A stretch of 64,000 nucleotides of DNA. It comes from Clostridia bacterium. GTDB lineage: Bacteria; Bacillota; Clostridia; Christensenellales; Borkfalkiaceae. Under the pieces are notes generated by a model. It was not told where the DNA came from and searched no databases. It saw only the letters and a list, made by a program, of their open reading frames with translations. Numbering within the stretch: position 1 is the first letter of the stretch; every line of letters starts with the position of its first letter. Shown here one piece after another: positions 1 through 64,000 of the stretch. The position numbers were made by a program, and so were the translations under genes. The DNA lies in contig CAAGJM010000035.1 in NCBI GenBank assembly GCA_900770185.1, positions 149,761-213,760 of the forward strand, given 5' to 3'.

Positions 1-255
1 ATAACCGGGTTTGTGGCTGGTAAGCGTCGATACGATAGAGGTGTCGGCGTCTAAAACGCCGCCGTTTTCTCTTTCTTGTTTATAAAGTTCCAAAACTTCT
101 TCCCAAAGTTTTTTGGTGGCGTCGGTAGCGGGCGCAAGGAAGCTGTCGTCCCCGTCGTAAGGGGTGTAGTTTCTCTGAATAAAGTCTCTTACGTCGACTT
201 CGTCGTCACACCATTTGCCGGGAATAAAACCTTCCCAACCTTTGTAATTTTCCAT
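1..255 (-). CDS. pflB: formate C-acetyltransferase (pyruvate formate-lyase, glycyl radical enzyme), N-terminal part; gene runs off the window start
   Basis: Minus-strand ATG at 253-255. The translated N-terminus MENYKGWEGFIPGKW..VRDFIQRNYTPYDGDDSFLAPATDATKKLWEEV matches the conserved PflB N-terminus. A PFL-activase is encoded adjacent. Confidence 0.85.
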   Translation of the reverse strand, partial: MENYKGWEGFIPGKWCDDEVDVRDFIQRNYTPYDGDDSFLAPATDATKKLWEEVLELYKQERENGGVLDADTSIVSTLTSHKPGY

Positions 256-393
256 GTTGTTACTCCTTAAATTTTATTGCGTTATACCCTTTAAGGGTTT
301 GTTACCTTTTGCTTGCCGCTTCGCTTGATTTAACGCGCATCTCGGCGCGTACTAAAAAGCGGTCTGAATTTTATTTAACTTTTTGCGCTTTGC

Positions 394-720
394 TTATTTA
401 ACTTTTTGCGCCTTGCGCTCTTCAACTTTCGCGTCGAGCCAAATCTCGAAGATTTCTTCGGGCTGATACCCCGTCGCACGGGCGAAAACTTCGCCGTCGT
501 CAAGCAGCAAAACCGTCGGCACGCGGTCAACCGCATACTCTTCCATTATTTTAACGGTGTTTTCGGACGCTTCTATGTGCACGAGCGTCAGTTCGGGGCG
601 TGCCTTACAAAGTTCGTAAAGCATCGGCATAAGCGTTAAGCAATTCGCGCACGATTCGCCGCTTATTTCAACGACCTGCAACCCCTTGAACTTTTCCTTA
701 TAATTATCGTCGTTTATCAT
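394..720 (-). CDS. thioredoxin-family protein with a CxxC (CANC) motif
   Basis: 108-aa ORF with a thioredoxin-like fold signature (..ISGESCANCLTLMP..). It sits between pflA and pflB, and its stop overlaps the pflA start. Confidence 0.6.
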   Translation of the reverse strand: MINDDNYKEKFKGLQVVEISGESCANCLTLMPMLYELCKARPELTLVHIEASENTVKIMEEYAVDRVPTVLLLDDGEVFARATGYQPEEIFEIWLDAKVEERKAQKVK

Positions 721-1445
721 TTTGTAATACCAAGCAACCTTTTTGCGTTCATAACCCGCTCTTTTGAAGGCGGTTCGACGCCTTTAAGCGGATAATCTAT
801 CCCTAATTTTTCGTACTTCGGAACACCCATCGTGTGATAAGGCAAAACTTCAACCTTTTCAACCGTTTTAAGCGTGTCGACAAACTCTTTCAAACGGATA
901 AGCGCGTCGTCGTCATCGGTTATGCCGGGAACCAGGACGTGCCTTATCCACATTTTTTTGCCGCTTTCGGACAAATACTTCGCAAACGCAAGAGTGTGTT
1001 TGTTGCTGACCCCCGTAAGCATACGGTGCTTATCGTCATCGATATGCTTGATATCGAGAAGATACAAATCAACGTACTTATTAAGCTCGTCGAACTTTTT
1101 GATTTTTTCGGGGCTAGTTTCGTCAAAAAGATATCCCGACGTGTCAACCGCAACGTTTACCCCGTTCTTTACGGCGGCTTTAGACAGTTCCGTTATAAAG
1201 TCGAGCTGCACGAGCGGCTCTCCGCCCGATATCGTAAGCCCGCCGTTTAAGCCGAAATAATTTTTATATCTTACTATTTCTTTAATCAAATCGTCAACCG
1301 AGCGTTCTTCGCCCGCGCCGATTTTCCAGGTATCGGGGTTATGGCAAAATTTACACCTCAGCGGGCAACCTTGCGTGAAAACGACGAACCTTATGCCCGG
1401 CCCGTCAACCGTGCCGCCCGAAAAAACCGAATGAATTTTACCCAT
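717..1445 (-). CDS. pflA: pyruvate formate-lyase activating enzyme (radical SAM)
   Basis: MGKIHSVFSGGTVDGPGIRFVVFTQGCPLRCKFCHNPDTW is the classic PflA N-terminus, with the CxxxCxxC radical-SAM motif. Confidence 0.9.
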   Translation of the reverse strand: MGKIHSVFSGGTVDGPGIRFVVFTQGCPLRCKFCHNPDTWKIGAGEERSVDDLIKEIVRYKNYFGLNGGLTISGGEPLVQLDFITELSKAAVKNGVNVAVDTSGYLFDETSPEKIKKFDELNKYVDLYLLDIKHIDDDKHRMLTGVSNKHTLAFAKYLSESGKKMWIRHVLVPGITDDDDALIRLKEFVDTLKTVEKVEVLPYHTMGVPKYEKLGIDYPLKGVEPPSKERVMNAKRLLGITK

Positions 1446-1680
1446 AAAACTCCCATATATTGTCGATTAAAAACATTTTAACACAAAATATCGAAATTGT
1501 AAATACTTTAACTTAAATTTCTAATTTAACTAAAACTTGTTTTTGCGGTTTAAGTATACACTAAATTACGCTAAATTAGTGTTGCATTTGCAACAAAATT
1601 TTGCGTTTTTGCGATTTTTAACGTTTTTTTACTTAAGTTTTACAAGCGTTTACGATACACTTAAAAAACGTCCGCAAATT

Positions 1681-2754
1681 TTAGCGCTTTTTAAGCAGCC
1701 TGTCGATCATCGCGCCGAATCTTCTCGACATTTTATAAAACCCCAAATCGTTGGGGTGGCAAGCGTCGGCAAAATTAAGCCCGCGCTCTTTTTTACCGTA
1801 AAAAGACCGCCCGTCTATAAAGTAAACGTTCCTGTCCCCTTCGCGCCTTGCCCTTAAATAGTCCGCTCTGACGATTTTCAGTCTTTCGGGGTTTTCATTG
1901 TGGTCGTCGTTTTCAAAGTCGGGCTTGGTGGCCATGATTATAGGAATATCGGGGTGATCGTTACGCACCGCTTTATATACGTTATAATGCCGCTCGCGAA
2001 GTTGCTGCGGATTATCCGCGTTATGGTCGAAGTCGAGAACGAAAAGCGACATATCAAGGGAGGCAATGTAATCAACCATCGGCTTTTCGCCCCTGCACGC
2101 GCCTGAAAAACCAAGGTTTATAAAATCGACGAAGTTTCTGCGCGAAATCATCGATTCGTAAGAGTTCGACGGTCTGGTTGCACACGCTCCCTGCGTTATA
2201 GACGAACCGTAATAAACTATCGGCGCCATATTTTTATAAGGGTTGAATTTTTCAAGAAGCGTATTTTTTTGAAGCCCTATTTTTAAACGCTTTATTCCTG
2301 CGTAAAGCGGCAAATTCATTATAACTTTTTTGCGACCTTTCGGAACGTCAATTACTTTTTTATAGCTCGTATCCTCGTTGGTTGCGGGCAAGAAAGAACA
2401 ACGTAAACGGTATTCGGTGTCGCCGTCGAGCAAAAGATAAGCGTCTATCCCGACGCGCCCGCCGCCGCTCATATTCGTGCCGTTAAAAACCGTGCACAAG
2501 TCCACGTCTACGCCGATATAATCCGAATCGGTTATAAAACAAACCCTTCCGCCGCTCGTGTTTTGGTTAAGATTAAATAAACCTTCGCTTACAGAACCGG
2601 GGATTTCGGGCGGCATACGCACGTAATCGTCGCGATTAAAAAAGTCGTACAACCCGAAAACGGAAAACTTGCCGCTTTTAACGTCTATAAGTTCGCAATC
2701 ATTCTTTCCTATTTCATTGAAAAATATCATGTTAGGGTCTTTCGTTTGTATCAT
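1681..2754 (-). CDS. SGNH/GDSL-type hydrolase (carbohydrate esterase-like) with an N-terminal beta-rich domain
   Basis: GSSITQG (GDS block I), DxxH-like block near the C-terminus, RBS AGGAG 8 nt upstream of the ATG. Confidence 0.7.
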   Translation of the reverse strand: MIQTKDPNMIFFNEIGKNDCELIDVKSGKFSVFGLYDFFNRDDYVRMPPEIPGSVSEGLFNLNQNTSGGRVCFITDSDYIGVDVDLCTVFNGTNMSGGGRVGIDAYLLLDGDTEYRLRCSFLPATNEDTSYKKVIDVPKGRKKVIMNLPLYAGIKRLKIGLQKNTLLEKFNPYKNMAPIVYYGSSITQGACATRPSNSYESMISRRNFVDFINLGFSGACRGEKPMVDYIASLDMSLFVLDFDHNADNPQQLRERHYNVYKAVRNDHPDIPIIMATKPDFENDDHNENPERLKIVRADYLRARREGDRNVYFIDGRSFYGKKERGLNFADACHPNDLGFYKMSRRFGAMIDRLLKKR

Positions 2755-2937
2755 GTAAATAACTCCTATAAATACTACTATTATGCTAAATACTACTATT
2801 ATGCAGTTCCCGTAAATCTTTCGATTTTACCGCTTAATTGTAGCGCTAAAAAATTTTAAAATCAACACGAAAGCTAAAAAAGAGACCATTCCCTGAAAAT
2901 AATTTTTTGTAAATTTAAAAAAATAACGTAAAATCGT

Positions 2938-2966
2938 TTGACAACGGCATTAAAAAGTATTAAAGT
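2938..2966 (+). promoter_or_regulatory. sigma-A-type promoter TTGACA-17-TAAAGT driving the riboswitch leader
   Basis: Sequence match to -35/-10 consensus with 17-nt spacing, about 20 nt upstream of the riboswitch start. Confidence 0.45.
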
Positions 2967-2985
2967 GGGCTTAACAAAAAATTAG

Positions 2986-3206
2986 AAATAGAGGCGCGTC
3001 CGATATGACAAACCGCGGCAGGGTTAAAAGTCGCGGCGGTAAAGGAGAGGACGCCGAAGAGAGAAATCTTACCCGAAGGTTTCTTGTCTGGGTGCAAAAG
3101 GAACACTTTTGCAACTGTCGCGGAAGCAATTCCGCGTTGCGCTATTGAATATCTTTTTTCGGTTTTCCGTGAAATCGCGATATTTAATAGTATCGCGATT
3201 TTTTGT
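2986..3206 (+). promoter_or_regulatory. lysine riboswitch (L-box) with an intrinsic terminator expression platform
   Basis: Conserved L-box blocks AGAGGCGCG, GGAGAGGACGCCGAAG, CUGGGUGCA and ACUGUC are present. A perfect 10-bp stem follows (AATCGCGATA / TATCGCGATT, 3173-3200) with a U-tract, about 40 nt before the transporter start codon. Confidence 0.65.
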
Positions 3207-3243
3207 TACTAAAAAAATAAAAATTTTTAAAGGAGAACCTGAA

Positions 3244-4089
3244 ATGAAAAAACTACTCACTTTTATTCTCACCGTTGCTCTATCGCTGACAGCCGTATTC
3301 TCGCTTACCGCGTGCGGCAATAAAAAAGACCCGAACAAAATTTACGTCGGTATGGAGTGCGGATACGCGCCTTTCAACTTTACGCAGATGACCGAAGGCG
3401 ACGGCGCGGTTAAAATCAGCAACGCACATGGCTATGCCAACGGCTACGACGTTATGATAGCGAAAAAAATCGCCGAAGAAACCGGCAAAGAACTCGTTAT
3501 CGTTCAGTACGAATTCGACGCGCTTGTAAACGCCGTTAAATCGGGCGCGCTCGACTTCATCATCGCGGGCATGAGCCCGACGGCAAAAAGGCTTGAAAGC
3601 GTCGATTTTTCGGACGCATATTACGAAAGCCAACTCGTTATAGTCGTCAGAAAAGACGGGAACTTTGCTAACGCCGCGAACCTTGACGGCTTTAACGGCG
3701 CGAAAATCGCCGCGCAGATAGGGACTTTCCACGACGACGCGCTTCAATCCCAGGCCGCCGCTCACGGCATCATCCCCCAAACCCCGCTCGACACCTTCCC
3801 CGCGCTTATAAACGCGCTTAACAGCAAAGCAATCGACGGTTACGTTGCGGAAGAACCGGGCGCGATTGCAGACTGCGCCGCAAACGCCGCCCTCACCTAC
3901 GTTCGCTTAGTAAACAACTCGACGGGCTTTACCGCCACCGCGGAAGACGTGCAAATCGCTATCGGCATGAAAAAAGGCAGCGATTATAAAACGACCATAA
4001 ATACCGCTCTTAGCAAACTTGACAGCGCGGCCCGCTTGCAGATGATGACCGCCGCAACCGAATACGCGACTAAATACGCACAGAACTAA
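3244..4089 (+). CDS. polar amino acid ABC transporter substrate-binding lipoprotein (family 3 SBP); likely lysine-related given the upstream L-box
   Basis: Signal peptide plus lipobox (LTACGN), an SBP_bac_3-like sequence, and RBS AAAGGAG 7 nt upstream of the ATG at 3244. The track ORF 3109.. starts upstream inside the riboswitch. Confidence 0.8.
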   Translation: MKKLLTFILTVALSLTAVFSLTACGNKKDPNKIYVGMECGYAPFNFTQMTEGDGAVKISNAHGYANGYDVMIAKKIAEETGKELVIVQYEFDALVNAVKSGALDFIIAGMSPTAKRLESVDFSDAYYESQLVIVVRKDGNFANAANLDGFNGAKIAAQIGTFHDDALQSQAAAHGIIPQTPLDTFPALINALNSKAIDGYVAEEPGAIADCAANAALTYVRLVNNSTGFTATAEDVQIAIGMKKGSDYKTTINTALSKLDSAARLQMMTAATEYATKYAQN

Positions 4090-4154
4090 TAAACTAATTA
4101 CTGGCGTTTATCACGGAAAACGCCCGCAAAAACAGCATTGAAAGGTAAAATAAA

Positions 4155-4913
4155 ATGTCAATACGCTCGATAGGAAATATAATAGTAAAATACTCGCCGC
4201 TGCTGTTGCAAGGCGTGGGATATACGCTGCTCGTTTCTATAATAGGCACGATTGCAGGGCTTATAATAGGTCTGCTGATAGGCGTTTACCGCACCATGCC
4301 CGTGCCGAAAAACAAATTTTTAAAAGGGCTTAAAAAGGCGGGCGACTATATTTTAAACGCTTATATCGAAGTTTTCCGTTGCACCCCGATGATGGTTCAG
4401 GCAATGGTAATATTCTGGGGCTTCGCTCTTTTAAACGACGGACAAACGCTCAGCGTAATATTCTCCGGCATGCTTATCGTTTCGATAAACACCGGCGCAT
4501 ATATGGCGGAAATCGTCCGCGGCGGCATTATGTCGATAGACAAAGGTCAATACGAAGGTGCGGAAGCGGTCGGCATGACCCACTTTCAGGCAATGTTTAA
4601 AGTAATTCTTCCGCAAGCGTTAAAAAATATTTTGCCGAGCGTTGCGAACGAATTCGTTATAAACGTAAAAGACACTTCCGTTTTAAACGTAATAGGTTTC
4701 ACGGAACTTTATTTTCAGGCGAAGAAAATCGTATCTATAACCTACGACACGTTCGCGACCTATCTTTTAGTTGCGGCAATCTACTTTATTTTAACTTTCA
4801 CCATAACACGAATTTTAAGGCTTATCGAAAAGAAGCTGGAAGGCAAAAAGAATTACACGGTTTTCGGCTCGCAGTCCGACCCCGAAGCCGAAATTCATTT
4901 GACGGAGGCATAA
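4155..4913 (+). CDS. amino acid ABC transporter permease
   Basis: Multi-TM protein with an EAA-like loop (..[25 protein letters not shown]..), in an operon with the SBP and the ATPase. Confidence 0.85.
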
Positions 4914-4914
4914 A

Positions 4915-5643
4915 ATGAGCGTACTCGAAATTAAAAACCTTGAAAAATCGTTCGGTGACAATCAAATTTTAAAAGATATTTCTTTTAACGTGAATAAAGG
5001 CGACGTAATCTCGATAATAGGTCCGTCGGGCTCCGGCAAAAGCACCACTTTGCGGATTATAAACCTGCTTGAAGAAAAATCGGGCGGCGAAATCCTTTAT
5101 AACGGCGAAAAAGTCGAAACGCTTAAACGCACGGCGTACCGCGCAAGCGTTCAGATGGTGTTTCAGTCCTTTAACCTGTTTAACAACATGTCGGTTTTAA
5201 AAAACTGCATTTGTCCCCAAACGACTGTACTTAAAAGGAATAAAAAAGAAGCCGAAAAAATAGCGCTTAATTACCTTGAAAAGGTGGGAATGGCGTCGTA
5301 TAGGGACGCCCGCCCCGCTCAACTTTCGGGCGGACAAAAACAACGCGTCGCGATAGCGCGCGCCCTTTCGATGAACCCGGAAGTTATTTTGTTCGACGAG
5401 CCGACCAGCGCGCTCGACCCCGAAATGGTCGGCGAAGTCTTAGACGTTATGAAAGATTTAGCTAAAAGCGGGCTTACGATGGTTGTCGTCACGCACGAAA
5501 TGGCTTTCGCGCGCGACGTGTCGAGCAAAGTCGTGTTTATGGACGGCGGCGTTATAGTCGAAGAAGGCTCGCCCGAAGTTATATTCAATTCCCCCAAAGA
5601 AGCGCGCACCAAAGAATTTTTGTCCCGCGTGTTAAACGGTTGA
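4915..5643 (+). CDS. amino acid ABC transporter ATP-binding protein
   Basis: Walker [10 protein letters not shown], signature LSGGQKQRV, Walker [12 protein letters not shown]. Confidence 0.9.
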
Positions 5644-5660
5644 TTTTTACGATAACAAAA

Positions 5661-5695
5661 AAAATCGTTTCCGAAACCTCGGAAACGATTTTTAG
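5661..5695. terminator. bidirectional rho-independent terminator between the ABC operon (+) and the oxidoreductase gene (-)
   Basis: 11-bp perfect stem ATCGTTTCCGA / TCGGAAACGAT flanked by A-run and T-run. Confidence 0.7.
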
Positions 5696-5707
5696 TTTAC
5701 GATTATT

Positions 5708-6970
5708 TTAAAATTTAACGATTTTGTTTTGTTTTTGCGATTCGTCGGCCGCGTACACGAGCAAATGCCCGTTTACGCTGTCGTTAATATCGGTTATGGA
5801 TATAGACGACTTATCTCCGTTTAAGTAGGCGCATACGTCGCGCATAAGCGCAACGTCGCCGCCGCTATGGCCGCAGTTTAAAACGTCAAGGCTTACGTCT
5901 ACAACCTCGTCTTTAAAGGTATCGGTCACAAAATCGTAACGGCGTAAAGTGTACTTGTTATCGCTTAGCGCGCCGAAAATTTCGCCATCTTCGCCGACGA
6001 TATGTATATATCTTTCACCCTTAGCAGACCCCGCCACAAGATTAAACGTGCCGATAGAACCGTTTTTGAACTTAACTATCATATTTTGCCTGTCCAAAAG
6101 GTCCTTATCCTCGTATACGCATCTTCCGTAAGACGAATTTATTACTTGATTTTTGATATCCTCTTCCGTTATTTCGCTTTGCGGTTTATGAACGTCAAGC
6201 ATAATTCTTTCACGGAAAAATTTGCTTCTGAAAAATATTTTGTTGGTCGAATATTTGCACGTAGGCTCACACGGGCAGGTGTGGCACGTTTCGGTGTGAC
6301 CTTCGGGCGCGTTTTCGGGAATAAAAATCTTTCTGTCGCCGAAACTTGCGACTTCTTCGGGCTCGGTTACGTTATTGAACCAACACATAAGGTCGGTGTC
6401 GTGGCAGGATTTTGCGAGCAGGAAAGTCGAGCCGCACTCCTTTTCGCTCCGCCATTTGCCGACGACGTAAGACTCGACGTAGTGCATGTTGCAGACGTGT
6501 TCGGACATTTCAATCGAGGTGATTTTGCCGATTTTGCCGTCTAAAATATTCTGTTTAATACTTCTGTAAAAAGGCGTGTACCTTAAAACGTGGCAAACGA
6601 ATAAGTTTACGCCCTTAACTTTCGCGATATCCCTTAAAGACAAAAGCTCTTCTTTTTTAGGCGTTATGGGTTTTTCCATTAAAACGTCGTAGCCCGCCGA
6701 CATAAGTTTTTTGCTTATTTCGTAGTGAAGGGAATCTATCGTGGCGTTTATAACCAAATCGCACTTAAAGCCCGATTTTATAAAATCGTCTACGCTGTAA
6801 AAAATTCCGCACGCCGGGATATCGTAAAGCTTAGCCACGTCGCTTGCGTGGACGGCGTTCGGGTCAACCACGCCGACGACTTTTAACTCGTCTTTATGGT
6901 CGGACGCATAACTTGCGTATATAAGCCCGCGGTTGCCCGCGCCTACAACAACTGCCGTAATCTGTTTCAT
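5708..6970 (-). CDS. Gfo/Idh/MocA-family NAD(P)-dependent oxidoreductase with an inserted Cys cluster
   Basis: N-terminal Rossmann motif VVVGAGNRGLIYA. The internal CHTCPCEPTC motif is unusual for this family. Confidence 0.8.
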   Translation of the reverse strand: MKQITAVVVGAGNRGLIYASYASDHKDELKVVGVVDPNAVHASDVAKLYDIPACGIFYSVDDFIKSGFKCDLVINATIDSLHYEISKKLMSAGYDVLMEKPITPKKEELLSLRDIAKVKGVNLFVCHVLRYTPFYRSIKQNILDGKIGKITSIEMSEHVCNMHYVESYVVGKWRSEKECGSTFLLAKSCHDTDLMCWFNNVTEPEEVASFGDRKIFIPENAPEGHTETCHTCPCEPTCKYSTNKIFFRSKFFRERIMLDVHKPQSEITEEDIKNQVINSSYGRCVYEDKDLLDRQNMIVKFKNGSIGTFNLVAGSAKGERYIHIVGEDGEIFGALSDNKYTLRRYDFVTDTFKDEVVDVSLDVLNCGHSGGDVALMRDVCAYLNGDKSSISITDINDSVNGHLLVYAADESQKQNKIVKF

Positions 6971-7075
6971 TATAAATATCTCCGAATTGTTTTGATGGCT
7001 TTATTATACGAAACCTTTTTGAATTACTCTACCCTTTTACAACGCAAAAATTGTCATATTCTACGATTTTAAATT

Positions 7076-7867
7076 TTAATAGCTGTTTTTAAAACGCTTT
7101 TTAGCGCGATAATAAGTGTTTAAACTTCCGAACCCGCAGTCTAAAATCGCTTCGGTAAGCGTTAATTCGCCGCGAAGCATTTCTTCTTTGACGGCGGAAA
7201 GCCGAACGAAATTCAAGTAGTCGCAAAAACTTAGCTTAGCAAACTTTTTGAACACGGCTGAAAGATAATTTTCGCTGTAACCGAATTCTTTCGCAACCGT
7301 GCCGACGGATATTTGAAAGCGATAATTTTTGTTTAAATACTTCATTATTTTTACGATTAAGTTTTTGCGCTTATCTTCGTTTTTCGGCTTTAAATCAAAC
7401 AATTCGATAAGCCGCCCCATAAACCCGCACGAAAAACTTTGCGCCAAAAAGGGGTTTTTAAAACGGCTAACGGCGTGATTTTCTTCTAAAAAGCGGGTAA
7501 GCTTATCGAAATTTTCCCCTTCAACGTGCAAGAATGTGTCAAAAGTGCCGTTAAGCTCTTTAAAAAGGTTCAAAAAAGTATTTGACATAACGACGGAATA
7601 ACCGTGCATATATACCGAAACGAACGAATGTATGTCGTATCCGTCGACGAAGACTAAATCGCCCTTTTTTATCGTTTTGTTTACGGCGTTTACGCACGCC
7701 TCGCACTCGCCCGAAAGCATAAAAAACACTTCCACGCTGTCGTGAAAATGCGGCGGCGTGTTGACGGAATCCGTTATGCGATAAAAATGAAGGTGATACT
7801 TTTCGTCAGCCTGCGCTTCGTAATACATTTTCTTCTCCGAAAGATTTTTCTTTGTAAATAACGGCAA
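7076..7867 (-). CDS. AraC-family transcriptional regulator (cupin sensor plus HTH)
   Basis: Cupin-like N-terminal domain (PPHFHDSVEVFFMLSG) and C-terminal AraC HTH (..FCDYLNFVRLSAVKEEML..). The start may be the internal Met at about 7828. Confidence 0.8.
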   Translation of the reverse strand: MPLFTKKNLSEKKMYYEAQADEKYHLHFYRITDSVNTPPHFHDSVEVFFMLSGECEACVNAVNKTIKKGDLVFVDGYDIHSFVSVYMHGYSVVMSNTFLNLFKELNGTFDTFLHVEGENFDKLTRFLEENHAVSRFKNPFLAQSFSCGFMGRLIELFDLKPKNEDKRKNLIVKIMKYLNKNYRFQISVGTVAKEFGYSENYLSAVFKKFAKLSFCDYLNFVRLSAVKEEMLRGELTLTEAILDCGFGSLNTYYRAKKRFKNSY

Positions 7868-8603
7868 GTTCCTGCCCCACGATATCTATAAACGCGTCCG
7901 CTATAAGCGTTTGCAAATTATCCCCGCTTATATCGTTGACCAGATATTTTCCGATGCCGACGGGGGATATAAACCGCGTGAACCAAAGGAAAAAGTTGAC
8001 GATTTTAAACCCTAAAAGGTAAAAACCGTTGTTTTTGATTTTACCGAATTTTCCGACCAGCCCCACACACTGTAAAACGAAAGAGATTTTAACGTCTTTC
8101 AAGTACTCTATATCAGCCGAGTCGATTATTTCTTTCAAACGGATTTTAAGCGTTTTTAAAACGGTGAATATCTCGCGCTCCGAAAAACTTAAAAAACTGC
8201 GCTTCTTTTTCCCTTTATAGCCCAAAAAGGGTTCGGCAACGCCGCCCGCAAGGGAAACCATTACCTCTTTAACCGTAACCGAACGGGCGGGCGCTTCTAT
8301 TTGTTTCAACTTAAAAACTTTGCGGATTTTATTGCGGTTTTCAAGTTTTTTTTGCTTTTTGTTTTCTTTTAAAAACTCGCCGTAATCGGTTTTCGCGGCG
8401 GAAATCGCGGCGTTGCACGCTTTCGCTTCTTCATCGGTTAGTTTTTTATAGTTCGCATCGCTGTTTTTGCGAACCTTTTTAATAACGCTTGCAATATACT
8501 TTCGCATCGCTATCGAGACGCCGAAAATAACGCTCATCACGATTAAAAATATAAATGATATTTTGGTTACGTAAGGCATGAGGCTTTTTATAAACTCAAT
8601 CAT
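7806..8603 (-). CDS. hypothetical membrane-anchored protein (single N-terminal TM)
   Basis: 265-aa ORF. Its start overlaps the stop of the upstream ORF by 8 nt and its end overlaps the AraC start. No recognisable motif. Confidence 0.5.
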   Translation of the reverse strand: MIEFIKSLMPYVTKISFIFLIVMSVIFGVSIAMRKYIASVIKKVRKNSDANYKKLTDEEAKACNAAISAAKTDYGEFLKENKKQKKLENRNKIRKVFKLKQIEAPARSVTVKEVMVSLAGGVAEPFLGYKGKKKRSFLSFSEREIFTVLKTLKIRLKEIIDSADIEYLKDVKISFVLQCVGLVGKFGKIKNNGFYLLGFKIVNFFLWFTRFISPVGIGKYLVNDISGDNLQTLIADAFIDIVGQELAVIYKEKSFGEENVLRSAG

Positions 8604-9558
8604 CTTTTTCGCCCTTTACCTTTTTTGATTTATTTTTACGCTTATTCTCTTTGCCCGTCGTTTGTTCGTTTACGTCGGCGGACGAAAAGTCGGCGGCGGA
8701 TAAGCAGGACGCTCCTAAATCGGTCGCAGCGGTTTCGATAGCCGCGGCGGCAGGTAAAAGGTTATCGCTTGCGGGCGCGGTATAACCGAAAACCAAAACC
8801 GATTCGTTTGCGATAAAATCGAGCAAATCGTTTATCTGCGCGTTGATTTTGCCGCTGAAAACGGTCAGCGCAAAGTTTACGCCGCCTTTTTTAAGAACTT
8901 TTTTAAAGGCGTTTTCTTTTTTAGGTTCTTTTGGGGTATCGTCCTTTTCCTCGTCATTGCAGACAAGCGCGGTTTCAAGTTTTTTTTCAAGAAAGCCGAT
9001 GGGCTTATTCTGCATACGCAAAAGACCGAAAATGCCGTCGACCTTTTCGTACAGTTTATCGACGGTATCGTCAAAAACGTCAATCGCATCGTATAAGGTA
9101 AAGTTGACGAAATAATACTTACCCGCCTTTTTTTTGGACTTTTGCGACGCTTTTTTTATTATGCCGAGCGCTTTATTACCGGCAAGTTTTAAATTTTCAA
9201 GAGGCGTAAGTTTTTTATCGTAACTAAACTCGCCCTCGCTCTCGACGAGCCGTTGCGCCTGCAATTCGCCATTTCCGGCAGATTTTACCGTTTTTTGCGC
9301 TCTTTTCTTACGTCTTTTACGCAAAATCACGCGGAACAATAAAACGACCAGATAAAAAGCCGCATAACCCAAAAACGCGCATACTACAAGCGTTATGAGG
9401 TTTTTAGCCGTTCCCAAAACGCCGTTTTTATATACAGAGTATGCTATTGCGATAAAAAACACGGCAAAAAGCGCGCTCACCTTTAAAACGCGCGTTTTTT
9501 TGTCGCCTGATTTTCCGCTTTTTTTTGCGGATTTTAATTCGGTTTTTATTTCAGTCAT
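8596..9558 (-). CDS. hypothetical membrane protein (charged N-terminus, 2 TM, Lys-rich regions)
   Basis: 320-aa ORF translationally coupled to the downstream membrane protein. No recognisable family. Confidence 0.5.
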   Translation of the reverse strand: MTEIKTELKSAKKSGKSGDKKTRVLKVSALFAVFFIAIAYSVYKNGVLGTAKNLITLVVCAFLGYAAFYLVVLLFRVILRKRRKKRAQKTVKSAGNGELQAQRLVESEGEFSYDKKLTPLENLKLAGNKALGIIKKASQKSKKKAGKYYFVNFTLYDAIDVFDDTVDKLYEKVDGIFGLLRMQNKPIGFLEKKLETALVCNDEEKDDTPKEPKKENAFKKVLKKGGVNFALTVFSGKINAQINDLLDFIANESVLVFGYTAPASDNLLPAAAAIETAATDLGASCLSAADFSSADVNEQTTGKENKRKNKSKKVKGEKDD

Positions 9559-9573
9559 ACTCTATCCCGATTA

Positions 9574-10038
9574 TCAGTCGGTCAAATCGGCGTAAGTCGC
9601 GCCGACGTAGCTTAGCAAACTTTCGGGGTTCAACTTTATCTGTTTGCCCCTTTTACCTGCGGAAACGCAGATGTTTTCGGATAAAACAGCCGTTTCGTCC
9701 ATGAAAGTTTTAAACGGCTTTTTCATCCCTATCGGCGAACATCCGCCGTGAATATACCCCGTAAGCGGCAATAAATCTTTCTGCTTTAACATTTCAACGC
9801 TCTTTTCGCCCGCCGCTTTCGCCGCCTTTTTTAAATTAAGCGTGGCGTTTACGGGGATAACGAACACGAAATGCTCTCTGCTTGCGCCTACCGTCACAAG
9901 AGTTTTGAAAACGGAATTTTCATCTTCGCCGATAAGGCGGGCAACTTCCTTGCCGTCGGTTATCTCTTCGTTATATTCATGGGTTTGATATTCGATTTTT
10001 GCGGCGTCCAAAAGACGCATAACGTTAGTCTTTTCCAT
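9574..10038 (-). CDS. ybaK: YbaK/EbsC-family Cys-tRNA(Pro)/aminoacyl-tRNA deacylase
   Basis: ..RLLDAAKIEYQTHEY..KTLV.. and GYIHGGCSPIG are typical YbaK blocks. The likely start is the Met of MEKTNVMRLL at 10038 rather than the track start at 10089. Confidence 0.75.
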   Translation of the reverse strand: MEKTNVMRLLDAAKIEYQTHEYNEEITDGKEVARLIGEDENSVFKTLVTVGASREHFVFVIPVNATLNLKKAAKAAGEKSVEMLKQKDLLPLTGYIHGGCSPIGMKKPFKTFMDETAVLSENICVSAGKRGKQIKLNPESLLSYVGATYADLTD

Positions 10039-10936
10039 AACTATTACCATAAACGGTTTTAAACATATACTCGGCATAGGCTTTCGCAACGTTTACGCCG
10101 CTGACCTTTTCCATAACGCTGAAAAAGGCATTGGAATTCGCTTCGCAAAAAATCGGCTCGCCGCTTTCGCCGAACAATAAGTCGATACCCATATAGTCAA
10201 GGTCGAGCGCGGCGGCAACGGTTTCGGCAACGTTGATAAAACTTTCGGGCGGCGTAAAACTTTCGCCCGTGCCGCCGAGCGCGGCGTTCGAGCGGAAGTC
10301 TGATTTCGATACGCGCTTCATTGCGCATAAGTATTTTTTGCCCACGGTTATTATCCTTACGTCTACGCCTTCGGACGAAGATATAAACTCCTGAAACAAC
10401 GCTTTTTCGCGCTTATAAATATTAGCTAAGGTCAGAAGGTCTTCTTTCGTTTTTGCTAAAAACACGCCTTTACCGAGCGAACTGAAACATAATTTTACGA
10501 CCACGGGAAGCCCCAAATAGTCGATGACGGGCGCAATATCGCCCTCTGTTATAACGGCGTTTTGGTTATAACACAGCGGGAAAGCAACCGTCTTCGGCAT
10601 CTTTACGCCTAAGCCCGATAGCTTGAGGTGAGTGAGCATTTTATCGTCGCACGCACTTATAGCCGCAATTTTGTTAAACGCCCGTATATTAAACTTTTCA
10701 ATCGCTTCGCCCGCGTACAAATCTTTATCTAAATTTACGACGAAGTCGTACGGTAAGCAAGCGTCCGCACGCCCGTCGTTATTTATGCGAATTTTGTACG
10801 CGAGCGTGCCTATCTCCGTCGATACGCCCAACGCTTCGAGTTCTTGTCGGATCCGATTAGCCTGATAATTTTGCGACGGGTTATCCGCATATAAATTCAC
10901 GTTTATAAACGCGCGTTTTTTATAACACTTTCTCAT
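10025..10936 (-). CDS. RimK-family ATP-grasp alpha-L-glutamate ligase-like protein
   Basis: ATP-grasp blocks VVVKL..SLGKGVFLA, DVRIITVG, DFRSNAALGG and DYMGIDLLF align to E. coli RimK. Confidence 0.75.
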   Translation of the reverse strand: MRKCYKKRAFINVNLYADNPSQNYQANRIRQELEALGVSTEIGTLAYKIRINNDGRADACLPYDFVVNLDKDLYAGEAIEKFNIRAFNKIAAISACDDKMLTHLKLSGLGVKMPKTVAFPLCYNQNAVITEGDIAPVIDYLGLPVVVKLCFSSLGKGVFLAKTKEDLLTLANIYKREKALFQEFISSSEGVDVRIITVGKKYLCAMKRVSKSDFRSNAALGGTGESFTPPESFINVAETVAAALDLDYMGIDLLFGESGEPIFCEANSNAFFSVMEKVSGVNVAKAYAEYMFKTVYGNSYGKD

Positions 10937-11852
10937 AGTCTTGCGTGGTTAATTTAAGTTCGTAATCGAACGTAATGCGTAAGTCGGCGCTACCGTTATA
11001 TCTGAAATACACTTTATACCCGTCGCCGTCGGCGCGCAAAAGGGCAACTCCGTCATACTCGTTCACTCTGCCGTCCGCAAAACAGACTTTTATTTTTACC
11101 GACCCGCCGTCAAGCGTTACGACGATATAATTCACGTTAGCCGAATGTTTTTGTTCGTAAGTACCGTCAAACGAATTTATATCGACGGGATAATCGCTTT
11201 CGGTTAAACTTTCACCCTTTTTAAATTTATAAACCCGAAGAATTTGCTTGCCGCCCGAAACGGATTCTTTAAGCAAAACGAGTTCGCCGTTCAAAAACTC
11301 GAACTTAAAAATTTCGCCGTACTTTTTTTCAACCGTGTTAAGCGACGAAAAATAGTAATAATCGACCTTTAAAGTTTTGTCCGCAACGCTGAAAACGCCT
11401 TTTTTATCCGCCCTGCCGCCGAAATTAAGATAAACGGCGTTGTCGTTTAACACGGTTACATTATATTTAGCGGTTGAAAATTCGCTTTCGGGGTCGTTTT
11501 GGTCTGCCGCCGATACGGTTTTAACGATTACCCCGTCCTCAACCAAAACGTGTTCGCTTAAATAATAGGTGCCGAAGTAGTTTGACGGCAACGCTTTATC
11601 ATAAACGGGAGCATAAGCGGTACTGTCCGAAGCATCGCCACCGCTATTATCGGAATTATCTTCGCGACCGCCGCCCCCGCCGCCATTATTATCGTTATCG
11701 CCGCCGGTATCGCTTTTATCGTTCGTTTCGCCGCTTCCGCCGTTATTCCCTATCCCCGCGTTTTCGCCGGCAGGCGCTTTGTCGCACGCGGTAAACGCGG
11801 CGCAAGCAAACAAAAACAGCGCCGACAGGCAAATTATTAAAAAATTTTTCAT
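10920..11852 (-). CDS. lipoprotein with Gly/Asn/Asp-rich linker and a beta-rich C-terminal domain
   Basis: Signal peptide plus lipobox (LFACAAFTAC). The stop overlaps the ATP-grasp start. Confidence 0.6.
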   Translation of the reverse strand: MKNFLIICLSALFLFACAAFTACDKAPAGENAGIGNNGGSGETNDKSDTGGDNDNNGGGGGGREDNSDNSGGDASDSTAYAPVYDKALPSNYFGTYYLSEHVLVEDGVIVKTVSAADQNDPESEFSTAKYNVTVLNDNAVYLNFGGRADKKGVFSVADKTLKVDYYYFSSLNTVEKKYGEIFKFEFLNGELVLLKESVSGGKQILRVYKFKKGESLTESDYPVDINSFDGTYEQKHSANVNYIVVTLDGGSVKIKVCFADGRVNEYDGVALLRADGDGYKVYFRYNGSADLRITFDYELKLTTQDYEKVL

Positions 11853-11858
11853 ACCGTA

Positions 11859-12050
11859 TCACCTTAAAATGAAAGAATTCGTTTTTTCGTCGTAAAAATA
11901 GCCGTTTTCGTTAAGCAATTTTTGAGCGGGCGCAAAATCTAAATCTTCGCCGTAAATAAGATCTTCGAGCGAACCGTACTCGTCGCGAAGCGCCGTATTT
12001 ATAACGCTTAGCAATATAGACGGGTCTTTAATGTTCTGAACGTTCATCAT
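11859..12050 (-). CDS. DUF4250-like small protein
   Basis: 63 aa. The LLSVINTALRDEYGSLEDL...NGYFYDEKTNSF pattern resembles the DUF4250 family found in Clostridia. Confidence 0.5.
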   Translation of the reverse strand: MMNVQNIKDPSILLSVINTALRDEYGSLEDLIYGEDLDFAPAQKLLNENGYFYDEKTNSFILR

Positions 12051-12212
12051 ATAATGATTTTACCACATATTCTCGTTTCCGTAAACCGAATTTTTTAAAA
12101 AACGGACTCAAAACCCGAAAAGCAAAACGGTAAGCGGCGAATGGTGAACAATTTAATTGACTTTGTTCAAGTTTTAAGATATTATTAAACGGAATACATT
12201 CGAGGCGGATAA

Positions 12213-13106
12213 ATGAAGCACGTTTTTATAATCAACCCGATTGCGGGTATCGTAAGCCAAAAAGATTTTATCATAAGCGAACTTAACGAGTTTAAGAACG
12301 ATTACGATATAGAATATCACGTTACGACCCATGAAAAAGAAGCCATCGGGTTTATTAAAAAATATCTTGAAAATTATGCGGGCGAAGTCCGTTTTTACGC
12401 TTGCGGCGGGGACGGAACGCTTAACGAAACGGTCAACGCAACGTTCGGGCGGGAAAACGCAAGCGTTAGCGTCTACCCTTGCGGAAGCGGAAACGATTTC
12501 GTAAAGTCAATCGGCGGTGCCGAAAAATATCTCAATATAAAAAGCCTTTTAAACGCCGAAAATCAAAAGATAGACTTATTGTGCGTGAACGGCGTTTATT
12601 GCGTAAACGTTTGCAACGTCGGTTTCGACGCAAACGTCTGCAAAATCGCAAACGACGTTAAGGGTAAGTCGGACAATCCTTATAAAACCGGGCTTATACG
12701 CGCAATATTTAAAGGCGCGCTAAGAAATAAAGTTACCGTTGTAGCCGATAACGAGAAACTTAACGAAAACGGCAAACTCCTTCTCTGCTCTATCGCAAAC
12801 GGGCAATACATCGGCGGAAAATATAAATGCGCGCCTTACGCCGAGATAGACGACGGGCTTATTGACGTTTGTCTGATAAAGACGATGAGTTTGTTTAAAT
12901 TCATATCTCTCGTTCCGAGTTATGAGCGCGGCGAACATATCGGGCACAAACGCACGGTCGGCAAGGTTTTGCACAGAACCGCTAAAACCGTCACGCTAAG
13001 TGCGGCGAAAGACTTCCCCGTGTGTATCGACGGAGAAATAGCCTACGGCAAGAATTTTAAAATCGAGATTCTTAAAAACGCGTTGAGCTTCGGCATCGTC
13101 AAATAA
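12213..13106 (+). CDS. diacylglycerol kinase-family lipid kinase (YegS/DagK-like)
   Basis: MKHVFIINPIAG..., GGDGTLNE motif. Promoter TTGACT-17-TATTAT at about 12150-12180. Confidence 0.8.
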   Translation: MKHVFIINPIAGIVSQKDFIISELNEFKNDYDIEYHVTTHEKEAIGFIKKYLENYAGEVRFYACGGDGTLNETVNATFGRENASVSVYPCGSGNDFVKSIGGAEKYLNIKSLLNAENQKIDLLCVNGVYCVNVCNVGFDANVCKIANDVKGKSDNPYKTGLIRAIFKGALRNKVTVVADNEKLNENGKLLLCSIANGQYIGGKYKCAPYAEIDDGLIDVCLIKTMSLFKFISLVPSYERGEHIGHKRTVGKVLHRTAKTVTLSAAKDFPVCIDGEIAYGKNFKIEILKNALSFGIVK

Positions 13107-13119
13107 CTTAAAAAGCAAA

Positions 13120-13146
13120 AATCTCGGCAATTTGCCGAGATTTTTA
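13120..13146. terminator. bidirectional terminator between the dagK-like gene (+) and the nucleoside hydrolase gene (-)
   Basis: TCTCGGCAA / TTGCCGAGA stem followed by a T-run. Confidence 0.65.
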
Positions 13147-13159
13147 TTGTCGAAAATTA

Positions 13160-14101
13160 TTATAAAGTTAAAATTTTGTTTATCAAATCGTTCATTAGTT
13201 CGTCGCGCTTAATATAAATCGCGGTTTTCGTCGTTTTATCGGTCGGCGGCTCGAACTCGTAGCTTCCGTCAGCCAGCGGTCGGCGCAAGGGCGTATCTTT
13301 AACGAGCATAAATTTGTCGCCGTCGTTTAAAAGATACGCTACGGGCGTAACGTCCCATATAACCCTCGTCCAGTCGGTGCCGTAAGCGTAAGAGTCGGCG
13401 GCTTTTATAGTCGTTTCCGCAAGATAATTGCCGATTTTGTTTTTATTCAGCAAAAACCGTTCCAGTTCAGGCTTGGATATTCTGAATTCGCTCACCGCCC
13501 CGTCGCACGGAAACCGCACGAAGTCGGAAATTTTACTCATAACGACCCTTGCCGCGAAAATATCCTGCATCATATTGAATTCGTAAGCGGGCTTCGGCAT
13601 AAATTCGGCGTGCCCGCCAAGCCAGATTAAGCGAATTTTATCGCGTATTTCGGGGTTTAACAAAACGGCGGAGGCAACGTTCGTTATCGCGCCGATAGCT
13701 ATGACGTTCAAGGGATTATCGCTTGTGTAACCCATTGCGCGCGACGCTAAATCTTGCGCCGCTGCCGATATAACGGGGGTTGATTCGTCTTTTAAGTACC
13801 CGTTTGAGCCTTTAAAAGTCTTTTCGACCAAATCGCCCCGCCCGCACATTTTCAAAAGCTTTTTTATTTCCTCATAACTTTTTATCATTCCGTCTTCGGG
13901 TGAAACGGAATTAGAGTTAAAAAATGGCGCGGCGTATAAAGCGACGGTATTAAGTTTATCTCCGTTTGCAAGAAGATAAGATATTGCAAATTGGTCGTCG
14001 ATTTCGTTAAACGCATCAGTGTCTATAACAACGTTTTTTATCATGTCAGCAACCACCGAAAATTTTTTATAAATTGTAACATGCTCCAAAGGATACTTCA
14101 A
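13160..14101 (-). CDS. inosine-uridine-preferring nucleoside hydrolase
   Basis: The DTDAFNEIDD motif (DxDxxxDD) is the IU-NH signature. The true start may be MIKNVVIDTD at about 14047. Confidence 0.8.
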   Translation of the reverse strand: MKYPLEHVTIYKKFSVVADMIKNVVIDTDAFNEIDDQFAISYLLANGDKLNTVALYAAPFFNSNSVSPEDGMIKSYEEIKKLLKMCGRGDLVEKTFKGSNGYLKDESTPVISAAAQDLASRAMGYTSDNPLNVIAIGAITNVASAVLLNPEIRDKIRLIWLGGHAEFMPKPAYEFNMMQDIFAARVVMSKISDFVRFPCDGAVSEFRISKPELERFLLNKNKIGNYLAETTIKAADSYAYGTDWTRVIWDVTPVAYLLNDGDKFMLVKDTPLRRPLADGSYEFEPPTDKTTKTAIYIKRDELMNDLINKILTL

Positions 14102-14120
14102 GCGGTTTTTAAAAAATCAC

Positions 14121-14162
14121 AAAAAAACTCGGCTGTGCGAAAAACGCAGCCGAGTTTTTTAT
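14121..14162. terminator. bidirectional rho-independent terminator
   Basis: ACTCGGCTG / CAGCCGAGT stem with flanking A6 and T7 runs. It terminates trxA on the minus strand. Confidence 0.7.
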
Positions 14163-14175
14163 TCCGTAGAAGCAA

Positions 14176-14502
14176 TTATATATATTTTATAAGCATTTCG
14201 GCAAGTTCCGCTTTCGTAGTTAAGCCGACGGTCGATTCTTTAAGTTCGCCGTTCACAAAAACCGCCAGAAACGGAATACTCATAACGTTATACTTTATAG
14301 CAAGCTCTTCGCTTTCGTCAACGTTCACTTTTGCAACGAGAATTTTTTCGCCGAGTTCGTCGGCTATCTCGTTCAAAACGGGGGCTTGCATCCTGCAAGG
14401 ACTGCACCACGCCGCCCAGAAGTCAACCAAAACGGGAACTTTGCTTTCCTTAATCGTTTTTTCAAAATCGAAACCGTTAAGTTCCAAAATTTTATCGCTC
14501 AT
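14176..14502 (-). CDS. trxA: thioredoxin
   Basis: WAAWCSPCRM active site (CxxC), 108 aa, thioredoxin-like overall. Confidence 0.85.
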   Translation of the reverse strand: MSDKILELNGFDFEKTIKESKVPVLVDFWAAWCSPCRMQAPVLNEIADELGEKILVAKVNVDESEELAIKYNVMSIPFLAVFVNGELKESTVGLTTKAELAEMLIKYI

Positions 14503-14616
14503 AGTACCTCCGATTGTATTTTGCGCAAAATCATCGCAAAAATACCTGTCTTATTTTATCACGCGGGAATCACGCGCCGTTAGTCGAGCGCAAACGTAAA
14601 TTCCCGCCCGACTTAG

Positions 14617-15861
14617 TTAAAAATTAAAATCGGCAACCCCGTCAAGCGTGATATCCGCGACAGAGCCGTCGCTCATGCGTTTGAGTTTTGCGTTTCCGCT
14701 TGCAACCTCGTCGTCGCCTATCGCCAAAACGTACTCCGCGTTGATTTTGTCGGCATACTTAAACTGCGCCTTAAACCCGCGCCCCATGTGGTCGATTTCC
14801 GTCTTAACGCCTTTTTTGCGAAGCCTGTCCGCAATTTTAAGCGCAATGACCTTCGCTTCGTCGCCAAGCGCGGCAATATAAAGTTTAACGGGGGGTTCTT
14901 CAGGAATTTTAACCCCTTCCGCTTCCATAAGCATAAGTACGCGTTCAAGCCCCATTCCGAAGCCTACGCCCGGGGTGGGTTTGCCGCCGATTTGTTCGAT
15001 AAGCCCGTCGTACCTGCCGCCGCCGCAAACGGTGCCTTGCGAGCCGAGAGCCGTCGTCACGAACTCGAAAACCGTTTTGGTATAATAATCGAGCCCTCTG
15101 ACGATATAGGGGTTAATATTGTATCTAAGCCCGACCGCTTCAAGGTTTTTTTGAAGACCCTTAAAATGCGCGGCGCAATCGTCGCACAAGTAATCGGTGA
15201 TTTTGGGCGCGTCTAAACACAACTTTTTACAACCCTCTTCTTTACAGTCGAGTATTCGTAAGGGGTTTTTATAATACCTTTCGCGGCAAGTTTCGCAAAG
15301 GCAGTCAAGCCTATCGGCAAAATAGGTTTTAAGCGCGTCGTTGTAAGTTTTGCGACAGGTTTTGCAGCCCATACTGTTTATGTTAAGCTCAACCGACAAG
15401 CCGAGTTTAGTTAAAACGGTGTGCGCAAGAGTTATGACTTCGGCGTCAACGGACGGATTTTCCGCTCCGTAAAACTCAACGCCGAACTGGTGATGTTCGC
15501 GGAGCCTGCCTGCCTGCGGTCGCTCATACCTGAAAACGGGGGTTATATAGTACATTTTGAGCGGAAGCGCGGTGTTTAAGAGCCCGTTTTCGATAAACGC
15601 GCGAGCAACGCCCGCCGTCCCCTCGGGTTTTAAAGTAATACTGCGCTTGCCTTTGTCTAAAAAAGTGTACATTTCTTTGTTGACGATATCGGTCGTATCG
15701 CCGACGCCGCGCAAAAACAGTTCCGTATGCTCGAACGTCGGGGTACGAATCTCTTTCGCGTTGAACGCGTCCGCAACGCTTCTGACAAGATTTTCAATGT
15801 AGTGCCATTTGTAACTTTCTTCGGGCAATACGTCTTTCGTGCCTTTCGGGATATTTATCAT
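14617..15861 (-). CDS. hisS: histidine--tRNA ligase
   Basis: MINIPKGTKDVLPEESYKW.. N-terminus and class II aaRS motifs (FRYERPQAGRLREHHQ). Confidence 0.95.
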   Translation of the reverse strand: MINIPKGTKDVLPEESYKWHYIENLVRSVADAFNAKEIRTPTFEHTELFLRGVGDTTDIVNKEMYTFLDKGKRSITLKPEGTAGVARAFIENGLLNTALPLKMYYITPVFRYERPQAGRLREHHQFGVEFYGAENPSVDAEVITLAHTVLTKLGLSVELNINSMGCKTCRKTYNDALKTYFADRLDCLCETCRERYYKNPLRILDCKEEGCKKLCLDAPKITDYLCDDCAAHFKGLQKNLEAVGLRYNINPYIVRGLDYYTKTVFEFVTTALGSQGTVCGGGRYDGLIEQIGGKPTPGVGFGMGLERVLMLMEAEGVKIPEEPPVKLYIAALGDEAKVIALKIADRLRKKGVKTEIDHMGRGFKAQFKYADKINAEYVLAIGDDEVASGNAKLKRMSDGSVADITLDGVADFNF

Positions 15862-15890
15862 AAATCACCTTTGCCCTGAAAGGGCGTTTT

Positions 15891-17195
15891 TTAAAGAATA
15901 TATTTTTTAAGATTGCGACTTGCGGCGTCCGGCAAATGGTCGCTGACGTACTGCTTATCGACGGTTACCTCGGTAAGCGGAATTTCGTCGCTTGCATTGA
16001 AAGATATATCTTCAAGCAAGTTTTCGATAACGGCGTGAAGCCTGCGCGCGCCGATATCTTCGCTCGCAGCGTTTTGTTCTGCGGCGACTTCGGCAATGGA
16101 ATCTATCGCGTCGGCGGTGAATTTTATATCGACGTTATCTACGAGCAGTAAGTTTTTATACTGAATGGTAATAGCGTTTGCGGGCATCGTCAAAATATTT
16201 ACGAAATCTTCCTTCGATAAACTAGTAAGTTCAACCTTAACGGGGAACCTGCCCTGAAGTTCGGGGATTAAATCTTCGACCTTTGAAACGTGAAACGCGC
16301 CCGCCGCGATAAACAAAATGTAGTCGGTTTTAATCGCGCCGTACTTCGTCATAACGGTGCACCCTTCGACAATCGGTAAAATATCGCGCTGAACGCCCTC
16401 GCGGGAAACGTCTGCCCCGCCGTGATTTGATTTTGCGGCGATTTTGTCGATTTCGTCAATAAAAATTATACCGTCCTGTTCGGCGCGGCGAAGACCTTCC
16501 GTATTAACGGCGTCTTCGTCGATAAGTTTATCGCTTTCTTCGTTCGTGATGTAATTAAGGGCTTCCTTAACGGTTAGCTTACGCTTTTTTTGGCGCTTGG
16601 GGAGCATATCGCCGAAAATAGAGCCGATATTTATTTCCGCGCCGCCCACGCCTAAATCGAGTTGTTTAGGCGAATCGTCAACAAGCATTTCGATAACGGT
16701 TTTATCAAACTTCCCCTCGCGCAAGTCGTTTAAAATTTTGCTTTCAAAAAGTTCTTTCGGTTCTTCTCCGCGTTCGCCCGCTTTTAATTCGAGCAAAAGT
16801 TTGTAAACTTTTTTTTCGGCAATCGCTTTCGCTTTGCCGGAAACGGTCTTCATCTGCTCTTCTTTAACGAGGCGAATACTGCACTCGACTAAATCGCGCA
16901 CCATAGACTCTACGTCGCGCCCGACGTAGCCGACTTCGGTATATTTGGTCGCCTCGACTTTAATAAACGGCGCGCCGACGATTTTTGCAAGCCTCCTTGC
17001 AATTTCGGTTTTGCCTACTCCCGTAGGGCCTTTCATTATAATGTTTTTAGGGGTAATTTCGTCGCGGAGCGCGGGGGATAATTTACTGCGCCTGTAACGA
17101 TTCCTGAGCGATATTGCAACCGCGCGTTTTGCGGCGTTTTGCCCGATAATATACTTATCAAGTTCGTTTACGATTTCTCTCGGAGATAAACTCAT
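15891..17195 (-). CDS. hslU: ATP-dependent protease ATPase subunit HslU
   Basis: PREIV..LDKYIIGQ..AKRAVAIALRNRYRR and a GPTGVGKTEIARRLA Walker A. Confidence 0.95.
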   Translation of the reverse strand: MSLSPREIVNELDKYIIGQNAAKRAVAISLRNRYRRSKLSPALRDEITPKNIIMKGPTGVGKTEIARRLAKIVGAPFIKVEATKYTEVGYVGRDVESMVRDLVECSIRLVKEEQMKTVSGKAKAIAEKKVYKLLLELKAGERGEEPKELFESKILNDLREGKFDKTVIEMLVDDSPKQLDLGVGGAEINIGSIFGDMLPKRQKKRKLTVKEALNYITNEESDKLIDEDAVNTEGLRRAEQDGIIFIDEIDKIAAKSNHGGADVSREGVQRDILPIVEGCTVMTKYGAIKTDYILFIAAGAFHVSKVEDLIPELQGRFPVKVELTSLSKEDFVNILTMPANAITIQYKNLLLVDNVDIKFTADAIDSIAEVAAEQNAASEDIGARRLHAVIENLLEDISFNASDEIPLTEVTVDKQYVSDHLPDAASRNLKKYIL

Positions 17196-17207
17196 ACATA
17201 TTCCTCC

Positions 17208-17747
17208 TTAAACCTTTTCCACTATTATGTGGTCGTTCGTGAAAACGCAGATTTCGCTTGCGATTTTAAGTGCTTTTTCAGCGATTTTATCTGCGGGATA
17301 ATCGGTTTCCAGATAAAGCGCGCGCGCCGCCGCCAAAGCGTAATTGCCGCCGCTGCCGATAGCGCACACACCGCCGTCGGGTTCGATAACTTCGCCGCCG
17401 CCCGATACGATTAAAAGGTTATCTTTATCGGCGCAAATCATCATGGCTTCAAGCTTTCTGCCGACTTTATCTTCGCGCCAAAGCTCGGCAAGTTGCACCG
17501 CGCTGCGCATTAAATTACCCGAAAATTTGTTTAACATTTCTTCAAAACGCTCGGTCAAAGTGAACGCGTCGCTGACCGACCCCGCAAAGCCTACGATAAC
17601 TTTGCCGCCGTAAATTCGCCTAACTTTTACCGCGTTGTTTTTAAACACCACCGATTCGCCGAAAGTAACCTGACCGTCGCCCGCAATGGCGGTTTCGCCG
17701 TTCTTTTTTACGGCGCAAATGGTGGTGCCTCTGAATTCGATACTCAT
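17208..17747 (-). CDS. hslV: ATP-dependent protease subunit HslV
   Basis: [30 protein letters not shown], an N-terminal Thr protease signature. Confidence 0.95.
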
Positions 17748-17769
17748 ATTTCACTCCTTTTAAAATTTA

Positions 17770-20034
17770 TTAGTCCTTGTGATAATTGCACTTTTTATCG
17801 CTGCACCTTACCTTTCCGTCTTTTTTTATGAGATATTTGCCGCAAGTCGGGCACATTTCGCCGGTAGGCTCGTCCCAACTTATAAAGTCGCATGCGGGGT
17901 AACCCGAACATCCGTAATAAACGGTGCCTTTTTTACTCGTCATTTTCTGCGTGGGTTTATGGCATTTCGGGCATATACCCGCGTATTCGTTCAAGCTCTT
18001 CGTCGCGCCGCATTTGGTGCACTTTAAATACTTACCGAACTTACCCGTTTTTAAAAGAGTTATACCGCCGCAAGAGGGGCATTTTTGGTCGCTGACGACG
18101 TCGCCTTCCTGCATTTTGGTGCCGCACGCGGCGTTCGGGCAGGCAAGATATTTACCGTACTTTCCTTCTTTTAAAATCATATTCGCGCCGCAGTTAGGGC
18201 ACTTGACGTCGCTTTCCTTTTCGTTCATATTGTGCGACTTGTTGCACTTATGGCAGAACAAATACTCGCCGAAACGCCCTGATTTTTTAACCATAAATTC
18301 GCCGCAGTCGGGGCACTTGATATCGGTTTTTTCTTCGTTATCCTGCGTGGCGGCTTTAAGTTCGGCCATAATGGGGTCGTAATAATCTTTAACCACTTTG
18401 TGCCAGTCCGCCCCTGCTTCCGCTATATCGTCGAGCCGCGTTTCCATTTTAGCGGTGAACTTTATATCCATTATGTCCGAAAAGTACTTCATCAGTAAGT
18501 CCGTCGCGGCGAACGCAATGGGAGTGGGAACGAGATATTTACCGCTCCTTGTGATATACTTGCGCTTTGTAAGCGTTCCGATAATCGTAGCGTAAGTCGA
18601 AGGTCTGCCGATGCCGTTTTCTTCAATCGCTTTAACCAAGGTCGCGTCGGTAAATCTGACGGGGGGCTTGGTGAACTTCTGTTCTTTATTAACCTTTAAA
18701 AGTTTAAGGTCGTCGCCCGCGTTCATATCGGGTAAAAGCTTATCGCTTTCTTCCTCCTCGTCGTCCGCTTTCTTGACGTTCACGAAGTCGTAAACGGCGG
18801 TGTAACCTTTAAATTTAACGCTTCTGCCGCTCGCTTTAAAGCCGTAGCCGCCAGCGGTTGCGCAAATTTGCATGGTGTAAAACTCCGCTTCGCTCATTTG
18901 CGACGCTAAATATCTCTGATAAATCAACTTATAAAGATTATAGTGGTTTTTATCGAGAATATCCTTAACGCTTTCGGGCGTAACGGTTATATCTATCGGG
19001 CGAATTGCCTCGTGCGCGTCCTGCGCGTTCTTCTTGGCTGAATATATATTCGGTTTTTGCGGAACGTATTCTTCGCCGAAATTCGCTTTAACGTATTTTA
19101 AGCACTCCGTCTGCGCGTCAACCGAAATACGGGTGCTGTCCGTTCTGATATAAGTTACCAACGCTAAGTGCCCGTTGGGCGTTTCGACGCCCTCGTATAA
19201 GTGCTGGGCAACCTGCATGACCTGAGGAGCGGAAAGCCCTAATTTTGCGGAAGCGTCCTGCTGCATGGTAGAAGTCGTGAACGGGGGAAGCGCGTGCGCT
19301 TTAGATACGCCTTTTTTAACGTCTTTAACGATAAACGGCGCGTTTATAACGGCGTTATACGTTTCTTCCGCCTCTTGTGCGCTCGTCGGCTTATACTTTT
19401 TGCCGTTTTTATCGGTCAAAAGCATTTTAAACTTCGCGCTGTCGCCGCGCTTTACTTCGGCGGATATGGTCCAGTATTCCTGCGGAACGAACGATTGAAT
19501 TTTGCGCTCTAACTCGACCGCAAGCCTTACGGCAACAGACTGAACCCTGCCCGCAGACTCGCCGTCTTTAACGCGGGTGCGAACGAATGGCGAAAGTTTG
19601 TATCCCACTATTCTGTCCAGAATTCGGCGCGCCTGCTGAGAATTAACTAAGTTATAATCTATTCTGCCGGGGTTTTGAAGTGCGTTTTTAACGGCCTTTT
19701 CGCTTATTTCGTTAAACTTAATGCGGTGCGTTTTACCCTTTATGCCCAAAACCTCGTACAAGTGCCAGGCGATTGCTTCACCTTCGCGGTCGGGGTCGGT
19801 CGCAAGGTAGACAAGGTCTGCTTTTTCCGCGCTCGCCTTTAACTGTTCGACCGTCTTTTTGCTTTTAGGTTCTATGACGTAAGTCGGCTCGAAGTTATGT
19901 TCTACGTCAACGCCGAAACGCTTTTCGGGAAGCCCCCTTACGTGCCCGCCGCTACCTAAAACTTTATATTTTCCGCCTAAAAACCTTTCGATTGTCTTTG
20001 CCTTTTTAGGCGATTCGACTATTATTAACTGCAT
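17770..20034 (-). CDS. topA: DNA topoisomerase I with C-terminal zinc-ribbon repeats
   Basis: MQLIIVESPKKAKTIERFLG.. (Toprim), active-site region, and multiple CxxC..CxxC ribbons in the C-terminal third. Confidence 0.95.
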   Translation of the reverse strand: MQLIIVESPKKAKTIERFLGGKYKVLGSGGHVRGLPEKRFGVDVEHNFEPTYVIEPKSKKTVEQLKASAEKADLVYLATDPDREGEAIAWHLYEVLGIKGKTHRIKFNEISEKAVKNALQNPGRIDYNLVNSQQARRILDRIVGYKLSPFVRTRVKDGESAGRVQSVAVRLAVELERKIQSFVPQEYWTISAEVKRGDSAKFKMLLTDKNGKKYKPTSAQEAEETYNAVINAPFIVKDVKKGVSKAHALPPFTTSTMQQDASAKLGLSAPQVMQVAQHLYEGVETPNGHLALVTYIRTDSTRISVDAQTECLKYVKANFGEEYVPQKPNIYSAKKNAQDAHEAIRPIDITVTPESVKDILDKNHYNLYKLIYQRYLASQMSEAEFYTMQICATAGGYGFKASGRSVKFKGYTAVYDFVNVKKADDEEEESDKLLPDMNAGDDLKLLKVNKEQKFTKPPVRFTDATLVKAIEENGIGRPSTYATIIGTLTKRKYITRSGKYLVPTPIAFAATDLLMKYFSDIMDIKFTAKMETRLDDIAEAGADWHKVVKDYYDPIMAELKAATQDNEEKTDIKCPDCGEFMVKKSGRFGEYLFCHKCNKSHNMNEKESDVKCPNCGANMILKEGKYGKYLACPNAACGTKMQEGDVVSDQKCPSCGGITLLKTGKFGKYLKCTKCGATKSLNEYAGICPKCHKPTQKMTSKKGTVYYGCSGYPACDFISWDEPTGEMCPTCGKYLIKKDGKVRCSDKKCNYHKD

Positions 20035-21128
20035 TAAAACCTACCTTTAACGGGCTTATATTCGCCGCCCGCCCCTTTCAGTATTAAACCTTTCAATTCA
20101 AGCATCGTTAAAATCGGAGTGAGTTCATAAACCTTAAAACCCGTCTTTAACAATATTTCGTCCGCGTTGCCGCTGCCGCCCGCGATTATATCGTAAACCG
20201 ATTTTTCTTTATCGCTGAGCGTTATAGTGTCGTTTTTATCGTTTTTAAGCTCAACGCCCAAAATTTCGGCAACGTCCTTACTCGTTTCGACGAGATGAGC
20301 CCCGTCCTTTATAAGCGAATTACAAAGCTCCCCTCCCGTAACGCCTACCGCATACGGAAACGCCATAACGTCAACGCCGTAATCGAGCGCATAGTCGGCG
20401 GTGTGCCTTGCGCCGCTTTTTCTATCCCCGCCCGCAATCAAAACCCCGTCGGAAAGTCCCGCTATTATTCTGTTGCGCACCGGGTAATGGTATGCAAGCG
20501 GAGGAACCGACGGCGGATATTCCGTTATACACAAGCCGTTATCGATAACCTTTTCGATAAGGTCGCGGTTCGCTTCGCTTTTTAAATAATTAAACCCGCT
20601 TGCGGTTACGCAAATAATCTTACCCGAGTTCAGCGCGCCTTGTATCGCCGCTTTATCCGCGCCGAACGCAACGCCCGTTACTACCGTTACGCCCGCGCCC
20701 GACAAACATTCGGAAACGTTTTTAGTTAAAGCCGCGTATTCGGGCAAAGTTTTGCGCGAACCGACTATCCCGACCGTTTTATCCGAGTTCAGCAAGCTTA
20801 AATCGCCCTTAGCGTACAAACAAAGCGGCTTAAAGTCGAGATATTTTAAACGGGTCGGATAATTATCGTCAAATATCGTAACCGGCGTAACGCCGTCGCG
20901 GTTAAGCGCGTCTATAATCTCGTCCGTTGCGCCCGAATTTATCGCTTCAAAAAACGTGTTCGCCGCCGCCCGGGATAAATTATCTTTTAAATAATCGACC
21001 GCCAAATATTTATTTTTAAAAATATCGGCGGGGTTATCGTAAAGTTCTAAAATAGCGGCTTTATGCTTGTACTCTAAATTAACTAGCCCGTCCAAAAACG
21101 CGACCGCCGCGTCGATGCCCGAAATCAT
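20034..21128 (-). CDS. dprA: DNA-processing protein DprA (Smf)
   Basis: ..GIVGSRKTLPEYAALT.. Rossmann-like DprA core. Conserved dprA-topA adjacency. Confidence 0.9.
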   Translation of the reverse strand: MISGIDAAVAFLDGLVNLEYKHKAAILELYDNPADIFKNKYLAVDYLKDNLSRAAANTFFEAINSGATDEIIDALNRDGVTPVTIFDDNYPTRLKYLDFKPLCLYAKGDLSLLNSDKTVGIVGSRKTLPEYAALTKNVSECLSGAGVTVVTGVAFGADKAAIQGALNSGKIICVTASGFNYLKSEANRDLIEKVIDNGLCITEYPPSVPPLAYHYPVRNRIIAGLSDGVLIAGGDRKSGARHTADYALDYGVDVMAFPYAVGVTGGELCNSLIKDGAHLVETSKDVAEILGVELKNDKNDTITLSDKEKSVYDIIAGGSGNADEILLKTGFKVYELTPILTMLELKGLILKGAGGEYKPVKGRF

Positions 21129-22645
21129 CTGAAACTGCTCCTGTAACTTATGGCTTCCAAAATATGCTCGGGGCGAATTTCTTCGCTTAAATCAAGGTCG
21201 GCAATCGTCCGCGCGACTTTGATTATTCTGCTTCGCGCACGCGCCGACAAGTTGAGCGTTCTGTACGAATTTTCCAAAATGGTTTCGCATTCCGCGCTTA
21301 ATTTGCAGTACTTTTTAAGGTGCTTTTCCTGCATTTCGGCGTTTACTTTTATTTTATCGCCTTTAAAGCGCTCCGCTTGAATTTTCCGCGCCATAACCGC
21401 GCGTTTTCTGACGGACGAACTCGGCTCTTCTTCGCCGTCGCCCGATAAATCTTTGTAGTCAACCCCGTCGACGTTCAACTGAATGTCGATTCTGTCGAGA
21501 AGCGGGCCCGATATTTTAGCGCGATATCTTTCGATTTGCGCCGCCGTACAAGTGCAAACTTTATCTTTACTGCCGTAGTTTCCGCACGGGCAAGGGTTCA
21601 TCGACCCGCAAAGAATAAACCGCGCGGGATATTTAACCGTCGCTTTCGCGCGGGAAACGGTTATTTCGCCGTCTTCAAGCGGCTGGCGCAAACACTCTAA
21701 GACCGAACGCGGGTATTCGGGCATTTCGTCAAGATACAAAACGCCGTTATGGGCAAGACTTATTATCCCCGGCGTTACGTTCTGCCCGCCGCCTATAATA
21801 GATACGCTCGACGCGGTGTGGTGCGGGGTTAAAAACGGGCGGCGGCGGATAATGCCGTCTTCCCCTTTTAGTTTGCCCGCTATGCTGTGAATAGCCGTGG
21901 TTTCCAAAGCTTCGTCAAAAGTCATATCGGGCATAACGGTGGGGATGCACTTTGCAAGCATCGTTTTGCCCGACCCGGGAGGCCCCGACATAATCATATT
22001 ATGCCCGCCGCTTACCGCAACCAGCATCGCGCGCTTTGCAACCGCCTGACCTTTGACGAATTTCAAATCGGAATCGTATTCGACGGGCTCGCCCGCGTTA
22101 AAGCTTCTTGTCTTGACCGTCTGAAAGTTGCCGATACCCGACAAAACGCTTAAAACGTCGTTTAAGTTTTTAAGAGCGTAGACGGATATATCTTCGATAA
22201 AACTCGCTTCGCTCGCATTGTTTAACGGAACGATGAATTTTGTGTACCCCGCTTTTTTTGCCGATAAAAGCATCGGAAGTATTCCCGAAATTTCACGCAA
22301 CGAACCGTCAAGCGAAAGTTCGCCAAGCAACACAACGTCGCTTATATCCGCGTTAAAATCGTTATTCCCTGCCGCCTTGATTATGCCCACCGCTATCGGA
22401 AGGTCTAAACCCGACCCGCCCTTTTTAACGTCCGCAGGGGCAAGGTTCACCGTAACTTTTGCGGCGGGGAACTTTTTGCCGCTGTTTTTTATCGCGGCAC
22501 GAACGCGCTCTTTAGACTCTTTAACCGAAGCGTCCGGAAGCCCGACCGTTTCAAACGCGGGGATCCCCGCGGACACGTCGACTTCTACGTCGACCGCAAA
22601 CCCGTCAAGCCCCGTTAAAGAATAACTTTTCGCCTTAGCAAGCAT
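21125..22645 (-). CDS. comM: YifB/ComM-family Mg-chelatase-like AAA+ ATPase
   Basis: N-terminal Lon-like domain, Walker A GPPGSGKTMLA, C-terminal ChlI-like domain. Confidence 0.9.
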   Translation of the reverse strand: MLAKAKSYSLTGLDGFAVDVEVDVSAGIPAFETVGLPDASVKESKERVRAAIKNSGKKFPAAKVTVNLAPADVKKGGSGLDLPIAVGIIKAAGNNDFNADISDVVLLGELSLDGSLREISGILPMLLSAKKAGYTKFIVPLNNASEASFIEDISVYALKNLNDVLSVLSGIGNFQTVKTRSFNAGEPVEYDSDLKFVKGQAVAKRAMLVAVSGGHNMIMSGPPGSGKTMLAKCIPTVMPDMTFDEALETTAIHSIAGKLKGEDGIIRRRPFLTPHHTASSVSIIGGGQNVTPGIISLAHNGVLYLDEMPEYPRSVLECLRQPLEDGEITVSRAKATVKYPARFILCGSMNPCPCGNYGSKDKVCTCTAAQIERYRAKISGPLLDRIDIQLNVDGVDYKDLSGDGEEEPSSSVRKRAVMARKIQAERFKGDKIKVNAEMQEKHLKKYCKLSAECETILENSYRTLNLSARARSRIIKVARTIADLDLSEEIRPEHILEAISYRSSFR

Positions 22646-22879
22646 TTGAACCCCCGAAAATTACTGTAAACAGTATACATTGTAAACCAACAAACCCAAA
22701 AAGTAAACGGTTTTTAACAAAATTTTCTTTTCTTTATTTATATATATAAGGATAGGGGATATATAAGGATAGGGGGTAGTGATTAGCGGTTTGCGGGTAG
22801 TAGAGGCGGTAATTATAATTGTTGTTAGCGGCTTGCGGGTATAATACCCGCAACGTTCCGCTTTTCCGTGCAATAATTA

Positions 22880-22905
22880 AAGCCGCGGAATTTCCGCGGC
22901 TTTAA
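22880..22905. terminator. palindromic hairpin terminator (GCCGCGG aattt CCGCGGC) with a T-run
   Basis: Perfect 7-bp GC stem. It follows the small ORF and the 170-aa protein gene on the minus strand. Confidence 0.6.
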
Positions 22906-22922
22906 GTTTAATTAAGTTTTAC

Positions 22923-23042
22923 TTAAACGGGTCTTGATAAGACCAGAAAAAGGCGGGAACCCTGCCGCAATGGCGGCAACCCGACTATAATGCTGAAAAC
23001 AACCACTGCCGTTATAAATATTTTTCTCTTTAATATACTCAT
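22923..23042 (-). CDS. candidate 39-aa small hydrophobic protein (not in the ORF track)
   Basis: RBS AAAGGAGAAG 6 nt upstream of the ATG. Translation: MSILKRKIFITAVVVFSIIVGLPPLRQGSRLFLVLSRPV (one TM). Immediately downstream of the 170-aa gene and upstream of the hairpin terminator. Confidence 0.35.
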   Translation of the reverse strand: MSILKRKIFITAVVVFSIIVGLPPLRQGSRLFLVLSRPV

Positions 23043-23104
23043 AATAAACTTCTCCTTTAAAATAAATTCCCCTTTTGATAATTACGCCAAAAATCGCCTT
23101 ATAC

Positions 23105-23617
23105 TCATACCGATGTTATAGAAACCATAAGTTCTAACTTATTAGGCATATACACAAAACGCGATATCCCCCTTGTTTCAAGCCAGTAGTATTCTTCGTC
23201 AAATATCGGACGATATTCCTGCGGAACGTTTTCATCCAGCCATCCGCCGCTCCTAAAATAGTAATTGAACGTACTCTCCAAACCTTTATTTTTTGAGTTG
23301 CTAAAATTAGTATCTTTAAGCCATTTAATCGGCTCTTCGTTAAATTTAAACACGACGTAGTACCTAGTGCCATCTTGGAAAACCAGTTCGTTAAAATTAA
23401 ACACAATTTCGGCGTCGTCGGGAAGAGTTATTTCCGCCCTGTTTTTTATGGCATTTATAGCGTATTGATTTTCACGCAGTCTTTTTTTCTCCGCGCGTAT
23501 ATCTCTTGTAGCATGCAATGTGATAGCTATTGCCGCTATTATAGCCGCTATTATAGCCGCCAACAAACTCAACACTATTAAAAATTGCTTTAAATTATTT
23601 TTCGTCGCTTGATTCAT
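23105..23617 (-). CDS. hypothetical N-terminally membrane-anchored protein
   Basis: 170 aa. The TM segment contains (AAII)3 encoded by a 15-bp tandem repeat. No recognisable family. Confidence 0.5.
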   Translation of the reverse strand: MNQATKNNLKQFLIVLSLLAAIIAAIIAAIAITLHATRDIRAEKKRLRENQYAINAIKNRAEITLPDDAEIVFNFNELVFQDGTRYYVVFKFNEEPIKWLKDTNFSNSKNKGLESTFNYYFRSGGWLDENVPQEYRPIFDEEYYWLETRGISRFVYMPNKLELMVSITSV

Positions 23618-23924
23618 AATTCAAACACCTCAAAACTTTGGTTTAGGCTAAGTTTGCCGTTTCAAAACAAAAAACGCGGGCGGTTTAATTCAAATCGCCT
23701 GCGCACAAAAAATCGCCATCGGTCTATCCCTCTTAGTACGGTCTTGTTAATACAGTTTTATCTTTCGTAAACGTAAAGCAACATTTGCTTTACAAACATA
23801 CTATGCCATAAATTCCGATTTTTGTCAACAGCTAAAACCAAAAAACGCCATATTATTTCGGCGGTTTTTAAACCCCGTTGAATTTTGCCTTGCAATATGT
23901 AAGGCGCAGTGTTATAATAAACGT

Positions 23925-24593
23925 ATGGTTAAATTTAACAACGAATGGGACGAGATTTTAGCCCCGCTACTAAGCGACGAAAAGTATTTAAAAATTCGCG
24001 AATTTTTAAAAACCGAATATTCTACGCACACGGTGTATCCCGATATGCACGATATTTTCAACTGCTTTAAAAAAACCGACTTTAAAGATATAAAAGCGGT
24101 TATTTTAGGGCAAGACCCTTATCATGAAAGGGGTCAGGCGCAAGGGTTCAGTTTTTCGGTGCCCGCAGGCGTAAAGTTCCCGCCGTCGCTTAAAAATATT
24201 TTTAAAGAATTATCGGCAGATTTGGGCTTTAAAGAGCCGAAAAGCGGCGATTTAACCAAGTGGACGAAAGAAGGCGTTTTACTTTTAAACACCGTTTTAA
24301 CCGTTCGCGAGGGGGAGCCTAATTCTCACAAAAACTGCGGTTGGACGTGGTTTACCGACGAAGTTATTAAAATCATCTCCGATAAACTAAATAACGTCGT
24401 ATTTATATTATGGGGCGCGAACGCGCGCGCAAAAAAAGAGCTTATAGATAAAAACAAACACTTTATAATCGAAAGCGCGCACCCCTCGCCCTTTTCCTGC
24501 GCGTACGGGTTTTTCGGCTCGAAGCCTTTCTCGCGCGCGAACAATTACTTAATTGCAAACAACATTGCACCGATTAACTGGAATTTGAATTAA
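23925..24593 (+). CDS. ung: uracil-DNA glycosylase (family 1)
   Basis: ..AVILGQDPYH.. water-activating loop and a C-terminal HPSPLS-like motif. Promoter TTGCAA-17-TATAAT ends about 9 nt before the ATG, so the mRNA may be leaderless. Confidence 0.9.
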   Translation: MVKFNNEWDEILAPLLSDEKYLKIREFLKTEYSTHTVYPDMHDIFNCFKKTDFKDIKAVILGQDPYHERGQAQGFSFSVPAGVKFPPSLKNIFKELSADLGFKEPKSGDLTKWTKEGVLLLNTVLTVREGEPNSHKNCGWTWFTDEVIKIISDKLNNVVFILWGANARAKKELIDKNKHFIIESAHPSPFSCAYGFFGSKPFSRANNYLIANNIAPINWNLN

Positions 24594-24670
24594 ATATATT
24601 GACTTTACAAAAAATTAAGTCTAAAATAATAACGTAAAAAACGGGCAACACCCGAAATAAGAGGTATTTT

Positions 24671-25399
24671 ATGAAAGTAATTATTGCAAAAGATTACGAC
24701 GATATGAGCAAAAAAGCCTATGAAGTAATGAAATCGGTCGTCACCGCGAAAGACGACGCTATTTTAGGTTTGGCAACGGGTTCTTCGCCCATCGGTTTAT
24801 ACAAATGTATGATTGAAGATTATGAAAAGGGCAACGTTTCGTACAAAAAAGTTCACTCCGTAAACCTTGACGAATATATCGGTCAGGGCGTAGGCGACGA
24901 ACAAAGTTACGTTGAATTTATGCGCAATAATCTTTTCAACCATATCGACATAGATATTAAAAACACCGACCTTCCCAGCGGGAAAGCCGCCGATATGCAA
25001 AAAGAATGTGACCGTTATAACAAAAAGCTTGACGGCTTATCGCAAGATATACAGGTTCTCGGCATCGGCTCGAACGGACACATCGGCTTTAACGAACCCA
25101 ACACTCCGTTCGGCTCGGAAACGCACGTCGTTGACCTTACCGCAAACACAATTAAAGATAACGCAAGGTTTTTTAAGTCGATTGACGAAGTTCCCACGCA
25201 AGCTATTTCTATGGGTATAAAGAACGTTATGCACGCTAAAAAGATTTTGCTCGTTGCAAGCGGCGCAAACAAAGCCGACGCTATTAAAGCGACCGTAGAA
25301 GGCCCCGTAACCGAAAAGGTTCCCGCGTCCGTTCTTCAACTTCACCCCGACTGCTATATCGTCGTAGACGAAGCCGCCGCGTCCAAACTCGGCAAATAA
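24671..25399 (+). CDS. nagB: glucosamine-6-phosphate deaminase
   Basis: MKVIIAKDYDDMSKKAYEV.. and the GLATGSSP motif. Confidence 0.9.
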   Translation: MKVIIAKDYDDMSKKAYEVMKSVVTAKDDAILGLATGSSPIGLYKCMIEDYEKGNVSYKKVHSVNLDEYIGQGVGDEQSYVEFMRNNLFNHIDIDIKNTDLPSGKAADMQKECDRYNKKLDGLSQDIQVLGIGSNGHIGFNEPNTPFGSETHVVDLTANTIKDNARFFKSIDEVPTQAISMGIKNVMHAKKILLVASGANKADAIKATVEGPVTEKVPASVLQLHPDCYIVVDEAAASKLGK

Positions 25400-25421
25400 T
25401 AAGCGTTATAAGTTTCAGCGA

Positions 25422-25456
25422 CAAATATTTTTAAAACCCCCTTGCTTTATGCAAGG
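25422..25456. terminator. bidirectional terminator between nagB (+) and gpsA (-)
   Basis: AAAACCCCCTTGC / GCAAGGGGGTTTT stem. Confidence 0.7.
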
Positions 25457-25537
25457 GGGTTTTGCCGTCTTTCTTATAAATATTAACTTTTAAATATTAA
25501 CTTTTGCGGGGGCGATAAAACCCGCCGCATAAAACTT

Positions 25538-26506
25538 TTAATAAAGCGTAAATTCTTCGCGCGTGCTACGAGCGAAAAGTTTATCGAACACCGCTTTCGG
25601 GTCGGCATTTTCATAAACTATAGAATAAACGGCGTTTACGATAGGCAATTCTTCCCCGTACTTTTCACCTAAAATTTTAAGGGCTTTTGCGGTTGAAACG
25701 CCTTCCGCGCTCTTTAAATACTTTTCTTTTTTAATGAACGCCATGCCGAAAGTGCGGTTGTGCGAATGTTCGGAGAAAAGCGTCGTTTCATAATCGCCCA
25801 AATGGCATAAGCCGTACGCCGTGAGTTCCTTTCCGCCCATTTTCTTTATAAGGCGGGAAATTTCACGCGCGCCGCGCGCCATAAGCGCGCCCTTTAAAGT
25901 GGTGTTGCCGCTTCCGTCAAGCATACCTGCGGCAATGCCCATAACGTTTTTTGCCGCCGCGCCCACTTCGTTGCCGAGCAAATCGTCGCCGTAATAAAAG
26001 CGGATAAGGTTCGAGCGCAAGCCGTCGGCTATAAACCTTGTAAGTTCGCGGTTTTCGCTGTCGATAACCATTAAGTTGGGTTTGCCCTTTAAAAACTCTT
26101 CTATATGACCGGGGCCTACCCAAATTGCAAGGTTTTGCCCGTCGACGCCGCACTCTTTCGCAATTTCGGAAAGCCTTTTACCCGTCGCTTCTTCAAGCCC
26201 TTTCATACATAAAACGACTTTTTTGCCTTTAAGCCCCTCGTTCATCGCGCGACTTAAAAGCTCGCGAAGCGATTGACTTAAAACGGATATAACTACGAGT
26301 TCCGCCCCGCTTAACGCAGATTTTAAATCGCTTGTTAAAACGACGTTTTTATTGAGGGTAACGTAATCGTTCTTACCCGTTTCCTTTAAAACGCGGTAAG
26401 ATTTACCGTCTTCACGCCCCCATTCGGTCACTTCATGACCGTTTTTCGATAAATACCAGGTTATAAAACTGCCCCATCTGCCGCAGCCCAAAACAGTTAT
26501 TTTCAT
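25538..26506 (-). CDS. gpsA: NAD(P)H-dependent glycerol-3-phosphate dehydrogenase
   Basis: MKITVLGCGRWGSFITWYL.. (GxGxxG) and GpsA-like length. Confidence 0.95.
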   Translation of the reverse strand: MKITVLGCGRWGSFITWYLSKNGHEVTEWGREDGKSYRVLKETGKNDYVTLNKNVVLTSDLKSALSGAELVVISVLSQSLRELLSRAMNEGLKGKKVVLCMKGLEEATGKRLSEIAKECGVDGQNLAIWVGPGHIEEFLKGKPNLMVIDSENRELTRFIADGLRSNLIRFYYGDDLLGNEVGAAAKNVMGIAAGMLDGSGNTTLKGALMARGAREISRLIKKMGGKELTAYGLCHLGDYETTLFSEHSHNRTFGMAFIKKEKYLKSAEGVSTAKALKILGEKYGEELPIVNAVYSIVYENADPKAVFDKLFARSTREEFTLY

Positions 26507-26546
26507 TTAACCACCTTTTATTTAGCTTAAATGTTAAAAAGACAAA

Positions 26547-27542
26547 TTATATCGCGCTGAATATACCGAGAAGTATTATACCCGCAATGGTCGCGCCTAT
26601 CGCCACGTAATGAAGCACGCTCAACTTTTCCTTTACGAATATCCTGCTCCACAAAACCGACAACACGCAGTACGCCGATATCATCGGAAGCCCCGCGTCG
26701 AAATCGGAAAACATAACCGCCATATAAAATATTTGCCCGACCGTTTCGCACGCGCCGCCGATTAACAGATATTTATTGAAAGCAAATTCGTTTTTCCCCT
26801 CACCGTTTTCGACAACGAAAAAGCTTTGCTTCTTTATAAATTTAACGTAAACGTAAGCGAAAATCGCGAAGCAAAGCGACGTAAACTCGAACGCGGTGTT
26901 AGACGCGTATTCGGACAAATCGAACAGGTTCTTTTCGGCTATGAACTGATCGCCGACCGTTCCGAGCGCATCAACTATTAAATAAATAATAGGAATCAAA
27001 ATCGCAATAAAACTTTTGGTGTACTTAAATTGCGACTTTTCCTGCCGTAAAAGCCTTGCTTCGTCGTTCTGGAAATATTCGACTATTCCTAAGCCGATTA
27101 TGCCGAGAGAGATTAACACGACGCCGACTATAGTCGGCGCGTCTAAACTCGCCCAACCTAAAATGACGCATATAACGAGTGCTAAACTCCCGGACGAGTT
27201 ACATATAGGACTGGACACGGAAAGTTCAATATATCTAAGCCCCGCATACCCTACGACCATTGCCGACAAGTAAATTGCCGCAACGGGCGCGTAATGCAAA
27301 AAGTCGATAGGTTTAAAGTCGGTATAAAACAAACTCAAAACAATGTCGGGTGCGGTTTCGGGGTCGATAAACAGACCGCCGATTATAGTTATGACGGCGT
27401 GAAGCCCCATAACTACGCCCACCATAAAGATAACTTTCCAATGGCTGTATTTATCGTTCTGAACGGTGCCGAGTTTTGAAAACAAGTCGGACCCGCTCCA
27501 GGCTACAAGCGCAAAAAGCGCGAAAATAAAATATTTAAACAT
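26547..27542 (-). CDS. polytopic membrane protein, possibly DMT/EamA-like
   Basis: 331 aa, about 10 predicted TM segments. Family assignment is weak. Confidence 0.45.
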   Translation of the reverse strand: MFKYFIFALFALVAWSGSDLFSKLGTVQNDKYSHWKVIFMVGVVMGLHAVITIIGGLFIDPETAPDIVLSLFYTDFKPIDFLHYAPVAAIYLSAMVVGYAGLRYIELSVSSPICNSSGSLALVICVILGWASLDAPTIVGVVLISLGIIGLGIVEYFQNDEARLLRQEKSQFKYTKSFIAILIPIIYLIVDALGTVGDQFIAEKNLFDLSEYASNTAFEFTSLCFAIFAYVYVKFIKKQSFFVVENGEGKNEFAFNKYLLIGGACETVGQIFYMAVMFSDFDAGLPMISAYCVLSVLWSRIFVKEKLSVLHYVAIGATIAGIILLGIFSAI

Positions 27543-27620
27543 TTGTAAAAATAGGTAAAACCAATAAGTTTTTTTAAAATAAAATAATTCTAAAATTTTA
27601 GTATTATAAGTGTATTTTTG

Positions 27621-28928
27621 TTAATTTTTCAATTCAATTAAACCGTCTTGCTTCATCTCTTCCAAAGCGCGCAAAATACCGAGTTTTGCGTGGTAAAAAG
27701 TAAGCCCGCCCTGAAAGTAAACGGCGTAAGGTTCGCGTATCGGCCCGTCCGCCGAAAGCTCTATCGACGAGCCTTGAACAAACGCACCCGCCGCCATGAT
27801 AACTTTGCTTTCATATCCCGGCATATCGCCCGGAACGGGGGTGACGTAACTATCGACGGGCGCCGCCGATTGTATGCCTTTGCAGAACGCGACCATTGCC
27901 TTTTCGCTTTTAAGTTCGACGGCCTGAATGATATCGTATCTTTCGTCCGACCCTTTCGGAACGGTTTTATAACCGAATTTTTCAAAGCAGTTTGCGGCGA
28001 AAATCGCGCCTTTAAGCGCACCCGCGGTAACGGTGGGGGCTAAAAACAAGCCTTGATAAAAGCGCGGCAAAACGCCTATCGTCGCGCCGACCTCTTGCCC
28101 GAGCCCCGGAGCGGAAAGCCTGTATGCGCACCTGTCGACCAAATCTTTACGCCCTGCAATATAGCCGCCGACGGGCGCTAAGCCGCCGCCGGGGTTTTTA
28201 ATGAGCGAGCCGACGGTCATATCCGCGCCGACGTCGCTCGGCTCTATCGTTTCGACGAATTCGCCGTAGCAGTTATCGACCATAACGATAACGTCGGACT
28301 TAACGCTTTTAACGAACTTAATCGCCTCGCCGATTTGTTCGACCGAAAAAGTCGGGCGGGTTTTGTAACCTTTCGAGCGCTGAATTTCGATTAGCTTCGT
28401 CTTGGCGTTTATCGCCTTTTTAATATTTTCAAGGTCAAACTCGCCGTTTGCGTTAAGTTCGACTTCGCTATAAGTTACGCCGTATTCTTTAAGCGAGCAA
28501 GCGGCGTCGCGTATGCCGATAACTTCTTCGAGTGTGTCGTACGGTCTGCCGTTTATGGAAAGCATTTCGTCGCCGGGGAGAAGATTCGCCGAAAGCGCAA
28601 TCGCAAGCGCGTGCGTGCCGCAAGTTATCTGCGGGCGAACAAGAGCCGCTTCGGTGTGAAAAACGTCGGCGTAAACACGCTCTAATTTATCCCTGCCGAT
28701 ATCGTCGTACCCGTACCCTGTGGACGACTGCATACAAGCCGCGTCAACCCTGTTTTTTTGCATTGCAAGCAAAACTTTATTCTGGTTATACTCGGCGATT
28801 TTATCTATCGCGTTAAAACGCGGCTCTAAATCTTTCAAAACCGCTTCGCCGAGAGCGTAAACCTCTTCGCTAACGTTTAAATTTTTATATATGTTTCTTA
28901 ACCGTAAGTCTTTCATACCCTGAGCCAA
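27621..28928 (-). CDS. PLP-dependent Cys/Met-metabolism-family protein (aluminium-resistance/YnbB-like)
   Basis: 435 aa. Similarity pattern to the methionine gamma-lyase-like family (...SLIKNPGGGLAPVGGYIAG..). Own promoter TTGACT-17-TATACT at about 28960-28990. Confidence 0.65.
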   Translation of the reverse strand: MAQGMKDLRLRNIYKNLNVSEEVYALGEAVLKDLEPRFNAIDKIAEYNQNKVLLAMQKNRVDAACMQSSTGYGYDDIGRDKLERVYADVFHTEAALVRPQITCGTHALAIALSANLLPGDEMLSINGRPYDTLEEVIGIRDAACSLKEYGVTYSEVELNANGEFDLENIKKAINAKTKLIEIQRSKGYKTRPTFSVEQIGEAIKFVKSVKSDVIVMVDNCYGEFVETIEPSDVGADMTVGSLIKNPGGGLAPVGGYIAGRKDLVDRCAYRLSAPGLGQEVGATIGVLPRFYQGLFLAPTVTAGALKGAIFAANCFEKFGYKTVPKGSDERYDIIQAVELKSEKAMVAFCKGIQSAAPVDSYVTPVPGDMPGYESKVIMAAGAFVQGSSIELSADGPIREPYAVYFQGGLTFYHAKLGILRALEEMKQDGLIELKN

Positions 28929-29034
28929 ACTTTATTAATTACGTTTATTGTCGGCAAAACGCCGCAATTTACCTATACAGTATACAAAAATCCACCGCGT
29001 TAGTCAAGGCTATGCAACAAGTAAAACGGACACA

Positions 29035-29070
29035 AAAAAATAAAGCCCCGTTCAGGCTTTATTTTTTATC
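29035..29070. terminator. bidirectional hairpin plus T/A-runs
   Basis: AAAGCC ccgttca GGCTTT followed by T7 on the plus strand, and A-run then T-run on the minus strand. Terminates the small-ORF transcript on the minus strand. Confidence 0.6.
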
Positions 29071-29117
29071 GCTTCGCCGCTCGCTTTTATAGCCGCCGAT
29101 TTTAATTGTCGCCGATT

Positions 29118-29201
29118 TTAATTGTCGCCGAACTTTCTTTTAAACACGGCTTTCAACACCGCGCGGATAACAAGCGGGGGCTTAAAACAAAAAATTTTCA
29201 T
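29118..29201 (-). CDS. candidate 27-aa cationic small protein (not in the ORF track)
   Basis: RBS AAAAGGAG 6 nt upstream of the ATG. Translation: MKIFCFKPPLVIRAVLKAVFKRKFGDN. Putative promoter ATGACA-16-CATAAT upstream and a terminator downstream. The 3' end overlaps a 19-bp tandem repeat. Confidence 0.3.
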   Translation of the reverse strand: MKIFCFKPPLVIRAVLKAVFKRKFGDN

Positions 29202-29425
29202 ACGCCGACTCCTTTTACCGAACGAAGGCTGCCACCTAGAACCTTAAAGAGTTTAAGCGGCTTAATTACCGTTCGGCTAACACATTATATGTTTGGTTTT
29301 GCGAATTATGCTATTTTTTGTCGAATTGTCATTCGTTATCATGCCCGCGCCGCTACGCAACCCGAAACCGAGGCTAAACGTAGCCGTGCGCCGCTTTCGA
29401 TTTATAGCAGCCGCACTCTAAAAGC

Positions 29426-30076
29426 CTACGCGTTTTTTAAAAATGCGATTGCCTTTTTTCTATCTTCCGCCTTAAACACGTACGAGCCCGCAACCAACAC
29501 GTCTACCCCCGCACTTACCGCCTCGGCGGCGGTTTTTTCATTTATTCCGCCGTCGATTTCAATTTCTATATCGCGGTTTTCCGCTTTAATCATCTCTTTA
29601 ACAGCTTTAACCTTATCCAAACTCGACTCTATAAACGCCTGACCGCCAAACCCCGGCTCAACGCTCATAATAAGCACCATATCGACGTAAGGTATAAGCG
29701 GTTTTAACAAGTTTACGTCCGTTTTCGGTTTTATGGAAACAGCGCTTTTAACTCCGCGCGCACGAATTTCTTTGACAACTTCTATAATAGGCTTTTTAAC
29801 CGCTTCGAGATGCACCGTAATTATATCCGCGCCGCTTTCTATAAACCTGTCGACGTACGTTTCCGGCTCATCGATCATAAGGTGAACGTCGAAAACCGCC
29901 GAGGTAAGTTTACGAAGATCTTTTATCATTTTAAAGCCGAACGTTATATTGTCTACGAATTTACCGTCCATAACGTCAAGGTGAATATAATCCGCCCCCG
30001 CTTCAACGATATTTTCAACTTCTTCGCCCATTTTAGAAAAATCTGCCGATAAAATCGACGGCGCAACTTTTGCCAT
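29426..30076 (-). CDS. rpe: ribulose-phosphate 3-epimerase
   Basis: MAKVAPSILSADFSKMGEEV..HLDVMDG. Confidence 0.95.
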   Translation of the reverse strand: MAKVAPSILSADFSKMGEEVENIVEAGADYIHLDVMDGKFVDNITFGFKMIKDLRKLTSAVFDVHLMIDEPETYVDRFIESGADIITVHLEAVKKPIIEVVKEIRARGVKSAVSIKPKTDVNLLKPLIPYVDMVLIMSVEPGFGGQAFIESSLDKVKAVKEMIKAENRDIEIEIDGGINEKTAAEAVSAGVDVLVAGSYVFKAEDRKKAIAFLKNA

Positions 30077-30137
30077 ATTTACTCCTTTAATTTTTACTTC
30101 GCTTTAAACGCCCGCTTTAATTTTCAGCGTAAACGCG

Positions 30138-31178
30138 TTAATCGTCGCTTTTAATATAATCGCGGCGGAGTTGTCCGCACGCACCGTCTATATCCGCGCC
30201 GTTAAGCCTTCTGACCGTTGCGGACAAACCGTTTTTGGTTAAGTAATCGCAAAAAGCGTAGGCGCGCTTATCGCTTATGCCTTTTAAATTCTTTTCTTTA
30301 ACTTCGTTCAACCTTATAAGGTTTACGTGACACGGGCGGTGACGCAAAATTTTGATTAAATCGTCGGCGGAAGAAAAATCGTCGTTCACGCCCGAAATTA
30401 AGGAATATTCAAAAATGTATCTTCTGCCCGTTTTATTAAAGTAATAGTCAAGCGCGGCTAAAATATCCGATATTTTATAGGCTTTTGCAACGGGCATTAT
30501 GGTTTTGCGCTTTTCGTCGGTCGCGGCGTGAAGAGAAACGGTCATATTTACAGGCAAATTTTCGTCCGCAAATTTTATGATTTTGTCCGATAGCCCGCAA
30601 GTCGATAAACTGACGTTCCTTAAACTTACGTTCAAGCCGTTTTTATCGCTTAAAAGGCGCAAAAATTTAACTGTTTCGTCGTAATTATCGAGCGGCTCTC
30701 CGCTACCCATCAAAACTAAATTGGTAACTTTGCGCTTTAAAATATTGCCGCCGTTTAATCTGTTGACCGCGGCGACCGTAGAAAGCATTTCGCCCGCGGT
30801 TAAGTTGCGGACAAGCCCGCCTATCCCCGAAGCGCAAAAGGCGCAACCCATTCTGCACCCGACCTGCGTCGATAAACATTCGGTATTACCGTAGTCGTTT
30901 TTCATATAAACGCCCTCGACGATATTGCCGTCGCTAAGCTTAAACAGATATTTTTCGGTACCGTCTTTCGACACGAGCCGTTTTATGATTTCAACGGGTT
31001 CGTCAACGAAATTTTCGAGCAGTTTTTCGCGGAAAGTTTTACTTAGTTCCGTCATTTCGCTTATTTTTTGACCGTTACTTACAGCGCGGAAAATCTGCCC
31101 TGCGCGGTAAGGCTTTTCGCCGTACTTATCAACAAGCGTTTTTAATTCGTCAACGGATAAATCGCTTAAAATTCTCAC
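30138..31178 (-). CDS. rlmN: 23S rRNA/tRNA adenine-C2 methyltransferase RlmN (radical SAM)
   Basis: CxxxCxxC (CRMGCAFCASG), RlmN-like N-terminal and C-terminal regions. Confidence 0.9.
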   Translation of the reverse strand: MRILSDLSVDELKTLVDKYGEKPYRAGQIFRAVSNGQKISEMTELSKTFREKLLENFVDEPVEIIKRLVSKDGTEKYLFKLSDGNIVEGVYMKNDYGNTECLSTQVGCRMGCAFCASGIGGLVRNLTAGEMLSTVAAVNRLNGGNILKRKVTNLVLMGSGEPLDNYDETVKFLRLLSDKNGLNVSLRNVSLSTCGLSDKIIKFADENLPVNMTVSLHAATDEKRKTIMPVAKAYKISDILAALDYYFNKTGRRYIFEYSLISGVNDDFSSADDLIKILRHRPCHVNLIRLNEVKEKNLKGISDKRAYAFCDYLTKNGLSATVRRLNGADIDGACGQLRRDYIKSDD

Positions 31179-32431
31179 TGTTCACCTTTCGTTTTTTTGA
31201 GTTTGCAAAAATAAAACCCTGCGTTTAACGATAAATGCGGCAAAAACTGCATGCCGTACGCGGTTTTGATATGCCTTAAAGGACTATCGCAAGTTTCGAC
31301 GGCGAAATCGGGGTTTTTACGCAAAAAATCTTTTATGATATCGTCGTTTTCGCTTTTAAACACCGAGCAAGTCGAATAACACAGATACCCGCCCGTTTTT
31401 ACGTAATTTTTCACCGTACTAAGTATTTTTGCCTGCGTTTTATTGAGTTCAAAAATATTTTCTTCCGTGCGGTGAAGCTTAATATCCGGGTTATCTTTAA
31501 CGACGCCGTAGCCGCTGCACGGAACGTCCGCCAAAACGCAGTCGAACGAATTTACAAAGTCGGGATTTATAACCGTCCCGTCGCCCAAAACGGCGGAAAC
31601 GTTATACTTTTTCATACGGCTTGCGTAAGATTTTATGAGTTCTACGCGGTGCGGGTAAATCTCTTCCGCCACGACGGAATTAAATTTGTCGGCAAGATAC
31701 ACCGCCTTGCCACCCGGGGCGGAACATGCGTCCAAAAGCCTGTCGCCGCTGCCGACCGCTTCGGATATAGCGACGCTGCCTATCGACTGAAAGGTATATA
31801 AACCTTCGTAAAACCCGTCGTTTAACTTAAAATTTTTAACCCGATAAAGGTTAGTGAACGGCGTTTTGTCGTAAGTTTTGTTTATGATTTTTAAATATTC
31901 TTCGCCGTCTACGTCTAAGTTAAAGCGGACGAAAGTAAACTCTTCGTCGGCGGACATTATTTTTTCGGCGGTTTCGACCCCGTAGTCCGAAATAAGTTTT
32001 TTGACCGCAAATTCGGGATACGAGTATTTAAGCGAAAGCCCCGTCACGCCGTCCTCGGGAATACTTACGGGCGATTTTAGGTATTTGCGCAAAATCGCGT
32101 TCACAAAACCGCTCACCCCGCCTTTGCCGAGTTTTTTAACGAGTTCTACGCACGCGTTAGTAACCGCGTACGGCGCGGTTTTTAAGTAGATAATTTGATA
32201 AAGCGCGATTTTTAAAATTATGCGAACGGGAAGTTTAGGCGTTTTTTCGCACAGCGATTTTATGATGAACGAAAGCGTAACGTCTTTATCCAAAACCCCG
32301 TAAGTTATTTTAGTTACCGCCGCGCGGTTCAACTCTTCGATTTGAGTATTGCTTAAAGCCTGTTTTATAAACGCGCCTTCGCCGTACACTTTATATAAGA
32401 CGTTATATGAATCGTAAACGGTTATAAGCAT
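31175..32431 (-). CDS. rsmB: 16S rRNA m5C967 methyltransferase
   Basis: NusB-like N-terminus plus Fmu/Sun SAM-MTase motifs (DACSAPGGK, DVPCSG). Conserved fmt-rsmB order. Confidence 0.9.
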   Translation of the reverse strand: MLITVYDSYNVLYKVYGEGAFIKQALSNTQIEELNRAAVTKITYGVLDKDVTLSFIIKSLCEKTPKLPVRIILKIALYQIIYLKTAPYAVTNACVELVKKLGKGGVSGFVNAILRKYLKSPVSIPEDGVTGLSLKYSYPEFAVKKLISDYGVETAEKIMSADEEFTFVRFNLDVDGEEYLKIINKTYDKTPFTNLYRVKNFKLNDGFYEGLYTFQSIGSVAISEAVGSGDRLLDACSAPGGKAVYLADKFNSVVAEEIYPHRVELIKSYASRMKKYNVSAVLGDGTVINPDFVNSFDCVLADVPCSGYGVVKDNPDIKLHRTEENIFELNKTQAKILSTVKNYVKTGGYLCYSTCSVFKSENDDIIKDFLRKNPDFAVETCDSPLRHIKTAYGMQFLPHLSLNAGFYFCKLKKTKGEQ

Positions 32432-32437
32432 AATTAA

Positions 32438-33403
32438 TTATTTATCAAGTGCGGCAAGTCCTGCACCCGTTAGTATATCGCCGACCTTAATTTTGTTGCC
32501 GACCAAAAAGTCATGCGCAGACATTCTTTTGCCGCCTTCAAGCTGAACTTCGGTTAGCTCTAACGCACCGTCGCCGCACGCGACGATAAGCCCGTTTTTA
32601 ACGTCCGCAAACACAACTTCTCCGGGTGTTTTTCCCGCAGGCGTTATATCGCCGCGAACGCGCGCCGAGTAGATTTTAAGCATTTTGTCATGCAAAAAAG
32701 TATAAGCAACCGGCCACGGATTAAGTCCGCGCACAAGGTTATAAATCGAAATTGAATTTTTTGAAAAATTTATTATTCCGTCTTCTTTTTTAAGCATTTT
32801 TACATGCGTCGCTTCCGCGTCGTTTTGTTTGACGAAGGTCGCCGTGCCGGCCTCAATCTCGTCAAGAACTTTAACTATTAAATCCGCGCCGATTGCGGAT
32901 AACCTGTCAAACAATTCGCCCGCGGTTTCGGCTTCGCCGATATCGGTTTTTTGCACCGCGATAATATCGCCCGTATCGACGCCCGCCTCCGTCTTCATTA
33001 TGGTAACGCCGGTAACTTTATCGCCGTTTATTATCGACCACTGAATAGGTGCTGCGCCGCGGTACTTCGGTAAAAGCGAGGCGTGCACGTTTATAACGCC
33101 GTGTTTCGGGATATCAAGAATTTCTTGCGATAAAATTTGCCCGTATGCGCAAGTGACCATAACGTCGGGGTTTAACGCTTTTAAGTCTTCAACCCCTTCC
33201 TTTCGAATTTTTTCGTAACCGAGCGTTTTAAGCCCCAAACTTTCCGCCGCGACTTTAACCGCGCAAGGAGTGACGACCGCCTTTCTGCCGACGGGTCTAT
33301 CGGGCTGGGTTACGACGGCTAAAACCTCGTGCTTGCTTGCCGCGATTTTTTTAAGCGGCAAAACGGCAAAATCGGGCGTGCCTAAAAATACAACTTTCAT
33401 CAA
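32438..33403 (-). CDS. fmt: methionyl-tRNA formyltransferase
   Basis: MKVVFLGTPDFAV..., the HASLLPKYRG motif. Confidence 0.95.
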   Translation of the reverse strand: MMKVVFLGTPDFAVLPLKKIAASKHEVLAVVTQPDRPVGRKAVVTPCAVKVAAESLGLKTLGYEKIRKEGVEDLKALNPDVMVTCAYGQILSQEILDIPKHGVINVHASLLPKYRGAAPIQWSIINGDKVTGVTIMKTEAGVDTGDIIAVQKTDIGEAETAGELFDRLSAIGADLIVKVLDEIEAGTATFVKQNDAEATHVKMLKKEDGIINFSKNSISIYNLVRGLNPWPVAYTFLHDKMLKIYSARVRGDITPAGKTPGEVVFADVKNGLIVACGDGALELTEVQLEGGKRMSAHDFLVGNKIKVGDILTGAGLAALDK

Positions 33404-33855
33404 ATCTCCTCACGGACGTCGGTCGCCTTATCTATATACAAAATTCCGTCCAAGTGGTCGTTTTCGTGACAAACGGCTTTCGCAAAAAAGCCCTTAGCGG
33501 TTATAGTTTTTTTCTCACCGTTCCTGTCCTGAAATTTAACCACGACTTCTTCGGGACGAACGACCTCGCCCCACTTGCCTTTAATAGACAAACACCCCTC
33601 GGTGCCCGTTTGCGAACCTTTTTGCGATACGATAACGGGGTTAATAAATTCAAAATAACCCTCTTCGACGTCAACGACGAATATACGCCTTAAAATGCCG
33701 ACCTGCGGCGCGGCAAGCCCTGCCCCTTCGGCTTTTCGGAGCGTTTCTTTCATATCGTCGAGAAGCGTTGCCGTTTTTTCGCCGAAATCGGTCACCTCAA
33801 AACATTTTTTTCTTAAAACTTCGTCACCTATCTGGACAATGTTCCTTATCGCCAT
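33400..33855 (-). CDS. def: peptide deformylase
   Basis: GLAAPQVG, EGCLS and HENDH motifs. Confidence 0.95.
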   Translation of the reverse strand: MAIRNIVQIGDEVLRKKCFEVTDFGEKTATLLDDMKETLRKAEGAGLAAPQVGILRRIFVVDVEEGYFEFINPVIVSQKGSQTGTEGCLSIKGKWGEVVRPEEVVVKFQDRNGEKKTITAKGFFAKAVCHENDHLDGILYIDKATDVREEI

Positions 33856-33867
33856 AATAATACCTTC

Positions 33868-36060
33868 CTAACTCATACTGCCGGGGTTTACCTCAACGTA
33901 ACAATTAACCCCTTTTACGTTTACCGAGTCAACGACTTCGTAAATTTTCTGTTCGATTTTATCGCGGTTATCGGTAACGCGCATTAAAACCTGATACCTG
34001 TACTTATTTTTAATTCTTTTAACGGGACTGCGCATTTTATTAAAATAGGCGAAATCACCGTAATTTTCGTCGTAAACCGCTTTAGCTTTAAAGTAAGCTT
34101 CTTTTAAGGCGGACAAGCATTTCTCATCGTCGTCGCCCTCAATCATAATTCTTACTATATCCGACCACGGCGGAAAAGCCGTAGCCTTTCTGAGCGATAT
34201 TTCTTTATTAAAAAAGCTTTTATAATCGTATTTAACCGCAAATTTAAGCGTCGGGTTTTGGGGGCTATACGTTTGCAAAACGACTTTACCCTTCATATCC
34301 GCCCTTCCGGCTCTGCCCGCAACCTGCGTAATAAGCTGAAAAGTCCTCTCGTTGGAGCGATAATCGCTGAAATATAAACTCATATCCGCGTCGATTATAC
34401 CGACGAGCGTCACGTTTTTAAAGTCGTGGCCTTTGGCAATCATTTGCGTTCCGACTAAAATATCCGCTTTTTTTTCGCCGAACGCGGTTAAAATGTTAAA
34501 GTGCGACTCTTTATTGCGGGTGGTGTCGTTATCCATACGCAAAATATTTGCCTGCGGGTAAAGTTCTTTAAGTTCTTTGACTACCCTTTCGGTACCCGTG
34601 CCGCTGTAATTTATCTTTACGCCGCCGCACTCCGGGCAAGCCGCGGGCATTTTATACGCCGCTCCGCAATAGTGGCATTTAAGCGCGCCTTCTTCGCGGT
34701 GGTAGGTAAGCGCGACGTCGCAATGCTCGCATTTGGCAACGAAGCCGCAATCGGCGCAAATAAGTTTTTGCGAGTATCCGCGACGGTTTAAGAATATCAT
34801 CGCCTGATTTTTATCGTCAAGCGTCTTTTTAAGCTCGTATTTAAGCGCGGAAGAAAACGCCGACGGATTACCGCTTCTAACTTCTTCTTTCATGTCCGCG
34901 ATTATAACTTCCGGCATCGGTTTACCGTTGACGCGGTTGACCATTTCGGCAAGCGAATATTCGCCCTGCGTTGCTTTTAAATAGGTTTCTATTTTAGGCG
35001 TTGCGCTACCCATAACGAGTTTTGCGCCGTTTAACTTCGCCCTGTATTCGGCAACTTCACCGGTAACGTACCTTGGCGACGATTCGCTTTCATAACTGCC
35101 GTCGTGTTCCTCGTCGATTATTATTATTCCCGGATTTTCAAGCGGTGCAAACACCGCGCTACGCGCGCCGACGGCGATTTTCGCTTCGCCGCTTCTGAGC
35201 CTCCACCACTCGTCGAACTTCTCGCCCGCCGACAGTCCGCTATGCAATATCGCGCAGCTGTCGCCGAAGCGCGACCTTAGCCGCATAAGCGTTTGCGGGG
35301 TAAGCGATATTTCGGGAACGAGCATTATTGCCGTCTTACCCTCATTAAGCACCGTTTTTATCAAATTTAAGTATACTTCCGTCTTCCCCGACCCCGTAAC
35401 GCCGTGAATAAGGGTGGGTTTATCGGATTCGACGGCGATTTTGTAGGCAGCTTGCTGTTCGTTTGTGAGGGGAAAATAATCTTCTTTTTCTCCTTTACCG
35501 CTATACGGAACGCGCCCGACGCGCTCTTCGCTAACCGTTACAAACCCGCGCTTTATAAGAGCGTTTAACGCGGTTGAAGAATAATTTTCGTTAAGCCGCG
35601 CGGTTAGTTCGCTCTCAACCTTACTTAGCCGCTTTAAAATCGCGGCTTGCATGTCCGCGCCCTTTCTGATAGCAGACAGCGCGGCGTTTACGTCCAAGTT
35701 TTCAGCTAAGCGAGCGACGCGCACCGTTTTTTTGCGAACTTTGCCCGTGCGCATTTCGCTCGGAAGCAGCAACCTTAACGCGGCGGCGTAAGAAACGTGA
35801 TATCTTTCCCGCACGAATTTAGCGAGTTTCAACGCTTCTTCGCTAAGCGCCGGGATATCTTCAACCACCCTTGCTATTGATTTCAGCTTGTTTTCGGGCA
35901 CTGCGCTTTCGCTTTTTAACGCCATAACAAAACCTTCCGTAAAGGACCTGCCGAACGGAACGACGACGCGCGACCCCACAAAAACCCCGGGGATGGCGAT
36001 ATAATCGAAAATTTTGTCAAGGTCGCTCGCGGCGACGTCTATTATAACTTCGCAATACAT
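33868..36060 (-). CDS. priA: primosomal protein N' (replication restart helicase)
   Basis: MYCEVIIDV.. N-terminus, Walker A GVTGSGKTEVY, Cys-rich zinc-binding insert. The track ORF starts 6 codons upstream at 36078. Confidence 0.95.
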   Translation of the reverse strand: MYCEVIIDVAASDLDKIFDYIAIPGVFVGSRVVVPFGRSFTEGFVMALKSESAVPENKLKSIARVVEDIPALSEEALKLAKFVRERYHVSYAAALRLLLPSEMRTGKVRKKTVRVARLAENLDVNAALSAIRKGADMQAAILKRLSKVESELTARLNENYSSTALNALIKRGFVTVSEERVGRVPYSGKGEKEDYFPLTNEQQAAYKIAVESDKPTLIHGVTGSGKTEVYLNLIKTVLNEGKTAIMLVPEISLTPQTLMRLRSRFGDSCAILHSGLSAGEKFDEWWRLRSGEAKIAVGARSAVFAPLENPGIIIIDEEHDGSYESESSPRYVTGEVAEYRAKLNGAKLVMGSATPKIETYLKATQGEYSLAEMVNRVNGKPMPEVIIADMKEEVRSGNPSAFSSALKYELKKTLDDKNQAMIFLNRRGYSQKLICADCGFVAKCEHCDVALTYHREEGALKCHYCGAAYKMPAACPECGGVKINYSGTGTERVVKELKELYPQANILRMDNDTTRNKESHFNILTAFGEKKADILVGTQMIAKGHDFKNVTLVGIIDADMSLYFSDYRSNERTFQLITQVAGRAGRADMKGKVVLQTYSPQNPTLKFAVKYDYKSFFNKEISLRKATAFPPWSDIVRIMIEGDDDEKCLSALKEAYFKAKAVYDENYGDFAYFNKMRSPVKRIKNKYRYQVLMRVTDNRDKIEQKIYEVVDSVNVKGVNCYVEVNPGSMS

Positions 36061-36136
36061 TAAAACTAAAATCGGCAAGCCGCAAGGCTAAGATTTTTAC
36101 TTCGGCAAAAGCAATAAAGTCTATAAATAAAATAAG

Positions 36137-36160
36137 TCGGCGGGCAAAATGCCGCCGACG
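36137..36160 (-). terminator. rho-independent terminator after rpoZ
   Basis: GTCGGCGG / CCGCCGAC 8-bp stem followed by a T-rich run on the minus strand. Confidence 0.6.
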
Positions 36161-36236
36161 ATAGCACAAGCGCTTTTCTCGCTTTTCGCAACCGAAAAAG
36201 ACGCCGTAAGCGAAGCGGTTTTGTAAACCGCCCGAA

Positions 36237-36455
36237 TTACGAGTTGGAAACGGTGATTTTGCCTTCGTAAATCTCGCAAGCGGCTTCGGTAAGCGGTTTT
36301 TGCCCGTTCAAAATAGCGGGGTTGTTCTGGCTTTTAACTGCGTCAACGAGTTGGCGGGCGCGTTTTGCGGCTAAAACGCAAAGCGCGTATTTAGAGCCGT
36401 TGTATTCTTCACCCAAACAACAGGTAAGTTCGTCGATAGGCGGTTCGTTAATCAT
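36237..36455 (-). CDS. rpoZ: DNA-directed RNA polymerase subunit omega
   Basis: 72 aa, ..SKYALCVLAAKRARQL.. is the omega signature. Confidence 0.9.
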   Translation of the reverse strand: MINEPPIDELTCCLGEEYNGSKYALCVLAAKRARQLVDAVKSQNNPAILNGQKPLTEAACEIYEGKITVSNS

Positions 36456-36512
36456 AATTTTATCTCCTTTTATACTAAAAAATCGGTAAACCGCACCGAA
36501 TTACGGGCGCGA

Positions 36513-37391
36513 TTATTCTACGTTTTGAATTTGTTCGCGAATTTTTTCGATTTCGCATTTTAATTTAAGCGCGGCGTCGGTAACCCCTACGTCGTTGCTC
36601 TTACTGCAAACGGTGTTCGCCTCGCGGTTAAACTCTTGCACCAAAAAGTCGAGTTTTTTACCTATTTCGCCCTCGCTGCCCGCAATAGACTTAAACTGGT
36701 CGATATGCGAATAAAGGCGGGTAATTTCTTCGTCGATATTGCATTTATCCGCAAAAACGGCGGTTTCCTGCAAAATGCGCGCTTCGTCGATTTCGGTGCC
36801 GCCCAAAACCTCTTTAAGCCTTTCGGACATTTTAACGCGATAATTTTCGCTTACGAGCGGCGCGAGTTTTTTAATTTCGTCAACGAGATTTTTGACCGTT
36901 TCAAGCCTCGTAAGCAAGTCTTTTTTAAGCTTTGCCCCCTCAAACTCGCGCATTGCGTTCAAGTTATCGCACGCACTGAGTGTGACTTTGCTTAAAATAG
37001 GCGATATTTCTTCAACGTTAAAAGCGGATTCAGCCGCCCTTAAAACGTCTTGCGTGCGCATAAGCGAACAAACGGTAAAATCGTTTTCAAGTTCGGAAAA
37101 CTCAAACGAGATTTTTTTTGCCGCCTCAACGTATGCCCTTGCCAGATTCAAATCGACCTCTATTTCTTCCGCGCCCTTGCGGGTATCTTTAAAAGTTACG
37201 AACAAGTCCGCTTTGCCGCGGGATATTTTCGATTGAACGGATTTGCGGATAACGTCTTCAAGCGGCATAAAAGCGCGCGGATATTTAGGCGTTAAGTCCA
37301 AAAACCTGTTATTAACCGTTTTAATTTCAACTGTAAGGGTAACGCCGTTTTCAGAATATTCGGCCTTACCGTAACCGGTCATGCTTTTCAT
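36513..37391 (-). CDS. YicC/YloC-family stress-induced protein (endoribonuclease)
   Basis: MKSMTGYGKAEY.. N-terminus typical of YicC. The start is internal to the track ORF. Confidence 0.85.
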   Translation of the reverse strand: MKSMTGYGKAEYSENGVTLTVEIKTVNNRFLDLTPKYPRAFMPLEDVIRKSVQSKISRGKADLFVTFKDTRKGAEEIEVDLNLARAYVEAAKKISFEFSELENDFTVCSLMRTQDVLRAAESAFNVEEISPILSKVTLSACDNLNAMREFEGAKLKKDLLTRLETVKNLVDEIKKLAPLVSENYRVKMSERLKEVLGGTEIDEARILQETAVFADKCNIDEEITRLYSHIDQFKSIAGSEGEIGKKLDFLVQEFNREANTVCSKSNDVGVTDAALKLKCEIEKIREQIQNVE

Positions 37392-37603
37392 TATTACCCC
37401 TTTAAGCGGCGCTTTGCCGCAAACAATAGGTATAGCGCGTAAAAACCGCAAACTATCGCACTCTTATACGCTGTATATAATAACATACTTTTTTAAAAAA
37501 AACAAGCGGGCGCATTTGTTTTTGCATTTATTTTTTAAAAACAATCACAAAAAACGCAATAATCGCTCCGGGACGAAGCAGCCGCGCCGGCAAACGTTTA
37601 TAT

Positions 37604-39556
<1,953 letters not shown>

Positions 39557-39691
39557 TCACCTTGTAATTTTTGAATAAATTTTATATTAACCGGCGGGAG
39601 CAAGTCCCCGCCCTACGTTTGGTTTGCGTGTTTTTAATAGGGAAAATTGCTTATTGAGCTTAGCCCCCTTTTATTTCCCCTTTGACAAGGG

Positions 39692-40350
39692 GGACGGGAA
39701 TTGCCGCCCGAATTTAAGTCACGATTCGCTTCCGCGAGATATTTCGCTACGCTCAATATGACAACCATAACAAGTTTTAAACTATGCGGGCGAACGACGC
39801 TTTTGCTAAACTTCATGAAGGGGACGGGAATTGCCGCCCGGATTTAAGTCACTATTCGCTTCCGCAAGATATTTCGCCACGCTCAATATGACAAGCATAA
39901 CAAATTTTTAACTATACGGGCGAACAACGCTTTTGCTAAACTTAATGAAGGGGACGGGAATTGCCGCCCGGATTTAAGTCACTATTCGCTTCCGCGAGAT
40001 ATTTCGCTACGCTCAATATGACAAGCATAACAAGTTTAAACTATGCGGGCGAACGACGCTTTTGCTAAACTTAATAAGGGGGACGGGAATTACCGCCCGG
40101 ATTTAAGTCACCATTCGCTTCCGCGAGATATTTCGCTACGCTCAATATGACAAGCATAACAAATTTTTAACTATACGGGCAAACAACGCTTTTGCTAAAC
40201 TTCATGAAGGGGACGAGAATTGCCGCACGGATTTAAGTCACCATTCGCTTCCGCGAGATATTTCGCTACGCTCAATATGACAAGCATAACAAGTTTTTAA
40301 CTATGCGGGCGAGCAACGCTTTTGCTAAACTTCATGAAGGGGACGGGAAT
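39692..40350. repeat. tandem array of a 130-bp unit, 5 copies plus a truncated 6th, intergenic between pcrA and ligA
   Basis: Copies start at 39692, 39822, 39952, 40081, 40211 and 40341 (partial). They are about 90-95% identical. Two sequence variants of the internal segment alternate A-B-A-B-A. Confidence 0.9.
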
Positions 40351-40363
40351 TATTAACCGCTAA

Positions 40364-42709
40364 TCACACAACCTTCATCGGCGCGTATTTTGCGGCAAGA
40401 GTTTTTATGCCGGACGACTTAAACGCAACGTCTACTTTTTGCCCGCTTTCGTCGTTACGAACGGCTATGACGGTGCCCACGCCGAATTTTTGGTGTTCGA
40501 CGGTCTGACCTTGCTTATAAAGCGTTCCGCCCGCATTCGCTTCGACTTTTTTGTTTCCGCAATACCCCGACGAAAAACTTTTGACCGCTCCGCCGCCGAA
40601 TTTAGGCGCGGGGGCTTCGTCGGCGTAATATCCGAACTCGCTATCCGTTGAGCGCGAACCGCTTTTGCGGTCGCGATATAAGTCGCGTCCGCCCGAACCG
40701 TAACCGTCCGAGCCGTAGCCGCCTTGATTATTATTGCCGTATTTAGAGCCGCCATAACCCGAATAATCTCGCTTGCCGTAAGCAGGATAATCGTTAAGTT
40801 TGCTTTTATTATCCAAAAGCGGCTCGACTTCCTTTAAAAAGCGCGAGGCTTCTGTTATGCGCCTTTCGCCGTACAAATACCTGCTGCGGGCGCGAGTGAG
40901 CGTAAGCTCTTTTTCCGCGCGCGTTACGGCAACGTACATAAGCCTGCGTTCTTCTTCAAGAGTTTCAACCTCGTTGCACGCGCGGGACGAAGGTATAATG
41001 GTTTCGTCAAGCCCGACGACGTAAACGTACTTGAATTCAAGCCCTTTTACGGCGTGGATGGTGGCGACGGTAACGAAGTTACTGCTGTCCATATCGTCAA
41101 CGTCGCTGCTGAGCGTTATGCTGCTTAAATAATCGGTAAGCGTTAAAGTCGGGTTTGTTTTAACGAATTCTTCGGCAGAAGCGACTAATTCGTCAACGTT
41201 CATGCGCTTGGATAAATTTTCTTCCGTCTGCTCTTCGAACTGCGACAAAAAGTCTGTTTTAGCGATGACGTTTTTAATTATTTCGGCTACGTTTTTATCG
41301 ACCGAGTCGATTACAAGTTCGGTAACCGTGCTTTTAAACGCCGCTATTTTATTTTTGACCGCACCTTCTTTGCCGAGCGACGAATAATCGACGATTTCGT
41401 CGAATAAAGATATCCCTTCGGCGTCTGCCTGTTCGCGAAGCGCGGCGACGGTTTTTTCGCCAATGCCGCGGCGCGGAACGTTTATAATTCTAATAAGCGA
41501 CTCATTGTCGCGCGGGTTTTCAATCACGCGCAAATACGCCGTTAAATCCTTGATTTCTTTACGGTCGAAGAACTTAAAGCCGCCGTAAACTTTGTAAGGA
41601 ACGTTATATTTTAAAAATTCTTGTTCAAACGTGCGCGATAAGGCGTTTATGCGCATTAAAACCGCAAAATCGGAAGCCCGCGCCCCGTTTAAAATTTTTG
41701 CTTTTATGTTTAGCGCGACGAATTGCGCCTCGTCCTGCTCATCGTTGCCGACGTACATAACGGGTTTAAGTCCCGCGTCGTTATCCGTCCAAAGGGTCTT
41801 TTTCTTGCGCATATCGTTGTTTTTAATAACTAAGTTCGCGACGTTTAAAATGTTTTTAGTCGAGCGGTAATTTTGCTCTAACTTATAAACGCGCGCGCCT
41901 TTAAAAGACTTTTCAAAGTCTAAAATGTTGGCGATTTTCGCACCGCGCCAGCCGTAAATGCTCTGATCGTCGTCCCCGACGACAAAAATGTTTTTGTGCG
42001 CGCTCGCGAGCATTTTAACGATTTTGAACTGCACGGCGTTGGTATCCTGAAATTCGTCGACGTGAACGTAACGGAATTTTTCGGAATAATATTCCAAAAC
42101 TTCGGGGTGATCTTCAAAAAGGCGCAACGCATAAATCAATAAATCGTCAAAATCGAGCGCGTTGCACTTTTTAAGATAGTCGTTATACCTTATAAAAATC
42201 TCGGTAAGTTTTTCTATTTCGGGGATAAACGGATTGTCGTCTTTATATTCCGTAGGGGTAAAATCGCCGCATTTCGCGTTGGAAATTACGTCTTTAGCCT
42301 TTTTTAAGTACTTATCCGCCTCTAACCCCATATCCAAAATTATGCGTTTTACGGCGCGCTCTTTATCGTCGTCGTCATAAATGGAAAAATTTTTGCTGAA
42401 CCCCATTGCGGATATGTTGGCGCGCAAAATCCTCACGCACATAGAGTGAATGGTGGAAGCCCAGATTCTGTCCGCGCCGTCAATCATTTTTTCAAGGCGG
42501 GTCTTCATCTCGTCGGCGGCTTTGTTCGTGAAAGTTATGGCAAGAATGTTTGCGGGGTTCACTCCTAAGTCGTTTACAAGGTGCGCGATGCGCGTGGTTA
42601 AAACGCGGGTCTTTCCGCTGCCCGCGCCCGCAATAACCAAAACCGCGCCTTCCGTATCCATAACGGGAAGGCGTTGTGAAGAATTAAGTCTTTCGATGTA
42701 GTCAGTCAT
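40364..42709 (-). CDS. pcrA: ATP-dependent DNA helicase PcrA (UvrD family) with a Gly/Tyr/Ser/Arg-rich linker and a C-terminal Tudor-like domain
   Basis: MTDYIERLNSSQRLPV.., Walker A GAGSGKTRVL, UvrD motifs. The track ORF starts 15 codons upstream. Confidence 0.9.
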   Translation of the reverse strand: MTDYIERLNSSQRLPVMDTEGAVLVIAGAGSGKTRVLTTRIAHLVNDLGVNPANILAITFTNKAADEMKTRLEKMIDGADRIWASTIHSMCVRILRANISAMGFSKNFSIYDDDDKERAVKRIILDMGLEADKYLKKAKDVISNAKCGDFTPTEYKDDNPFIPEIEKLTEIFIRYNDYLKKCNALDFDDLLIYALRLFEDHPEVLEYYSEKFRYVHVDEFQDTNAVQFKIVKMLASAHKNIFVVGDDDQSIYGWRGAKIANILDFEKSFKGARVYKLEQNYRSTKNILNVANLVIKNNDMRKKKTLWTDNDAGLKPVMYVGNDEQDEAQFVALNIKAKILNGARASDFAVLMRINALSRTFEQEFLKYNVPYKVYGGFKFFDRKEIKDLTAYLRVIENPRDNESLIRIINVPRRGIGEKTVAALREQADAEGISLFDEIVDYSSLGKEGAVKNKIAAFKSTVTELVIDSVDKNVAEIIKNVIAKTDFLSQFEEQTEENLSKRMNVDELVASAEEFVKTNPTLTLTDYLSSITLSSDVDDMDSSNFVTVATIHAVKGLEFKYVYVVGLDETIIPSSRACNEVETLEEERRLMYVAVTRAEKELTLTRARSRYLYGERRITEASRFLKEVEPLLDNKSKLNDYPAYGKRDYSGYGGSKYGNNNQGGYGSDGYGSGGRDLYRDRKSGSRSTDSEFGYYADEAPAPKFGGGAVKSFSSGYCGNKKVEANAGGTLYKQGQTVEHQKFGVGTVIAVRNDESGQKVDVAFKSSGIKTLAAKYAPMKVV

Positions 42710-42906
42710 TTTATCACCGCTTAATATTTTAACACAGCTAAGCGATTTTAACAAGCCAAATTAAACGGGCGGCGCAAATTTTTAACCGGCAGTTTATCGC
42801 GGGCAAAAACCCGCTTACCCGCAGATTTTTTGAAAAAATAAATTTTGATTGATTTTTTTAAACTTTTAGAGTATAATAGTTGCAATTAAAAGAGGGGGGT
42901 GCGAAT

Positions 42907-43470
42907 TTGCCTAACTACACAAGGGAAGCGATTAAAGCGTCGTTTATAAAACTTTTAAACGAAAAGCCGCTTAACCGTATAACCGTTAAAAACATAATTT
43001 CCGATTGCAAAGTAAGCCGCAATACCTTTTATTATCACTTTAAAGACGTGCCCGAACTTTTGGAAGTAATAATAAAAGACCTTCTTGACGAACTTGTTAA
43101 AAACAACACGACGATAGACTCGGTAAGCGGCGTCATAGATATGGCGTACCGCTACTATAAAGAGAATAAAAAAGCGATTTATCACATATATAACTCTGTC
43201 GACAGGGTTTATTACGAAGACTTTTTGCTTAAAATGTGCGAACACACCGCTTCGACTTACGTAAACGAAACGGCAAAAACTTATCCGCTTAAAGACGTAG
43301 ACAAGGCCGCCCTTATTCACCTTTTAAAATGCCAGTTTTTCGGGCTTACGATGGAATGGTCGAAAGACGATATGGAAAGCGACATAGTTGAAAGCTGCCA
43401 TAAAACGATTGATTTGTTCTTGGAAATTATAATTAAAAAAAGCGGCAGTCAAAACGCGCCGTCAAACTGA
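42907..43470 (+). CDS. TetR-family transcriptional regulator
   Basis: N-terminal HTH (..ITVKNIISDCKVSRNTFYYHFKD..), RBS AAGAGGGGGG before a TTG start, -10 TATAAT at 42872. Confidence 0.7.
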   Translation: MPNYTREAIKASFIKLLNEKPLNRITVKNIISDCKVSRNTFYYHFKDVPELLEVIIKDLLDELVKNNTTIDSVSGVIDMAYRYYKENKKAIYHIYNSVDRVYYEDFLLKMCEHTASTYVNETAKTYPLKDVDKAALIHLLKCQFFGLTMEWSKDDMESDIVESCHKTIDLFLEIIIKKSGSQNAPSN

Positions 43471-43482
43471 AACAAAACTTAT

Positions 43483-43513
43483 ACGCCCCGATAACGCGGG
43501 GCGTTTTGTTTTT
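43483..43513 (+). terminator. rho-independent terminator after the TetR gene
   Basis: ACGCCCCG ataacg CGGGGCGT followed by a T-rich run. Confidence 0.65.
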
Positions 43514-43591
43514 CACCGCGCGATTTTTTAAACCTAAAACTTGGTTAGCAACGACAAAACCACTATAAAATTTTGTGCAAAGCCATATAAA

Positions 43592-43608
43592 TGTACTAAA
43601 ATAGTACA
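43592..43608. promoter_or_regulatory. palindromic operator-like site TGTACTA-aaa-TAGTACA overlapping a putative -10
   Basis: Perfect 7-bp inverted repeat with a 3-nt spacer. The core ACTA-N3-TAGT recurs at 48834-48848. Confidence 0.5.
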
Positions 43609-43718
43609 CCGTTTTAGTATTGTCATTTTACTTTTTTAAAATTTTGCGTTAAAATAAACGGGTATGCCGAGTAAAAAATACATATCGGCAAAATTTTCCG
43701 ACAGACAAAAAGGACAGT

Positions 43719-44975
43719 ATGTTTATTGATTTCACCCCGCAAATGAAAAAAGAATATACCATTCTTTGCCCCGACATTTTCCCCACGCACATGGAACTTT
43801 TGTCGGAAGTTTTTCATATTTACGGATATAATCTTCAAATAGTCAAATACGAGGGCAAAAAGGTCATAGACACGGGGCTTAAATACCTTAACAACGATAT
43901 GTGCTACCCTGCCGTATGCATGATAGGTCAGCAACTCTACGCGCTGACCTCGGGCGACTACGACCCGAAAAAATGCGCCCTTATACAGTTTCAGACGGGC
44001 GGCGGGTGCAGGGCGTCGAACTACATATTTTTGCTGCGCAAAGCGTTAAAACAAATGAATATGGAATACGTTCCCGTAATATCTTTAAGTTTTAGCGGGT
44101 ACGAAAAGTACAGCGGGTTTAAAATCACCCCGCTTATGATAGTGACGGCGCTCCGCTCTATCGTGTACGGGGACATGCTGTTGCTTTTAAAAAACCAAAC
44201 TCTTCCGTACGAAGTAAACGCCGGCGACACGCAAAAAACGGTTAAAAAATGGATAAACTTTTTAACCGAACAATTTAAGCGTAAACGCGGGCTTACAAGA
44301 CATGCGCTTAAAAAGAATTTGCAGGCAATGGCGAAAGATTTCAGCCTTATAAAGCGAGAGAAAAAGGAGCTTACAAAGGTCGGCATAGTGGGCGAAATTT
44401 ACGTTAAATACTCATCTTTCGGCAACAACGGGCTTGAAAAATTTTTACTTAAAGAAAATTGCGAATATATGGTGCCGGGGGTTTTGGGATTCTTTCAGTA
44501 CTGTTTTGCGAACGCCGAAACGGATAAAAAGTACTACGGCGGAAAACTTACGAGCGCGATTATAAATAAATTCGGCGAAAAAATAGCCGACGGGTGGGAA
44601 GAGATTTTAACGGAAGCGTTGCGCCCCTATCCCGAATTCAGCACCCCGCTTCCGTTTAACAAAGTTAAAAAACTTGCCGACGAGGTTATAGACCGCGGCG
44701 TTAAAATGGGCGAAGGGTGGCTTCTTTGCGGCGAAGTCGCCGAGCTTATTTTAAAGGGTTACGACAACGTTATCTGCGCCCAGCCTTTCGGGTGCCTGCC
44801 GAATCACATAGTAGCAAAAGGCACCATTCACCGCTTGCGCGAGCTTTACCCGACGGCGAACATTTTCCCCGTCGATTACGACGCGGGCGCAAGCAAAGTA
44901 AACCAGGAAAACCGCATAAAACTTATGCTTGCAATCGCTGAAAACGGAGATAAAAATGAAGACGCTGGGGCTTGA
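43719..44975 (+). CDS. 2-hydroxyacyl-CoA dehydratase-family (HgdA/B-like, DUF2229-type) protein; first half of a PlsA/PlsR-like plasmalogen-synthase-family pair
   Basis: 418 aa with the Cys pattern and length of the dehydratase-component-like family. Followed by, and overlapping, a double BcrAD/BadFG ATPase gene. Confidence 0.6.
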   Translation: MFIDFTPQMKKEYTILCPDIFPTHMELLSEVFHIYGYNLQIVKYEGKKVIDTGLKYLNNDMCYPAVCMIGQQLYALTSGDYDPKKCALIQFQTGGGCRASNYIFLLRKALKQMNMEYVPVISLSFSGYEKYSGFKITPLMIVTALRSIVYGDMLLLLKNQTLPYEVNAGDTQKTVKKWINFLTEQFKRKRGLTRHALKKNLQAMAKDFSLIKREKKELTKVGIVGEIYVKYSSFGNNGLEKFLLKENCEYMVPGVLGFFQYCFANAETDKKYYGGKLTSAIINKFGEKIADGWEEILTEALRPYPEFSTPLPFNKVKKLADEVIDRGVKMGEGWLLCGEVAELILKGYDNVICAQPFGCLPNHIVAKGTIHRLRELYPTANIFPVDYDAGASKVNQENRIKLMLAIAENGDKNEDAGA

Positions 44976-47874
44976 CGTCGGTTCGACCACTTTAAAAGCG
45001 GTGGTTCTTAGCGGCGATAAAATTTTATATTCCGCTTACGTTCGCCACCTTTCGCGCGTGGGCGAGAAGTTTAAAGAAATTTCCGCCGAATTAGCGGAAG
45101 TTTTAGGCGACGAGATTTTTAAGGCGGCAATATCGGGCTCGGCGGGAATGGGGCTTTCCGAAAAAGCGAACATCCCCTTTGTGCAAGAAGTTTTCGCCGA
45201 ACAACTTGCGGTTAAAAAGCTAAACAAAGGAACGGACGCGGTTATAGAACTCGGCGGCGAAGACGCGAAAATTTTGTTTTTGACGGGCGGGTTCGAGATG
45301 CGCATGAACGGTACCTGCGCGGGCGGCACGGGCGCGTTTATCGACCAGATGGCGACCCTTTTGAAAGTTGCGCCCGAAGAGTTAAACGCGCTTGCCGAAA
45401 AAGCCGAAAAGGTGTACAGAATCGCTTCGCGCTGCGGGGTTTTTGCAAAATCGGACGTACAACCGCTAATAAACCAAGGCGCAAAACACGAAGACGTTGC
45501 GGCGGGCATATATCAAGCCGTCGTATCGCAAACGGTTGCGGGGCTTGCGCAAGGGCGCGAAATTAAGGGTAACGTCGTATACTTGGGCGGACCTTTGACT
45601 TTTAACTCGTACCTTAGAAAAGCCATGGACGAAACGCTTAAAACGACCGGCGTTTTGCCCGAAAATTCGCTTTATTACGTTGCGATGGGCGCGGCGTTTT
45701 CAGGCGTCGGAAAAGAAACGACGCTTTCGGAATTAACCGCCGCTTTAACGAAAACCCAAACCGAAATAACTTATAACTCCGTCGCCCCGCTCTTTTTAAG
45801 CAACGCGGACTACGACGAGTTTTCTATGCGCCACGAAAAAAACCAAGGCGCGGTTAAACGTTTAAGCGCGCCCGAAAGCGAAATGTTCCTCGGCGTGGAC
45901 GCGGGGTCGACTACCGTTAAAATTCTTTTAACGAACAAAAACGGAGATATATTCCGCCCCTTTTACTCGTCGAACGACGGCAACCCCGTGCCGATAGTCA
46001 AAAAATATCTGGAAGATTTTTATAGTGAATACCCAAGCGTTAAAATTCTTGCTTCGGCGGTTACCGGCTACGGCGAAAACGTTATTAAAAACGCTTTTAA
46101 TTTAGACCTCGGGTTAGTCGAAACCATGGCGCATTACACCGCCGCGAAAAAATTTAACGAAAACGTCGATTTTATTTTGGATATCGGCGGTCAAGACATA
46201 AAATGCTTTAAAATACGCAACGGCGCGATTGACGGGCTTTATTTAAACGAAGCGTGTTCTTCGGGGTGCGGCTCGTTTTTGCAGACGTTTGCGGCGATTT
46301 TAGGCTACACCGCGCAAGAGTTTTCGCACCTTGCGCTGTTTGCCGACCACCCCGTTGACTTAGGCTCGCGCTGCACGGTGTTTATGAACAGTTCCGTAAA
46401 ACAAGCGCAAAAAGACGGCGCAAGCGTGGAAAACATTGCGGCGGGGCTTTCGATAAGCGTAGTTAAAAACGCGCTTTATAAGGTTATAAGATGCGCCGAC
46501 GGGAAAAGCCTCGGCAAAAACATAGTAGTGCAAGGCGGCACGTTTAAAAGCGACGCCGTTTTAAGAGCCTTCGAGCGGGAGACGGGCGCAAACGTTATCC
46601 GCCCCGAAATAGCCGAACTTATGGGAGCGTACGGCTGCGCGCTTTACGCCGCGGGTAAAGGTATAGAAAAAACCGAAACGATGACGGCGGAAGAACTTAA
46701 AAACTTCGTGCATACCGTAAAAACCATAACCTGCAAAGGGTGCACCAACCGATGCAATCTTACGATAAACACCTTTTCGGGCGGAAGAAAATTCATTGCG
46801 GGCAACCGCTGCCAAAAAGGCGCGGGCGTATCCGAAAAAATTACCGCGCCCGATTTATACGCCGATAAACTCGCGCTGTTAAGCGAGTATATGAAAAACG
46901 AAATCGACCCGAATAAAAAGACGGTCGGTTTTATGACGGGGCTTAATTTTTACGAACTTTTGCCGTTTTGGCACGCGTTTTTCAAGTCGCTTGACTTTAA
47001 TATTTTAACGTCGCCGACGGGAAGCAGAGATTTGTATCTTCTCGGTCAGCACACTATCCCGTCCGACACGGCTTGCTACCCCGCAAAACTTATGCACGGG
47101 CATGCGGAATGGCTTTTAAGCCGAAAACCCGACTATATTTTCTACCCCGATATGAGCTATAACGTGGAAGAAAATATGGGCGTTAATCACTTCAACTGCC
47201 CCGTGGTCGCTTACTATCCGCAGGTTTTGAAAATGAACGTTGCGGGGCTTAATAACGACAAATTTATATGCGACTTTTTGTCGCTTGCGAACAAAAAGCA
47301 GTTCAATAAGAGAATACGCGAAGTTTTAAGCGCGCACGGGCTTAATTTCACCAAAAAACAAATATCCGCCGCAACTAAAAACGCTTATGCGGAATACGAT
47401 AGTTACCTAAATAAAATTCGCGAAAACGCCGATAAGTATATTGCCGAAGCGATTAAAGAAAACAAGCCGATAATCGTGCTTGCGGGAAGACCCTATCACG
47501 TTGACCCCGAGATAAACCACGGCATCGACTCGCTTATTTCGGAAGCGGGCGCGACGGTTATTTCGGAAGACGGTTTGCGCGGCAAAATCGCGCCGTTTAG
47601 CGTAAACGTAAGAAACCAGTGGACGTATCACGCAAGGCTTTACGCGAGCGCGAAGTTCGTTAAAGAGTGCGAGTATAAAAACGTCGCGCTCGTTCAACTC
47701 GTATCTTTCGGGTGCGGCGTCGACGCGATAACGACGGACGAAGTAAGACAAATAGTCGAGAGCGGCGACAAAATTTACACGCAGATAAAAATAGACGAGA
47801 TATCGAATATGGGCGCGGTGAACATAAGGCTGAGGAGTTTGTTCGCGGTGCTTGACGCTAAGAATAAAAAGTAG
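44956..47874 (+). CDS. CoA-substrate-specific enzyme activase-type protein: two BadF/BadG/BcrA/BcrD ATPase domains fused to a dehydratase-component-like C-terminal domain (PlsA/PlsR-like)
   Basis: Two repeats of the acetate/sugar-kinase-fold N-terminus (MKTLGLDVGSTTLKAVV.. and MFLGVDAGSTTVKILL..). C-terminal 400 aa HGD-D-like with a Cys cluster. RBS GGAGATAAAA before the ATG at 44956. Confidence 0.7.
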   Translation: MKTLGLDVGSTTLKAVVLSGDKILYSAYVRHLSRVGEKFKEISAELAEVLGDEIFKAAISGSAGMGLSEKANIPFVQEVFAEQLAVKKLNKGTDAVIELGGEDAKILFLTGGFEMRMNGTCAGGTGAFIDQMATLLKVAPEELNALAEKAEKVYRIASRCGVFAKSDVQPLINQGAKHEDVAAGIYQAVVSQTVAGLAQGREIKGNVVYLGGPLTFNSYLRKAMDETLKTTGVLPENSLYYVAMGAAFSGVGKETTLSELTAALTKTQTEITYNSVAPLFLSNADYDEFSMRHEKNQGAVKRLSAPESEMFLGVDAGSTTVKILLTNKNGDIFRPFYSSNDGNPVPIVKKYLEDFYSEYPSVKILASAVTGYGENVIKNAFNLDLGLVETMAHYTAAKKFNENVDFILDIGGQDIKCFKIRNGAIDGLYLNEACSSGCGSFLQTFAAILGYTAQEFSHLALFADHPVDLGSRCTVFMNSSVKQAQKDGASVENIAAGLSISVVKNALYKVIRCADGKSLGKNIVVQGGTFKSDAVLRAFERETGANVIRPEIAELMGAYGCALYAAGKGIEKTETMTAEELKNFVHTVKTITCKGCTNRCNLTINTFSGGRKFIAGNRCQKGAGVSEKITAPDLYADKLALLSEYMKNEIDPNKKTVGFMTGLNFYELLPFWHAFFKSLDFNILTSPTGSRDLYLLGQHTIPSDTACYPAKLMHGHAEWLLSRKPDYIFYPDMSYNVEENMGVNHFNCPVVAYYPQVLKMNVAGLNNDKFICDFLSLANKKQFNKRIREVLSAHGLNFTKKQISAATKNAYAEYDSYLNKIRENADKYIAEAIKENKPIIVLAGRPYHVDPEINHGIDSLISEAGATVISEDGLRGKIAPFSVNVRNQWTYHARLYASAKFVKECEYKNVALVQLVSFGCGVDAITTDEVRQIVESGDKIYTQIKIDEISNMGAVNIRLRSLFAVLDAKNKK

Positions 47875-47935
47875 GCTTTAAGCGCGCGCAAGATATTCGG
47901 CGCACGGCTTTACTTAAAGGGAGAGATTTAATTTT

Positions 47936-48736
47936 ATGTTTAACGGAGAAAACACCGCTTTATCGGTTATTATGCTCATAATTTTTCCGATAACGGCGTA
48001 TCTGATTGCGGGCGTGAACCCCGCGATAGTTTTATCGAAACTTATCTACAAACAAGATATCCGCTTGCTCGGCAGCAAAAACCCGGGGTTTACAAACTTT
48101 AAAAGGGTTTTCGGCGGAAAATACGCCTGGTTCGTCTTCTTTTTGGATTTGTTTAAATCGGCGGCGGTTTGCGCCGCGGCGGCGATAACTTATCACCTTT
48201 TGTTCGACGAAAGCAAAGACTTCAAGTGGTTCCATTTCGGGGGGGCGTACACGGGGTTTTTCGCCATGATAGGTCACGCATACCCCGTCTGGTACAAATT
48301 CAAGGGCGGCAAGGCGTTTTTGGTTGCGGCAAGCGCGATTTGGTTCGTTGACTGGCGCGTCGCGCTAATCGCCACGGTTATAATGATAACCCTTTTGTTT
48401 ACGACGAAGTACATGTCGCTTTCGGTGCTTATAGCGGGCTTTTCCTGCCCGATTGCCTTGGCGATTTTCGGCGTTAAAACCCCTTTGACTCTCGTTTTTT
48501 GCATACTGTCCGTTCTTTTGATGACCTATCGCCACAAAGCAAACATAGTAAGGCTTTTTAAAGGGACGGAATCGAAATTCTCGCCGTTTTCAAAAAACAA
48601 ACCCAAAAAAGCGGCGGCAAGTTGCACGAACGAAACGCCTGAGCCGAGCGGCGAAAACGACGGCGAAAACGACTTTGACAAAGCGACTAAACCGTGCGCC
48701 GAAAGCGACAACGACACTACAAAAAACTGCTTATAA
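47936..48736 (+). CDS. plsY: glycerol-3-phosphate acyltransferase PlsY with about 60-aa acidic C-terminal extension
   Basis: GSKNPGFTN (the GSGNPGATN-like motif), ..GHAYPVWYKFKGGKA... Confidence 0.85.
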   Translation: MFNGENTALSVIMLIIFPITAYLIAGVNPAIVLSKLIYKQDIRLLGSKNPGFTNFKRVFGGKYAWFVFFLDLFKSAAVCAAAAITYHLLFDESKDFKWFHFGGAYTGFFAMIGHAYPVWYKFKGGKAFLVAASAIWFVDWRVALIATVIMITLLFTTKYMSLSVLIAGFSCPIALAIFGVKTPLTLVFCILSVLLMTYRHKANIVRLFKGTESKFSPFSKNKPKKAAASCTNETPEPSGENDGENDFDKATKPCAESDNDTTKNCL

Positions 48737-48833
48737 TTACTATTAAACCCTCGAAACGCTTCGGGGGTTTTCGTTTTAATTAAGACAAAACGGCACGATT
48801 TGTACTAATTTGTTACACCCGCAGAATATTGAC

Positions 48834-48848
48834 CAACTAAGTTAGTTG
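48834..48848. promoter_or_regulatory. palindromic operator-like site CAACTA-agt-TAGTTG abutting the -35 of the acp-operon promoter
   Basis: ACTA-N3-TAGT core shared with the 43592 site. A half-site-like TGTACTA is also at 48801. Confidence 0.45.
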
Positions 48849-48872
48849 CAAGTTTTTCACAATTCGATATAA
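48845..48872 (+). promoter_or_regulatory. sigma-A-type promoter TTGCAA-16-TATAAT for the acp-KS-fab-acc-plsX operon
   Basis: Consensus-like hexamers about 110 nt upstream of the acp ATG. Confidence 0.5.
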
Positions 48873-48982
48873 TTGAACTGTGCGGCGTTATATATATTAT
48901 ATATATAAATATAACCTTGCGCCTGTCCGCCGCCTTAAAGGCTTAGCGGAATATTAAAAATAAAAAATTGAGAGGTATTATT

Positions 48983-49225
48983 ATGAACGAACTCGAAGTA
49001 AAAGCAAAAATCAAAGAAATGTTATGCGACCGTTTGGGCATCGAACCCGAAGCCCTTGAATACGACACCGCCCTTTTCAACGAAGGCATAGGTCTTGACA
49101 GCATCGACTCGCTCGAAATTATTTCGGCAATCGACGAAGAATACGGCGTTTCTATGACGGGCGTAGGCAAAGAACACTTCAAAAACATCGACGCGCTTGC
49201 GGAGTACGTTATCGCGAACGCTTAA
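48983..49225 (+). CDS. acyl carrier protein (divergent, DSIDS rather than DSLD)
   Basis: ..LGLDSIDSLEIISAIDEEYG.. phosphopantetheine-attachment site, 80 aa, RBS GAGAGG. Confidence 0.8.
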   Translation: MNELEVKAKIKEMLCDRLGIEPEALEYDTALFNEGIGLDSIDSLEIISAIDEEYGVSMTGVGKEHFKNIDALAEYVIANA

Positions 49226-49240
49226 TAAGTCGGTTTGGTT

Positions 49241-51613
49241 ATGAAAAACGATAACGTAACTTGCGTTATTACCGGCATCGGCGTTATCAGCGCGATAGGT
49301 AAAAACGTTGAAGAAAACTGGTCGAACATTCTCGCTTCGAAAAGCGGAATCGACCACACCAAAACGATAGACACGGCTAACTGCTACGCCGATTTCAGTG
49401 CGGAAGTTAAAGATTTTGCCGTGCCCGAAAATATCGACCGCGCCACCGCTCTTTGCTTAAAAGCGACTCAAGAAGCGGTCGGCGACGCAAACCTCGGCGA
49501 CTTTAACGGCGATAAGCGCGTAAGCGTTATTATGGGAAGTTGCGTAGGCGGCGGCAGAAGCATAGAAGATTATTATAGAAAAGGTAAAGACGAAAACTGT
49601 ATTTTAAAAATGCCTATTTCCGCCATCGCTAACCACGTTGCAAAAGCGTATAACGCGGGCGGCGTCGTTACGAACGTTGCAAACGCCTGCGCGGCGGGTA
49701 CGATAAGCATCGCTTACGCAGCCGACCTTATACGCGCAAAAAAAGCGGACGTGGTTATAGCGGGGGGCGCGGACGCCTTCTCGTCGGTACCCTACTCCGG
49801 CTTTTTATCTTTGCACGCGCTTGACGAAAACGGCTGCTCGCCCTTCAACCACTCGCACGGCATAACGCTCGGCGAAGGCGCGGGCGCGGTGATAGTCGAA
49901 TCGCTCGAACACGCAAAAGCTCGCGGCGCGAAAATTTACTGCGAAGTTTTGGGTTCGGGGATAAGCAGCGACGCTCACCATATAACCGCACCCCGCCCCG
50001 ACGGTGAAGGTCAGATGAAAGCGATACGCTCGGCGATAAGCTCTTCGGGGATTAGCGAAGCCGACGTCGATTACGTAAACGCACACGGCACCGGCACCGC
50101 TAAGAACGACGAAGCGGAATTTTTGTCTTTACACACCATTTTCGACGGTAAAAACGACAATTTATCGGTTAGTTCCACAAAAGCATACACCGGGCATTGC
50201 TTAGGCGCGGCGGGCGCGATAGAAGCGGTTTACGCCATTAAAGCGTTGAAAGAAAACGTCGTTCCGCCCACCCTCGGATATAGTGAAGAAGATTTAGCCG
50301 TTTTGAAAGAAAAGGCGGGAACCATGGACTTTACGCCCAACAAACCCGTTAAAAAGCAGTTAAACGCCGTTATGAACAACTCGTTTGCGTTCGGCGGCAA
50401 TAACGCAAGCATAATTTTCGGCAAAAATAAACAAGCCCCAGAAAAAGCCGCGGAACGCCGCGACATCGTTATAACCGGCATAGGCGTCGTTTCGCCTATC
50501 GCGAACGGCAAAACGGGTTACGTCGAGAAATGCCTCGAAGGATTTGTTCCGACGGAAGCCGAACAATCTTCTAACGTAACGACTACCGACTACGACAAGC
50601 AAGGTCTTAAAATGGCGTTTTACAGAAAACTTGACCATTTAAGCCAGCTTCAGGCGGTTTCTGGCATGGACGCGCTTAACGACGGCGCATACAAGGTAAG
50701 CGACGAAAACGCATTTAACATAGGTATGATTATCGGCACTTCGGAAGGCGCGCTCGGTCCGAGCCTTGACTTCCAGAGTATTATCGCCGAAAAAGGAAAC
50801 GCAGGCGGCAGCGCGTTCAAGTTCCCCAATACCGTTTATAATGCGGCGGGCGGATATTTATCTATCTGCTCCGGCATAAAAGGTTATAACGTGACCGTAA
50901 CGAACGGCGCGCAATCGGGGCTTCAATCTGCGGCTTATGCGATGCAGGTTATAAGAAACGGCGTCGAAGACGCGATGATTGCTACCGGCACCGACGAAAA
51001 CAGCGGAATTATTTCCGAAATTTATCATATTTTAGGCGTTGCCGCGGGCGAAAGGGTAAACCCCTACGACGGCAAAGATAAATTTTCTCTTTCGTGCGGA
51101 AGCATATCTAACCTTATGGAAACGAAAGAATCGGCAATTAAGCGCGGCGCGACCGTTTACGCGAAAGTTACGGGCTACGGCATGGCGCACGCAAGCGTTG
51201 ACTTCGGCACCGTCGACGGCTCTATCGCAGGTTTAAAAGACGCTATAAGCGAGGCTCTTAGCGACGCAAACGTATCCGCAAGCGACGTAAGCGCGGTTAT
51301 AGGTTTTGCAAACGGCTTAAAAGTTATTGACGATATAGAAACAAACGGGCTTAAAAAGTTCTTCGATTTAGAAAAAACGCCCGTTATAACCGTTAAAAAG
51401 CGCATGGGCGAAGCCCGCGCGGCTTCTGCGGCGCTTGCTCTATCCCACGCCGCCCTTATGCTTCACGGCGATATCGCCGCTGAAAAGGACGCTTACGTTT
51501 TCGTGAACGGCAAGCCCGAACAAACGGAAGTTAAAAGCGCAAATCTTAATAAAATACTCGTCGTATCGTATGCGGTCGGCGGGTCATACACGGCAATCGT
51601 CGTAGAAAAATAG
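49241..51613 (+). CDS. ketosynthase plus chain-length-factor-like didomain protein (KS-CLF fusion)
   Basis: Domain 1 has the condensing Cys (VANACAAG) and both His motifs (NAHGTGT, KAYTGHCLGAAG). Domain 2 aligns to domain 1 but has Gln at the Cys position (VTVTNGAQSGL) and no His motifs. Confidence 0.8.
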   Translation: MKNDNVTCVITGIGVISAIGKNVEENWSNILASKSGIDHTKTIDTANCYADFSAEVKDFAVPENIDRATALCLKATQEAVGDANLGDFNGDKRVSVIMGSCVGGGRSIEDYYRKGKDENCILKMPISAIANHVAKAYNAGGVVTNVANACAAGTISIAYAADLIRAKKADVVIAGGADAFSSVPYSGFLSLHALDENGCSPFNHSHGITLGEGAGAVIVESLEHAKARGAKIYCEVLGSGISSDAHHITAPRPDGEGQMKAIRSAISSSGISEADVDYVNAHGTGTAKNDEAEFLSLHTIFDGKNDNLSVSSTKAYTGHCLGAAGAIEAVYAIKALKENVVPPTLGYSEEDLAVLKEKAGTMDFTPNKPVKKQLNAVMNNSFAFGGNNASIIFGKNKQAPEKAAERRDIVITGIGVVSPIANGKTGYVEKCLEGFVPTEAEQSSNVTTTDYDKQGLKMAFYRKLDHLSQLQAVSGMDALNDGAYKVSDENAFNIGMIIGTSEGALGPSLDFQSIIAEKGNAGGSAFKFPNTVYNAAGGYLSICSGIKGYNVTVTNGAQSGLQSAAYAMQVIRNGVEDAMIATGTDENSGIISEIYHILGVAAGERVNPYDGKDKFSLSCGSISNLMETKESAIKRGATVYAKVTGYGMAHASVDFGTVDGSIAGLKDAISEALSDANVSASDVSAVIGFANGLKVIDDIETNGLKKFFDLEKTPVITVKKRMGEARAASAALALSHAALMLHGDIAAEKDAYVFVNGKPEQTEVKSANLNKILVVSYAVGGSYTAIVVEK

Positions 51614-51622
51614 GAGATTTAA

Positions 51623-52354
51623 ATGAAAGTTGCCATAGTTACGGGTTCATCGCGCGGGATAGGCAAAGCCTGCGCGTTAAGGCTCGCAAAAGACGGCTTC
51701 ACCGTCGTAATAAATTATTCGCACAGCGAAAGCGAAGCGAAAAACGTCCTTAATGAAATAGAATCGTTCGACGGAAGCGGCATGATTTACCGCGCCGACG
51801 TATCTAAGCTTGACGAAGTTAAGGCTATGATGCGCGACGTTTCAAAAACTTACGGACAAATAGACGTGCTTGTAAACAACGCGGGCATCGTTCGCGACGA
51901 ATATCTTTTAATGCTTAACCCCGAAACGCTCGATAAGTGCTTCGATTTAAACGTTAAGGGTTACTTTTACTGCGCTCAGCAGGCGGTGCTTAAAATGTTC
52001 CGTAAAAAAAGCGGCGTTGTTATAAACATGTCGTCGGTAAGCGGAATTTTAGCGTTAGCGGGTCAAAGCGTATATAGCGCGACGAAAGGCGCGGTCAACT
52101 CTTTGACGCAGACGATGGCAAAAGAACTTGCCCCCTACGGTATCCGCGTGAACGCCGTTGCGCCCGGGTTTATAGAAACGGAAATGTTAAACGCGTTAAG
52201 CGACGAAAAAAAGCAGGAATATTTAAACGCTATCCCCATGCACAGGCTCGGTACGGTTGAAGACGTAGCAAACGTCGTTTCAATGCTCGCGTCCGACGCG
52301 GCAAGCTACATTACGGGACAGATTATAACCGTTGACGGGGGCATTTCGCTATGA
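51623..52354 (+). CDS. fabG: 3-oxoacyl-ACP reductase (SDR)
   Basis: TGSSRGIG Rossmann, NNAG, YSATK active site. Confidence 0.85.
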   Translation: MKVAIVTGSSRGIGKACALRLAKDGFTVVINYSHSESEAKNVLNEIESFDGSGMIYRADVSKLDEVKAMMRDVSKTYGQIDVLVNNAGIVRDEYLLMLNPETLDKCFDLNVKGYFYCAQQAVLKMFRKKSGVVINMSSVSGILALAGQSVYSATKGAVNSLTQTMAKELAPYGIRVNAVAPGFIETEMLNALSDEKKQEYLNAIPMHRLGTVEDVANVVSMLASDAASYITGQIITVDGGISL

Positions 52355-52794
52355 TGAACATTTACGGCGTAAACAAATATATTAAACAGCGCCCGCCCTT
52401 TCAGATGATTGAAAAGGTGTTGGAAATCGTTCCGCAAGAATCTGCGGTGGGCGTTAAAACGGTTGCGATAAACGAACCGTGGTTTCAGGGGCACTTTCCC
52501 GATTCGCCTATTCTTCCGGGCGTACTGATAATCGAAAGTTGCGCGCAGCTTTGCTCTATCGTAACGGAAACGTATAGCGCGTCGGACGACAAACTTTACG
52601 TTTTGCTGAAAGTCGATAACTTCAAGTTCTTAAAACCGATTATCCCGGGCGACGTTATGACCGTCTCGGTCAAGAAAAAAAGCGGCGCGGGTCCCCTTTT
52701 TACGTACGAGGCGGTGGTTACGGTAGACGGCGAAATAAGGAGTAAAGGCTCGCTTTCGTTCACCGCCATCCCCGACGTTAAAAACGAACTTTAA
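52351..52794 (+). CDS. fabZ: 3-hydroxyacyl-ACP dehydratase (hotdog fold, FabZ-like)
   Basis: ..HFPDSPILPGVLIIESCAQL.. with catalytic His and the GxxxE-like context. Confidence 0.85.
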   Translation: MMNIYGVNKYIKQRPPFQMIEKVLEIVPQESAVGVKTVAINEPWFQGHFPDSPILPGVLIIESCAQLCSIVTETYSASDDKLYVLLKVDNFKFLKPIIPGDVMTVSVKKKSGAGPLFTYEAVVTVDGEIRSKGSLSFTAIPDVKNEL

Positions 52795-52832
52795 GCTTGG
52801 CGGCAAAAATTAAAGATAACTAAAAGGATTTT

Positions 52833-53759
52833 ATGGCTAAAATTGCATTTTTGTTTGCGGGTCAGGGCGCGCAAACTGTCGGAATGGGTAAAGATTTATA
52901 CGAAACTTTTCCCGCAGCCAAAAGCGTTTTTGACGCGGGCGAGAAAATTTTGAACGGCGTTACGGATATTTGTTTCAACGCCGAAAAAGAAGTTTTAAAC
53001 CAAACCGAAAACACTCAGCCCTGCTTATTTTTAACCGATTTGGCGATTGCGGATACTTTGCTTGCCGCAGGGGTTGTTCCCGACGCGGTCGCGGGCTTCT
53101 CGCTCGGCGAAATACCCGCGCTTTCGTTTGCGGGCGTTATGAGCTTTGAAGACGCGTTTAAATTCGTGGTCGTGCGAGGCAAAGCTATGGCGGAAGCTTC
53201 AAAAAAGCACCCCGGCGCAATGGTCGCCGCGCTGAAACTCGACGCTAAAACCGTAGAACAGACCGCCGCCGAATTCAGCGAAATGTGGCCTGTCAACTAT
53301 AACTGTCCGGGGCAAATCGTTTGCGCAGGGAAGTCCGAACAGGCGGACGAGTTTGCGGAAGCGATTAAACTTGCGGGCGGCAGAGCCGTAAAACTGCCCG
53401 TCAGCGGCGCATTCCACACCCCTTATATGGAAAGCGTTAAGCCCGTTTTAGAAAAAACGCTTAACTATCTTAGCGTAAACGCGCCGAAAACGACTGTATA
53501 CGCAAACCGCACCGCTTTACCCTACCCAAACGTTAAAAGCGAAATTATATCTACCCTTTCATCGCAGGTATGCAATCCCGTCAAGTGGGAACAAACGATT
53601 AAAAACCTGCAAAATAGCGGCATTGACACTTTTATAGAAGTGGGTGCGGGGCAGACGCTTACAAGCCTTGTTAAGCGCACGCTTACGGACGTGAATGTGT
53701 TTACGGTAAACGACGCTGCGGGCGTAAACGCGGTTTTACAGGAACTTAAAGGAGAATAA
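52833..53759 (+). CDS. fabD: malonyl-CoA:ACP transacylase
   Basis: FLFAGQGAQ and the GFSLGE active-site Ser. Confidence 0.9.
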   Translation: MAKIAFLFAGQGAQTVGMGKDLYETFPAAKSVFDAGEKILNGVTDICFNAEKEVLNQTENTQPCLFLTDLAIADTLLAAGVVPDAVAGFSLGEIPALSFAGVMSFEDAFKFVVVRGKAMAEASKKHPGAMVAALKLDAKTVEQTAAEFSEMWPVNYNCPGQIVCAGKSEQADEFAEAIKLAGGRAVKLPVSGAFHTPYMESVKPVLEKTLNYLSVNAPKTTVYANRTALPYPNVKSEIISTLSSQVCNPVKWEQTIKNLQNSGIDTFIEVGAGQTLTSLVKRTLTDVNVFTVNDAAGVNAVLQELKGE

Positions 53760-53765
53760 TTCGTT

Positions 53766-54548
53766 ATGGTTACCCACAGCGAAGTTTTAAAAAAATGCCC
53801 GTTTTGCGGCAAAGAAGTAAGCGTAGGCGAGCTTTTTAAGGTGAATTTTATTTGCCCCGACTGCAAAAATTATTTTCAGGTCCCCGCAAGGGAGCGCGTT
53901 ATGCTTCTATCCGACGAAGGCGAATTTAACGAACTTTTCGGCGCGGAAATATTCATCGACCCGATAAACTTCCCCGACTACAAGCAAAAATACGACTCCG
54001 CAAAGAAAAAAAGCGGCGAGAACGAAGGCGTTTTGTGCGGCGTTACCAAAATTAACGGACATAAAACCTGCATTTTCGTTATGAACAGCGAATTTATGAT
54101 GGGTTCTATGGGTACGGTCGTCGGCGACAGAATAACCGCCCTTTTCGAGTATGCAACCCGCCACAAACTGCCCGTTATAGGCTACACCGTTTCGGGCGGC
54201 GCCAGGATGCAGGAAGGCATACTTTCGCTTATGCAGATGGCTAAAGTTTCAGCCGCCGTCAAAAAGCACGACGAGCACGGGCTTTTGTACGTAGTTTGTC
54301 TGACCGACCCGACCATGGGCGGAGTTACGGCAAGCTTTGCGATGCTCGGCGATATTATTTTTGCCGAACCCGGCGCAAGAATCGGCTTTGCGGGAAGGCG
54401 CGTCGTCGAACAGGTTACGGGCGAAAAACTGCCCGACTTTTTCCAGACCGCCGAATTTCAACTGCAAAACGGGTTTGTAGACGAGATTGTTCCGAGAGAA
54501 ATTCAGAAAGACCACCTTGCAAAATTACTTGAACTGCACGGATATTGA
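53766..54548 (+). CDS. accD: acetyl-CoA carboxylase carboxyltransferase beta subunit
   Basis: N-terminal Zn ribbon CPFCGK..CPDC and a crotonase-like CT domain. Confidence 0.9.
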   Translation: MVTHSEVLKKCPFCGKEVSVGELFKVNFICPDCKNYFQVPARERVMLLSDEGEFNELFGAEIFIDPINFPDYKQKYDSAKKKSGENEGVLCGVTKINGHKTCIFVMNSEFMMGSMGTVVGDRITALFEYATRHKLPVIGYTVSGGARMQEGILSLMQMAKVSAAVKKHDEHGLLYVVCLTDPTMGGVTASFAMLGDIIFAEPGARIGFAGRRVVEQVTGEKLPDFFQTAEFQLQNGFVDEIVPREIQKDHLAKLLELHGY

Positions 54549-54582
54549 CGACGTTCGTTTTTATCCGCGATAAGGAGATTTT

Positions 54583-55434
54583 ATGCCATCGACGGTTTAC
54601 GATAGGGTTTTAAGCACCCGCAAAAACGGGCGCGCGACCGCTATCGACTATATAAATTCAATATTTACCGATTTTATCGAACTACACGGCGACAGAGCAA
54701 CGCAAGACGACCACGCTATCGTGGGCGGCATAGCTAAACTTAACGATATGCCCGTAACCGTATTAGGAATTGAAAAAGGGCGCAACATAACCGAACGCTT
54801 AGACAGAAACTTCGGTTGCGTTCTGCCGAGCGGTTACAGAAAGGCTTTAAGACTTATTAAAGAAGCGGAAAAATTCCACCGCCCCGTCGTTTGCTTTGTC
54901 GATACGCTCGGCGCAAACTGCGGCAAACTTGCCGAAGAACGCGGCGCGGGGGAGGCGATTGCAAAGAACATCGCCGAACTTTCCGCCGTAAAAACACCCG
55001 TTATTTCCGTTATGATAGGCGAAGGCGGTAGCGGCGGCGCGCTTGCGCTTGCGGTTGCGGATAAAGTCTGGATGCTTGAAAACGCATATTATTCGGTAAT
55101 TTCACCCGAATCTTGCGCAAGCATACTGTTTAAAGACCCCGCCCGCGCACCCGAAGCTGCCGAGCACCTTAAACTTTCCGCACACGACTTATATAAAATG
55201 GGCGTTGCCGAAAAAGTTATTGCCGAGCCGAGCGACTTTCAGAATACGGACGAAAGCAATACGTTTATGGAAGGTCTTAAAAACGACCTTTACGACGAGT
55301 TTAAGCGTTTGCAGTTCAAAACGCCCCACCGCTTAATAAGCGAGCGCACCGAAAAGTACAGAAAAATAGGCAGATATAACGAGTACGCCGTAAATAAATT
55401 CAGCGTTTTGGGGCTGTTAAATCTCGGTAATTAA
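54583..55434 (+). CDS. accA: acetyl-CoA carboxylase carboxyltransferase alpha subunit
   Basis: ..PVVCFVDTLGA..GEGGSGGALA.. AccA signature. Confidence 0.9.
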   Translation: MPSTVYDRVLSTRKNGRATAIDYINSIFTDFIELHGDRATQDDHAIVGGIAKLNDMPVTVLGIEKGRNITERLDRNFGCVLPSGYRKALRLIKEAEKFHRPVVCFVDTLGANCGKLAEERGAGEAIAKNIAELSAVKTPVISVMIGEGGSGGALALAVADKVWMLENAYYSVISPESCASILFKDPARAPEAAEHLKLSAHDLYKMGVAEKVIAEPSDFQNTDESNTFMEGLKNDLYDEFKRLQFKTPHRLISERTEKYRKIGRYNEYAVNKFSVLGLLNLGN

Positions 55435-55485
55435 ACGTTTATCATTACTAAAATATAGCCGTTTACGGCTGAATTCGATTTAAAA

Positions 55486-56232
55486 ATGGAAAACAACGAA
55501 CCTAAAAAAATTTTAATAATAAACGGCAGTCCGCATAAAGAAAAAAGCACCACTATGATGATAACCGACGCTTTTACGCGCGGAATGTTATCGGTCGGCG
55601 GGTACCAAGCGGAAACGGTGCACGTTTCCGAACTTAATGTTAAGCCCTGCACGGGTTGTTTGTCGTGCTGGGGACGGACTGAAGGCGAATGCGTTATAAA
55701 AACCGACGATATGCCCGCGCTTAAACGCAAACTTATAGAAGCAGACGTCGTTATCGGCAGCTTTCCGCTCTATTATTTCGGCGTGCCGGGAATTTTAAAA
55801 GTCGTTATAGATAGGCTTTTATCTATGGTTAAAGCCTATCACGGACAATTAACCCCGAAAGATAACGCGCCCGCGCACGAATTCAGATACCCTAAACCCG
55901 GCAAAAAATACGTGCTTATTTCAGGTTGCGCCTACACGGAAACGGACGTCGTATACGTGCCCGTCATTAAGCAGTTCGACCTTATTTTGGGGAAAGACAA
56001 CTACACCGCTCTTTTCTGCCCGCAATTTAAAACCATGGCGGATAACGGCGGCGCGCGCAAAGAGCGCATTTTAAATAAGTTTGTTAAAGCAGGCGAAGAG
56101 TTTGCAAAAAACGGCTGTTTATCGCAGAAAACGATTGAGTCGGCAACCAAGCCGCCGTTTTCGAGCGAAGTTTACAAAACCATATTAAACAGCGTTTGGG
56201 CGGGTGAAAAACTTAAAGGCGGTCTTGTATGA
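55486..56232 (+). CDS. iron-sulfur flavoprotein (Isf)-like NAD(P)H-dependent FMN reductase-fold protein
   Basis: Flavodoxin-like N-terminus ILIINGSPHKEKSTT and the compact Cys motif CTGCLSC..x7..C (Cx2Cx2Cx7C) typical of Isf proteins. The stop overlaps the plsX start (ATGA). Confidence 0.7.
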   Translation: MENNEPKKILIINGSPHKEKSTTMMITDAFTRGMLSVGGYQAETVHVSELNVKPCTGCLSCWGRTEGECVIKTDDMPALKRKLIEADVVIGSFPLYYFGVPGILKVVIDRLLSMVKAYHGQLTPKDNAPAHEFRYPKPGKKYVLISGCAYTETDVVYVPVIKQFDLILGKDNYTALFCPQFKTMADNGGARKERILNKFVKAGEEFAKNGCLSQKTIESATKPPFSSEVYKTILNSVWAGEKLKGGLV

Positions 56233-57194
56233 TTAAACTTAGCGTTGATATGCTCGGCGCGGACAAACCCGAAACGGAGCTTGCGGCGGGCGCGATAAAC
56301 TTTCTTAAAAAAACCGACGATATATTTTTATACGTCTTCGGACACGTTAGCGAATTAAAGCCGCTTTTTTCCGCTTACCCCGAAATTAACGGCAAATACG
56401 AAATAGTCGATTCAGAAGACGCCCTTACGAATTACAGCGACCCTATGCTTGCGTATACCGACGAAAACGCCTCCCTCGTAAAAGCGATGAAGTACGCAAA
56501 AGACGGACTTTCGGAAGGCATCGTTACCCTTGGCGCAACGGGAGCGGTTTTAGTTTGCTCTATTATGATTTTGGGCAAAATTAAAGGACTACGCCCCATT
56601 TTAGCGGTCGAACTGAAAGCGGAAAACGATAAGCCGATGCTTATAGTTGACTGCGGCGCGAATATCGATAGCCGCGCGGAACTTTACGTTTCGTTTGCGA
56701 AACTCGGCGACGCATATATGAAGTGTTTGGGATTAGCGAACCCGCGCATTGCTCTTTTAAGTAACGGCGCGGAAAAAACCAAAGGCAACGAAGCAGTAAA
56801 AGCGGCGCATAAACTTTTGGAAGCAACGCCCGTCAACTTTATCGGCAACGTTGAAGCGACCGGTGCGCTTAGCGGCAGTCAGGACGTTATAGTTGCCGAC
56901 GGGTTCAACGGAAACGTTTTACTGAAATCTATCGAAGGGGTTGCGAAAACCGTCATTGCCGAAATCGAACAAAAAGTGCAAAATTCAAGCGAATTTAAAG
57001 AAGTTTTGGCAACCGTAAAGAAAAAGTACGATTATAATACGCAAGGCGGCGCAATGCTTTTGGGAGTAAACAAACCCGTTATGAAAGGTCACGGTTCGGC
57101 AACGCACGAAGCGATTGAAAATATGCTGCTCCGTTTAAGCGATTTGGCAAAAAACGGCTTTATTGAAAAAGTCCGGTCAAGCTTAGAAAAGTAA
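56229..57194 (+). CDS. plsX: phosphate acyltransferase PlsX
   Basis: MIKLSVDMLGADKPE.. and a PlsX-like core. Confidence 0.9.
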   Translation: MIKLSVDMLGADKPETELAAGAINFLKKTDDIFLYVFGHVSELKPLFSAYPEINGKYEIVDSEDALTNYSDPMLAYTDENASLVKAMKYAKDGLSEGIVTLGATGAVLVCSIMILGKIKGLRPILAVELKAENDKPMLIVDCGANIDSRAELYVSFAKLGDAYMKCLGLANPRIALLSNGAEKTKGNEAVKAAHKLLEATPVNFIGNVEATGALSGSQDVIVADGFNGNVLLKSIEGVAKTVIAEIEQKVQNSSEFKEVLATVKKKYDYNTQGGAMLLGVNKPVMKGHGSATHEAIENMLLRLSDLAKNGFIEKVRSSLEK

Positions 57195-57320
57195 ACAGAT
57201 AAACAATAAAAGTCGCCAACAACTTGGCGGCTTTTGCGTTTTAAAATTTGTTTGCGCCAATACGTCATATTTGCTTGATATTTTTGGTGTTTTGCTGTAA
57301 AATAATTATAAATTAAATAT

Positions 57321-57394
57321 GCGGATGTAGTTCAGTGGTAAAACAACGGCTTCCCAAGCCGTGGTTGCGGGTCCGATTCCCGTCATCCGCTCCA
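57321..57394 (+). tRNA. tRNA-Gly (anticodon CCC)
   Basis: Hand-folded cloverleaf: acceptor GCGGATG/CATCCGC, anticodon stem ACGGC/GCCGT with loop TTCCCAA, T-arm, encoded CCA. A hairpin terminator follows at 57396-57422. Confidence 0.8.
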
Positions 57395-57583
57395 CTTTAA
57401 ACACGCTTAATGCGTGTTTTTTTTGCGGTAGGGGCGAGGACCCGCAGGGTACGGTTGCGCAGAAGAAGTTAAACAAAAACCGTATAAATAATTTGCGCAA
57501 CTTGCCAAGGGGCTCCCCTTTAGGGGTTTCGGCAAATTCCCGTCATCCGCTCCACTTTAAACACGCTTAATGCGTGTTTTTTT
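57376..57583 (+). repeat. direct duplication (about 46-48 bp) of the tRNA-Gly 3' end plus its terminator hairpin, with copies at 57376-57421 and 57536-57583
   Basis: The string ATTCCCGTCATCCGCTCCACTTTAAACACGCTTAATGCGTGTTTTTTT occurs twice, about 160 bp apart. Confidence 0.85.
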
Positions 57584-57732
57584 AATTACGTCTTATTTTA
57601 ATTAAACACCCTTTTTGCTTATTATTGCGATTATTCGCACCTTTTTTGCAAATAAGTTTTCCGGATATTTACAAATGCGCGCAAATGTTATACCATTTAC
57701 GCATAAAAACGGCTTTGCTATGAGAAAAGTTT

Positions 57733-60063
57733 ATGAGAGAAGTTATTGATTTTGATAAGAACTGGTTGTTTCATAAGGGAGACATAAATTACCCCGAACC
57801 GCAAAACAAGGGCGCAATGTATATCGGCGCAAAAACCGAAAGATATCATATCGGACCGGCAAGCCGTTTTTACTACGCAAACCCCGACAGTTATGACTTA
57901 AACGTTGAGTTCAAGCCCGAAAAATGGGAAAGCGTCGACCTTCCGCACGACTATATAATCGGCGGAGAAATGAGCGAAAACAATAACAATGCGCTCGGCT
58001 TTTTTAAATACGAAAACGCGTGGTATATTAAAAGATTTTCTCTTCAAAAAGTCGACGAAAATAAGCGCATAACCCTTTTATTCGAGGGGGTAGCCACTCA
58101 TGCGACGGTTTACCTTAACGGGTGCTTGTTAAAACATAATTTTTGCGGCTACACGACTTTCGAAGTCGATATAACCGACTACGCTAAATTTGACGAAGAA
58201 AACGTTTTGTCCGTCTACGTTCAAACTGACGAGCATGAAGGTTGGTGGTATGAAGGCGCGGGAATTTATCGCCACGTTAAAATGATAAAAACCGAGCTTG
58301 TTTCGGTAGATTTGTGGGGGCTTTACGTCTGCCCTGTTTTTGACGGTAAAAATTGGACGGTTAAAACCGAACTTACGCTAAGAAATGACTCTTACTCGCC
58401 TAAAACAGCCGAAATTATAACTAGAATTGCAGATTTAAGCGGCAAAATTTTAACAAAAACAAATTCTTTTGCCGATATTGCGACAAAAGACTTAACCACC
58501 GTTAAATACGATTTATCTGCCGAAAACCCGAAACTTTGGAGCCCGGACGAGCCGAATTTATACGTAGCAACTGCACAAATTTACATAGGCGGCGAACTTT
58601 TTGACGAATACTCTACCCGCTTCGGTTTCCGCTATTTTAAAGCCGACCCGAATAAAGGCTTTTTTATAAACGGCAAAAATTATAAAATCAAAGGGCTTTG
58701 CGGACACGCCGACTTCGGTTTGACGGGAAAAGCCGTAAGCGACAATATTCACCGTTACAAGGTTAGTTTAATGAAAGAGATGGGGGCGAACGGCTACCGC
58801 ACCAGCCACTATCCGCAAGCCGAAGCGTTGATGGACGCGCTTGACGAAAAGGGGTTCATCGTTATGGACGAAACGCGCTGGTTCGATTCGACCATTGAAG
58901 GCTTAGAACAACTTAAAATGCTTGTTAAGCGCGACAGAAACCGCCCGTCGGTGTTCTTTTGGTCGGTCGGCAACGAAGAGCCGCACCACGTAACCGAAGA
59001 AGGGCGCAGAATTTGCAAGACGATGACGGCTTTGGTTCGCAAACTTGACAACTCTCGCCTTGTTCTGACCGCCGTAAGCTATCCGCCGAACAAAGCGACC
59101 GTCTACGACGAACTTGACGTTGCGGGTATAAATTACAACTGGGCGACTTACGACGAAGTGCGTAAAAACTATCCGAACAAAATGATAATTTCGTCCGAAA
59201 ACTGCGCCACCGGAACAACGCGCGGCTGGTATGCCGAAAACGACGACAATTACGCCTACGTTTCCGCCTACGACCACGACAGTACCGACGACGGCTTTTG
59301 GGCGCGTGAAAAAACGTGGAAGTTCATTATGGAGCGAGACTACGTTGCGGGCGGGTATCAATGGATTGCTTTTGAACACCGCGGCGAAGCCGTTTGGCCG
59401 CGAATTTGCTCGCAATCGGGCGCAATTGACTTGTTTATGCAAAAAAAAGACGCATTTTATCAGAACAAGTCGCTTTGGTCGAAAAAGCCAATGATTCACC
59501 TTTTGCCGCACTGGAATTTTGCGGGGCTTGAAGGAACGCCGATAAAAGTATTTGCGTACACAAATCTTCCCTCGGCGGAATTATTTTTAAACGGCGCAAG
59601 CCTTGGAAAAGCTAATATAGAACCGTACGGACACGCCGAATGGCTTGTAAATTACGCGCCCGGGACGATTAAAGCCGTCGGCTACGGAAAAAACGGCGAA
59701 ATACTTGCGACGGACGAAAAAATTACGAGCGGCAAAGGCGAAAAATTGGCGTTTATGCTCGAAACGCCCGACGCAACCGCCAACGGGAAAGACGTTGCGT
59801 TATTCAGTTGCTACGTCGTTGACTGTAGCGGTTTGCCCGTTTACGACGCTTGCCCCACCGTTTATTTTTCGGCAAGCGGTTCGGGAAGAGTTCTCGCGAC
59901 GGGGTCTGACGTCAGCGACCATACGAGCGTTTTTCTGCCCGTCCGCCGCATGCGCGAAGGTAGAATCGGCATTGCCGTAAAACTATCCGACAACCACGGA
60001 AAATGCACGCTTACGGGTAGAGCCGACGGGCTTAAAACGGGCGTAATTATCGTTGAATTTTAA
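57733..60063 (+). CDS. glycoside hydrolase family 2 (beta-galactosidase/beta-glucuronidase-like)
   Basis: DFDKNWLFHKGD.. N-terminus and sugar-binding / TIM-barrel order typical of GH2, including the NEEPHH-like motif (GNEEPHHV). Confidence 0.8.
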   Translation: MREVIDFDKNWLFHKGDINYPEPQNKGAMYIGAKTERYHIGPASRFYYANPDSYDLNVEFKPEKWESVDLPHDYIIGGEMSENNNNALGFFKYENAWYIKRFSLQKVDENKRITLLFEGVATHATVYLNGCLLKHNFCGYTTFEVDITDYAKFDEENVLSVYVQTDEHEGWWYEGAGIYRHVKMIKTELVSVDLWGLYVCPVFDGKNWTVKTELTLRNDSYSPKTAEIITRIADLSGKILTKTNSFADIATKDLTTVKYDLSAENPKLWSPDEPNLYVATAQIYIGGELFDEYSTRFGFRYFKADPNKGFFINGKNYKIKGLCGHADFGLTGKAVSDNIHRYKVSLMKEMGANGYRTSHYPQAEALMDALDEKGFIVMDETRWFDSTIEGLEQLKMLVKRDRNRPSVFFWSVGNEEPHHVTEEGRRICKTMTALVRKLDNSRLVLTAVSYPPNKATVYDELDVAGINYNWATYDEVRKNYPNKMIISSENCATGTTRGWYAENDDNYAYVSAYDHDSTDDGFWAREKTWKFIMERDYVAGGYQWIAFEHRGEAVWPRICSQSGAIDLFMQKKDAFYQNKSLWSKKPMIHLLPHWNFAGLEGTPIKVFAYTNLPSAELFLNGASLGKANIEPYGHAEWLVNYAPGTIKAVGYGKNGEILATDEKITSGKGEKLAFMLETPDATANGKDVALFSCYVVDCSGLPVYDACPTVYFSASGSGRVLATGSDVSDHTSVFLPVRRMREGRIGIAVKLSDNHGKCTLTGRADGLKTGVIIVEF

Positions 60064-60233
60064 AAGCAACGAATAAAAACAATATATTGCGGGGCGACGA
60101 GTTCGCTCCGCTTTAATTTTGCTACGCTTTTAGTCAAAATTCGCGCCACTTTAAATTTATTTTTTAAATAGTGCGCGTTTTTGTCAACATTTATCGAGTA
60201 TAATCGGTACGAATAATTTAAAAAGGTGGTTTT

Positions 60234-61505
60234 ATGATTTATTTAGCAGTTATTTTATGTGCGGCAACCCTCATTTTAAGCGTAGCAACGCTCATAGGCG
60301 TTAAAAAAAGTAAAAACGTAAGCGAAATAAGCAAGCAAGATAAAGACGAAATTACGGGTTCGTTTTCGTCAAGCGTTAAAATTATTGCCGACGCGCTCGA
60401 AACGTCCAACAAAAAGTCGGGCGAAAACGTAATTTTAAGACTTGAAAATATGGACAAGCAAATTGCGCGTAACGGCGAGCTTACGGCAAACGCGCTTGAA
60501 AAAACCGAGCGCAGTCAGCTTGAAAAACTCGAAAATATTCGCTTGACACTTGAACGCAACGTTTTGAAAATGCAGGAAGGCAACGAGAAAAAATTATCCG
60601 AAATCAAACAAACGGTTGATGAAAAACTAACCGAAACGCTGAACAACAGGTTTAAAGAATCGTTTAAATATTTGACAGACGAGCTTGAAAAAGTTACTAA
60701 AACCGTGGGCGAAATGCAAAGCATTTCAAAAGACGTCGGGAGTTTGACGAAGGTTCTTTCAAACGTAAAAACGACGGGTATTTTCGGCGAAATTCGCTTA
60801 GGTTCGATTATAGAGCAAATTTTACCGCCCGAACAATACCTTAAAAACGTAGTCACCAACAAACAAAGCAAAGACCCCGTTGAGTTTGCGATAAAAATGC
60901 CCGGCGGAAACGACGGCGAAGTTTTGTTGCCGATAGACAGCAAGTTCCCCTACACCGTTTACACCGACATGCAAAACGCTTACGAAAAGAATGATTTTGC
61001 CGCCTACGAGGAACGCCGCAAAGAGCTTATACAACGCATTAAGGGCATGGCAAAAGATATTAAAGAAAAGTATATATGCCCGCCCCACACCACAAATTTT
61101 GCCGTTATGTTTTTGCCCGTGGAAGGGCTTTATGCGGAAGTCGTTAAGCAAGGGCTTGTGGAAGAATTGCAAGCAAAATTTTCGGTAACCGTAGCGGGTC
61201 CCACTACGATGGCTACGCTTTTGAACAGTTTGCAGATGGGTTTCCAAACCTTATCGATACAGAAAAAATCAAACGAAGTGTGGCGAGTATTAAACGCCGT
61301 CAAAGGCGAGTTTGAAAAGTTTAACGAAATTTTGGTACAAATTCAAAACAGGCTTAACGTTACGAGCGGCGACCTTGATAAACTTATAGGCGTCAGAACG
61401 CGCGCAATAAACCGCAGCCTTAAAGAAGTTTCAACCTCAGCCGGCGCAATAGACTTTGAGCCGTTAAATGTCTCCACAATAAGCGCGGAAGAAGATAATA
61501 TTTAG
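60234..61505 (+). CDS. rmuC: DNA recombination protein RmuC
   Basis: N-terminal TM, long coiled-coil, C-terminal RmuC nuclease-like domain (..FAVMFLPVEGLYAE..). Confidence 0.85.
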   Translation: MIYLAVILCAATLILSVATLIGVKKSKNVSEISKQDKDEITGSFSSSVKIIADALETSNKKSGENVILRLENMDKQIARNGELTANALEKTERSQLEKLENIRLTLERNVLKMQEGNEKKLSEIKQTVDEKLTETLNNRFKESFKYLTDELEKVTKTVGEMQSISKDVGSLTKVLSNVKTTGIFGEIRLGSIIEQILPPEQYLKNVVTNKQSKDPVEFAIKMPGGNDGEVLLPIDSKFPYTVYTDMQNAYEKNDFAAYEERRKELIQRIKGMAKDIKEKYICPPHTTNFAVMFLPVEGLYAEVVKQGLVEELQAKFSVTVAGPTTMATLLNSLQMGFQTLSIQKKSNEVWRVLNAVKGEFEKFNEILVQIQNRLNVTSGDLDKLIGVRTRAINRSLKEVSTSAGAIDFEPLNVSTISAEEDNI

Positions 61506-61519
61506 CAATAACCAAAATC

Positions 61520-61548
61520 AAAAAAGCCGCTTAAAACGCGGCTTTTTT
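61520..61548 (+). terminator. rho-independent terminator after rmuC
   Basis: AAGCCGC ttaaaac GCGGCTT followed by T6. Confidence 0.7.
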
Positions 61549-61564
61549 GATTTTGACTGTTCTA

Positions 61565-61865
61565 AATTTTTTTTGCCGTACAGTAAGCGGTAACTTAATT
61601 TGCGTGAAAGACGACAGGAGGAACAATGCTCTCTGAATTAAATTTTTTGGTTAAAAAAGCGGTTTAGGCAAGGAGTCACCCGAAACTGTACTTGCTGTAC
61701 GGTAAGCGGTAACTTAATTTGCGTGAAAGACGACAGGAGGAATAATTGGTTATGAATTAGCGGTTTGCGGAATTAGTGTTGTTTTAGGCGAGGCAATTAC
61801 CCGAAGCCGTACTTGCTGTACGGCAAGCGGTAATTAACAAAGCATAAAGCGACAATAAACCGCAA
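61565..61865. repeat. about 2.5 copies of a 119-bp intergenic repeat, each with a GTAC-centred hairpin and an AGGAGGAA-ATG mini-ORF
   Basis: GTAAGCGGTAACTTAATTTGCGTGAAAGACGACAGGAGGAA at 61585 and 61704. CCCGAARCYGTACTTGCTGTACGGYAAGCGGTAA at 61679 and 61795. GCGGTTTRGG / GCGGTTTGCGG junction motif. Confidence 0.8.
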
Positions 61866-61938
61866 ACCGCAATGAGATAACCAATTGTGACGACAAATAA
61901 AAAAACAACACGGATACTTCACGTGCTGCCCTTTTAAA

Positions 61939-62014
61939 TGGAGCGGGAAACGGGACTCGGACCCGCGACAACTGCCTTGGCAAGGCAGTGCTCTACCAAC
62001 TGAGCTACTCCCGC
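61939..62014 (-). tRNA. tRNA-Gly (anticodon GCC)
   Basis: Minus-strand cloverleaf GCGGGAGTAGCTCAGTTGGTAGAGCACTGCCTTGCCAAGGCAG...CCCGCTCCA. A hairpin plus T-run terminator follows at about 61880-61935. Confidence 0.85.
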
Positions 62015-62019
62015 ATAAA

Positions 62020-62095
62020 TGGTGGGAATTATAGGGCTCGAACCTATGACCCTCTGCTTGTAAGGCAGATGCTCTCCCAGCTGAGCTAAACTCCC
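62020..62095 (-). tRNA. tRNA-Val (anticodon UAC)
   Basis: Minus-strand cloverleaf GGGAGTTTAGCTCAGCTGGGAGAGCATCTGCCTTACAAGCAGAG..TTCGAGCCC..CCCACCA. Confidence 0.85.
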
Positions 62096-62113
62096 ATAAC
62101 TTAGTGCTTAATA

Positions 62114-62141
62114 AATATACCAAAATTTTCGACGAATTGCA
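62114..62141 (-). promoter_or_regulatory. promoter TTGCAA-16-TATATT for the tRNA-Val/tRNA-Gly operon
   Basis: Minus-strand hexamers about 15 nt upstream of the tRNA-Val 5' end. Confidence 0.5.
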
Positions 62142-62214
62142 AGCAATTTTAACGCGATTTTTTAATATATTTCAATTTTTTTTAAAATTCGCGCAAATGA
62201 AAAATAAATAAATT

Positions 62215-62249
62215 CAAAAAGCCGCTTTTAAATTAAAAACGGCTTTTTA
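62215..62249. terminator. bidirectional terminator overlapping the recG stop codon
   Basis: AAAAGCCG cttttaaattaaaaa CGGCTTTT with flanking A-run and T-run. Confidence 0.65.
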
Positions 62250-64000
62250 GTTTAACGTAACGTTTTTAAGTTCTTCGAATTTTTCAACGGCATTTCTTCG
62301 CAAGGCGGGTATATTTGACGGATCCGAAAAAGCTTCGTCGCTCAATTTTTTTGCCAAAAATATAGATTGCGCCTCGTATTTAAGCGCACCGAGAACCCCC
62401 ATGAATTTGCCCGACTGGCGCTCGCCGAGAAGATCGCCTCCGCCGCGCATATCGAAGTCGATTTCACTGATTTTAAAGCCGTCCGAAATAGTAGTTAAAG
62501 CATTTAAACGCGGCTCTGCGCTACCGCTTAAATTTTTTGCCGTCAAAAAACAATAACTTTGATACTCGCCGCGCCCTACCCTGCCGCGGAGTTGGTGAAG
62601 TGCGGAAAGTCCAAAACGCTCGGCGTTCATAATAACCATAACCGACGCGTTAGGAACGTCTACGCCGACCTCGATAACGGTGGTCGAAACGAGAGCGTCG
62701 TAGTCGCCACGCTTAAATTCAAGCATAATGCGCGTTTTTTCGGCGTCCTTCATTTTACCGTGCAAAAGCGCGAATCTGACCCCCGGAAGTCTAACGGTTA
62801 AGTCGTCATAAAGTTCGGTTACGCTCATAACTTCGCCCTCTTCGTCGCCCTCGATTTTCGGGCAGACGAAGTAAGCCTGCCTGCCGCTGCTAATCTCGTT
62901 TTTAACGAAGTTAAGCATGCCGTCATACTTGTTTTCGGGCACCAAACGGGTCATTATCTCTAAGCGCGATTTGGGTTTGTCTAAAATCGTGGATATATCT
63001 AAATCGCCGTAAAAAATCAGCGAAAGGGTGCGCGGAATAGGCGTTGCGGACATTACAAGGACGTCTACCCCGCTTCCTTTATCGGTCACTTTACTGCGCT
63101 GGGCAACGCCGAAACGCTGTTGCTCGTCACATACAAATAGCGAAAGGCGCGAAAAATTTACGTCGGGCTCTATAAGCGCGTGCGTGCCGACCGCGATAAG
63201 CGGTTCATCCGTCGCAATGATTTTTTTAATTTCCGTCTTTTCTTTTTTTGTGACCGACCCGGACAAAAATACAGTTTTTACTTCGGGTATGAACTTTTTA
63301 ATTATCTCATAATTTTGGGTTGCCAAAACTTCGGTGGGAGCCATAACGGCAACCTGTTTCCCGCTTTTAACGGCTATAAACATCGCAACAAGCGCAACCG
63401 CCGTTTTGCCGCTACCCACGTCGCCCTGCAAAAGCCTGTTCATAACCGTATCGCCGAACATATCTTTATAAATATCGTTGACGGCGTTCTTCTGCCCGTC
63501 TGTAAACTCGAACGGGAAGCGGGCAGTAAAATTTTTGATATCGCTAAGCGAACAATTATAGCGCGATAAACGGGCAAGCTTTTTATCGCCTTTTAAAATT
63601 TTAAATGCCGAAATAAGCGAAAAATACTCTTCGACGGCTATTCTGTCGGAAGCTACCCTAACGGTTCTTAAAGACGAGGGATTATGCACGTCATAGTATG
63701 CTTTTTTAAGCGGATAAAGAGAATATTTAATCGCTAAATTTTCGGGAATTTTGGTTGTTTTATCTACAATTTTAAGCGCAGATATGCAAGCTGACCTGAC
63801 AACCGATTGCGGAATTGTCCCTTTAATTTTATAAACGGGCACTAAGCCTTTTAAACGATAATTTTTATCCTTTTCTTCAAAAGTCGGGTTCGTTATGGTG
63901 AAAGAGCCGTACTCGTTTTTAAGCCTGCCGTAAAAGACGTATTCCTCGCCTGCTTTAAGGCGTTTTAAAACGTAGGGTTGGTTAAACCAGATTGCCGTGA
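62247..64000 (-). CDS. recG: ATP-dependent DNA helicase RecG (3' portion; ORF stays open to the window edge)
   Basis: Wedge-domain-like sequence upstream of the track start, Walker A GDVGSGKT, DEQQRFG, helicase C motifs. The reading frame is open from 63842 to 64000. Confidence 0.9.
   Translation of the reverse strand, partial: TAIWFNQPYVLKRLKAGEEYVFYGRLKNEYGSFTITNPTFEEKDKNYRLKGLVPVYKIKGTIPQSVVRSACISALKIVDKTTKIPENLAIKYSLYPLKKAYYDVHNPSSLRTVRVASDRIAVEEYFSLISAFKILKGDKKLARLSRYNCSLSDIKNFTARFPFEFTDGQKNAVNDIYKDMFGDTVMNRLLQGDVGSGKTAVALVAMFIAVKSGKQVAVMAPTEVLATQNYEIIKKFIPEVKTVFLSGSVTKKEKTEIKKIIATDEPLIAVGTHALIEPDVNFSRLSLFVCDEQQRFGVAQRSKVTDKGSGVDVLVMSATPIPRTLSLIFYGDLDISTILDKPKSRLEIMTRLVPENKYDGMLNFVKNEISSGRQAYFVCPKIEGDEEGEVMSVTELYDDLTVRLPGVRFALLHGKMKDAEKTRIMLEFKRGDYDALVSTTVIEVGVDVPNASVMVIMNAERFGLSALHQLRGRVGRGEYQSYCFLTAKNLSGSAEPRLNALTTISDGFKISEIDFDMRGGGDLLGERQSGKFMGVLGALKYEAQSIFLAKKLSDEAFSDPSNIPALRRNAVEKFEELKNVTLN

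What the first reader, a model, noticed from the sequence alone, without database searches (positions are those of the whole stretch)
39692..40350. Five-and-a-bit tandem copies of a 130-bp unit inserted between pcrA and ligA, with alternating A/B variants
Unit starts are at 39692, 39822, 39952, 40081, 40211 and a truncated copy at 40341. Copies are about 90-95% identical. An internal about 30-bp segment exists in two versions (...CAAGTTTTAAACTATGCGGGCGAACGACGC... vs ...CAAATTTTTAACTATACGGGCGAACAACGC...) that alternate A-B-A-B-A. This implies duplication of a 260-bp dimer or ongoing gene conversion. The period of 130 is not a multiple of 3, so it is not a repeated peptide. The whole unit repeats without unique spacers, so it is not CRISPR. 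pcrA-ligA are normally adjacent and co-transcribed in Firmicutes, so this array sits in an intercistronic position. Each unit contains complementary CGCCCG/CGGGCG segments about 85 nt apart and could fold into a structured RNA.
Basis: seen in the sequence. Interest (0 to 1): 0.65.

Follow-up and report, generated by a model that had tools for sequence, protein, structure and literature searches.

The report
Tandemly amplified REP-like hairpin repeat
The 130-bp tandem repeat between the helicase gene pcrA and the ligase gene ligA is real, but it is a strain-variable local amplification of a small hairpin-forming "junk-like" intergenic repeat (REP type) found scattered in gut Clostridia, not a dedicated new RNA gene or a conserved part of the operon.

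Summary
There are 5.1 head-to-tail copies of a 130-bp unit at 39690-40351, about 92% identical, with alternate units most alike. The array lies between pcrA and ligA, both on the minus strand.

Each unit has two halves. About 63 nt occur only at this locus. About 64 nt form a core that recurs in at least 11 human-gut metagenome loci. The core has a 5' TGTC tag. It then has a hairpin of 5 bp, a tandem G·A, 2 bp and a GNA/GNRA loop. A second 4-bp hairpin with a GGAA loop follows. Stems covary across family members. No Rfam family matches.

The first hairpin fits most features of the CGTC/TGTC-tagged REP superfamily (Di Nocera 2013). A GTAG-tagged REP-like hairpin follows the array.

Copy number is 5, 3, 0 and about 2 in genomes whose LigA is 100, 100, 98 and 95% identical. 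More distant relatives (89, 86 and 69%) have a 22-, 97- or 2-bp junction with no element.

Best reading: a recent REP-type insertion expanded by unequal recombination. It is probably co-transcribed and at most a modulator of pcrA-ligA mRNA. Interest is low to moderate.

The parts
39690..40351 (-). Tandem array of 5.1 copies of a 130-bp unit. Units in plus coordinates: u1 39692-39821, u2 39822-39951, u3 39952-40080, u4 40081-40210, u5 40211-40340. The terminal 13-nt partial copy AATTCCCGTCCCC is at 40339-40351. The transcript runs u5 to u1.
   Evidence: TRF, the repeat finder, unit comparison.
40243..40283 (-). Core double hairpin of u5. It reads TGTC tag, ATATT-GA-GC-GTA-GC-GA-AATAT hairpin, C, then TCGC-GGAA-GCGA hairpin.
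   Evidence: Covariance model R1 hit, 67.6 bits, E = 8e-12; structural parse.
40113..40153 (-). Core double hairpin of u4.
   Evidence: R1 hit, 67.6 bits.
39984..40024 (-). Core double hairpin of u3.
   Evidence: R1 hit, 67.6 bits.
39854..39894 (-). Core double hairpin of u2. Its loop is GTG, and the second hairpin has a U·G wobble where the others have C-G.
   Evidence: R1 hit, 61.0 bits; parse.
39724..39764 (-). Core double hairpin of u1.
   Evidence: R1 hit, 67.6 bits.
39677..39693 (-). CCCCC-TTGTCAAA-GGGG hairpin directly after the last unit. The same module follows a single core at an unrelated locus (L020) and in L005.
   Evidence: Sequence; fold; BLAST of positions 67-162 to L020.
39593..39616 (-). 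GTAG-tagged REP-like hairpin GTAGGGCGGGGACTTGCTCCCGCC, 40 nt upstream of the ligA start. The same motif follows cores at other loci, where it sometimes has a T-run and looks like a terminator. It also occurs on 18 IMG/VR contigs.
40170..40198 (-). Promoter-like TTAGCA-17-TATAGT in B-variant unit u4. A second copy lies at 39911-39939 in u2. The number of such sites is not above chance.
   Evidence: 3 sites found against 1.9 ± 1.3 in shuffles.
40364..42754 (-). pcrA (UvrD-family helicase), the upstream gene.
   Evidence: Pfam UvrD-helicase, UvrD_C and PcrA_UvrD_tudor.
37604..39553 (-). ligA (NAD-dependent DNA ligase), the downstream gene. Its ribosome-binding site reads AAGGTGAATTATG.
   Evidence: Pfam DNA_ligase_aden, OB, HHH_2 and BRCT; sequence.

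Best explanation
The array is a recent, strain-variable tandem amplification (a VNTR) of a 130-bp segment. That segment was created when a small REP-type intergenic repeat landed in the normally tight pcrA-ligA junction of one species-level lineage of uncultured gut Clostridia.

Each unit carries a TGTC-tagged hairpin. It has 5 bp, a tandem G·A, 2 bp and a GNA loop. A 4-bp GGAA-loop hairpin follows. A GTAG-tagged REP-like hairpin closes the spacer.

Inferred origin: copy number changes by unequal homologous recombination or replication slippage between units, in steps of 130 or 259 bp, from 0.1 to 5.1 copies.

Inferred function: the array is read through as part of the pcrA-ligA transcript, where it forms a row of stable stem-loops. 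Like REP/BIME and BOX elements, these could act as 3'-exonuclease barriers or processing sites. They could also physically uncouple ligA translation from pcrA. The array is dispensable, because near-identical and related genomes lack it.
For: Shown:
- Repeat anatomy.
- The core recurs at 11 or more unrelated gut-metagenome loci and in a second locus of a related MAG. The other half of the unit is found only at pcrA-ligA.
- Stems covary: ATATT/AATAT, ACCCT/AGGGT and ATTCT/AGAAT; GC/GC and AC/GT; TCGC/GCGA, TCGT/ACGA and CCGC/GCGG. On the alignment 94.9% of cells are paired, 4 pairs change on both sides, and 0 of 500 shuffles reach the covariation score.
- Model R1 finds non-seed copies and distant TGTC hairpins with other compensated stems.
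- Only 2 of the 18 variable unit columns fall in the 41-nt core, and both keep pairing.
- Copy number against LigA identity: 5.1 and 3.1 at 100%, 0 at 98%, 1.9 at 95%, and no element at 89, 86 and 69%, where spacers are 22, 97 and 2 bp.
- L002 equals the window minus 259 bp, with a 38-nt homologous junction and identical 2-kb flanks.
- A second locus shows 2 versus 1 copies (L007 against L009 and L010).
- No terminator is predicted in the array.
- In all informative loci (about 9-10 independent ones) the core points the same way as the upstream gene.
- The features match the published description of CGTC/TGTC-tagged REPs. That description also places REPs downstream of ORFs (PMC3733652).
Against: - No expression data exist, so co-transcription and any effect on mRNA are inferred.
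- Between the window and L005, the last unit plus tail is 90% identical (255/282). Four-fold degenerate sites in ligA and pcrA are only 71-72% identical. This hints at constraint, although the first 300 nt of ligA are also 89% identical at four-fold sites, so a recombination tract is an alternative.
- REP membership is incomplete. The stem is interrupted by G·A pairs, the loop is 3 nt, the tail is CTC rather than CCA, and the arrangement is head-to-tail, which the 2013 survey calls negligible for CGTC REPs.
- The family appears low-copy here. There is no other copy in the 64-kb window.
- No transposase is known.
Confidence: 0.68

Rival explanations
1. The array is a set of five small-RNA genes, or one processed multi-unit RNA. 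Each unit would have its own promoter (TTAGCA-17-TATAGT/CATAGT) and would produce a roughly 100-nt structured RNA containing the double hairpin. It would act in trans as a regulator or as a protein sponge, for example through the GGA-containing loops.
For: - Promoter-like hexamers occur in u2 and u4, and TTAACA-17-CATAGT occurs in L005.
- The minus strand folds better than the plus strand (-32.9 against -20.8 kcal/mol).
- G·U pairs are valid only on the minus strand.
- The spacer is more conserved than four-fold sites.
Against: - The number of promoter-like sites is at chance level (3 against 1.9 ± 1.3).
- A-type units have CATAGT.
- The promoter-bearing half of the unit is absent from all other family loci.
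- No terminator follows any unit.
- The unit fold z-score is only -1.5.
- A 98%-identical lineage has 0 units.
- No Rfam family matches.
Confidence: 0.1
2. The array was built at the DNA level by a site-specific or single-strand (HUH/RAYT-like or other) recombinase. This enzyme would recognise the TGTC- or GTAG-tagged hairpins and insert copies next to existing ones. On this view the array is a NIME/BIME-like recombination hotspot rather than the product of simple slippage.
For: - Tagged hairpins of both super-families are present.
- Relatives form inverted doublets like REPINs, and they insert in frame into a phage terminase gene, which implies mobility.
- Mosaic clusters of several cores occur in L011 and L018.
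- The orientation bias could reflect the replication strand.
- NIME arrays of dRS3 (CGTC-1) vary in repeat number between strains (PMC1797815).
Against: - The units here are whole 130-bp copies that include non-family sequence. The L002 deletion has a 38-nt homologous junction. Both fit homologous unequal exchange better than hairpin-targeted insertion.
- No transposase or recombinase was identified.
- CGTC REPs are reported to lack a dedicated transposase.
Confidence: 0.15
3. The array is an assembly artefact, or it is a cryptic coding or CRISPR-like feature.
For: Metagenome assemblers mishandle tandem repeats, and contig L003 breaks inside the array.
Against: - An independent assembly has the identical 810-bp spacer.
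- Variants with distinct junction sequences cannot arise by k-mer collapse.
- There are no unique spacers.
- ORFs are 60 aa or shorter. The 30-aa unit ORF lacks a Shine-Dalgarno sequence, and its ATG is lost in one L005 unit.
Confidence: 0.02

Closest known systems
CGTC/TGTC-tagged REPs (Di Nocera, De Gregorio & Rocco 2013, PMC3733652)
   Same: - There is an unpaired 5' TGTC tag.
- The stem opens with A-T then T-A.
- The stem span is 9 positions with a short loop.
- There is a short unpaired C-rich 3' tail.
- The element lies downstream of an ORF, between unidirectional genes.
- Relatives form inverted doublets and occur inside genes.
- The paper notes REPs in or near UvrD/Rep helicase and DNA ligase genes.
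   Different: - These REPs were reported in Proteobacteria, Chlorobi, Bacteroidetes, Spirochaetes and Thermotogae, not Firmicutes.
- Here the stem is interrupted by a tandem G·A, the loop is 3 nt and the tail is CTC.
- Here the REP is always followed by a second GGAA-loop hairpin.
- Here the arrangement is strictly head-to-tail, which the paper calls negligible for CGTC REPs.
- The published consensus figure could not be read.
Neisserial intergenic mosaic elements (NIME: dRS3 plus RS arrays; PMC1797815)
   Same: - Short tagged hairpin repeats (dRS3, classed as CGTC-1) alternate with blocks of other sequence about 50-150 bp long.
- Array length and repeat number differ between strains at syntenic positions.
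   Different: - NIME arrays mix many different RS families, whereas here one 130-bp unit is simply reiterated.
- NIMEs are genus-wide and abundant, whereas here there is one locus in 64 kb.
- dRS3 is a target of a phage recombinase, and no recombinase is known here.
Pneumococcal BOX elements (boxA-boxBn-boxC; PMC3049150)
   Same: - It is a modular intergenic repeat in a Firmicute.
- An internal module is present in variable tandem copy number, which is used for strain typing.
- It is predicted to fold when co-transcribed and to affect neighbouring genes.
   Different: - There is no sequence similarity.
- boxB is 45 bp and flanked by boxA and boxC.
- BOX is high-copy across the genome.
E. coli REP/BIME clusters
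   Same: - They are clusters of GTAG-tagged hairpins in intercistronic positions of operons.
- Their known effects are mRNA stabilisation and transcriptional attenuation.
   Different: - BIMEs alternate inverted REPs with short linkers, whereas here the copies are direct and 130 bp apart.
- The roles in E. coli are taken from the literature and from my own knowledge, and were not tested here.
Tandem RNA-gene arrays (type III antitoxin ToxI repeats; LhrC1-5 sRNAs)
   Same: Non-coding units in direct tandem lie upstream of a gene.
   Different: - ToxI units are about 36 nt and precede a toxin gene after a terminator.
- LhrC copies each have a promoter and a terminator.
- Neither feature is present here. 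This comparison rests on my own knowledge.

Membership tests
CGTC/TGTC-tagged REP superfamily (PMC3733652) | [quoted passage not shown] | tested here: met
   TGTC precedes the hairpin in all five units. Relatives have CGTC or TGTC.
CGTC/TGTC-tagged REP superfamily (PMC3733652) | Stem of 8-9 bp with complementary A-T residues in the first and second positions | tested here: inconclusive
   The stem spans 9 positions (ATATT-GA-GC) and starts A-T then T-A. Positions 6-7 are a tandem G·A, not Watson-Crick pairs.
CGTC/TGTC-tagged REP superfamily (PMC3733652) | Loop of 4-5 nt | tested here: inconclusive
   The window units have a 3-nt loop (GTA or GTG). Family members have 3-5 nt, often GNRA.
CGTC/TGTC-tagged REP superfamily (PMC3733652) | Short unpaired 3' tail, consensus CCA | tested here: inconclusive
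   The tail is C/CTC here, and CCC or CCG in distant relatives.
CGTC/TGTC-tagged REP superfamily (PMC3733652) | Many dispersed copies per genome, mostly as head-head dimers | tested here: not met
   In 64 kb, all five copies are head-to-tail at one locus. The whole genome was not available. Inverted doublets are seen only in distant relatives (L044).
CGTC/TGTC-tagged REP superfamily (PMC3733652) | Match to the published family consensus (CGTC-1 to CGTC-4, Figure 2) | not testable with these tools
   Figures are not held, and the supplements contain no matching strings.
GTAG-tagged REP | GTAG tetranucleotide next to a GC-rich palindrome, in many copies | tested here: met
   GTAG plus GGCGGGG-ACTTGC-CTCCCGCC at 39593-39616. 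The same element occurs at other loci and on 18 IMG/VR contigs, including an inverted doublet.
GTAG-tagged REP | Associated RAYT (IS200-like Y1 transposase) flanked by the repeats | not tested
   Only 64 kb of the genome is held, and no systematic scan for a Y1 transposase was run.
Rfam structured RNA families | Covariance-model match at or near the gathering score | tested here: not met
   The only match in the array is isrK at 19.6 bits against a gathering score of 50. Nothing matches the cores in 10 related loci.
CRISPR array | Short repeats separated by unique spacers | tested here: not met
   The whole 130-bp unit repeats and there is no unique sequence between units.
Independent sRNA genes | Own promoter and intrinsic terminator per unit | tested here: not met
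   No terminator-like site lies on the minus strand, and promoter-like sites are at chance level.

The most novel reading that the evidence does not exclude
The TGTC hairpin plus GGAA hairpin is an undescribed, selectively maintained RNA module of gut Clostridia and their phages. It could be a binding or processing signal. Its five-fold reiteration inside the pcrA-ligA transcript would then be functional, as a tunable regulator of ligase/helicase stoichiometry or as a sponge or source of unit-length RNAs. Copy number would act as a contingency switch. The 90% conservation of the spacer, against 71% at neutral sites, would then reflect constraint rather than a recombination tract.
Probability: 0.12. 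Interest if true: 0.6.

Novelty: new member of a known kind. Interest (0 to 1): 0.3.

Why it matters
If the main reading is right, the finding is ordinary genome biology: a REP/BOX/NIME-like repeat cluster behaving as a VNTR.

It still has some practical and descriptive value:
- It extends tagged-REP hairpins to uncultured gut Clostridia and their phages, a phylum not covered by the 2013 survey.
- It gives a clean natural series of 0, about 2, 3 and 5 copies in otherwise near-identical pcrA-ligA operons. This could be used to measure what REP-type hairpins do to a bicistronic mRNA.
- It is a strain-typing marker.
- It is a known cause of contig breaks in metagenome assemblies.

It would matter more only if the double hairpin proves to be a functional RNA signal.

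Tried and rejected
- **Rfam.** The gathering-score search of the whole window and the E-value search of the array gave no family. Ten related loci also gave nothing.
- **Hammerhead or other ribozyme.** By eye, GUC followed by CUGA...GAA resembles a hammerhead. However, the CUGAnGA core is absent and no Rfam ribozyme matches.
- **Integron attC.** GTTAAAT fits the GTTRRRY motif, but there is no inverted R''/L'' partner, and the repeat finder reports 0 inverted repeats.
- **Coding repeat or micropeptide.** The 30-aa ORF in each unit has no ribosome-binding site, and its ATG is lost in L005.
It is not in the MFE fold, and its 5' half is locus-specific.
- **A 13-bp helix between the upstream half and the core in window units.** It appears in the MFE fold, but substitutions in L005 break it, so it is not conserved.
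- **Phage or plasmid origin of the spacer.** There is no blastn match, and the core 20-mer is absent from IMG/VR.
- **Literature string searches.** Searches for the motif and for its spurious peptides found nothing relevant.
- **First LigA homology search.** It timed out and was repeated successfully.
- **Generic scan for other GTAG/CGTC-tagged hairpins in the window.** It gave only noise apart from the hairpin at 39616.
- **Chance metagenome hits.** Eight of the 19 metagenome hits to the 20-mer were chance matches in coding DNA.

Full report
**1. The observation**

The region 39690-40351 is a clean tandem array. Tandem Repeats Finder reports period 130, 5.1 copies, 92% matches and score 1142. 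An alternative description has period 259 and 94% matches. Start-to-start spacings are 130, 130, 129, 130, 130. A 50-nt stretch of the unit occurs five times in the window and never in shuffled sequence.

Pfam identifies the flanking ORFs as PcrA (40364-42754) and NAD-dependent LigA (37604-39553). Both are on the minus strand, so the array is intercistronic and its transcript strand is the minus strand.

Alternate units are the most alike. u1-u3 differ at 7 positions and u2-u4 at 6, whereas the neighbours u1-u2, u2-u3 and u3-u4 differ at 9-11. u5 is a mosaic of the two types.

An independent ENA assembly (L001) carries the identical 810-bp spacer.

**2. What the unit is made of**

A 24-mer from the unit hit two contigs of one related MAG, "uncultured Clostridia bacterium" from a Hadza gut sample. 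One contig is its own pcrA-ligA spacer with 1.9 units (L005). The other is a different locus between radC and a BspA-type LRR gene (L004).

A 20-mer then found 19 metagenome loci. Eleven are true relatives in human-gut contigs, and eight are chance hits in coding DNA.

BLAST of the last unit plus tail against all loci gave the following:
- Positions 64-127 of the unit (the core) recur elsewhere.
- The hairpin 195-250 in the tail also recurs elsewhere.
- The first roughly 63 nt of the unit occur only at pcrA-ligA.

The core, in transcript orientation, reads TGTC | ATATT-GA-GC-GTA-GC-GA-AATAT | C | TCGC-GGAA-GCGA.

Other family members carry compensated stems:
- ACCCT/AGGGT and ATTCT/AGAAT in the first helix.
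- AC/GT in its apical part.
- TCGT/ACGA and CCGC/GCGG in the second helix.
- Loops of 3-5 nt, often GNRA.

On an 18-sequence alignment, 94.9% of cells are paired and four pairs change on both sides. No shuffle reaches the observed covariation score, and slid registers collapse to 16-48% paired.

A covariance model built from this alignment gave the following:
- It recovers copies that were not in the seed.
- It finds no copy in the window beyond the five units, and none in relatives L025-L029.
- It picks up distant hairpins on IMG/VR contigs of the form yTGTC-A-YYYY-GA-[variable, self-complementary insert]-GA-RRRR-T-CC.

Within the array, only 2 of 18 variable columns fall in the 41-nt core, and both preserve pairing.

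Thermodynamic folding of the whole unit is unremarkable, with z = -1.5. It is better on the minus strand than on the plus strand.

No Rfam family matches.

**3. The tail**

After the last unit come two further elements:
- A CCCCC...GGGG hairpin, which also follows a single core in L020 and L005.
- GTAGGGCGGGGACTTGCTCCCGCC at 39593-39616.

The second element follows cores at several loci. There it sometimes has a T-run and looks like an intrinsic terminator. It also occurs on 18 IMG/VR contigs, once as an inverted doublet 25 bp apart.

**4. Comparison with relatives at the same locus**

| Locus | LigA aa identity to window | pcrA-ligA spacer | Units |
|---|---|---|---|
| Window and L001 | 100% | 810 bp | 5.1 |
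| L002 | 100% | 551 bp | 3.1 |
| L029 | 98% | 170 bp | 0 |
| L005 | 95% | 403 bp | 1.9 |
| L026/L027 | 89% | 22 bp | no element |
| L025 | 86% | 97 bp, unrelated sequence | no element |
| L028 | 69% | 2 bp | no element |

L002 equals the window minus 259 bp. Its junction has 38 nt of homology between two A-type units, and 2 kb on either side are identical.

L029 keeps CAATTCCCGTTCCCC plus the tail. Its junction sequence could not arise by k-mer collapse.

The ancestral state is therefore a tight pcrA-ligA junction. The element is a recent arrival in one species-level clade, and its copy number is labile. A second locus (L007 against L009 and L010) shows 2 versus 1 copies of the core.

**5. One observation that points the other way**

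Between the window and L005, the last unit plus tail is 90% identical (255/282). Four-fold degenerate sites are 71% identical in ligA and 72% in pcrA, and only 59% in the last 300 nt of pcrA. This could mean constraint on the spacer.

The first 300 nt of ligA are also 89% identical at four-fold sites. A recombination tract covering the spacer and the 5' end of ligA is therefore an equally simple explanation. I could not separate the two.

**6. Orientation and transcription**

In every informative locus (about 9-10 independent ones), the core has the orientation of the gene upstream of it. Wobble pairs are mostly valid only in that orientation.

This fits an element that is tolerated, or acts, in 3'UTR or intercistronic RNA. 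A replication-strand bias of a single-strand DNA mechanism would look the same in a Firmicute.

No terminator-like site is predicted in the array. Promoter-like hexamers (TTAGCA-17-TATAGT in u2 and u4) are no more frequent than in shuffles. The zero-copy allele has no promoter-like site in its spacer at all. Together these argue that ligA is normally read through from pcrA.

**7. What is known**

Di Nocera et al. (PMC3733652) divide REPs into GTAG- and CGTC-tagged super-families. They describe CGTC REPs as follows:
- The tag is often TGTC.
- Stems are 8-9 bp and start with complementary A-T residues.
- Loops are 4-5 nt.
- Tails are about CCA.
- Most copies are head-head dimers, and head-tail dimers are negligible.
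- They lie downstream of ORFs.
- They are sometimes intragenic, notably in replication and repair genes, including UvrD/Rep helicase and DNA ligase.
- They have no dedicated transposase.
- They were found in five phyla, not including Firmicutes.

The first hairpin of the core meets the tag and A-T criteria. It partly meets the stem, loop and tail criteria. It fails the arrangement criterion.

Distant relatives behave like mobile palindromes. In L044, an inverted doublet and a GTAG hairpin sit in frame inside a phage terminase large-subunit gene.

Neisserial NIME arrays (dRS3, classed as CGTC-1, alternating with 50-150-bp RS blocks and variable between strains; PMC1797815) are the nearest architectural analogue. 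So are pneumococcal BOX elements, which carry a variable number of tandem boxB modules (PMC3049150).

**8. Verdict**

The repeat is real. Its best explanation is a REP-type intergenic element that inserted into pcrA-ligA and was amplified, together with about 63 nt of adjacent sequence, by unequal exchange.

Its mechanism of action, if any, is inferred by analogy: structured intercistronic RNA that affects decay, processing or translational coupling.

Rival readings keep minority probabilities. They are an sRNA gene array, a recombinase-built array, and a selected functional RNA module.

The finding is a new member of a known kind, and interest is low to moderate.

Noticed in passing
L044:1-1700 (IMG/VR contig): A phage terminase large-subunit ORF (Pfam Terminase_6N) carries several in-frame inserts. 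They are an inverted doublet of TGTC-tagged hairpins (696-782), a duplicated 16-aa block (about 875-965) and a GTAG hairpin (992-1015). A second doublet lies at 1510-1611, followed by a CTCAACT heptamer run from 1617. These resemble RPE-like intragenic repeats.
   Followed up: partly
L030:3510-3582: Two GTAGGGCGGGGGCTTGCTCCCGCC hairpins lie in inverted orientation 25 bp apart, which is REPIN-like architecture, on a viral contig. The same hairpin occurs on 18 IMG/VR contigs.
   Followed up: partly
L007:970-1127 versus L009:372-413 and L010:138-179: The same intergenic locus in different gut samples holds two tandem cores (116-bp period) or one. This is an independent case of copy-number variation in the family.
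   Followed up: partly
L018:380-750 and L011:170-590 (minus strand): These are mosaic clusters of four cores with different compensated stems. One core is inverted. The cluster ends in the GTAG hairpin with a T-run, giving BIME/NIME-like mosaics downstream of genes.
   Followed up: partly
window 39554-39830 versus L005:2082-2363: The last unit plus tail is 90% identical between lineages whose four-fold degenerate sites are only 71-72% identical. The first 300 nt of ligA are also unusually similar (31/35 four-fold sites). The cause, constraint or a recombination tract, is unresolved.
   Followed up: partly
window 2981-3152 (+): A lysine riboswitch aptamer (Rfam RF00168, 87 bits).
   Followed up: no
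window 57321-57391 (+), 61942-62014 (-), 62023-62095 (-): Three tRNA genes, by Rfam.
   Followed up: no
window 371-429 and 51309-51379: Two short tandem repeats: period 23 with 2-2.5 copies, and period 33 with 2.2 copies and 12% indels. Both were reported by TRF.
   Followed up: no

Follow-up and report, generated by a model that had tools for sequence, protein, structure and literature searches.

Canonical type II fatty-acid synthases are encoded by clusters such as plsX-fabH-fabD-fabG-acpP-fabF of E. coli and the Firmicutes fab clusters, which carry fabK or fabI together with accBCDA. The enoyl reductase FabK, of the NMO/TIM-barrel fold, transfers hydride to enoyl-ACP by way of FMN, so flavin chemistry suffices for this reduction. 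Paired KS-CLF proteins are known from the actinorhodin (KSalpha/KSbeta), aryl-polyene (ApeO/ApeC), ishigamide (Iga11/Iga12) and cispentacin (AmcF/G) systems and from the heterodimer 9s5h, and the only solved example with covalently fused halves is that of PfaC (6riw), which belongs to a multidomain megasynthase containing tandem ACPs and DH domains of the FabA type. PUFA synthases of this kind make fatty acids anaerobically and use an FMN-dependent ER, PfaD. Among small flavoproteins, the classical Isf proteins (e.g. the Methanosarcina thermophila type, ∼190 amino acids) are implicated in oxidative stress and electron transfer. The flavone reductase FLR of the gut anaerobe Flavonifractor plautii (7d38-7d3b) is an FMN ene-reductase that reduces C=C bonds conjugated to a carbonyl and cannot use NAD(P)H (PMC7862272).

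Gene content and boundaries of the locus

Within the 64-kb window (the whole stretch of DNA analysed), ten ORFs from plsY to plsX are all on the + strand, and profile searches agree with the positions and identities given in an earlier, sequence-only reading. The acp-to-plsX unit occupies 48983-57194. It opens with acp (48983-49225), encoding a divergent acyl carrier protein of 80 amino acids with the motif GLDSIDS (PF00550, E 1.7e-11), followed by a single fused ORF of 790 amino acids for KS-CLF (49241-51613), assigned by profile searches. To the right are fabG (3-oxoacyl-ACP reductase, 51623-52354; 229.8 bits with NF009466, exceeding the cutoff of 222, and 278 bits with TIGR01830), fabZ (3-hydroxyacyl-ACP dehydratase, 52351-52794; NF000582, 127.5 bits, above the cutoff of 113), fabD (malonyl-CoA:ACP transacylase, 52833-53759; TIGR00128, 262.1 bits, above 260.9), and accD (53766-54548; TIGR00515, 299.5 bits) and accA (54583-55434; NF041504, 322 bits, above 300), which at 53766-55434 encode the carboxyltransferase half of acetyl-CoA carboxylase. 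The unit ends with isf (55486-56232), coding for an Isf-like FMN/[4Fe-4S] flavoprotein of 248 amino acids with FMN_red and Flavodoxin_2 domains and an Isf-type Cys motif, and plsX (acyl-ACP:phosphate acyltransferase, 56229-57194; PF02504, E 1e-59), which scores 212 bits with TIGR00182, under the cutoff of 243. Intergenic gaps from acp to plsX are 6–51 nt; at fabG/fabZ and at isf/plsX, stop and start overlap by 4 nt.

The sequence-only reading had included plsY in a single operon and had regarded it, with plsX, as bracketing the locus. The tight gaps and overlaps support one operon from acp to plsX, but plsY (acyl-phosphate:glycerol-3-phosphate acyltransferase, 47936-48736, +; PF02660, E 2.7e-40; 127.6 bits with TIGR00023, slightly below the cutoff of 137.2) lies outside the conserved unit, because it is followed by a terminator-like hairpin with an 11-bp stem and a T-run (48745-48770, +), is separated from acp by a 246-nt spacer containing a promoter-like site, and never adjoins the cassette across 80 related loci. 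Only 61 nt separate it from its upstream gene, and it probably closes the upstream transcription unit.

A putative cassette control region (48801-48873, +) contains the 17-mer TGTACTAATTTGTTACA (48801-48817), the perfect palindrome CAACTAAGTTAGTTG (48834-48848), which overlaps the -35 box, and a promoter-like TTGCAA-16-TATAAT (48846-48873) corresponding to the promoter proposed earlier. On the 3′ side of plsX is the hairpin CGCCAAcaacTTGGCG (57214-57229, +) with a T-rich tail; this had been taken as the only terminator, but its 6-bp stem is weak, and a terminator-like hairpin also follows plsY. Because shuffled sequence yields at least as many promoter and hairpin consensus matches across the region, we regard these sites as suggestive. 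A 17-mer related to TGTACTAATTTGTTACA is present 5′ of acp in 8 of 69 loci versus 0.85% of random 420-nt windows. The pattern TGTACTAAnnTnnTACA, which was built post hoc from the two sites that it matches in the whole window, also covers the operator-like 17-mer inverted repeat TGTACTAAAATAGTACA (43592-43608, unstranded) upstream of pls-like genes.

Those genes are two overlapping ORFs of 418 and 972 amino acids (43719-47874, +; the second starting at an ATG at 44956) with domain matches to two BcrAD_BadFG and DUF2229, and to the TIGR00241 acyl-CoA dehydratase activase. Judged by domains and combined length, the pair resembles the two-gene plasmalogen synthase plsA/plsR, the plsA-plsR fragment of C. 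perfringens being 4,199 bp compared to 4.16 kb here (PMC12838417). The same pair is 3′ of isf in locus L064; here both genes are neighbours outside the conserved cassette. Further left is a TetR-family gene (42880-43470, +; Pfam TetR_N and TetR_C_8), whose homologues (48–52% identity) are 5′ of the cassette in L002, L009-L012, L014, L016, L017 and L019; because they lie directly 5′ of acp in many related loci, its product is a candidate for regulating the lipid genes. Just outside the window is fakA, for a fatty-acid kinase, which makes it probable that exogenous fatty acids can be used as well.

Conservation of the cassette and its missing activities

A CLF-specific scan finds the family in 561 species representatives, including Clostridia (among them the cultured Lachnospira eligens), Acholeplasmatales-type genomes and Treponema, which puts the number of other gut and rumen species with the cassette above 500. 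Gene order is largely fixed across the 561 species, and the cassette sits among housekeeping genes. The sequence-only reading had called for a comparison of the arrangement across genomes; among the 80 best loci the acp-KS/CLF pair is present in all and fabG-fabZ in nearly all, within unrelated flanking contexts, but plsY is never adjacent. The final cassette gene is plsX in 30 of 56 loci, and in most lineages plsX or a PlsC-like gene terminates the cassette, which argues that the product is directed to phospholipid. In some loci acpS is also linked.

The earlier observation that the locus lacks fabH, accBC and any known enoyl reductase extends further: no homologues of FabH, FabI, FabK, AccB or AccC were found in the window or in ∼17 kb of further contig (∼81 kb examined in this genome), using as probes E. 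coli FabH, FabI, AccB and AccC and S. pneumoniae FabK, the last checked against PDB 2z6i. FabH, FabI and FabK homologues are likewise absent from the flanks (up to 10 kb per side) of the 80 related loci, as are AccB and AccC with the exception of accB-accC within the cassette in 11 loci, and a second FabF-like KS was found neither in the window and further contig nor in any flank. Canonical fabH, fabK or fabI, acpP and fabF could be encoded elsewhere in the genome. Two explanations had been offered for the gaps, genes located elsewhere or an unusual scheme, and each appears to hold for a part. For FabH and the enoyl reductase we favour an unusual scheme, because the KS-CLF and Isf cassette recurs without either in hundreds of species and in differing chromosomal contexts. 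For AccBC we favour genes encoded elsewhere and unlinked here, since the 11 cassettes with accB-accC indicate that the activity is needed. Those 11 Acholeplasmatales-type cassettes also contain a second acp, accD, accA and fabD and thus a full malonyl-ACP supply line, typical of primary FAS; the second ACP is more AcpP-like than the first, hinting that the first may be specialised.

The N-terminal half of KS-CLF is a FabF-like KS with Cys150, His247 and His282, a triad invariant in 120–121 of 121 homologues. Its C-terminal half resembles a CLF: Ala557 takes the Cys position, catalytic His is absent, and there is a conserved Gln558 (117 of the 121) that aligns one residue past the catalytic-Cys position, whereas actinorhodin-type CLFs have Gln at that position itself. 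The AF2 model (pTM 0.92) is a rigid didomain and, over its whole length, finds its best PDB match in the KS-CLF of PfaC (6riw; TMq 0.79, E 1e-50). By sequence, the top matches of the two halves are the B and C chains of 9s5h; the CLF half is roughly as near to FabF (E 1e-25) as to 9s5h_C (E 7e-29) and distant from the actinorhodin CLF (E 2e-7). The ACP scores 38.9 bits against the AcpP equivalog model (cutoff 70.45) and shares 25% identity with E. coli AcpP, the KS half shares 34% with E. coli FabF, and both also score against APE- and cispentacin-type models. By sequence, both are unusually divergent for housekeeping FAS components, as would be expected of an accessory PKS-like pathway.

The flavoprotein had been treated as a bystander, but its gene is in the cassette on the same strand in 53 of the 56 loci with at least 5.5 kb of sequence after fabZ; in three Treponema loci it is not beside the cassette. 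In 27 loci it starts 15–206 nt 3′ of fabZ, a position that would complete a KS-KR-DH-ER set. Its Cys55, 58, 61 and 69 (CX2CX2CX7C) are invariant among homologues, and its AF2 model (pLDDT 94.8) has a flavodoxin-like fold whose top Foldseek matches are generic FMN azo/quinone reductases. By sequence profile the closest solved relative is FLR (7d38, E 7e-13), with the match limited to residues 33-112. Among distant homologues, some carry fused SCP2 lipid-binding domains or a GDSL lipase, and others adjoin an ACP and an acyl-AMP ligase. None of the curated NCBIfam models (June 2026) names the protein, and we found no account of the cassette or of an Isf-type enoyl reductase in the full-text literature. 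It is the best candidate for the missing enoyl-ACP reductase.

A proposed pathway and its alternatives

From this context, the best explanation, to which we assign a probability of about 0.55, is that 48983-57194 is a self-contained, non-canonical type II FAS operon that feeds phospholipid synthesis, with the flavoprotein as enoyl-ACP reductase and KS-CLF replacing both FabF and FabH. AccDA and an unlinked AccBC would make malonyl-CoA, from which FabD would load malonyl onto the operon's own ACP. All condensations would be performed by KS-CLF as a single-chain pseudo-heterodimer, which would also prime synthesis without FabH, most likely by decarboxylation of malonyl-ACP to acetyl-ACP, with Gln558, adjoining the lost Cys of the CLF half, as the candidate priming residue. 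FabG and FabZ would carry out keto-reduction and dehydration. The flavoprotein would then reduce trans-2-enoyl-ACP with electrons from a low-potential carrier and not directly from NAD(P)H, as the context and its relative FLR suggest, and PlsX would convert acyl-ACP to acyl-phosphate, the substrate for PlsY. The cassette would thus be the cell's main fatty-acid synthase, with two replacement activities, FabH-less priming and enoyl reduction by a flavoprotein; if so, the flavoprotein is a new kind of enoyl-ACP reductase.

A second, unlikely explanation makes the cassette an accessory PKS-like pathway that places a specialised acyl chain (a polyene, a chain of unusual length or a PUFA-like lipid) into phospholipid, with bulk lipid coming from a canonical FASII elsewhere or from scavenging. 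Type II PKS, APE and ishigamide systems are characterised by KS-CLF pairs, and the divergence of the ACP and KS, the matches to 9s5h and PfaC, the AcpP-like second ACP in 11 loci and the nearby fakA are all in keeping with it. However, none of the genes typical of such clusters (for a cyclase, aromatase, adenylation enzyme, thioesterase, glycosyltransferase or exporter) appears in the gene tables and ORF lists of the examined cassettes, and the linked genes are instead fabD and accDA, joined in 11 loci by accBC, along with plsX or plsC and sometimes acpS. The largely fixed order and housekeeping surroundings in 561 species, and the lack of a second KS in any flank of the related loci, also speak against it.

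It is more doubtful still that this is a housekeeping FAS served by a known enoyl reductase (FabK, FabI or FabV) encoded elsewhere, the Isf-like protein having another lipid-linked redox role. It could, for example, serve electron transfer or oxidative protection, or act anaerobically on unsaturated fatty acids as a dehydrogenase/isomerase of the FabX kind. H. pylori FabX is an FMN/[4Fe-4S] enzyme acting on acyl-ACP for unsaturated fatty-acid synthesis (PMC8626469), and we note that no FabA, FabM or FabN-type isomerase is evident among the cassette genes, that the three Treponema cassettes lack isf and that the fold matches are generic. However, FabX has the FabK/NMO fold and not the flavodoxin fold, the nearest solved relative FLR is an ene-reductase (PMC7862272), and isf is nearly always in the cassette, often directly 3′ of fabZ; moreover, every elongation cycle needs an enoyl reductase, the sole step for which none of the 80 loci has a gene (FabI and FabK probes). 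Lastly, a decaying remnant that no longer works, having lost fabH, the enoyl reductase and accBC in a fatty-acid scavenger, is very improbable: fakA, plsX and plsY do provide an exogenous fatty-acid route, and KEGG-based surveys report fatty-acid synthesis missing in many uncultured gut lineages (PMC6784871), but every ORF is intact, catalytic residues are invariant across the 121 homologues, and maintenance of the 'incomplete' set at 50–80% identity in hundreds of species of three phylum-level groups points to a working unit under purifying selection.

Comparison with known systems

The cassette shares with canonical FASII a discrete ACP, a Cys-His-His KS, FabG, FabZ, FabD, AccDA and a linked PlsX, with products at or near the curated FabG, FabZ, FabD and AccA thresholds. 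It departs in having neither FabH nor a known enoyl reductase (FabI and FabK probed), in the fusion of KS to a catalytically dead CLF-like copy, in the low AcpP identity of its ACP, in the Isf-like flavoprotein as a fixed member, and in the unlinked accBC of this lineage. With the type II PKS-like KS-CLF pairs it has in common an active KS and a homologous partner without the catalytic Cys and His, but here the pair is one polypeptide, Gln is displaced by one residue, and the genes next to it are those of primary lipid metabolism instead of tailoring enzymes. The match to PfaC spans the whole 790-residue model at a sequence identity of only 17%. Here the didomain is a free-standing protein among separate FASII-type proteins, and the candidate ER is of the flavodoxin fold where PfaD has the FabK/PfaD fold; FabK itself has no detectable similarity to the flavoprotein. 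The profile match to FLR includes the Cys-rich segment, but FLR is longer (310 versus 248 amino acids), has a different C-terminal domain and Cys spacing, and acts on flavone where acyl-ACP is proposed here. Finally, the flavoprotein resembles Isf in its flavodoxin-like FMN domain and compact four-Cys motif, and differs from it in having a helical C-terminal extension of ∼60 amino acids and in being a fixed member of a FAS operon.

Organization of the cassette and its surroundings

Ten open reading frames transcribed in the same direction span positions 47936–57194, as the sequence-only reading had listed, and their Pfam and NCBIfam identities are PlsY, an 80-residue carrier protein, a 790-residue double-ketosynthase protein, FabG, FabZ, FabD, AccD, AccA, a 248-residue flavodoxin-fold FMN_red protein (the Isf-like flavoprotein, gene isf, 55486–56232) and PlsX. 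The same reading had drawn these genes into one lipid-synthesis locus running from plsY to plsX; the lipid locus is real, but its boundaries were misplaced, with plsY lying outside the unit. First, plsY is 61 nt from the gene upstream of it and 246 nt from acp. Secondly, a hairpin with an 11-bp stem and a T-run is located directly beyond plsY (48745–48770). Thirdly, a tblastn census found plsY accompanying the cassette in no related genome. The cassette thus extends from acp to plsX (48983–57194), with intergenic gaps of 6–51 nt and 4-nt overlaps in two gene pairs, fabG/fabZ and isf/plsX. A promoter-like site, TTGCAA-16-TATAAT, is present at 48846–48873 and a hairpin with a T-rich tail 3′ of plsX at 57214–57229, although matches of both kinds are only suggestive because they are no more frequent here than in shuffled sequence.

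Several features are found near the acp promoter-like site. The palindrome CAACTAAGTTAGTTG (48834–48848), a perfect 7-1-7 arrangement that is unique in the window, overlaps the −35 box; the other loci do not share it, and we therefore regard it as a local observation only. An alternating TA run, TATATATATTATATATATAAATATAA, lies in the leader 3′ of the site (48889–48915). The 17-mer TGTACTAAnnTnnTACA has just two copies in the window, one (48801–48817) just upstream of the acp promoter and the other (43592–43608) upstream of the pls-like genes described below. Related 17-mers are located upstream of acp in eight of 69 loci (L025–L027, L030, L031, L033, L040 and L053), compared to 0.85% of random windows, a pattern recognized post hoc, and the 17-mer is a candidate for a shared operator of a lipid regulator.

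To the left of plsY, at 42880–47874, are a TetR-family gene, a 418-codon gene, and a 972-codon gene whose product has two BcrAD_BadFG ATPase domains and a DUF2229 domain. By size and family alone, the latter two genes resemble the plsA/plsR two-gene anaerobic plasmalogen synthase; the pair is 4.16 kb here compared to a 4,199-bp plsA/plsR fragment in C. perfringens, and in E. faecalis, too, pls has a TetR gene ahead of it (PMC9702350, PMC12838417). This gene pair is also found after isf in one related locus, L064. To the right of the cassette is a perfect 48-nt direct repeat (57376–57423 and 57536–57583, 160 nt apart), each copy of which comprises the 3′ end of a tRNA-Gly(CCC) and a terminator hairpin; the two copies are separated by only some 112 nt, and the arrangement looks like the att-site scar of an integration or excision at the tRNA gene. 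Elsewhere in the window a lysine riboswitch aptamer (2981–3152; Rfam RF00168, 87 bits) is located upstream of an ORF at about 3109–4089. Beyond recG, and approximately 0.3–2.3 kb past the end of the window (14068–16062 of locus L094, on the source contig), are an Asp23 gene and fakA, encoding Dak2 and FakA-like domains; given the proximity of fakA, the organism is probably able to activate fatty acids from outside as well.

The cassette in related genomes

Considerably more than 100 homologues share at least 60% identity with the fused KS-CLF, and a scan with a CLF-half alignment, covering one genome per species, identified relatives in 561 species. The loci examined are the 80 best of that scan. 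Their sources are uncultured Clostridia; Lachnospira eligens and Eubacterium spp. from culture; Ruminococcus and Ruminococcaceae FB2012; Christensenella-type MAGs; and Acholeplasmatales, Anaeroplasma, 'Bacillales' and Mollicutes MAGs, together with 12 loci labelled Treponema. Three further labels (Acidiphilium, Desulfovibrio piger and Coriobacteriaceae; L006, L026 and L060) probably reflect mis-binned or misnamed MAG contigs, since their cassettes closely match Clostridia- or Eubacterium-type ones. The flanking genes are wholly different between lineages, showing that the cassette itself is the conserved item.

A tblastn census with the window proteins reveals a constant core, acp-KS/CLF-fabG-fabZ together with isf, whose arrangement follows three main layouts. 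The window's own layout (A), acp-KS/CLF-fabG-fabZ-fabD-accD-accA-isf, followed in most by plsX, accounts for 33 of the 56 loci with at least 5.5 kb past fabZ. In layout B, found in 11 Acholeplasmatales-type loci (L028, L035, L036, L042, L043, L054, L059, L066, L069, L077 and L080), the order is acp-KS/CLF-fabG-fabZ-isf-acp2-accB-accC-accD-accA-fabD. The acp2 gene between isf and accB (e.g. L035 13085–13315) is more AcpP-like, its product sharing approximately 38–40% identity with E. coli AcpP in L035 and L042; in these same two loci the gene 3′ of fabD may encode a BirA-like biotin ligase, judging by eye from the N-terminal sequence. Layout C consists of acp-KS/CLF-fabG-fabZ-isf with or without plsX, and in Treponema is followed by PlsC-like and patatin-like genes, both called from sequence motifs only. 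The isf gene is within the cassette in 53 of the 56 loci and starts 15–206 nt past fabZ in 27 loci. The three exceptions are all Treponema MAG loci (L049, L056 and L065), in which genes for a patatin-like protein and a PlsC-like acyltransferase come straight after fabZ; isf is retained in L050, where the PlsC-like gene is further downstream, and in L071, where both genes come after it. Across loci, isf identity correlates with that of the other cassette genes (Spearman rho 0.34–0.63), which fits co-inheritance but is confounded by phylogeny and is given no weight.

The fused KS-CLF, the carrier protein and the Isf-like flavoprotein

The KS-CLF is encoded by a single 790-codon ORF and has two ketosynthase-type halves. 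The N-terminal KS half aligns over its full length with FabF structures, scores 430 bits against PRK07314 (cutoff 387), shares 34% identity with E. coli FabF, and retains Cys150, His247 and His282, a triad that is invariant in 120–121 of 121 homologues. The C-terminal CLF half is also FabF-like (27% identity with E. coli FabF and 24% with its own KS half), with Ala557 at the Cys position and both catalytic histidines missing. In the CLFs of aromatic polyketide synthases (PKSs), glutamine in place of the active-site cysteine is the decarboxylating 'KSQ' signature. The CLF half does not have this signature: Gln558, kept in 117 of 121 homologues, is one residue past the Cys position in three independent HMMER alignments. 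An AlphaFold model of the whole protein places the two halves confidently relative to each other (pTM 0.92), and the solved structure that best matches it over the whole length is 6riw (TMq 0.79), any one FabF structure being confined to a single half. The best sequence matches of the KS and CLF halves are chains B and C of PDB 9s5h, an unpublished heterodimer for which we found no paper; its deposition indicates ongoing work on related KS-CLF pairs.

The cassette carrier protein matches PF00550 (E 1.7e-11) and has a DSID motif containing the phosphopantetheine-attachment serine. Its score of 38.9 bits falls short of the AcpP equivalog cutoff (70.45 bits), and it shares 25% identity with E. 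coli AcpP; both it and the KS-CLF diverge from their housekeeping fatty acid synthase (FAS) counterparts.

The Isf-like flavoprotein matches PF03358 and PF02525 and contains the FMN-phosphate loop residues, as well as a cysteine motif, C55-X2-C58-X2-C61-X7-C69, that is invariant across 46 aligned homologues. We take this compact four-cysteine motif to be the [4Fe-4S]-binding motif that defines the iron-sulfur flavoproteins. No curated NCBIfam model names the protein, and public records label it 'flavodoxin family protein'. The predicted structure (pLDDT 94.8) is flavodoxin-like in fold and carries a helical extension at its C terminus, and a Foldseek search with it returns generic FMN azo/quinone reductases only (TM 0.55–0.58, probability 1.0), providing no functional resolution. 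The best PDB profile match is 7d38 (E 7e-13), covering residues 33–112 only, including the Cys-rich segment, and leaving the C-terminal domain of the 7d38 protein unmatched. That protein is FLR, a flavone reductase from Flavonifractor plautii, an anaerobe of the gut. This FMN enzyme hydrogenates a C=C bond conjugated to a carbonyl, cannot use NAD(P)H directly, and was assigned by its discoverers to a previously unrecognised ene-reductase class (PMC7862272). This is the chemistry that an enoyl-ACP reductase (ENR) requires.

The wider Isf-like family (472 cluster representatives at E ≤ 1e-30) is tied to lipids, as judged from domain fusions and gene neighbourhoods. Many distant homologues of 340–620 residues contain an SCP2 lipid-binding domain, often with an additional unassigned C-terminal region (P0215–P0217, P0222, P0228, P0232, P0242, P0248 and P0290), and one family member is fused to a GDSL lipase. 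The gene for P0215 adjoins those for an ACP and an AMP-binding (acyl-AMP) ligase, and that for P0213 adjoins a GDSL lipase gene. Homologues of 530–575 residues were considered as possible PlsX fusions, and this was rejected; they contain SCP2 and unassigned sequence instead, and in one case the GDSL lipase.

Absent genes and the proposed function of the cassette

Using E. coli FabH, FabI, AccB and AccC and S. pneumoniae FabK as probes (the last checked against PDB 2z6i; 690 bits over all 324 residues), we searched the window together with about 17 kb more of the source contig (∼81 kb), and up to 10 kb on each side of the 80 related loci. No FabH homologue is present in any of these, the single weak match being inside a KS half. 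In the window and the related-locus flanks, FabK has no match, FabI matches FabG proteins only (22–26% identity), and there are no FabF-like matches outside the fused KS-CLF genes. The sole SDR of the window locus scores as FabG, and a double role for it as ENR was rejected (278 bits to the FabG model TIGR01830, compared to 210 bits to FabL, cutoff 328). FabG, FabZ and FabD themselves score 229.8 bits to NF009466 (cutoff 222), 127.5 bits to NF000582 (113) and 262.1 bits to TIGR00128 (260.9), respectively. The window contains accD and accA, and neither accB nor accC is in the ∼81 kb; among the related loci only the 11 of layout B have these two genes, inside the cassette. The walk along the 147-kb metagenomic source contig that added the ∼17 kb encountered no fab or acc genes. 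The claimed lack of fabH, of an ENR of known class (FabI and FabK probes) and of accBC at the locus is thus confirmed for the window. The accompanying choice, between activities encoded elsewhere and an unusual scheme, divides by enzyme: AccBC is probably encoded elsewhere, and other proteins probably stand in for FabH and the ENR.

On the most economical reading, the cassette specifies the whole elongation machinery, with non-standard proteins performing two of the steps, and we assign a probability of about 0.55 to its being a self-contained type II FAS with the Isf-like flavoprotein as its ENR and the KS-CLF in place of both FabF and FabH. Enoyl reduction is the one indispensable activity for which there is no gene in any locus, and the Isf-like flavoprotein is the one constant cassette member without an assigned role; moreover, its gene adjoins fabZ in many genomes and its fold group includes a proven ene-reductase. 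It would reduce enoyl-ACP with electrons from ferredoxin or flavodoxin, a route suggested by its predicted iron-sulfur cluster and by the fact that FLR cannot use NAD(P)H. Initiation may come about by decarboxylation of malonyl-ACP in the CLF half, by analogy with what is proposed for polyketide CLFs; this step is the weakest part of the model because Gln558, although suggestive, does not align with the glutamine of the classical KSQ signature. In a more far-reaching form, advanced tentatively, the Isf-like flavoprotein would be the first of a new ENR class with a flavodoxin fold, FMN/[4Fe-4S] cofactors and no dependence on NAD(P)H, and together with a self-priming KS-CLF would constitute the sole FAS of over 500 species of the gut and rumen, among them Clostridia including L. 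eligens, Acholeplasmatales-type Bacilli and Treponema; such a FAS would need neither FabH nor a known ENR.

The principal rival is an accessory pathway, which we consider rather unlikely. The divergent ACP and KS, the second and more AcpP-like ACP of layout B, and the option of exogenous fatty acids offered by fakA all count against a primary role. For a primary role are the links to plsX or plsC, fabD and acc genes (and acpS in some loci), the setting of the cassette among housekeeping genes, and the full malonyl-ACP supply line of layout B; the plsX/plsC linkage is only suggestive of a product destined to be membrane fatty acids. Less likely again is a FAS in which the Isf-like flavoprotein is not the ENR: the generic Foldseek matches would sit with such a system, and the near-constant presence of isf argues for the reductase role. 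That a cassette with so constant a core is a decaying remnant is very improbable, and an aryl-polyene or aromatic type II PKS cluster was rejected, as genes for tailoring, export or cyclases were not encountered and the glutamine is off-register.

Enoyl reduction is the most species-variable step of bacterial fatty acid synthesis and the one most often targeted by drugs (FabI, FabK, FabL, FabV). A structurally unrelated ENR class, fed by ferredoxin or flavodoxin in place of NAD(P)H, would alter the expectation of which gut commensals FabI and FabK antibiotics affect or spare, and could account for lipid synthesis in some species whose genomes seem 'FASII-incomplete'. In surveys of pathway completeness, a genome with the cassette would count as being without the initiation and enoyl-reduction steps, and we note that fatty acid synthesis has been reported as missing in many uncultured gut lineages from KEGG-based analysis (PMC6784871). 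The model is directly testable, as L. eligens is a cultured host.

The system belongs to type II FAS, and its candidate reductase would, if confirmed, represent a new class; no description of the cassette or of an Isf-type ENR was found in curated family libraries or in the full-text literature, by a lexical search that may miss work. A FabH-free, KS-CLF-primed synthase would connect primary fatty acid synthesis with the KS-CLF principle by which polyketide and PUFA synthases work. Fused KS-CLF didomains are already known, and PfaC, the PUFA synthase subunit represented by 6riw, has a covalently fused one as the cassette does; within a FASII-type operon, no free-standing fused KS-CLF was found in the literature searched. 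The cassette protein is also like the KS-CLF heterodimers of type II PKSs in pairing an active KS with a homologous partner lacking the catalytic cysteine, but is a single polypeptide where the heterodimer is two. Type II PKS clusters contain cyclases, aromatases and tailoring genes, whereas the neighbours of the cassette KS-CLF are fabG, fabZ, fabD, accDA and plsX.

Follow-up and report, generated by a model that had tools for sequence, protein, structure and literature searches.

A fused ketosynthase and catalytically dead ketosynthase-like partner encoded in a fatty acid synthesis operon of an uncultured Clostridia bacterium

Introduction

Textbook accounts of bacterial fatty acid synthesis feature FabH, FabF and the enoyl reductases, which also serve as antibiotic targets. 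Canonical FabF is a homodimer with two active sites. Another arrangement is found in the KS-alpha/CLF proteins of type II polyketide synthases (actinorhodin, PDB 1tqy; ishigamide, 6kxd; anthraquinone, 6smo), in which an active ketosynthase (KS) is combined with an inactive, tunnel-shaping partner on a separate polypeptide that carries Gln in the column of the catalytic Cys. In the KS-CLF didomain of PfaC (6riw) both parts lie on one chain, with the KS followed by the CLF-like domain, and form an intramolecular pseudo-dimer within the multi-domain megasynthase of the pfa operon. PigJ/RedX is a discrete protein of two KS-like halves, of which only the C-terminal one is active; it joins pyrrolyl and malonyl units in a single condensation and does not perform iterative fatty acid synthesis. 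So far, KS/CLF-type pseudo-heterodimers have been tied to polyketides, polyunsaturated fatty acids and ladderane lipids.

The closest described system is the anammox amxFabF2/amxFabFmut pair, reported in a 2026 preprint as an unfused KS/CLF-like FabF pair (bioRxiv 10.64898/2026.05.19.726425). It is active solely as a pair, decarboxylates malonyl-ACP and forms acetoacetyl-ACP without FabH, and in vitro the heterodimer does not elongate past acetoacetyl-ACP (bioRxiv 10.64898/2026.05.19.726425). PDB entries 9s5h and 9s5i probably represent this heterodimer.

Here we describe a fused KS-KS' protein encoded within a fatty acid synthesis operon, where KS' denotes the catalytically dead KS-like partner. 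"The window" refers to the whole 64-kb stretch of DNA analyzed.

Results and Discussion

Two Ketosynthase Folds in One Reading Frame

The fusion is encoded by one ORF free of internal stops (49235/49241..51613, + strand). Reading from TTG gives a product of 792 aa; the ATG at 49241 gives 790 aa and coincides with the N-termini of homologues. Pfam detects the N and C domains of ketoacyl-synt twice each and nothing beyond two KS folds, in agreement with the first-pass annotation of this DNA, which had described a 792-aa ORF with two such folds. The same annotation had assigned a full catalytic set to domain 1, and this assignment holds: Cys150 (49688–49690), His282, Lys314 and His319, together with the gate residue Phe384, are invariant in an alignment of 121 homologues.

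Among PDB sequences, domain 1 is most similar to 9s5h_B (1.3e-80), followed by FabF of B. subtilis (3.5e-77). Domain 2, connected by a short linker at about residues 395–407 (KNKQAPEKAAERR), best matches 9s5h_C (6.8e-29). The whole protein scores 453.4 bits against the fabF equivalog model TIGR03150, below the cut-off of 493.75. The two domains share 25% identity (BLASTP, E 4e-12), which makes a recent internal duplication an unlikely source of domain 2. Free-standing KS' proteins and the C-terminal halves of distant fusions are both closer to this domain than any active KS is, and the loci of anammox bacteria, Margulisiibacteriota and Syntrophaceae encode KS and KS' as separate adjoining genes. 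Comparison of residues supports a free-standing active ketosynthase joined to a catalytically dead KS-like partner.

Active Site of Domain 2

BLASTP alignment with domain 1 places Ala557 in the Cys column of domain 2. The same position is obtained by phmmer with FabF of E. coli, FabF of V. cholerae and 9s5h_C, and by an HMM derived from active KS domains. In the family (n = 121), this column is occupied by A in 87 sequences, N in 16, T in 5, S in 4 and P in 3. The first-pass annotation had read Gln in place of Cys; the Cys instead aligns with the variable Ala557, and Gln558 follows one residue later, at Cys+1. The alignment printed with that annotation likewise sets C above A. Its other claim, that both His motifs are gone, was confirmed, with Phe689 and Glu724 at the His positions. 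Lys719 is kept, Glu724 and Arg726 are invariant, and an FPNTVxN motif is located at residue 528.

Two functional active sites, as in a simple tandem FabF, could be suspected from the FabF models being the best match for either half, as fabF is the top NCBIfam match of domain 2 alone. That match, however, reaches 117.9 bits against a FabF cut-off of about 494, and the combination of Cys and two His is absent from domain 2 of all 121 close homologues, the single sequence with a Cys having no His. The residue columns of the domain 2 alignments refute this explanation, to which we assign practically no weight.

As a KS fold without a catalytic Cys, domain 2 agrees with this part of the definition of CLF and KSQ domains; the operon contains no cyclase, aromatase or minimal PKS, the polyketide-cluster setting of a CLF. 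The hallmark for which domain 2 had originally been assigned to this group is not found in register, and the phmmer scores of the domain are far higher with FabF (about 93 bits for E. coli FabF; 104.6 for 9s5h_C) than with the actinorhodin CLF (1tqy_B, 34.5). Strict CLF/KSQ membership was rejected on register and scores. Domain 2 could still act as a true KSQ/CLF-type decarboxylase, priming domain 1, if the nucleophile elbow were locally displaced so that Gln558 came to lie in the former Cys site. Gln558 is conserved (117 of the 121 sequences), in contrast to the variable residue aligned with the Cys, and four distant fused proteins carry Gln exactly in the Cys column. In the structural model, moreover, the counterpart of the helix beginning at residue 149 of domain 1 does not begin until residue 559 of domain 2, and therefore the first turn, about residues 556–558, appears remodelled. 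Nevertheless, every alignment places the Gln at Cys+1, both His residues required for KS decarboxylation are replaced, and in the wider fused family both the Cys position and position +1 are hypervariable. At this site Val or Thr is present in the related anammox partner, yet its pair decarboxylates. We consider a decarboxylating domain 2 quite improbable.

Predicted Structure and Relation to Known Systems

The AlphaFold model of the fusion has a pLDDT of 93.7 and a pTM of 0.94. In a Foldseek search of the PDB, the PfaC didomain 6riw was the top and only full-length match (TMq 0.80 over 917 columns), while single FabF chains reached TMq values of up to 0.48. The halves are thus predicted to pack as an intramolecular KS/CLF-type pseudo-dimer, and the structure prediction proposed in the first pass as a check for such packing was borne out in silico.

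The fusion shares with PfaC the order of the two domains on one chain and their pseudo-dimeric packing, with 17% identity. Unlike PfaC, it is a free-standing protein of 790 aa accompanied by discrete FabG, FabZ, FabD and ACP, and its score with the PfaA model TIGR02813 is 101.7 bits (cut-off 1010). The KS-alpha/CLF systems resemble it in combining an active KS with an inactive partner, but there the two are separate polypeptides whose CLFs carry the Gln that domain 2 lacks in this column; also, unlike type II PKS clusters, the locus of the fusion includes no cyclases or aromatases, and its pathway is fully reducing. Against the PigJ/RedX model NF053555 (about 760 aa) the fusion scores 70.6 bits, with a cut-off of 900, and only domain 1 aligns, at model positions 508–755 in the C-terminal half; the active half of the fusion is the N-terminal one. 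Domain 1 has the catalytic triad, lysine and gate Phe of canonical FabF, and the partners FabG, FabZ, FabD and ACP are likewise in common, whereas the fusion has one active site per (pseudo)dimer and no fabH in its locus.

The anammox pair offers the closest parallel. Both systems combine an active FabF-like part with a FabF-like partner devoid of Cys-His-His, and the best-matching solved sequences for the two halves of the fusion come from a single entry, as its different chains 9s5h_B and 9s5h_C, respectively. Chain 9s5h_C and domain 2 also share the replacement of the second His by Glu and the FPNTVxNA motif. The anammox pair works with a FAS-type ACP, as the fusion would in the reading proposed below. 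The differences are that the anammox proteins are separate polypeptides encoded by separate genes of a ladderane cluster that also has radical SAM enzymes, whereas the fusion is a single chain, KS then KS', whose operon includes fabD, accDA and plsX and in which Pfam finds no radical SAM gene. In the Cys position, Val or Thr of the anammox partner corresponds to Ala followed by the conserved Gln in domain 2.

The first-pass annotation knew of no discrete KS-CLF fusion described in such an operon. That nothing comparable has been described needs qualifying in view of the 6riw didomain, the unfused anammox pair and the occurrence of fused KS-KS' proteins in many phyla. For a fused FabF-type KS-KS' in Firmicutes, no description was found in full-text literature, a weak negative given the incomplete coverage.

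Operon Organization

The fusion is encoded by the second gene of a nine-gene operon: acp, KS-KS', fabG, fabZ, fabD, accD, accA, flavoprotein and plsX (Table 1). The earlier gene assignments (plsY, acp, fabG, fabZ, fabD, accD, accA and plsX) were all reproduced by Pfam and NCBIfam; the conserved flavoprotein gene between accA and plsX was not mentioned among them. The plsY gene, directly upstream, is probably transcribed separately. The promoter-like and terminator-like elements listed are suggestive by position alone, since total counts in these scans were no higher than in shuffled sequence.

Table 1. Location of the fusion, its operon and adjacent elements in the window.
Feature	Position	Strand	Evidence
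plsY, acyl-phosphate:glycerol-3-phosphate acyltransferase	47936..48736	+	PF02660 2.7e-40; TIGR00023
Terminator-like hairpin just after plsY	48745-48770		Terminator scan
Promoter-like site TTGCAA-16-TATAAT, in 247-nt plsY-acp gap	48846..48873	+	Consensus match only
acp, acyl carrier protein, 80 aa, DSL serine motif	48983..49225	+	PF00550 1.4e-11
Fusion, domain 1 (residues 1-397), active FabF-like ketosynthase	49241..50431	+	Pfam, NCBIfam, residue columns
Fusion, linker and domain 2 (KS', residues 398-790), catalytically dead KS-like partner	50432..51613	+	Alignments, HMM
fabG, 3-oxoacyl-ACP reductase	51623..52354	+	TIGR01830 278 bits vs cut-off 298; Pfam adh_short_C2
fabZ, 3-hydroxyacyl-ACP dehydratase	52351..52794	+	NF000582 127.5 bits, cut-off 113
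fabD, malonyl-CoA:ACP transacylase	52833..53759	+	TIGR00128 262.1 bits, cut-off 260.9
accD, carboxyltransferase beta subunit	53766..54548	+	TIGR00515 2.3e-89
accA, carboxyltransferase alpha subunit	54583..55434	+	NF041504 322 bits, cut-off 300
Flavodoxin-fold FMN protein, 248 aa, candidate enoyl-ACP reductase	55486..56232	+	
plsX, acyl-ACP:phosphate acyltransferase, final gene of unit	56229..57194	+	TIGR00182 9.8e-63
Terminator-like hairpin beyond plsX	57399-57419		Terminator scan

The ACP is divergent from canonical AcpP (TIGR00517, 39 bits vs cut-off 70), and its gene is kept directly upstream of the fusion in those close loci whose contig covers that position. The start of fabZ overlaps the stop of fabG by 4 nt. 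The operon lacks accB and accC and encodes no thioesterase, cyclase, tailoring enzyme or exporter. None of the window's ORFs of 150 aa or more encodes FabH, another KS, FabK/I/L/V or AccBC. The description of the fusion as the sole condensing enzyme therefore stands for the operon and for these ORFs, and we limit it to them.

Flavoprotein as a Candidate Enoyl-ACP Reductase

The stop of the flavoprotein gene overlaps the start of plsX (ATGA), and the two are translationally coupled. Only the FMN_red and Flavodoxin_2 domains were identified in its product by Pfam, and no SDR or NMO/TIM-barrel domain was found. All four Cys residues of the motif C55-X2-C58-X2-C61-X7-C69 (CX2CX2CX7C) are invariant. 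The 4Fe-4S motif of iron-sulfur flavoproteins (ISF) is defined as CX2CX2CX5-7C (PMC3164229), and the protein combines such a compact motif with an FMN flavodoxin-like fold, although no solved ISF is present among its PDB sequence matches up to E = 1. Its nearest solved sequence relative is FLR (7d38; about 84 residues aligned, E 3e-7), an FMN ene-reductase that reduces C=C bonds conjugated to carbonyl (PMC7862272), a reaction of the same kind as enoyl reduction. The two proteins have the flavodoxin-like FMN fold in common and the Cys-rich stretch aligns, but the C-terminal substrate "tail" of FLR is missing from the flavoprotein. Distant homologues bear an SCP2 lipid-binding domain, and one of them is encoded next to ACP and acyl-AMP ligase genes.

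Of 12 close loci, 10 have the flavoprotein linked to the fusion. Its most likely role, judged from this linkage and from FLR, is that of an enoyl-ACP reductase in place of FabK or FabI. To our knowledge, no enoyl-ACP reductase of flavodoxin-like fold has been described, and a search of full-text literature found none, a weak negative in view of incomplete coverage.

A serious, if less probable, alternative is that the flavoprotein is a FabX-like acyl-ACP dehydrogenase/isomerase serving anaerobic synthesis of unsaturated fatty acids, or else a general redox or stress protein whose gene is transcribed together with those for lipid synthesis, the true reductase being encoded elsewhere. FabX of H. 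pylori, which acts in unsaturated fatty acid synthesis, also contains FMN and a 4Fe-4S cluster, in another fold. The structural neighbours of the flavoprotein are quinone and azo reductases, whose fold it has, ISF-type proteins are tied to oxidative stress, and in two loci (L010 and L011) the protein coexists with FabK. For Clostridia, no enzyme dedicated to unsaturated fatty acid synthesis is known (PMC2700279). Against this alternative, operons with fabD, acc and plsX always have the flavoprotein and never a known reductase. The linkage to the fusion persists at 35–65% identity even though the gene may follow fabZ, follow fabG or lie between accA and plsX, and the nearest solved sequence relative is an ene-reductase.

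Related Loci

Loci of relatives were compared over 10-kb flanks. The same nine-gene operon is present, with different flanks, in five gut metagenome-assembled genomes (MAGs) (L001, L002, L082, L083, and L084; 62–73% identity), in one of which, L083, acpS is located directly upstream. A Ruminococcus locus (L087) comprises acp, KS-KS', fabG, fabZ, flavoprotein and plsX, and an Acholeplasmatales locus (L007) contains accB, accC and biotin ligase in addition. In Clostridiales and Oscillospiraceae (L010 and L011), a 753-aa version belongs to the module acp, KS-KS', fabG, flavoprotein, which immediately precedes a canonical fabH-fabK-fabD-fabG-fabF-fabZ set; replacement of the standard enzymes is therefore not a constant property of the module. 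Fibrobacter loci contain only acp, KS-KS', fabG and fabZ, without acc, fabD or flavoprotein, and the position and combination of the cassette differ among L006, L008, L009 and L012. Distant fused relatives occur in Streptomyces, Thermosporothrix, Serratia and Paraburkholderia, each with its own fabG, fabZ, ACP and fabD, in clusters that look like secondary-metabolite loci.

Proposed Function

We propose, with a probability of about 0.6, that the fusion is a single-chain pseudo-heterodimer on which a streamlined type II fatty acid synthase of this uncultured, Christensenellales-like gut bacterium relies for condensation, both to start and to elongate chains. The N-terminal half would perform acyl transfer to Cys150, decarboxylation of malonyl-ACP and Claisen condensation with the participation of His282, His319 and Lys314, while the C-terminal half would be indispensable as its dimer partner, completing and shaping the tunnel that binds the acyl chain, as chain-length factors do. 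Priming would consist in decarboxylation of malonyl-ACP to acetyl-ACP by the fusion, so that FabH would not be needed, and the fusion would then elongate to long chains. Keto-reduction and dehydration could be assigned to FabG and FabZ, respectively, and enoyl reduction, presumably, to the flavoprotein with its Fe-S motif; PlsX and PlsY would hand the acyl chains to glycerol-3-phosphate. Outside the 64-kb window, the genome would be expected to encode no further condensing enzymes.

This proposal is favoured by the presence of two KS folds, of which only domain 1 retains the full catalytic set, and by the lack of FabH, other KS and FabK/I/L/V among the window ORFs of at least 150 aa. A precedent for FabH-independent initiation is provided by E. 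faecalis, in which deletion of fabH leaves some de novo synthesis (PMC13372179). On the other side stand the chance that a canonical fabH/fabF/fabK set is encoded outside the 64 kb covered, the canonical sets in L010 and L011, the minimal Fibrobacter loci, the ACP scores under the AcpP cut-offs, the missing accB and accC, and the arrest of the anammox heterodimer at acetoacetyl-ACP in vitro (bioRxiv 10.64898/2026.05.19.726425).

Several of these observations would also agree with an accessory role, in which acp, KS-KS', fabG, fabZ and the flavoprotein constitute a PKS-like lipid pathway parallel to canonical FASII, whose fabH/fabF/fabK set could be encoded elsewhere in the genome. The occurrence of the module beside a full canonical fab set in L010 and L011, the four-gene core of the Fibrobacter loci, the varied positions and combinations of the cassette (L006, L008, L009 and L012) and the non-canonical ACP all fit such a role, as do the secondary-metabolite-like clusters of the distant Streptomyces, Thermosporothrix, Serratia and Paraburkholderia fusions and the fact that all characterized KS/CLF pairs act in specialized pathways. 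The product would then be a specialized acyl chain of particular length or modification, with fabD, acc and plsX merely shared. However, in the window and at least five further genomes, no fabD, accDA or plsX was seen in the locus apart from those packed tightly into one operon with the fusion, and acpS adjoins it in L083. The overlap of the flavoprotein stop with the plsX start, the absence from the operon of any thioesterase, cyclase, tailoring enzyme or exporter, and the lack of a second KS among the window's ORFs of 150 aa or more also argue against an accessory pathway, which we regard as unlikely.

Implications

For a lineage of gut and rumen Firmicutes, it may tentatively be suggested that the KS/KS' fusion replaces FabH and FabF, and the Fe-S/FMN flavodoxin-fold protein replaces FabI/K/L/V, so that non-orthologous parts would carry out two supposedly universal steps, although we would put this below even odds. 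With the same reserve, the lineage might comprise abundant uncultured Christensenellales-like Clostridia and some Ruminococcus, Erysipelotrichaceae and Acholeplasmatales. If true, the flavoprotein would represent a new family of enoyl-ACP reductases, and the predicted effect of FabI- and FabK-directed drugs on gut commensals would change.

The current automated names of the two proteins are "beta-ketoacyl-ACP synthase family protein" for the fusion and "flavodoxin family protein" for the flavoprotein. Under these names, metabolic reconstructions from MAGs would wrongly rate fatty acid synthesis as incomplete if the operon is the only synthase. The work on the anammox FabF2/FabFmut pair gains a much larger set of relatives, which are fused and easier to express. 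Should these bacteria have no fatty acid synthase other than the one encoded by the operon, it would mean that a KS/CLF-type pseudo-heterodimer can run the synthesis of housekeeping lipids and that FabH is dispensable.

Organization of the Operon

The fused ketosynthase KS-KS', comprising an active ketosynthase (domain 1, residues 1-397) and a dead partner KS' (domain 2, residues 398-790), is encoded within a nine-gene unit extending from acp to plsX, with intergenic gaps of at most 52 nt and 4-nt overlaps in two gene pairs. No FabH, further KS, FabI/K/L/V or AccB/C was detected by Pfam in the window ORFs of at least 150 aa, and FabH, FabK, FabF, AccB and AccC from related loci gave no tblastn match in the window. 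Within the operon, and among window ORFs of that length, the fusion is thus the sole condensing enzyme, as the first-pass annotation had proposed for the fab locus. The genes accD and accA are present, and accB and accC are absent across the 64 kb; in loci of Acholeplasmatales (L007) and Erysipelotrichaceae (L003), accB-accC is located between the flavoprotein gene and accD.

Coordinates of the operon and its surroundings (window positions)
Feature	Position	Strand
TetR-family regulator	42880-43470	+
418-aa protein, family unassigned	43719-44975	+
981-aa protein, double BcrAD/BadFG ATPase + DUF2229	44929-47874	+
plsY	47936-48736	
Terminator-like hairpin	48745-48770	
Promoter-like site	48846-48873	
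acp	48983-49225	
KS-KS'	49241-51613	+
fabG	51623-52354	
fabZ	52351-52794	
fabD	52833-53759	
accD	53766-54548	
accA	54583-55434	
Flavoprotein	55486-56232	
plsX	56229-57194	
48-nt repeat, copy 1	57376-57423	
Terminator-like hairpin	57399-57419	
48-nt repeat, copy 2	57536-57583	

The plsX-GH2 intergenic region contains a perfect 48-nt direct repeat, with copies 160 nt apart; each copy has an identical terminator-like hairpin, AAACACGCTTAATGCGTGTTT, and then a T-run. At the head of the block of lipid genes stands a TetR-family regulator; it carries a TetR_C_8 domain and weakly matches FabR (22.8 bits). A regulator of the same type is encoded at locus L083 (8113-8643), just 5' of DUF308, acpS, acp and KS-KS', and the TetR_C_8 protein may control this lipid regulon. 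Directly upstream of plsY is a two-gene pair. The 418-aa product has no Pfam or NCBIfam match, with a faint DUF2229 match on record, and the 981-aa product carries two BcrAD/BadFG activase domains and DUF2229. The pair resembles the anaerobic plasmalogen synthase PlsA/PlsR (HAD/BCR family) in size and domain content alone, and its gene order is opposite.

Catalytic Residues of the Fusion

The ORF spans 49235..51613 on the + strand, and the ATG at 49241, where the homologues also begin, yields a protein of 790 aa. The N and C domains of ketoacyl-synt are each found twice by Pfam, and the two halves share 25% identity (BLASTP, E 4e-12). Across 121 aligned family members, Cys150, His282, Lys314, His319 and the gate Phe384 of domain 1 are kept without exception, and no member of the Cys-His-His set is present in domain 2. 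The proposed combination of an active and a dead domain is therefore correct, far beyond chance. The first His of domain 2 is replaced by Phe689 and the second by Glu724; Glu724 and Arg726 are invariant, and Lys719 is kept.

The loss of Cys and His from domain 2 had been recognized in the first-pass annotation, but the Gln that it placed at the Cys column is out of register. Ala557 occupies this column whether domain 2 is compared with domain 1 by BLASTP, with E. coli FabF(C163A), V. cholerae FabF and 9s5h_C (a chain of a PDB entry considered below) by phmmer, or with an HMM built solely from active KS domains. Across the 121 sequences the column is variable (A, N, T, S, P), and the Gln is the residue right after it, Gln558, conserved in 117 of them. 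The strict KSQ/CLF signature is accordingly absent from domain 2. The helix that begins at residue 149 in domain 1 of the AlphaFold model has a counterpart in domain 2 that begins no earlier than 559, which indicates that the nucleophile elbow of domain 2 is remodelled; judging from the model, Gln558 might conceivably still reach into the old active site.

Predicted Structure and Nearest Relatives

The structure was predicted from an alignment of 25 sequences spanning 30-74% identity. The full-length model has a pLDDT of 93.7 and a pTM of 0.94, the latter implying that the relative placement of the two halves is confident. Its sole full-length PDB match by Foldseek is 6riw, the KS-CLF didomain of PfaC (TMq 0.80, 917 columns, 17% identity), whereas every FabF chain covers only one half (TMq about 0.48). 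The fusion is therefore predicted to form an intramolecular KS/CLF-type pseudo-dimer with a linker of about 12 residues, its halves modelled in a placement like that in 6riw.

In sequence searches of the PDB, the best matches of the two domains are different chains of one entry: 9s5h_B for domain 1 (1.3e-80) and 9s5h_C for domain 2 (6.8e-29). According to a preprint of May 2026, the FabF homologues amxFabF2 and amxFabFmut of ladderane-producing anammox bacteria form a KS/CLF-like heterodimer; inactive separately, the co-expressed pair decarboxylates malonyl-ACP and forms acetoacetyl-ACP, initiating fatty acid synthesis (bioRxiv 10.64898/2026.05.19.726425). Since the text of the preprint carries no PDB code, we infer from the molecule names and description that 9s5h is this heterodimer.

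Domain 2 and 9s5h_C both have Glu where the second His would be, and both carry an FPNTVxNA motif. Of 120 close family members, 118 have the motif, as do 43 of 100 distant fused proteins, where it is confined to the C-terminal half and never found in an active KS half. Phmmer scores of domain 2 are 34.5 bits for the actinorhodin CLF, about 93 bits for FabF and 104.6 bits for 9s5h_C; among NCBIfam models, domain 2 matches fabF best, its 118 bits lying far under the cut-off. These sequence features place domain 2 with the anammox type as a degenerate FabF and set it apart from the type II PKS CLFs; the CLF/KSQ identity first assigned to it is not upheld. In membership tests the fusion as a whole falls outside type II PKS CLF, PfaC, PigJ and the canonical FabF equivalog. 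Its closest type is the anammox FabF2/FabFmut pair, from which it differs by its single chain and housekeeping-type operon.

Candidate Enoyl-ACP Reductase

Public records call the 248-aa product of the gene between accA and plsX simply a "flavodoxin family protein"; in Pfam it matches FMN_red and Flavodoxin_2. Across 29 sequences with identities as low as 30%, an NGSP loop and the cysteines C55-X2-C58-X2-C61-X7-C69 are invariant. This arrangement agrees with the compact CX2CX2CX5-7C motif by which iron-sulfur flavoproteins bind their 4Fe-4S cluster (PMC3164229). The best solved sequence relative is 7d38, the alignment covering the Cys-rich stretch (E 3e-7); the entry is a flavone reductase from Flavonifractor plautii. 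This FMN enzyme has been described as a new ene-reductase class that hydrogenates C=C bonds in conjugation with a carbonyl group (PMC7862272).

Of 12 close loci with the fusion, 10 also contain this gene; no distant locus does. Operons holding fabD, acc and plsX lack a known enoyl reductase and always contain this ene-reductase-like flavoprotein. On account of this context and by analogy, the protein is tentatively proposed as the enoyl-ACP reductase, at somewhat less than even odds; a FabX-like or general redox role is possible. Distant homologues (P0365-P0367, P0369) are 340-355 aa long, with SCP2 (PF02036) on record in two of the four; P0365 (L086, 8001-10852), whose record has no SCP2 match, adjoins genes for a 74-aa carrier protein and an AMP-binding acyl-AMP ligase-like protein.

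Distribution and Gene Context of KS-KS' Fusions

A word-indexed search with the fusion returned 4572 proteins at E <= 1e-5. The best 120 of these are all full-length (about 750-830 aa, 60-99% identity), originate from Clostridiales, Ruminococcus, Anaeroplasma, Christensenellaceae and Eubacteriales MAGs and, where named, are called just "beta-ketoacyl-ACP synthase family protein." Domain 2 alone, searched against 1.84 billion cluster representatives, matched 90 clusters below 1e-30, most being 750-870-aa fusions of 24-38% identity. Nearly all the wider fused proteins have the active KS before the dead KS', whose Cys-column residue is hypervariable and is Gln in just 4 of about 60.

Among GTDB genomes, members of the close clade (48-73% identity) are found in MAGs from gut and rumen that belong to Clostridia, Christensenella, Erysipelotrichaceae, Lachnospiraceae, Ruminococcus, Oscillospiraceae and Acholeplasmatales and, unexpectedly, in Fibrobacter. 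Distant fusions are found in Streptomyces, Thermosporothrix, Serratia, Paraburkholderia, Planctomycetota and others, and separate adjacent KS and KS' genes in anammox, Margulisiibacteriota, Syntrophaceae and Acidobacteriota loci. Given this wide distribution, the fused architecture is common. The novelty originally attributed to it is thus reduced, the unfused anammox pair being already characterised, but no description of the fusion itself was found in the literature searched. The window as a whole is matched by a metagenome contig of 147 kb.

The distant fusions of Streptomyces (L013, L016, L019), Thermosporothrix (L014), Serratia (L022) and Paraburkholderia (L033, L035), with 770-920 aa and 26-34% identity, adjoin some own copies of fabG, fabZ, ACP and fabD; such clusters are probably secondary-metabolite loci of a reducing, type II PKS-like kind. 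Longer relatives of about 970-1280 aa (L018 8621-12454, Verrucomicrobiia; L024 262-4041; P0226, 1253 aa; P0237, 974 aa) suggest fusion of extra domains or a third KS-like unit.

The same nine-gene order with unrelated flanks occurs at five loci (L001, L002, L082, L083, L084), with acpS directly upstream of acp in L083. MAGs with this operon include the bin holding ERZ27229799 k119_285399, GCA_964325715.1, GCA_029066805.1 and, for L083, a Hadza MAG. A Ruminococcus contig carries acp, KS-KS', fabG, fabZ, flavoprotein and plsX, and an Acholeplasmatales contig acp, KS-KS', fabG, fabZ, flavoprotein, accB, accC, accD, accA, fabD and biotin ligase. In a Clostridiales MAG (L010, 9983-19448) and an Oscillospiraceae MAG (L011), a 753-aa KS-KS' with acp, fabG and flavoprotein is directly followed by a canonical fabH-fabK-fabD-fabG-fabF-fabZ set lacking its own acpP between fabH and fabK. 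Two rumen Fibrobacter sp. MAGs (L004, L005; 9674-13560) encode acp, KS-KS' (56% identity to the Clostridia protein), fabG and fabZ, with no flavoprotein, fabD or acc nearby; this cassette looks like a horizontal transfer between rumen phyla. The gene content common to these varied loci defines a conserved core of acp, KS-KS', fabG, (fabZ) and flavoprotein.

Proposed Role in Fatty Acid Synthesis

In our reading, the fusion would work like a KS/CLF pair. Acyl transfer, malonyl-ACP decarboxylation and condensation would be performed by domain 1, with domain 2 as a fixed dimer partner completing the tunnel, so that each pseudo-dimer would have one active site. Priming would proceed by malonyl-ACP decarboxylation, as shown for the anammox pair (bioRxiv 10.64898/2026.05.19.726425); this is consistent with the residual FabH-independent synthesis reported for E. 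faecalis (PMC13372179). Each cycle would be finished by FabG, FabZ and the flavoprotein, and the acyl-ACP would then be used by PlsX and PlsY.

The architecture of the fusion and its operon context are solid and appear undescribed in the literature searched. The physiological role of the operon goes beyond them as a proposal, predicted only, in which the fusion would be the condensing enzyme of a streamlined, self-priming fatty acid synthase (probability about 0.6). The conserved core of acp, KS-KS', fabG, (fabZ) and flavoprotein is the sole visible fatty acid synthesis system in some lineages and an addition to the canonical set in others.
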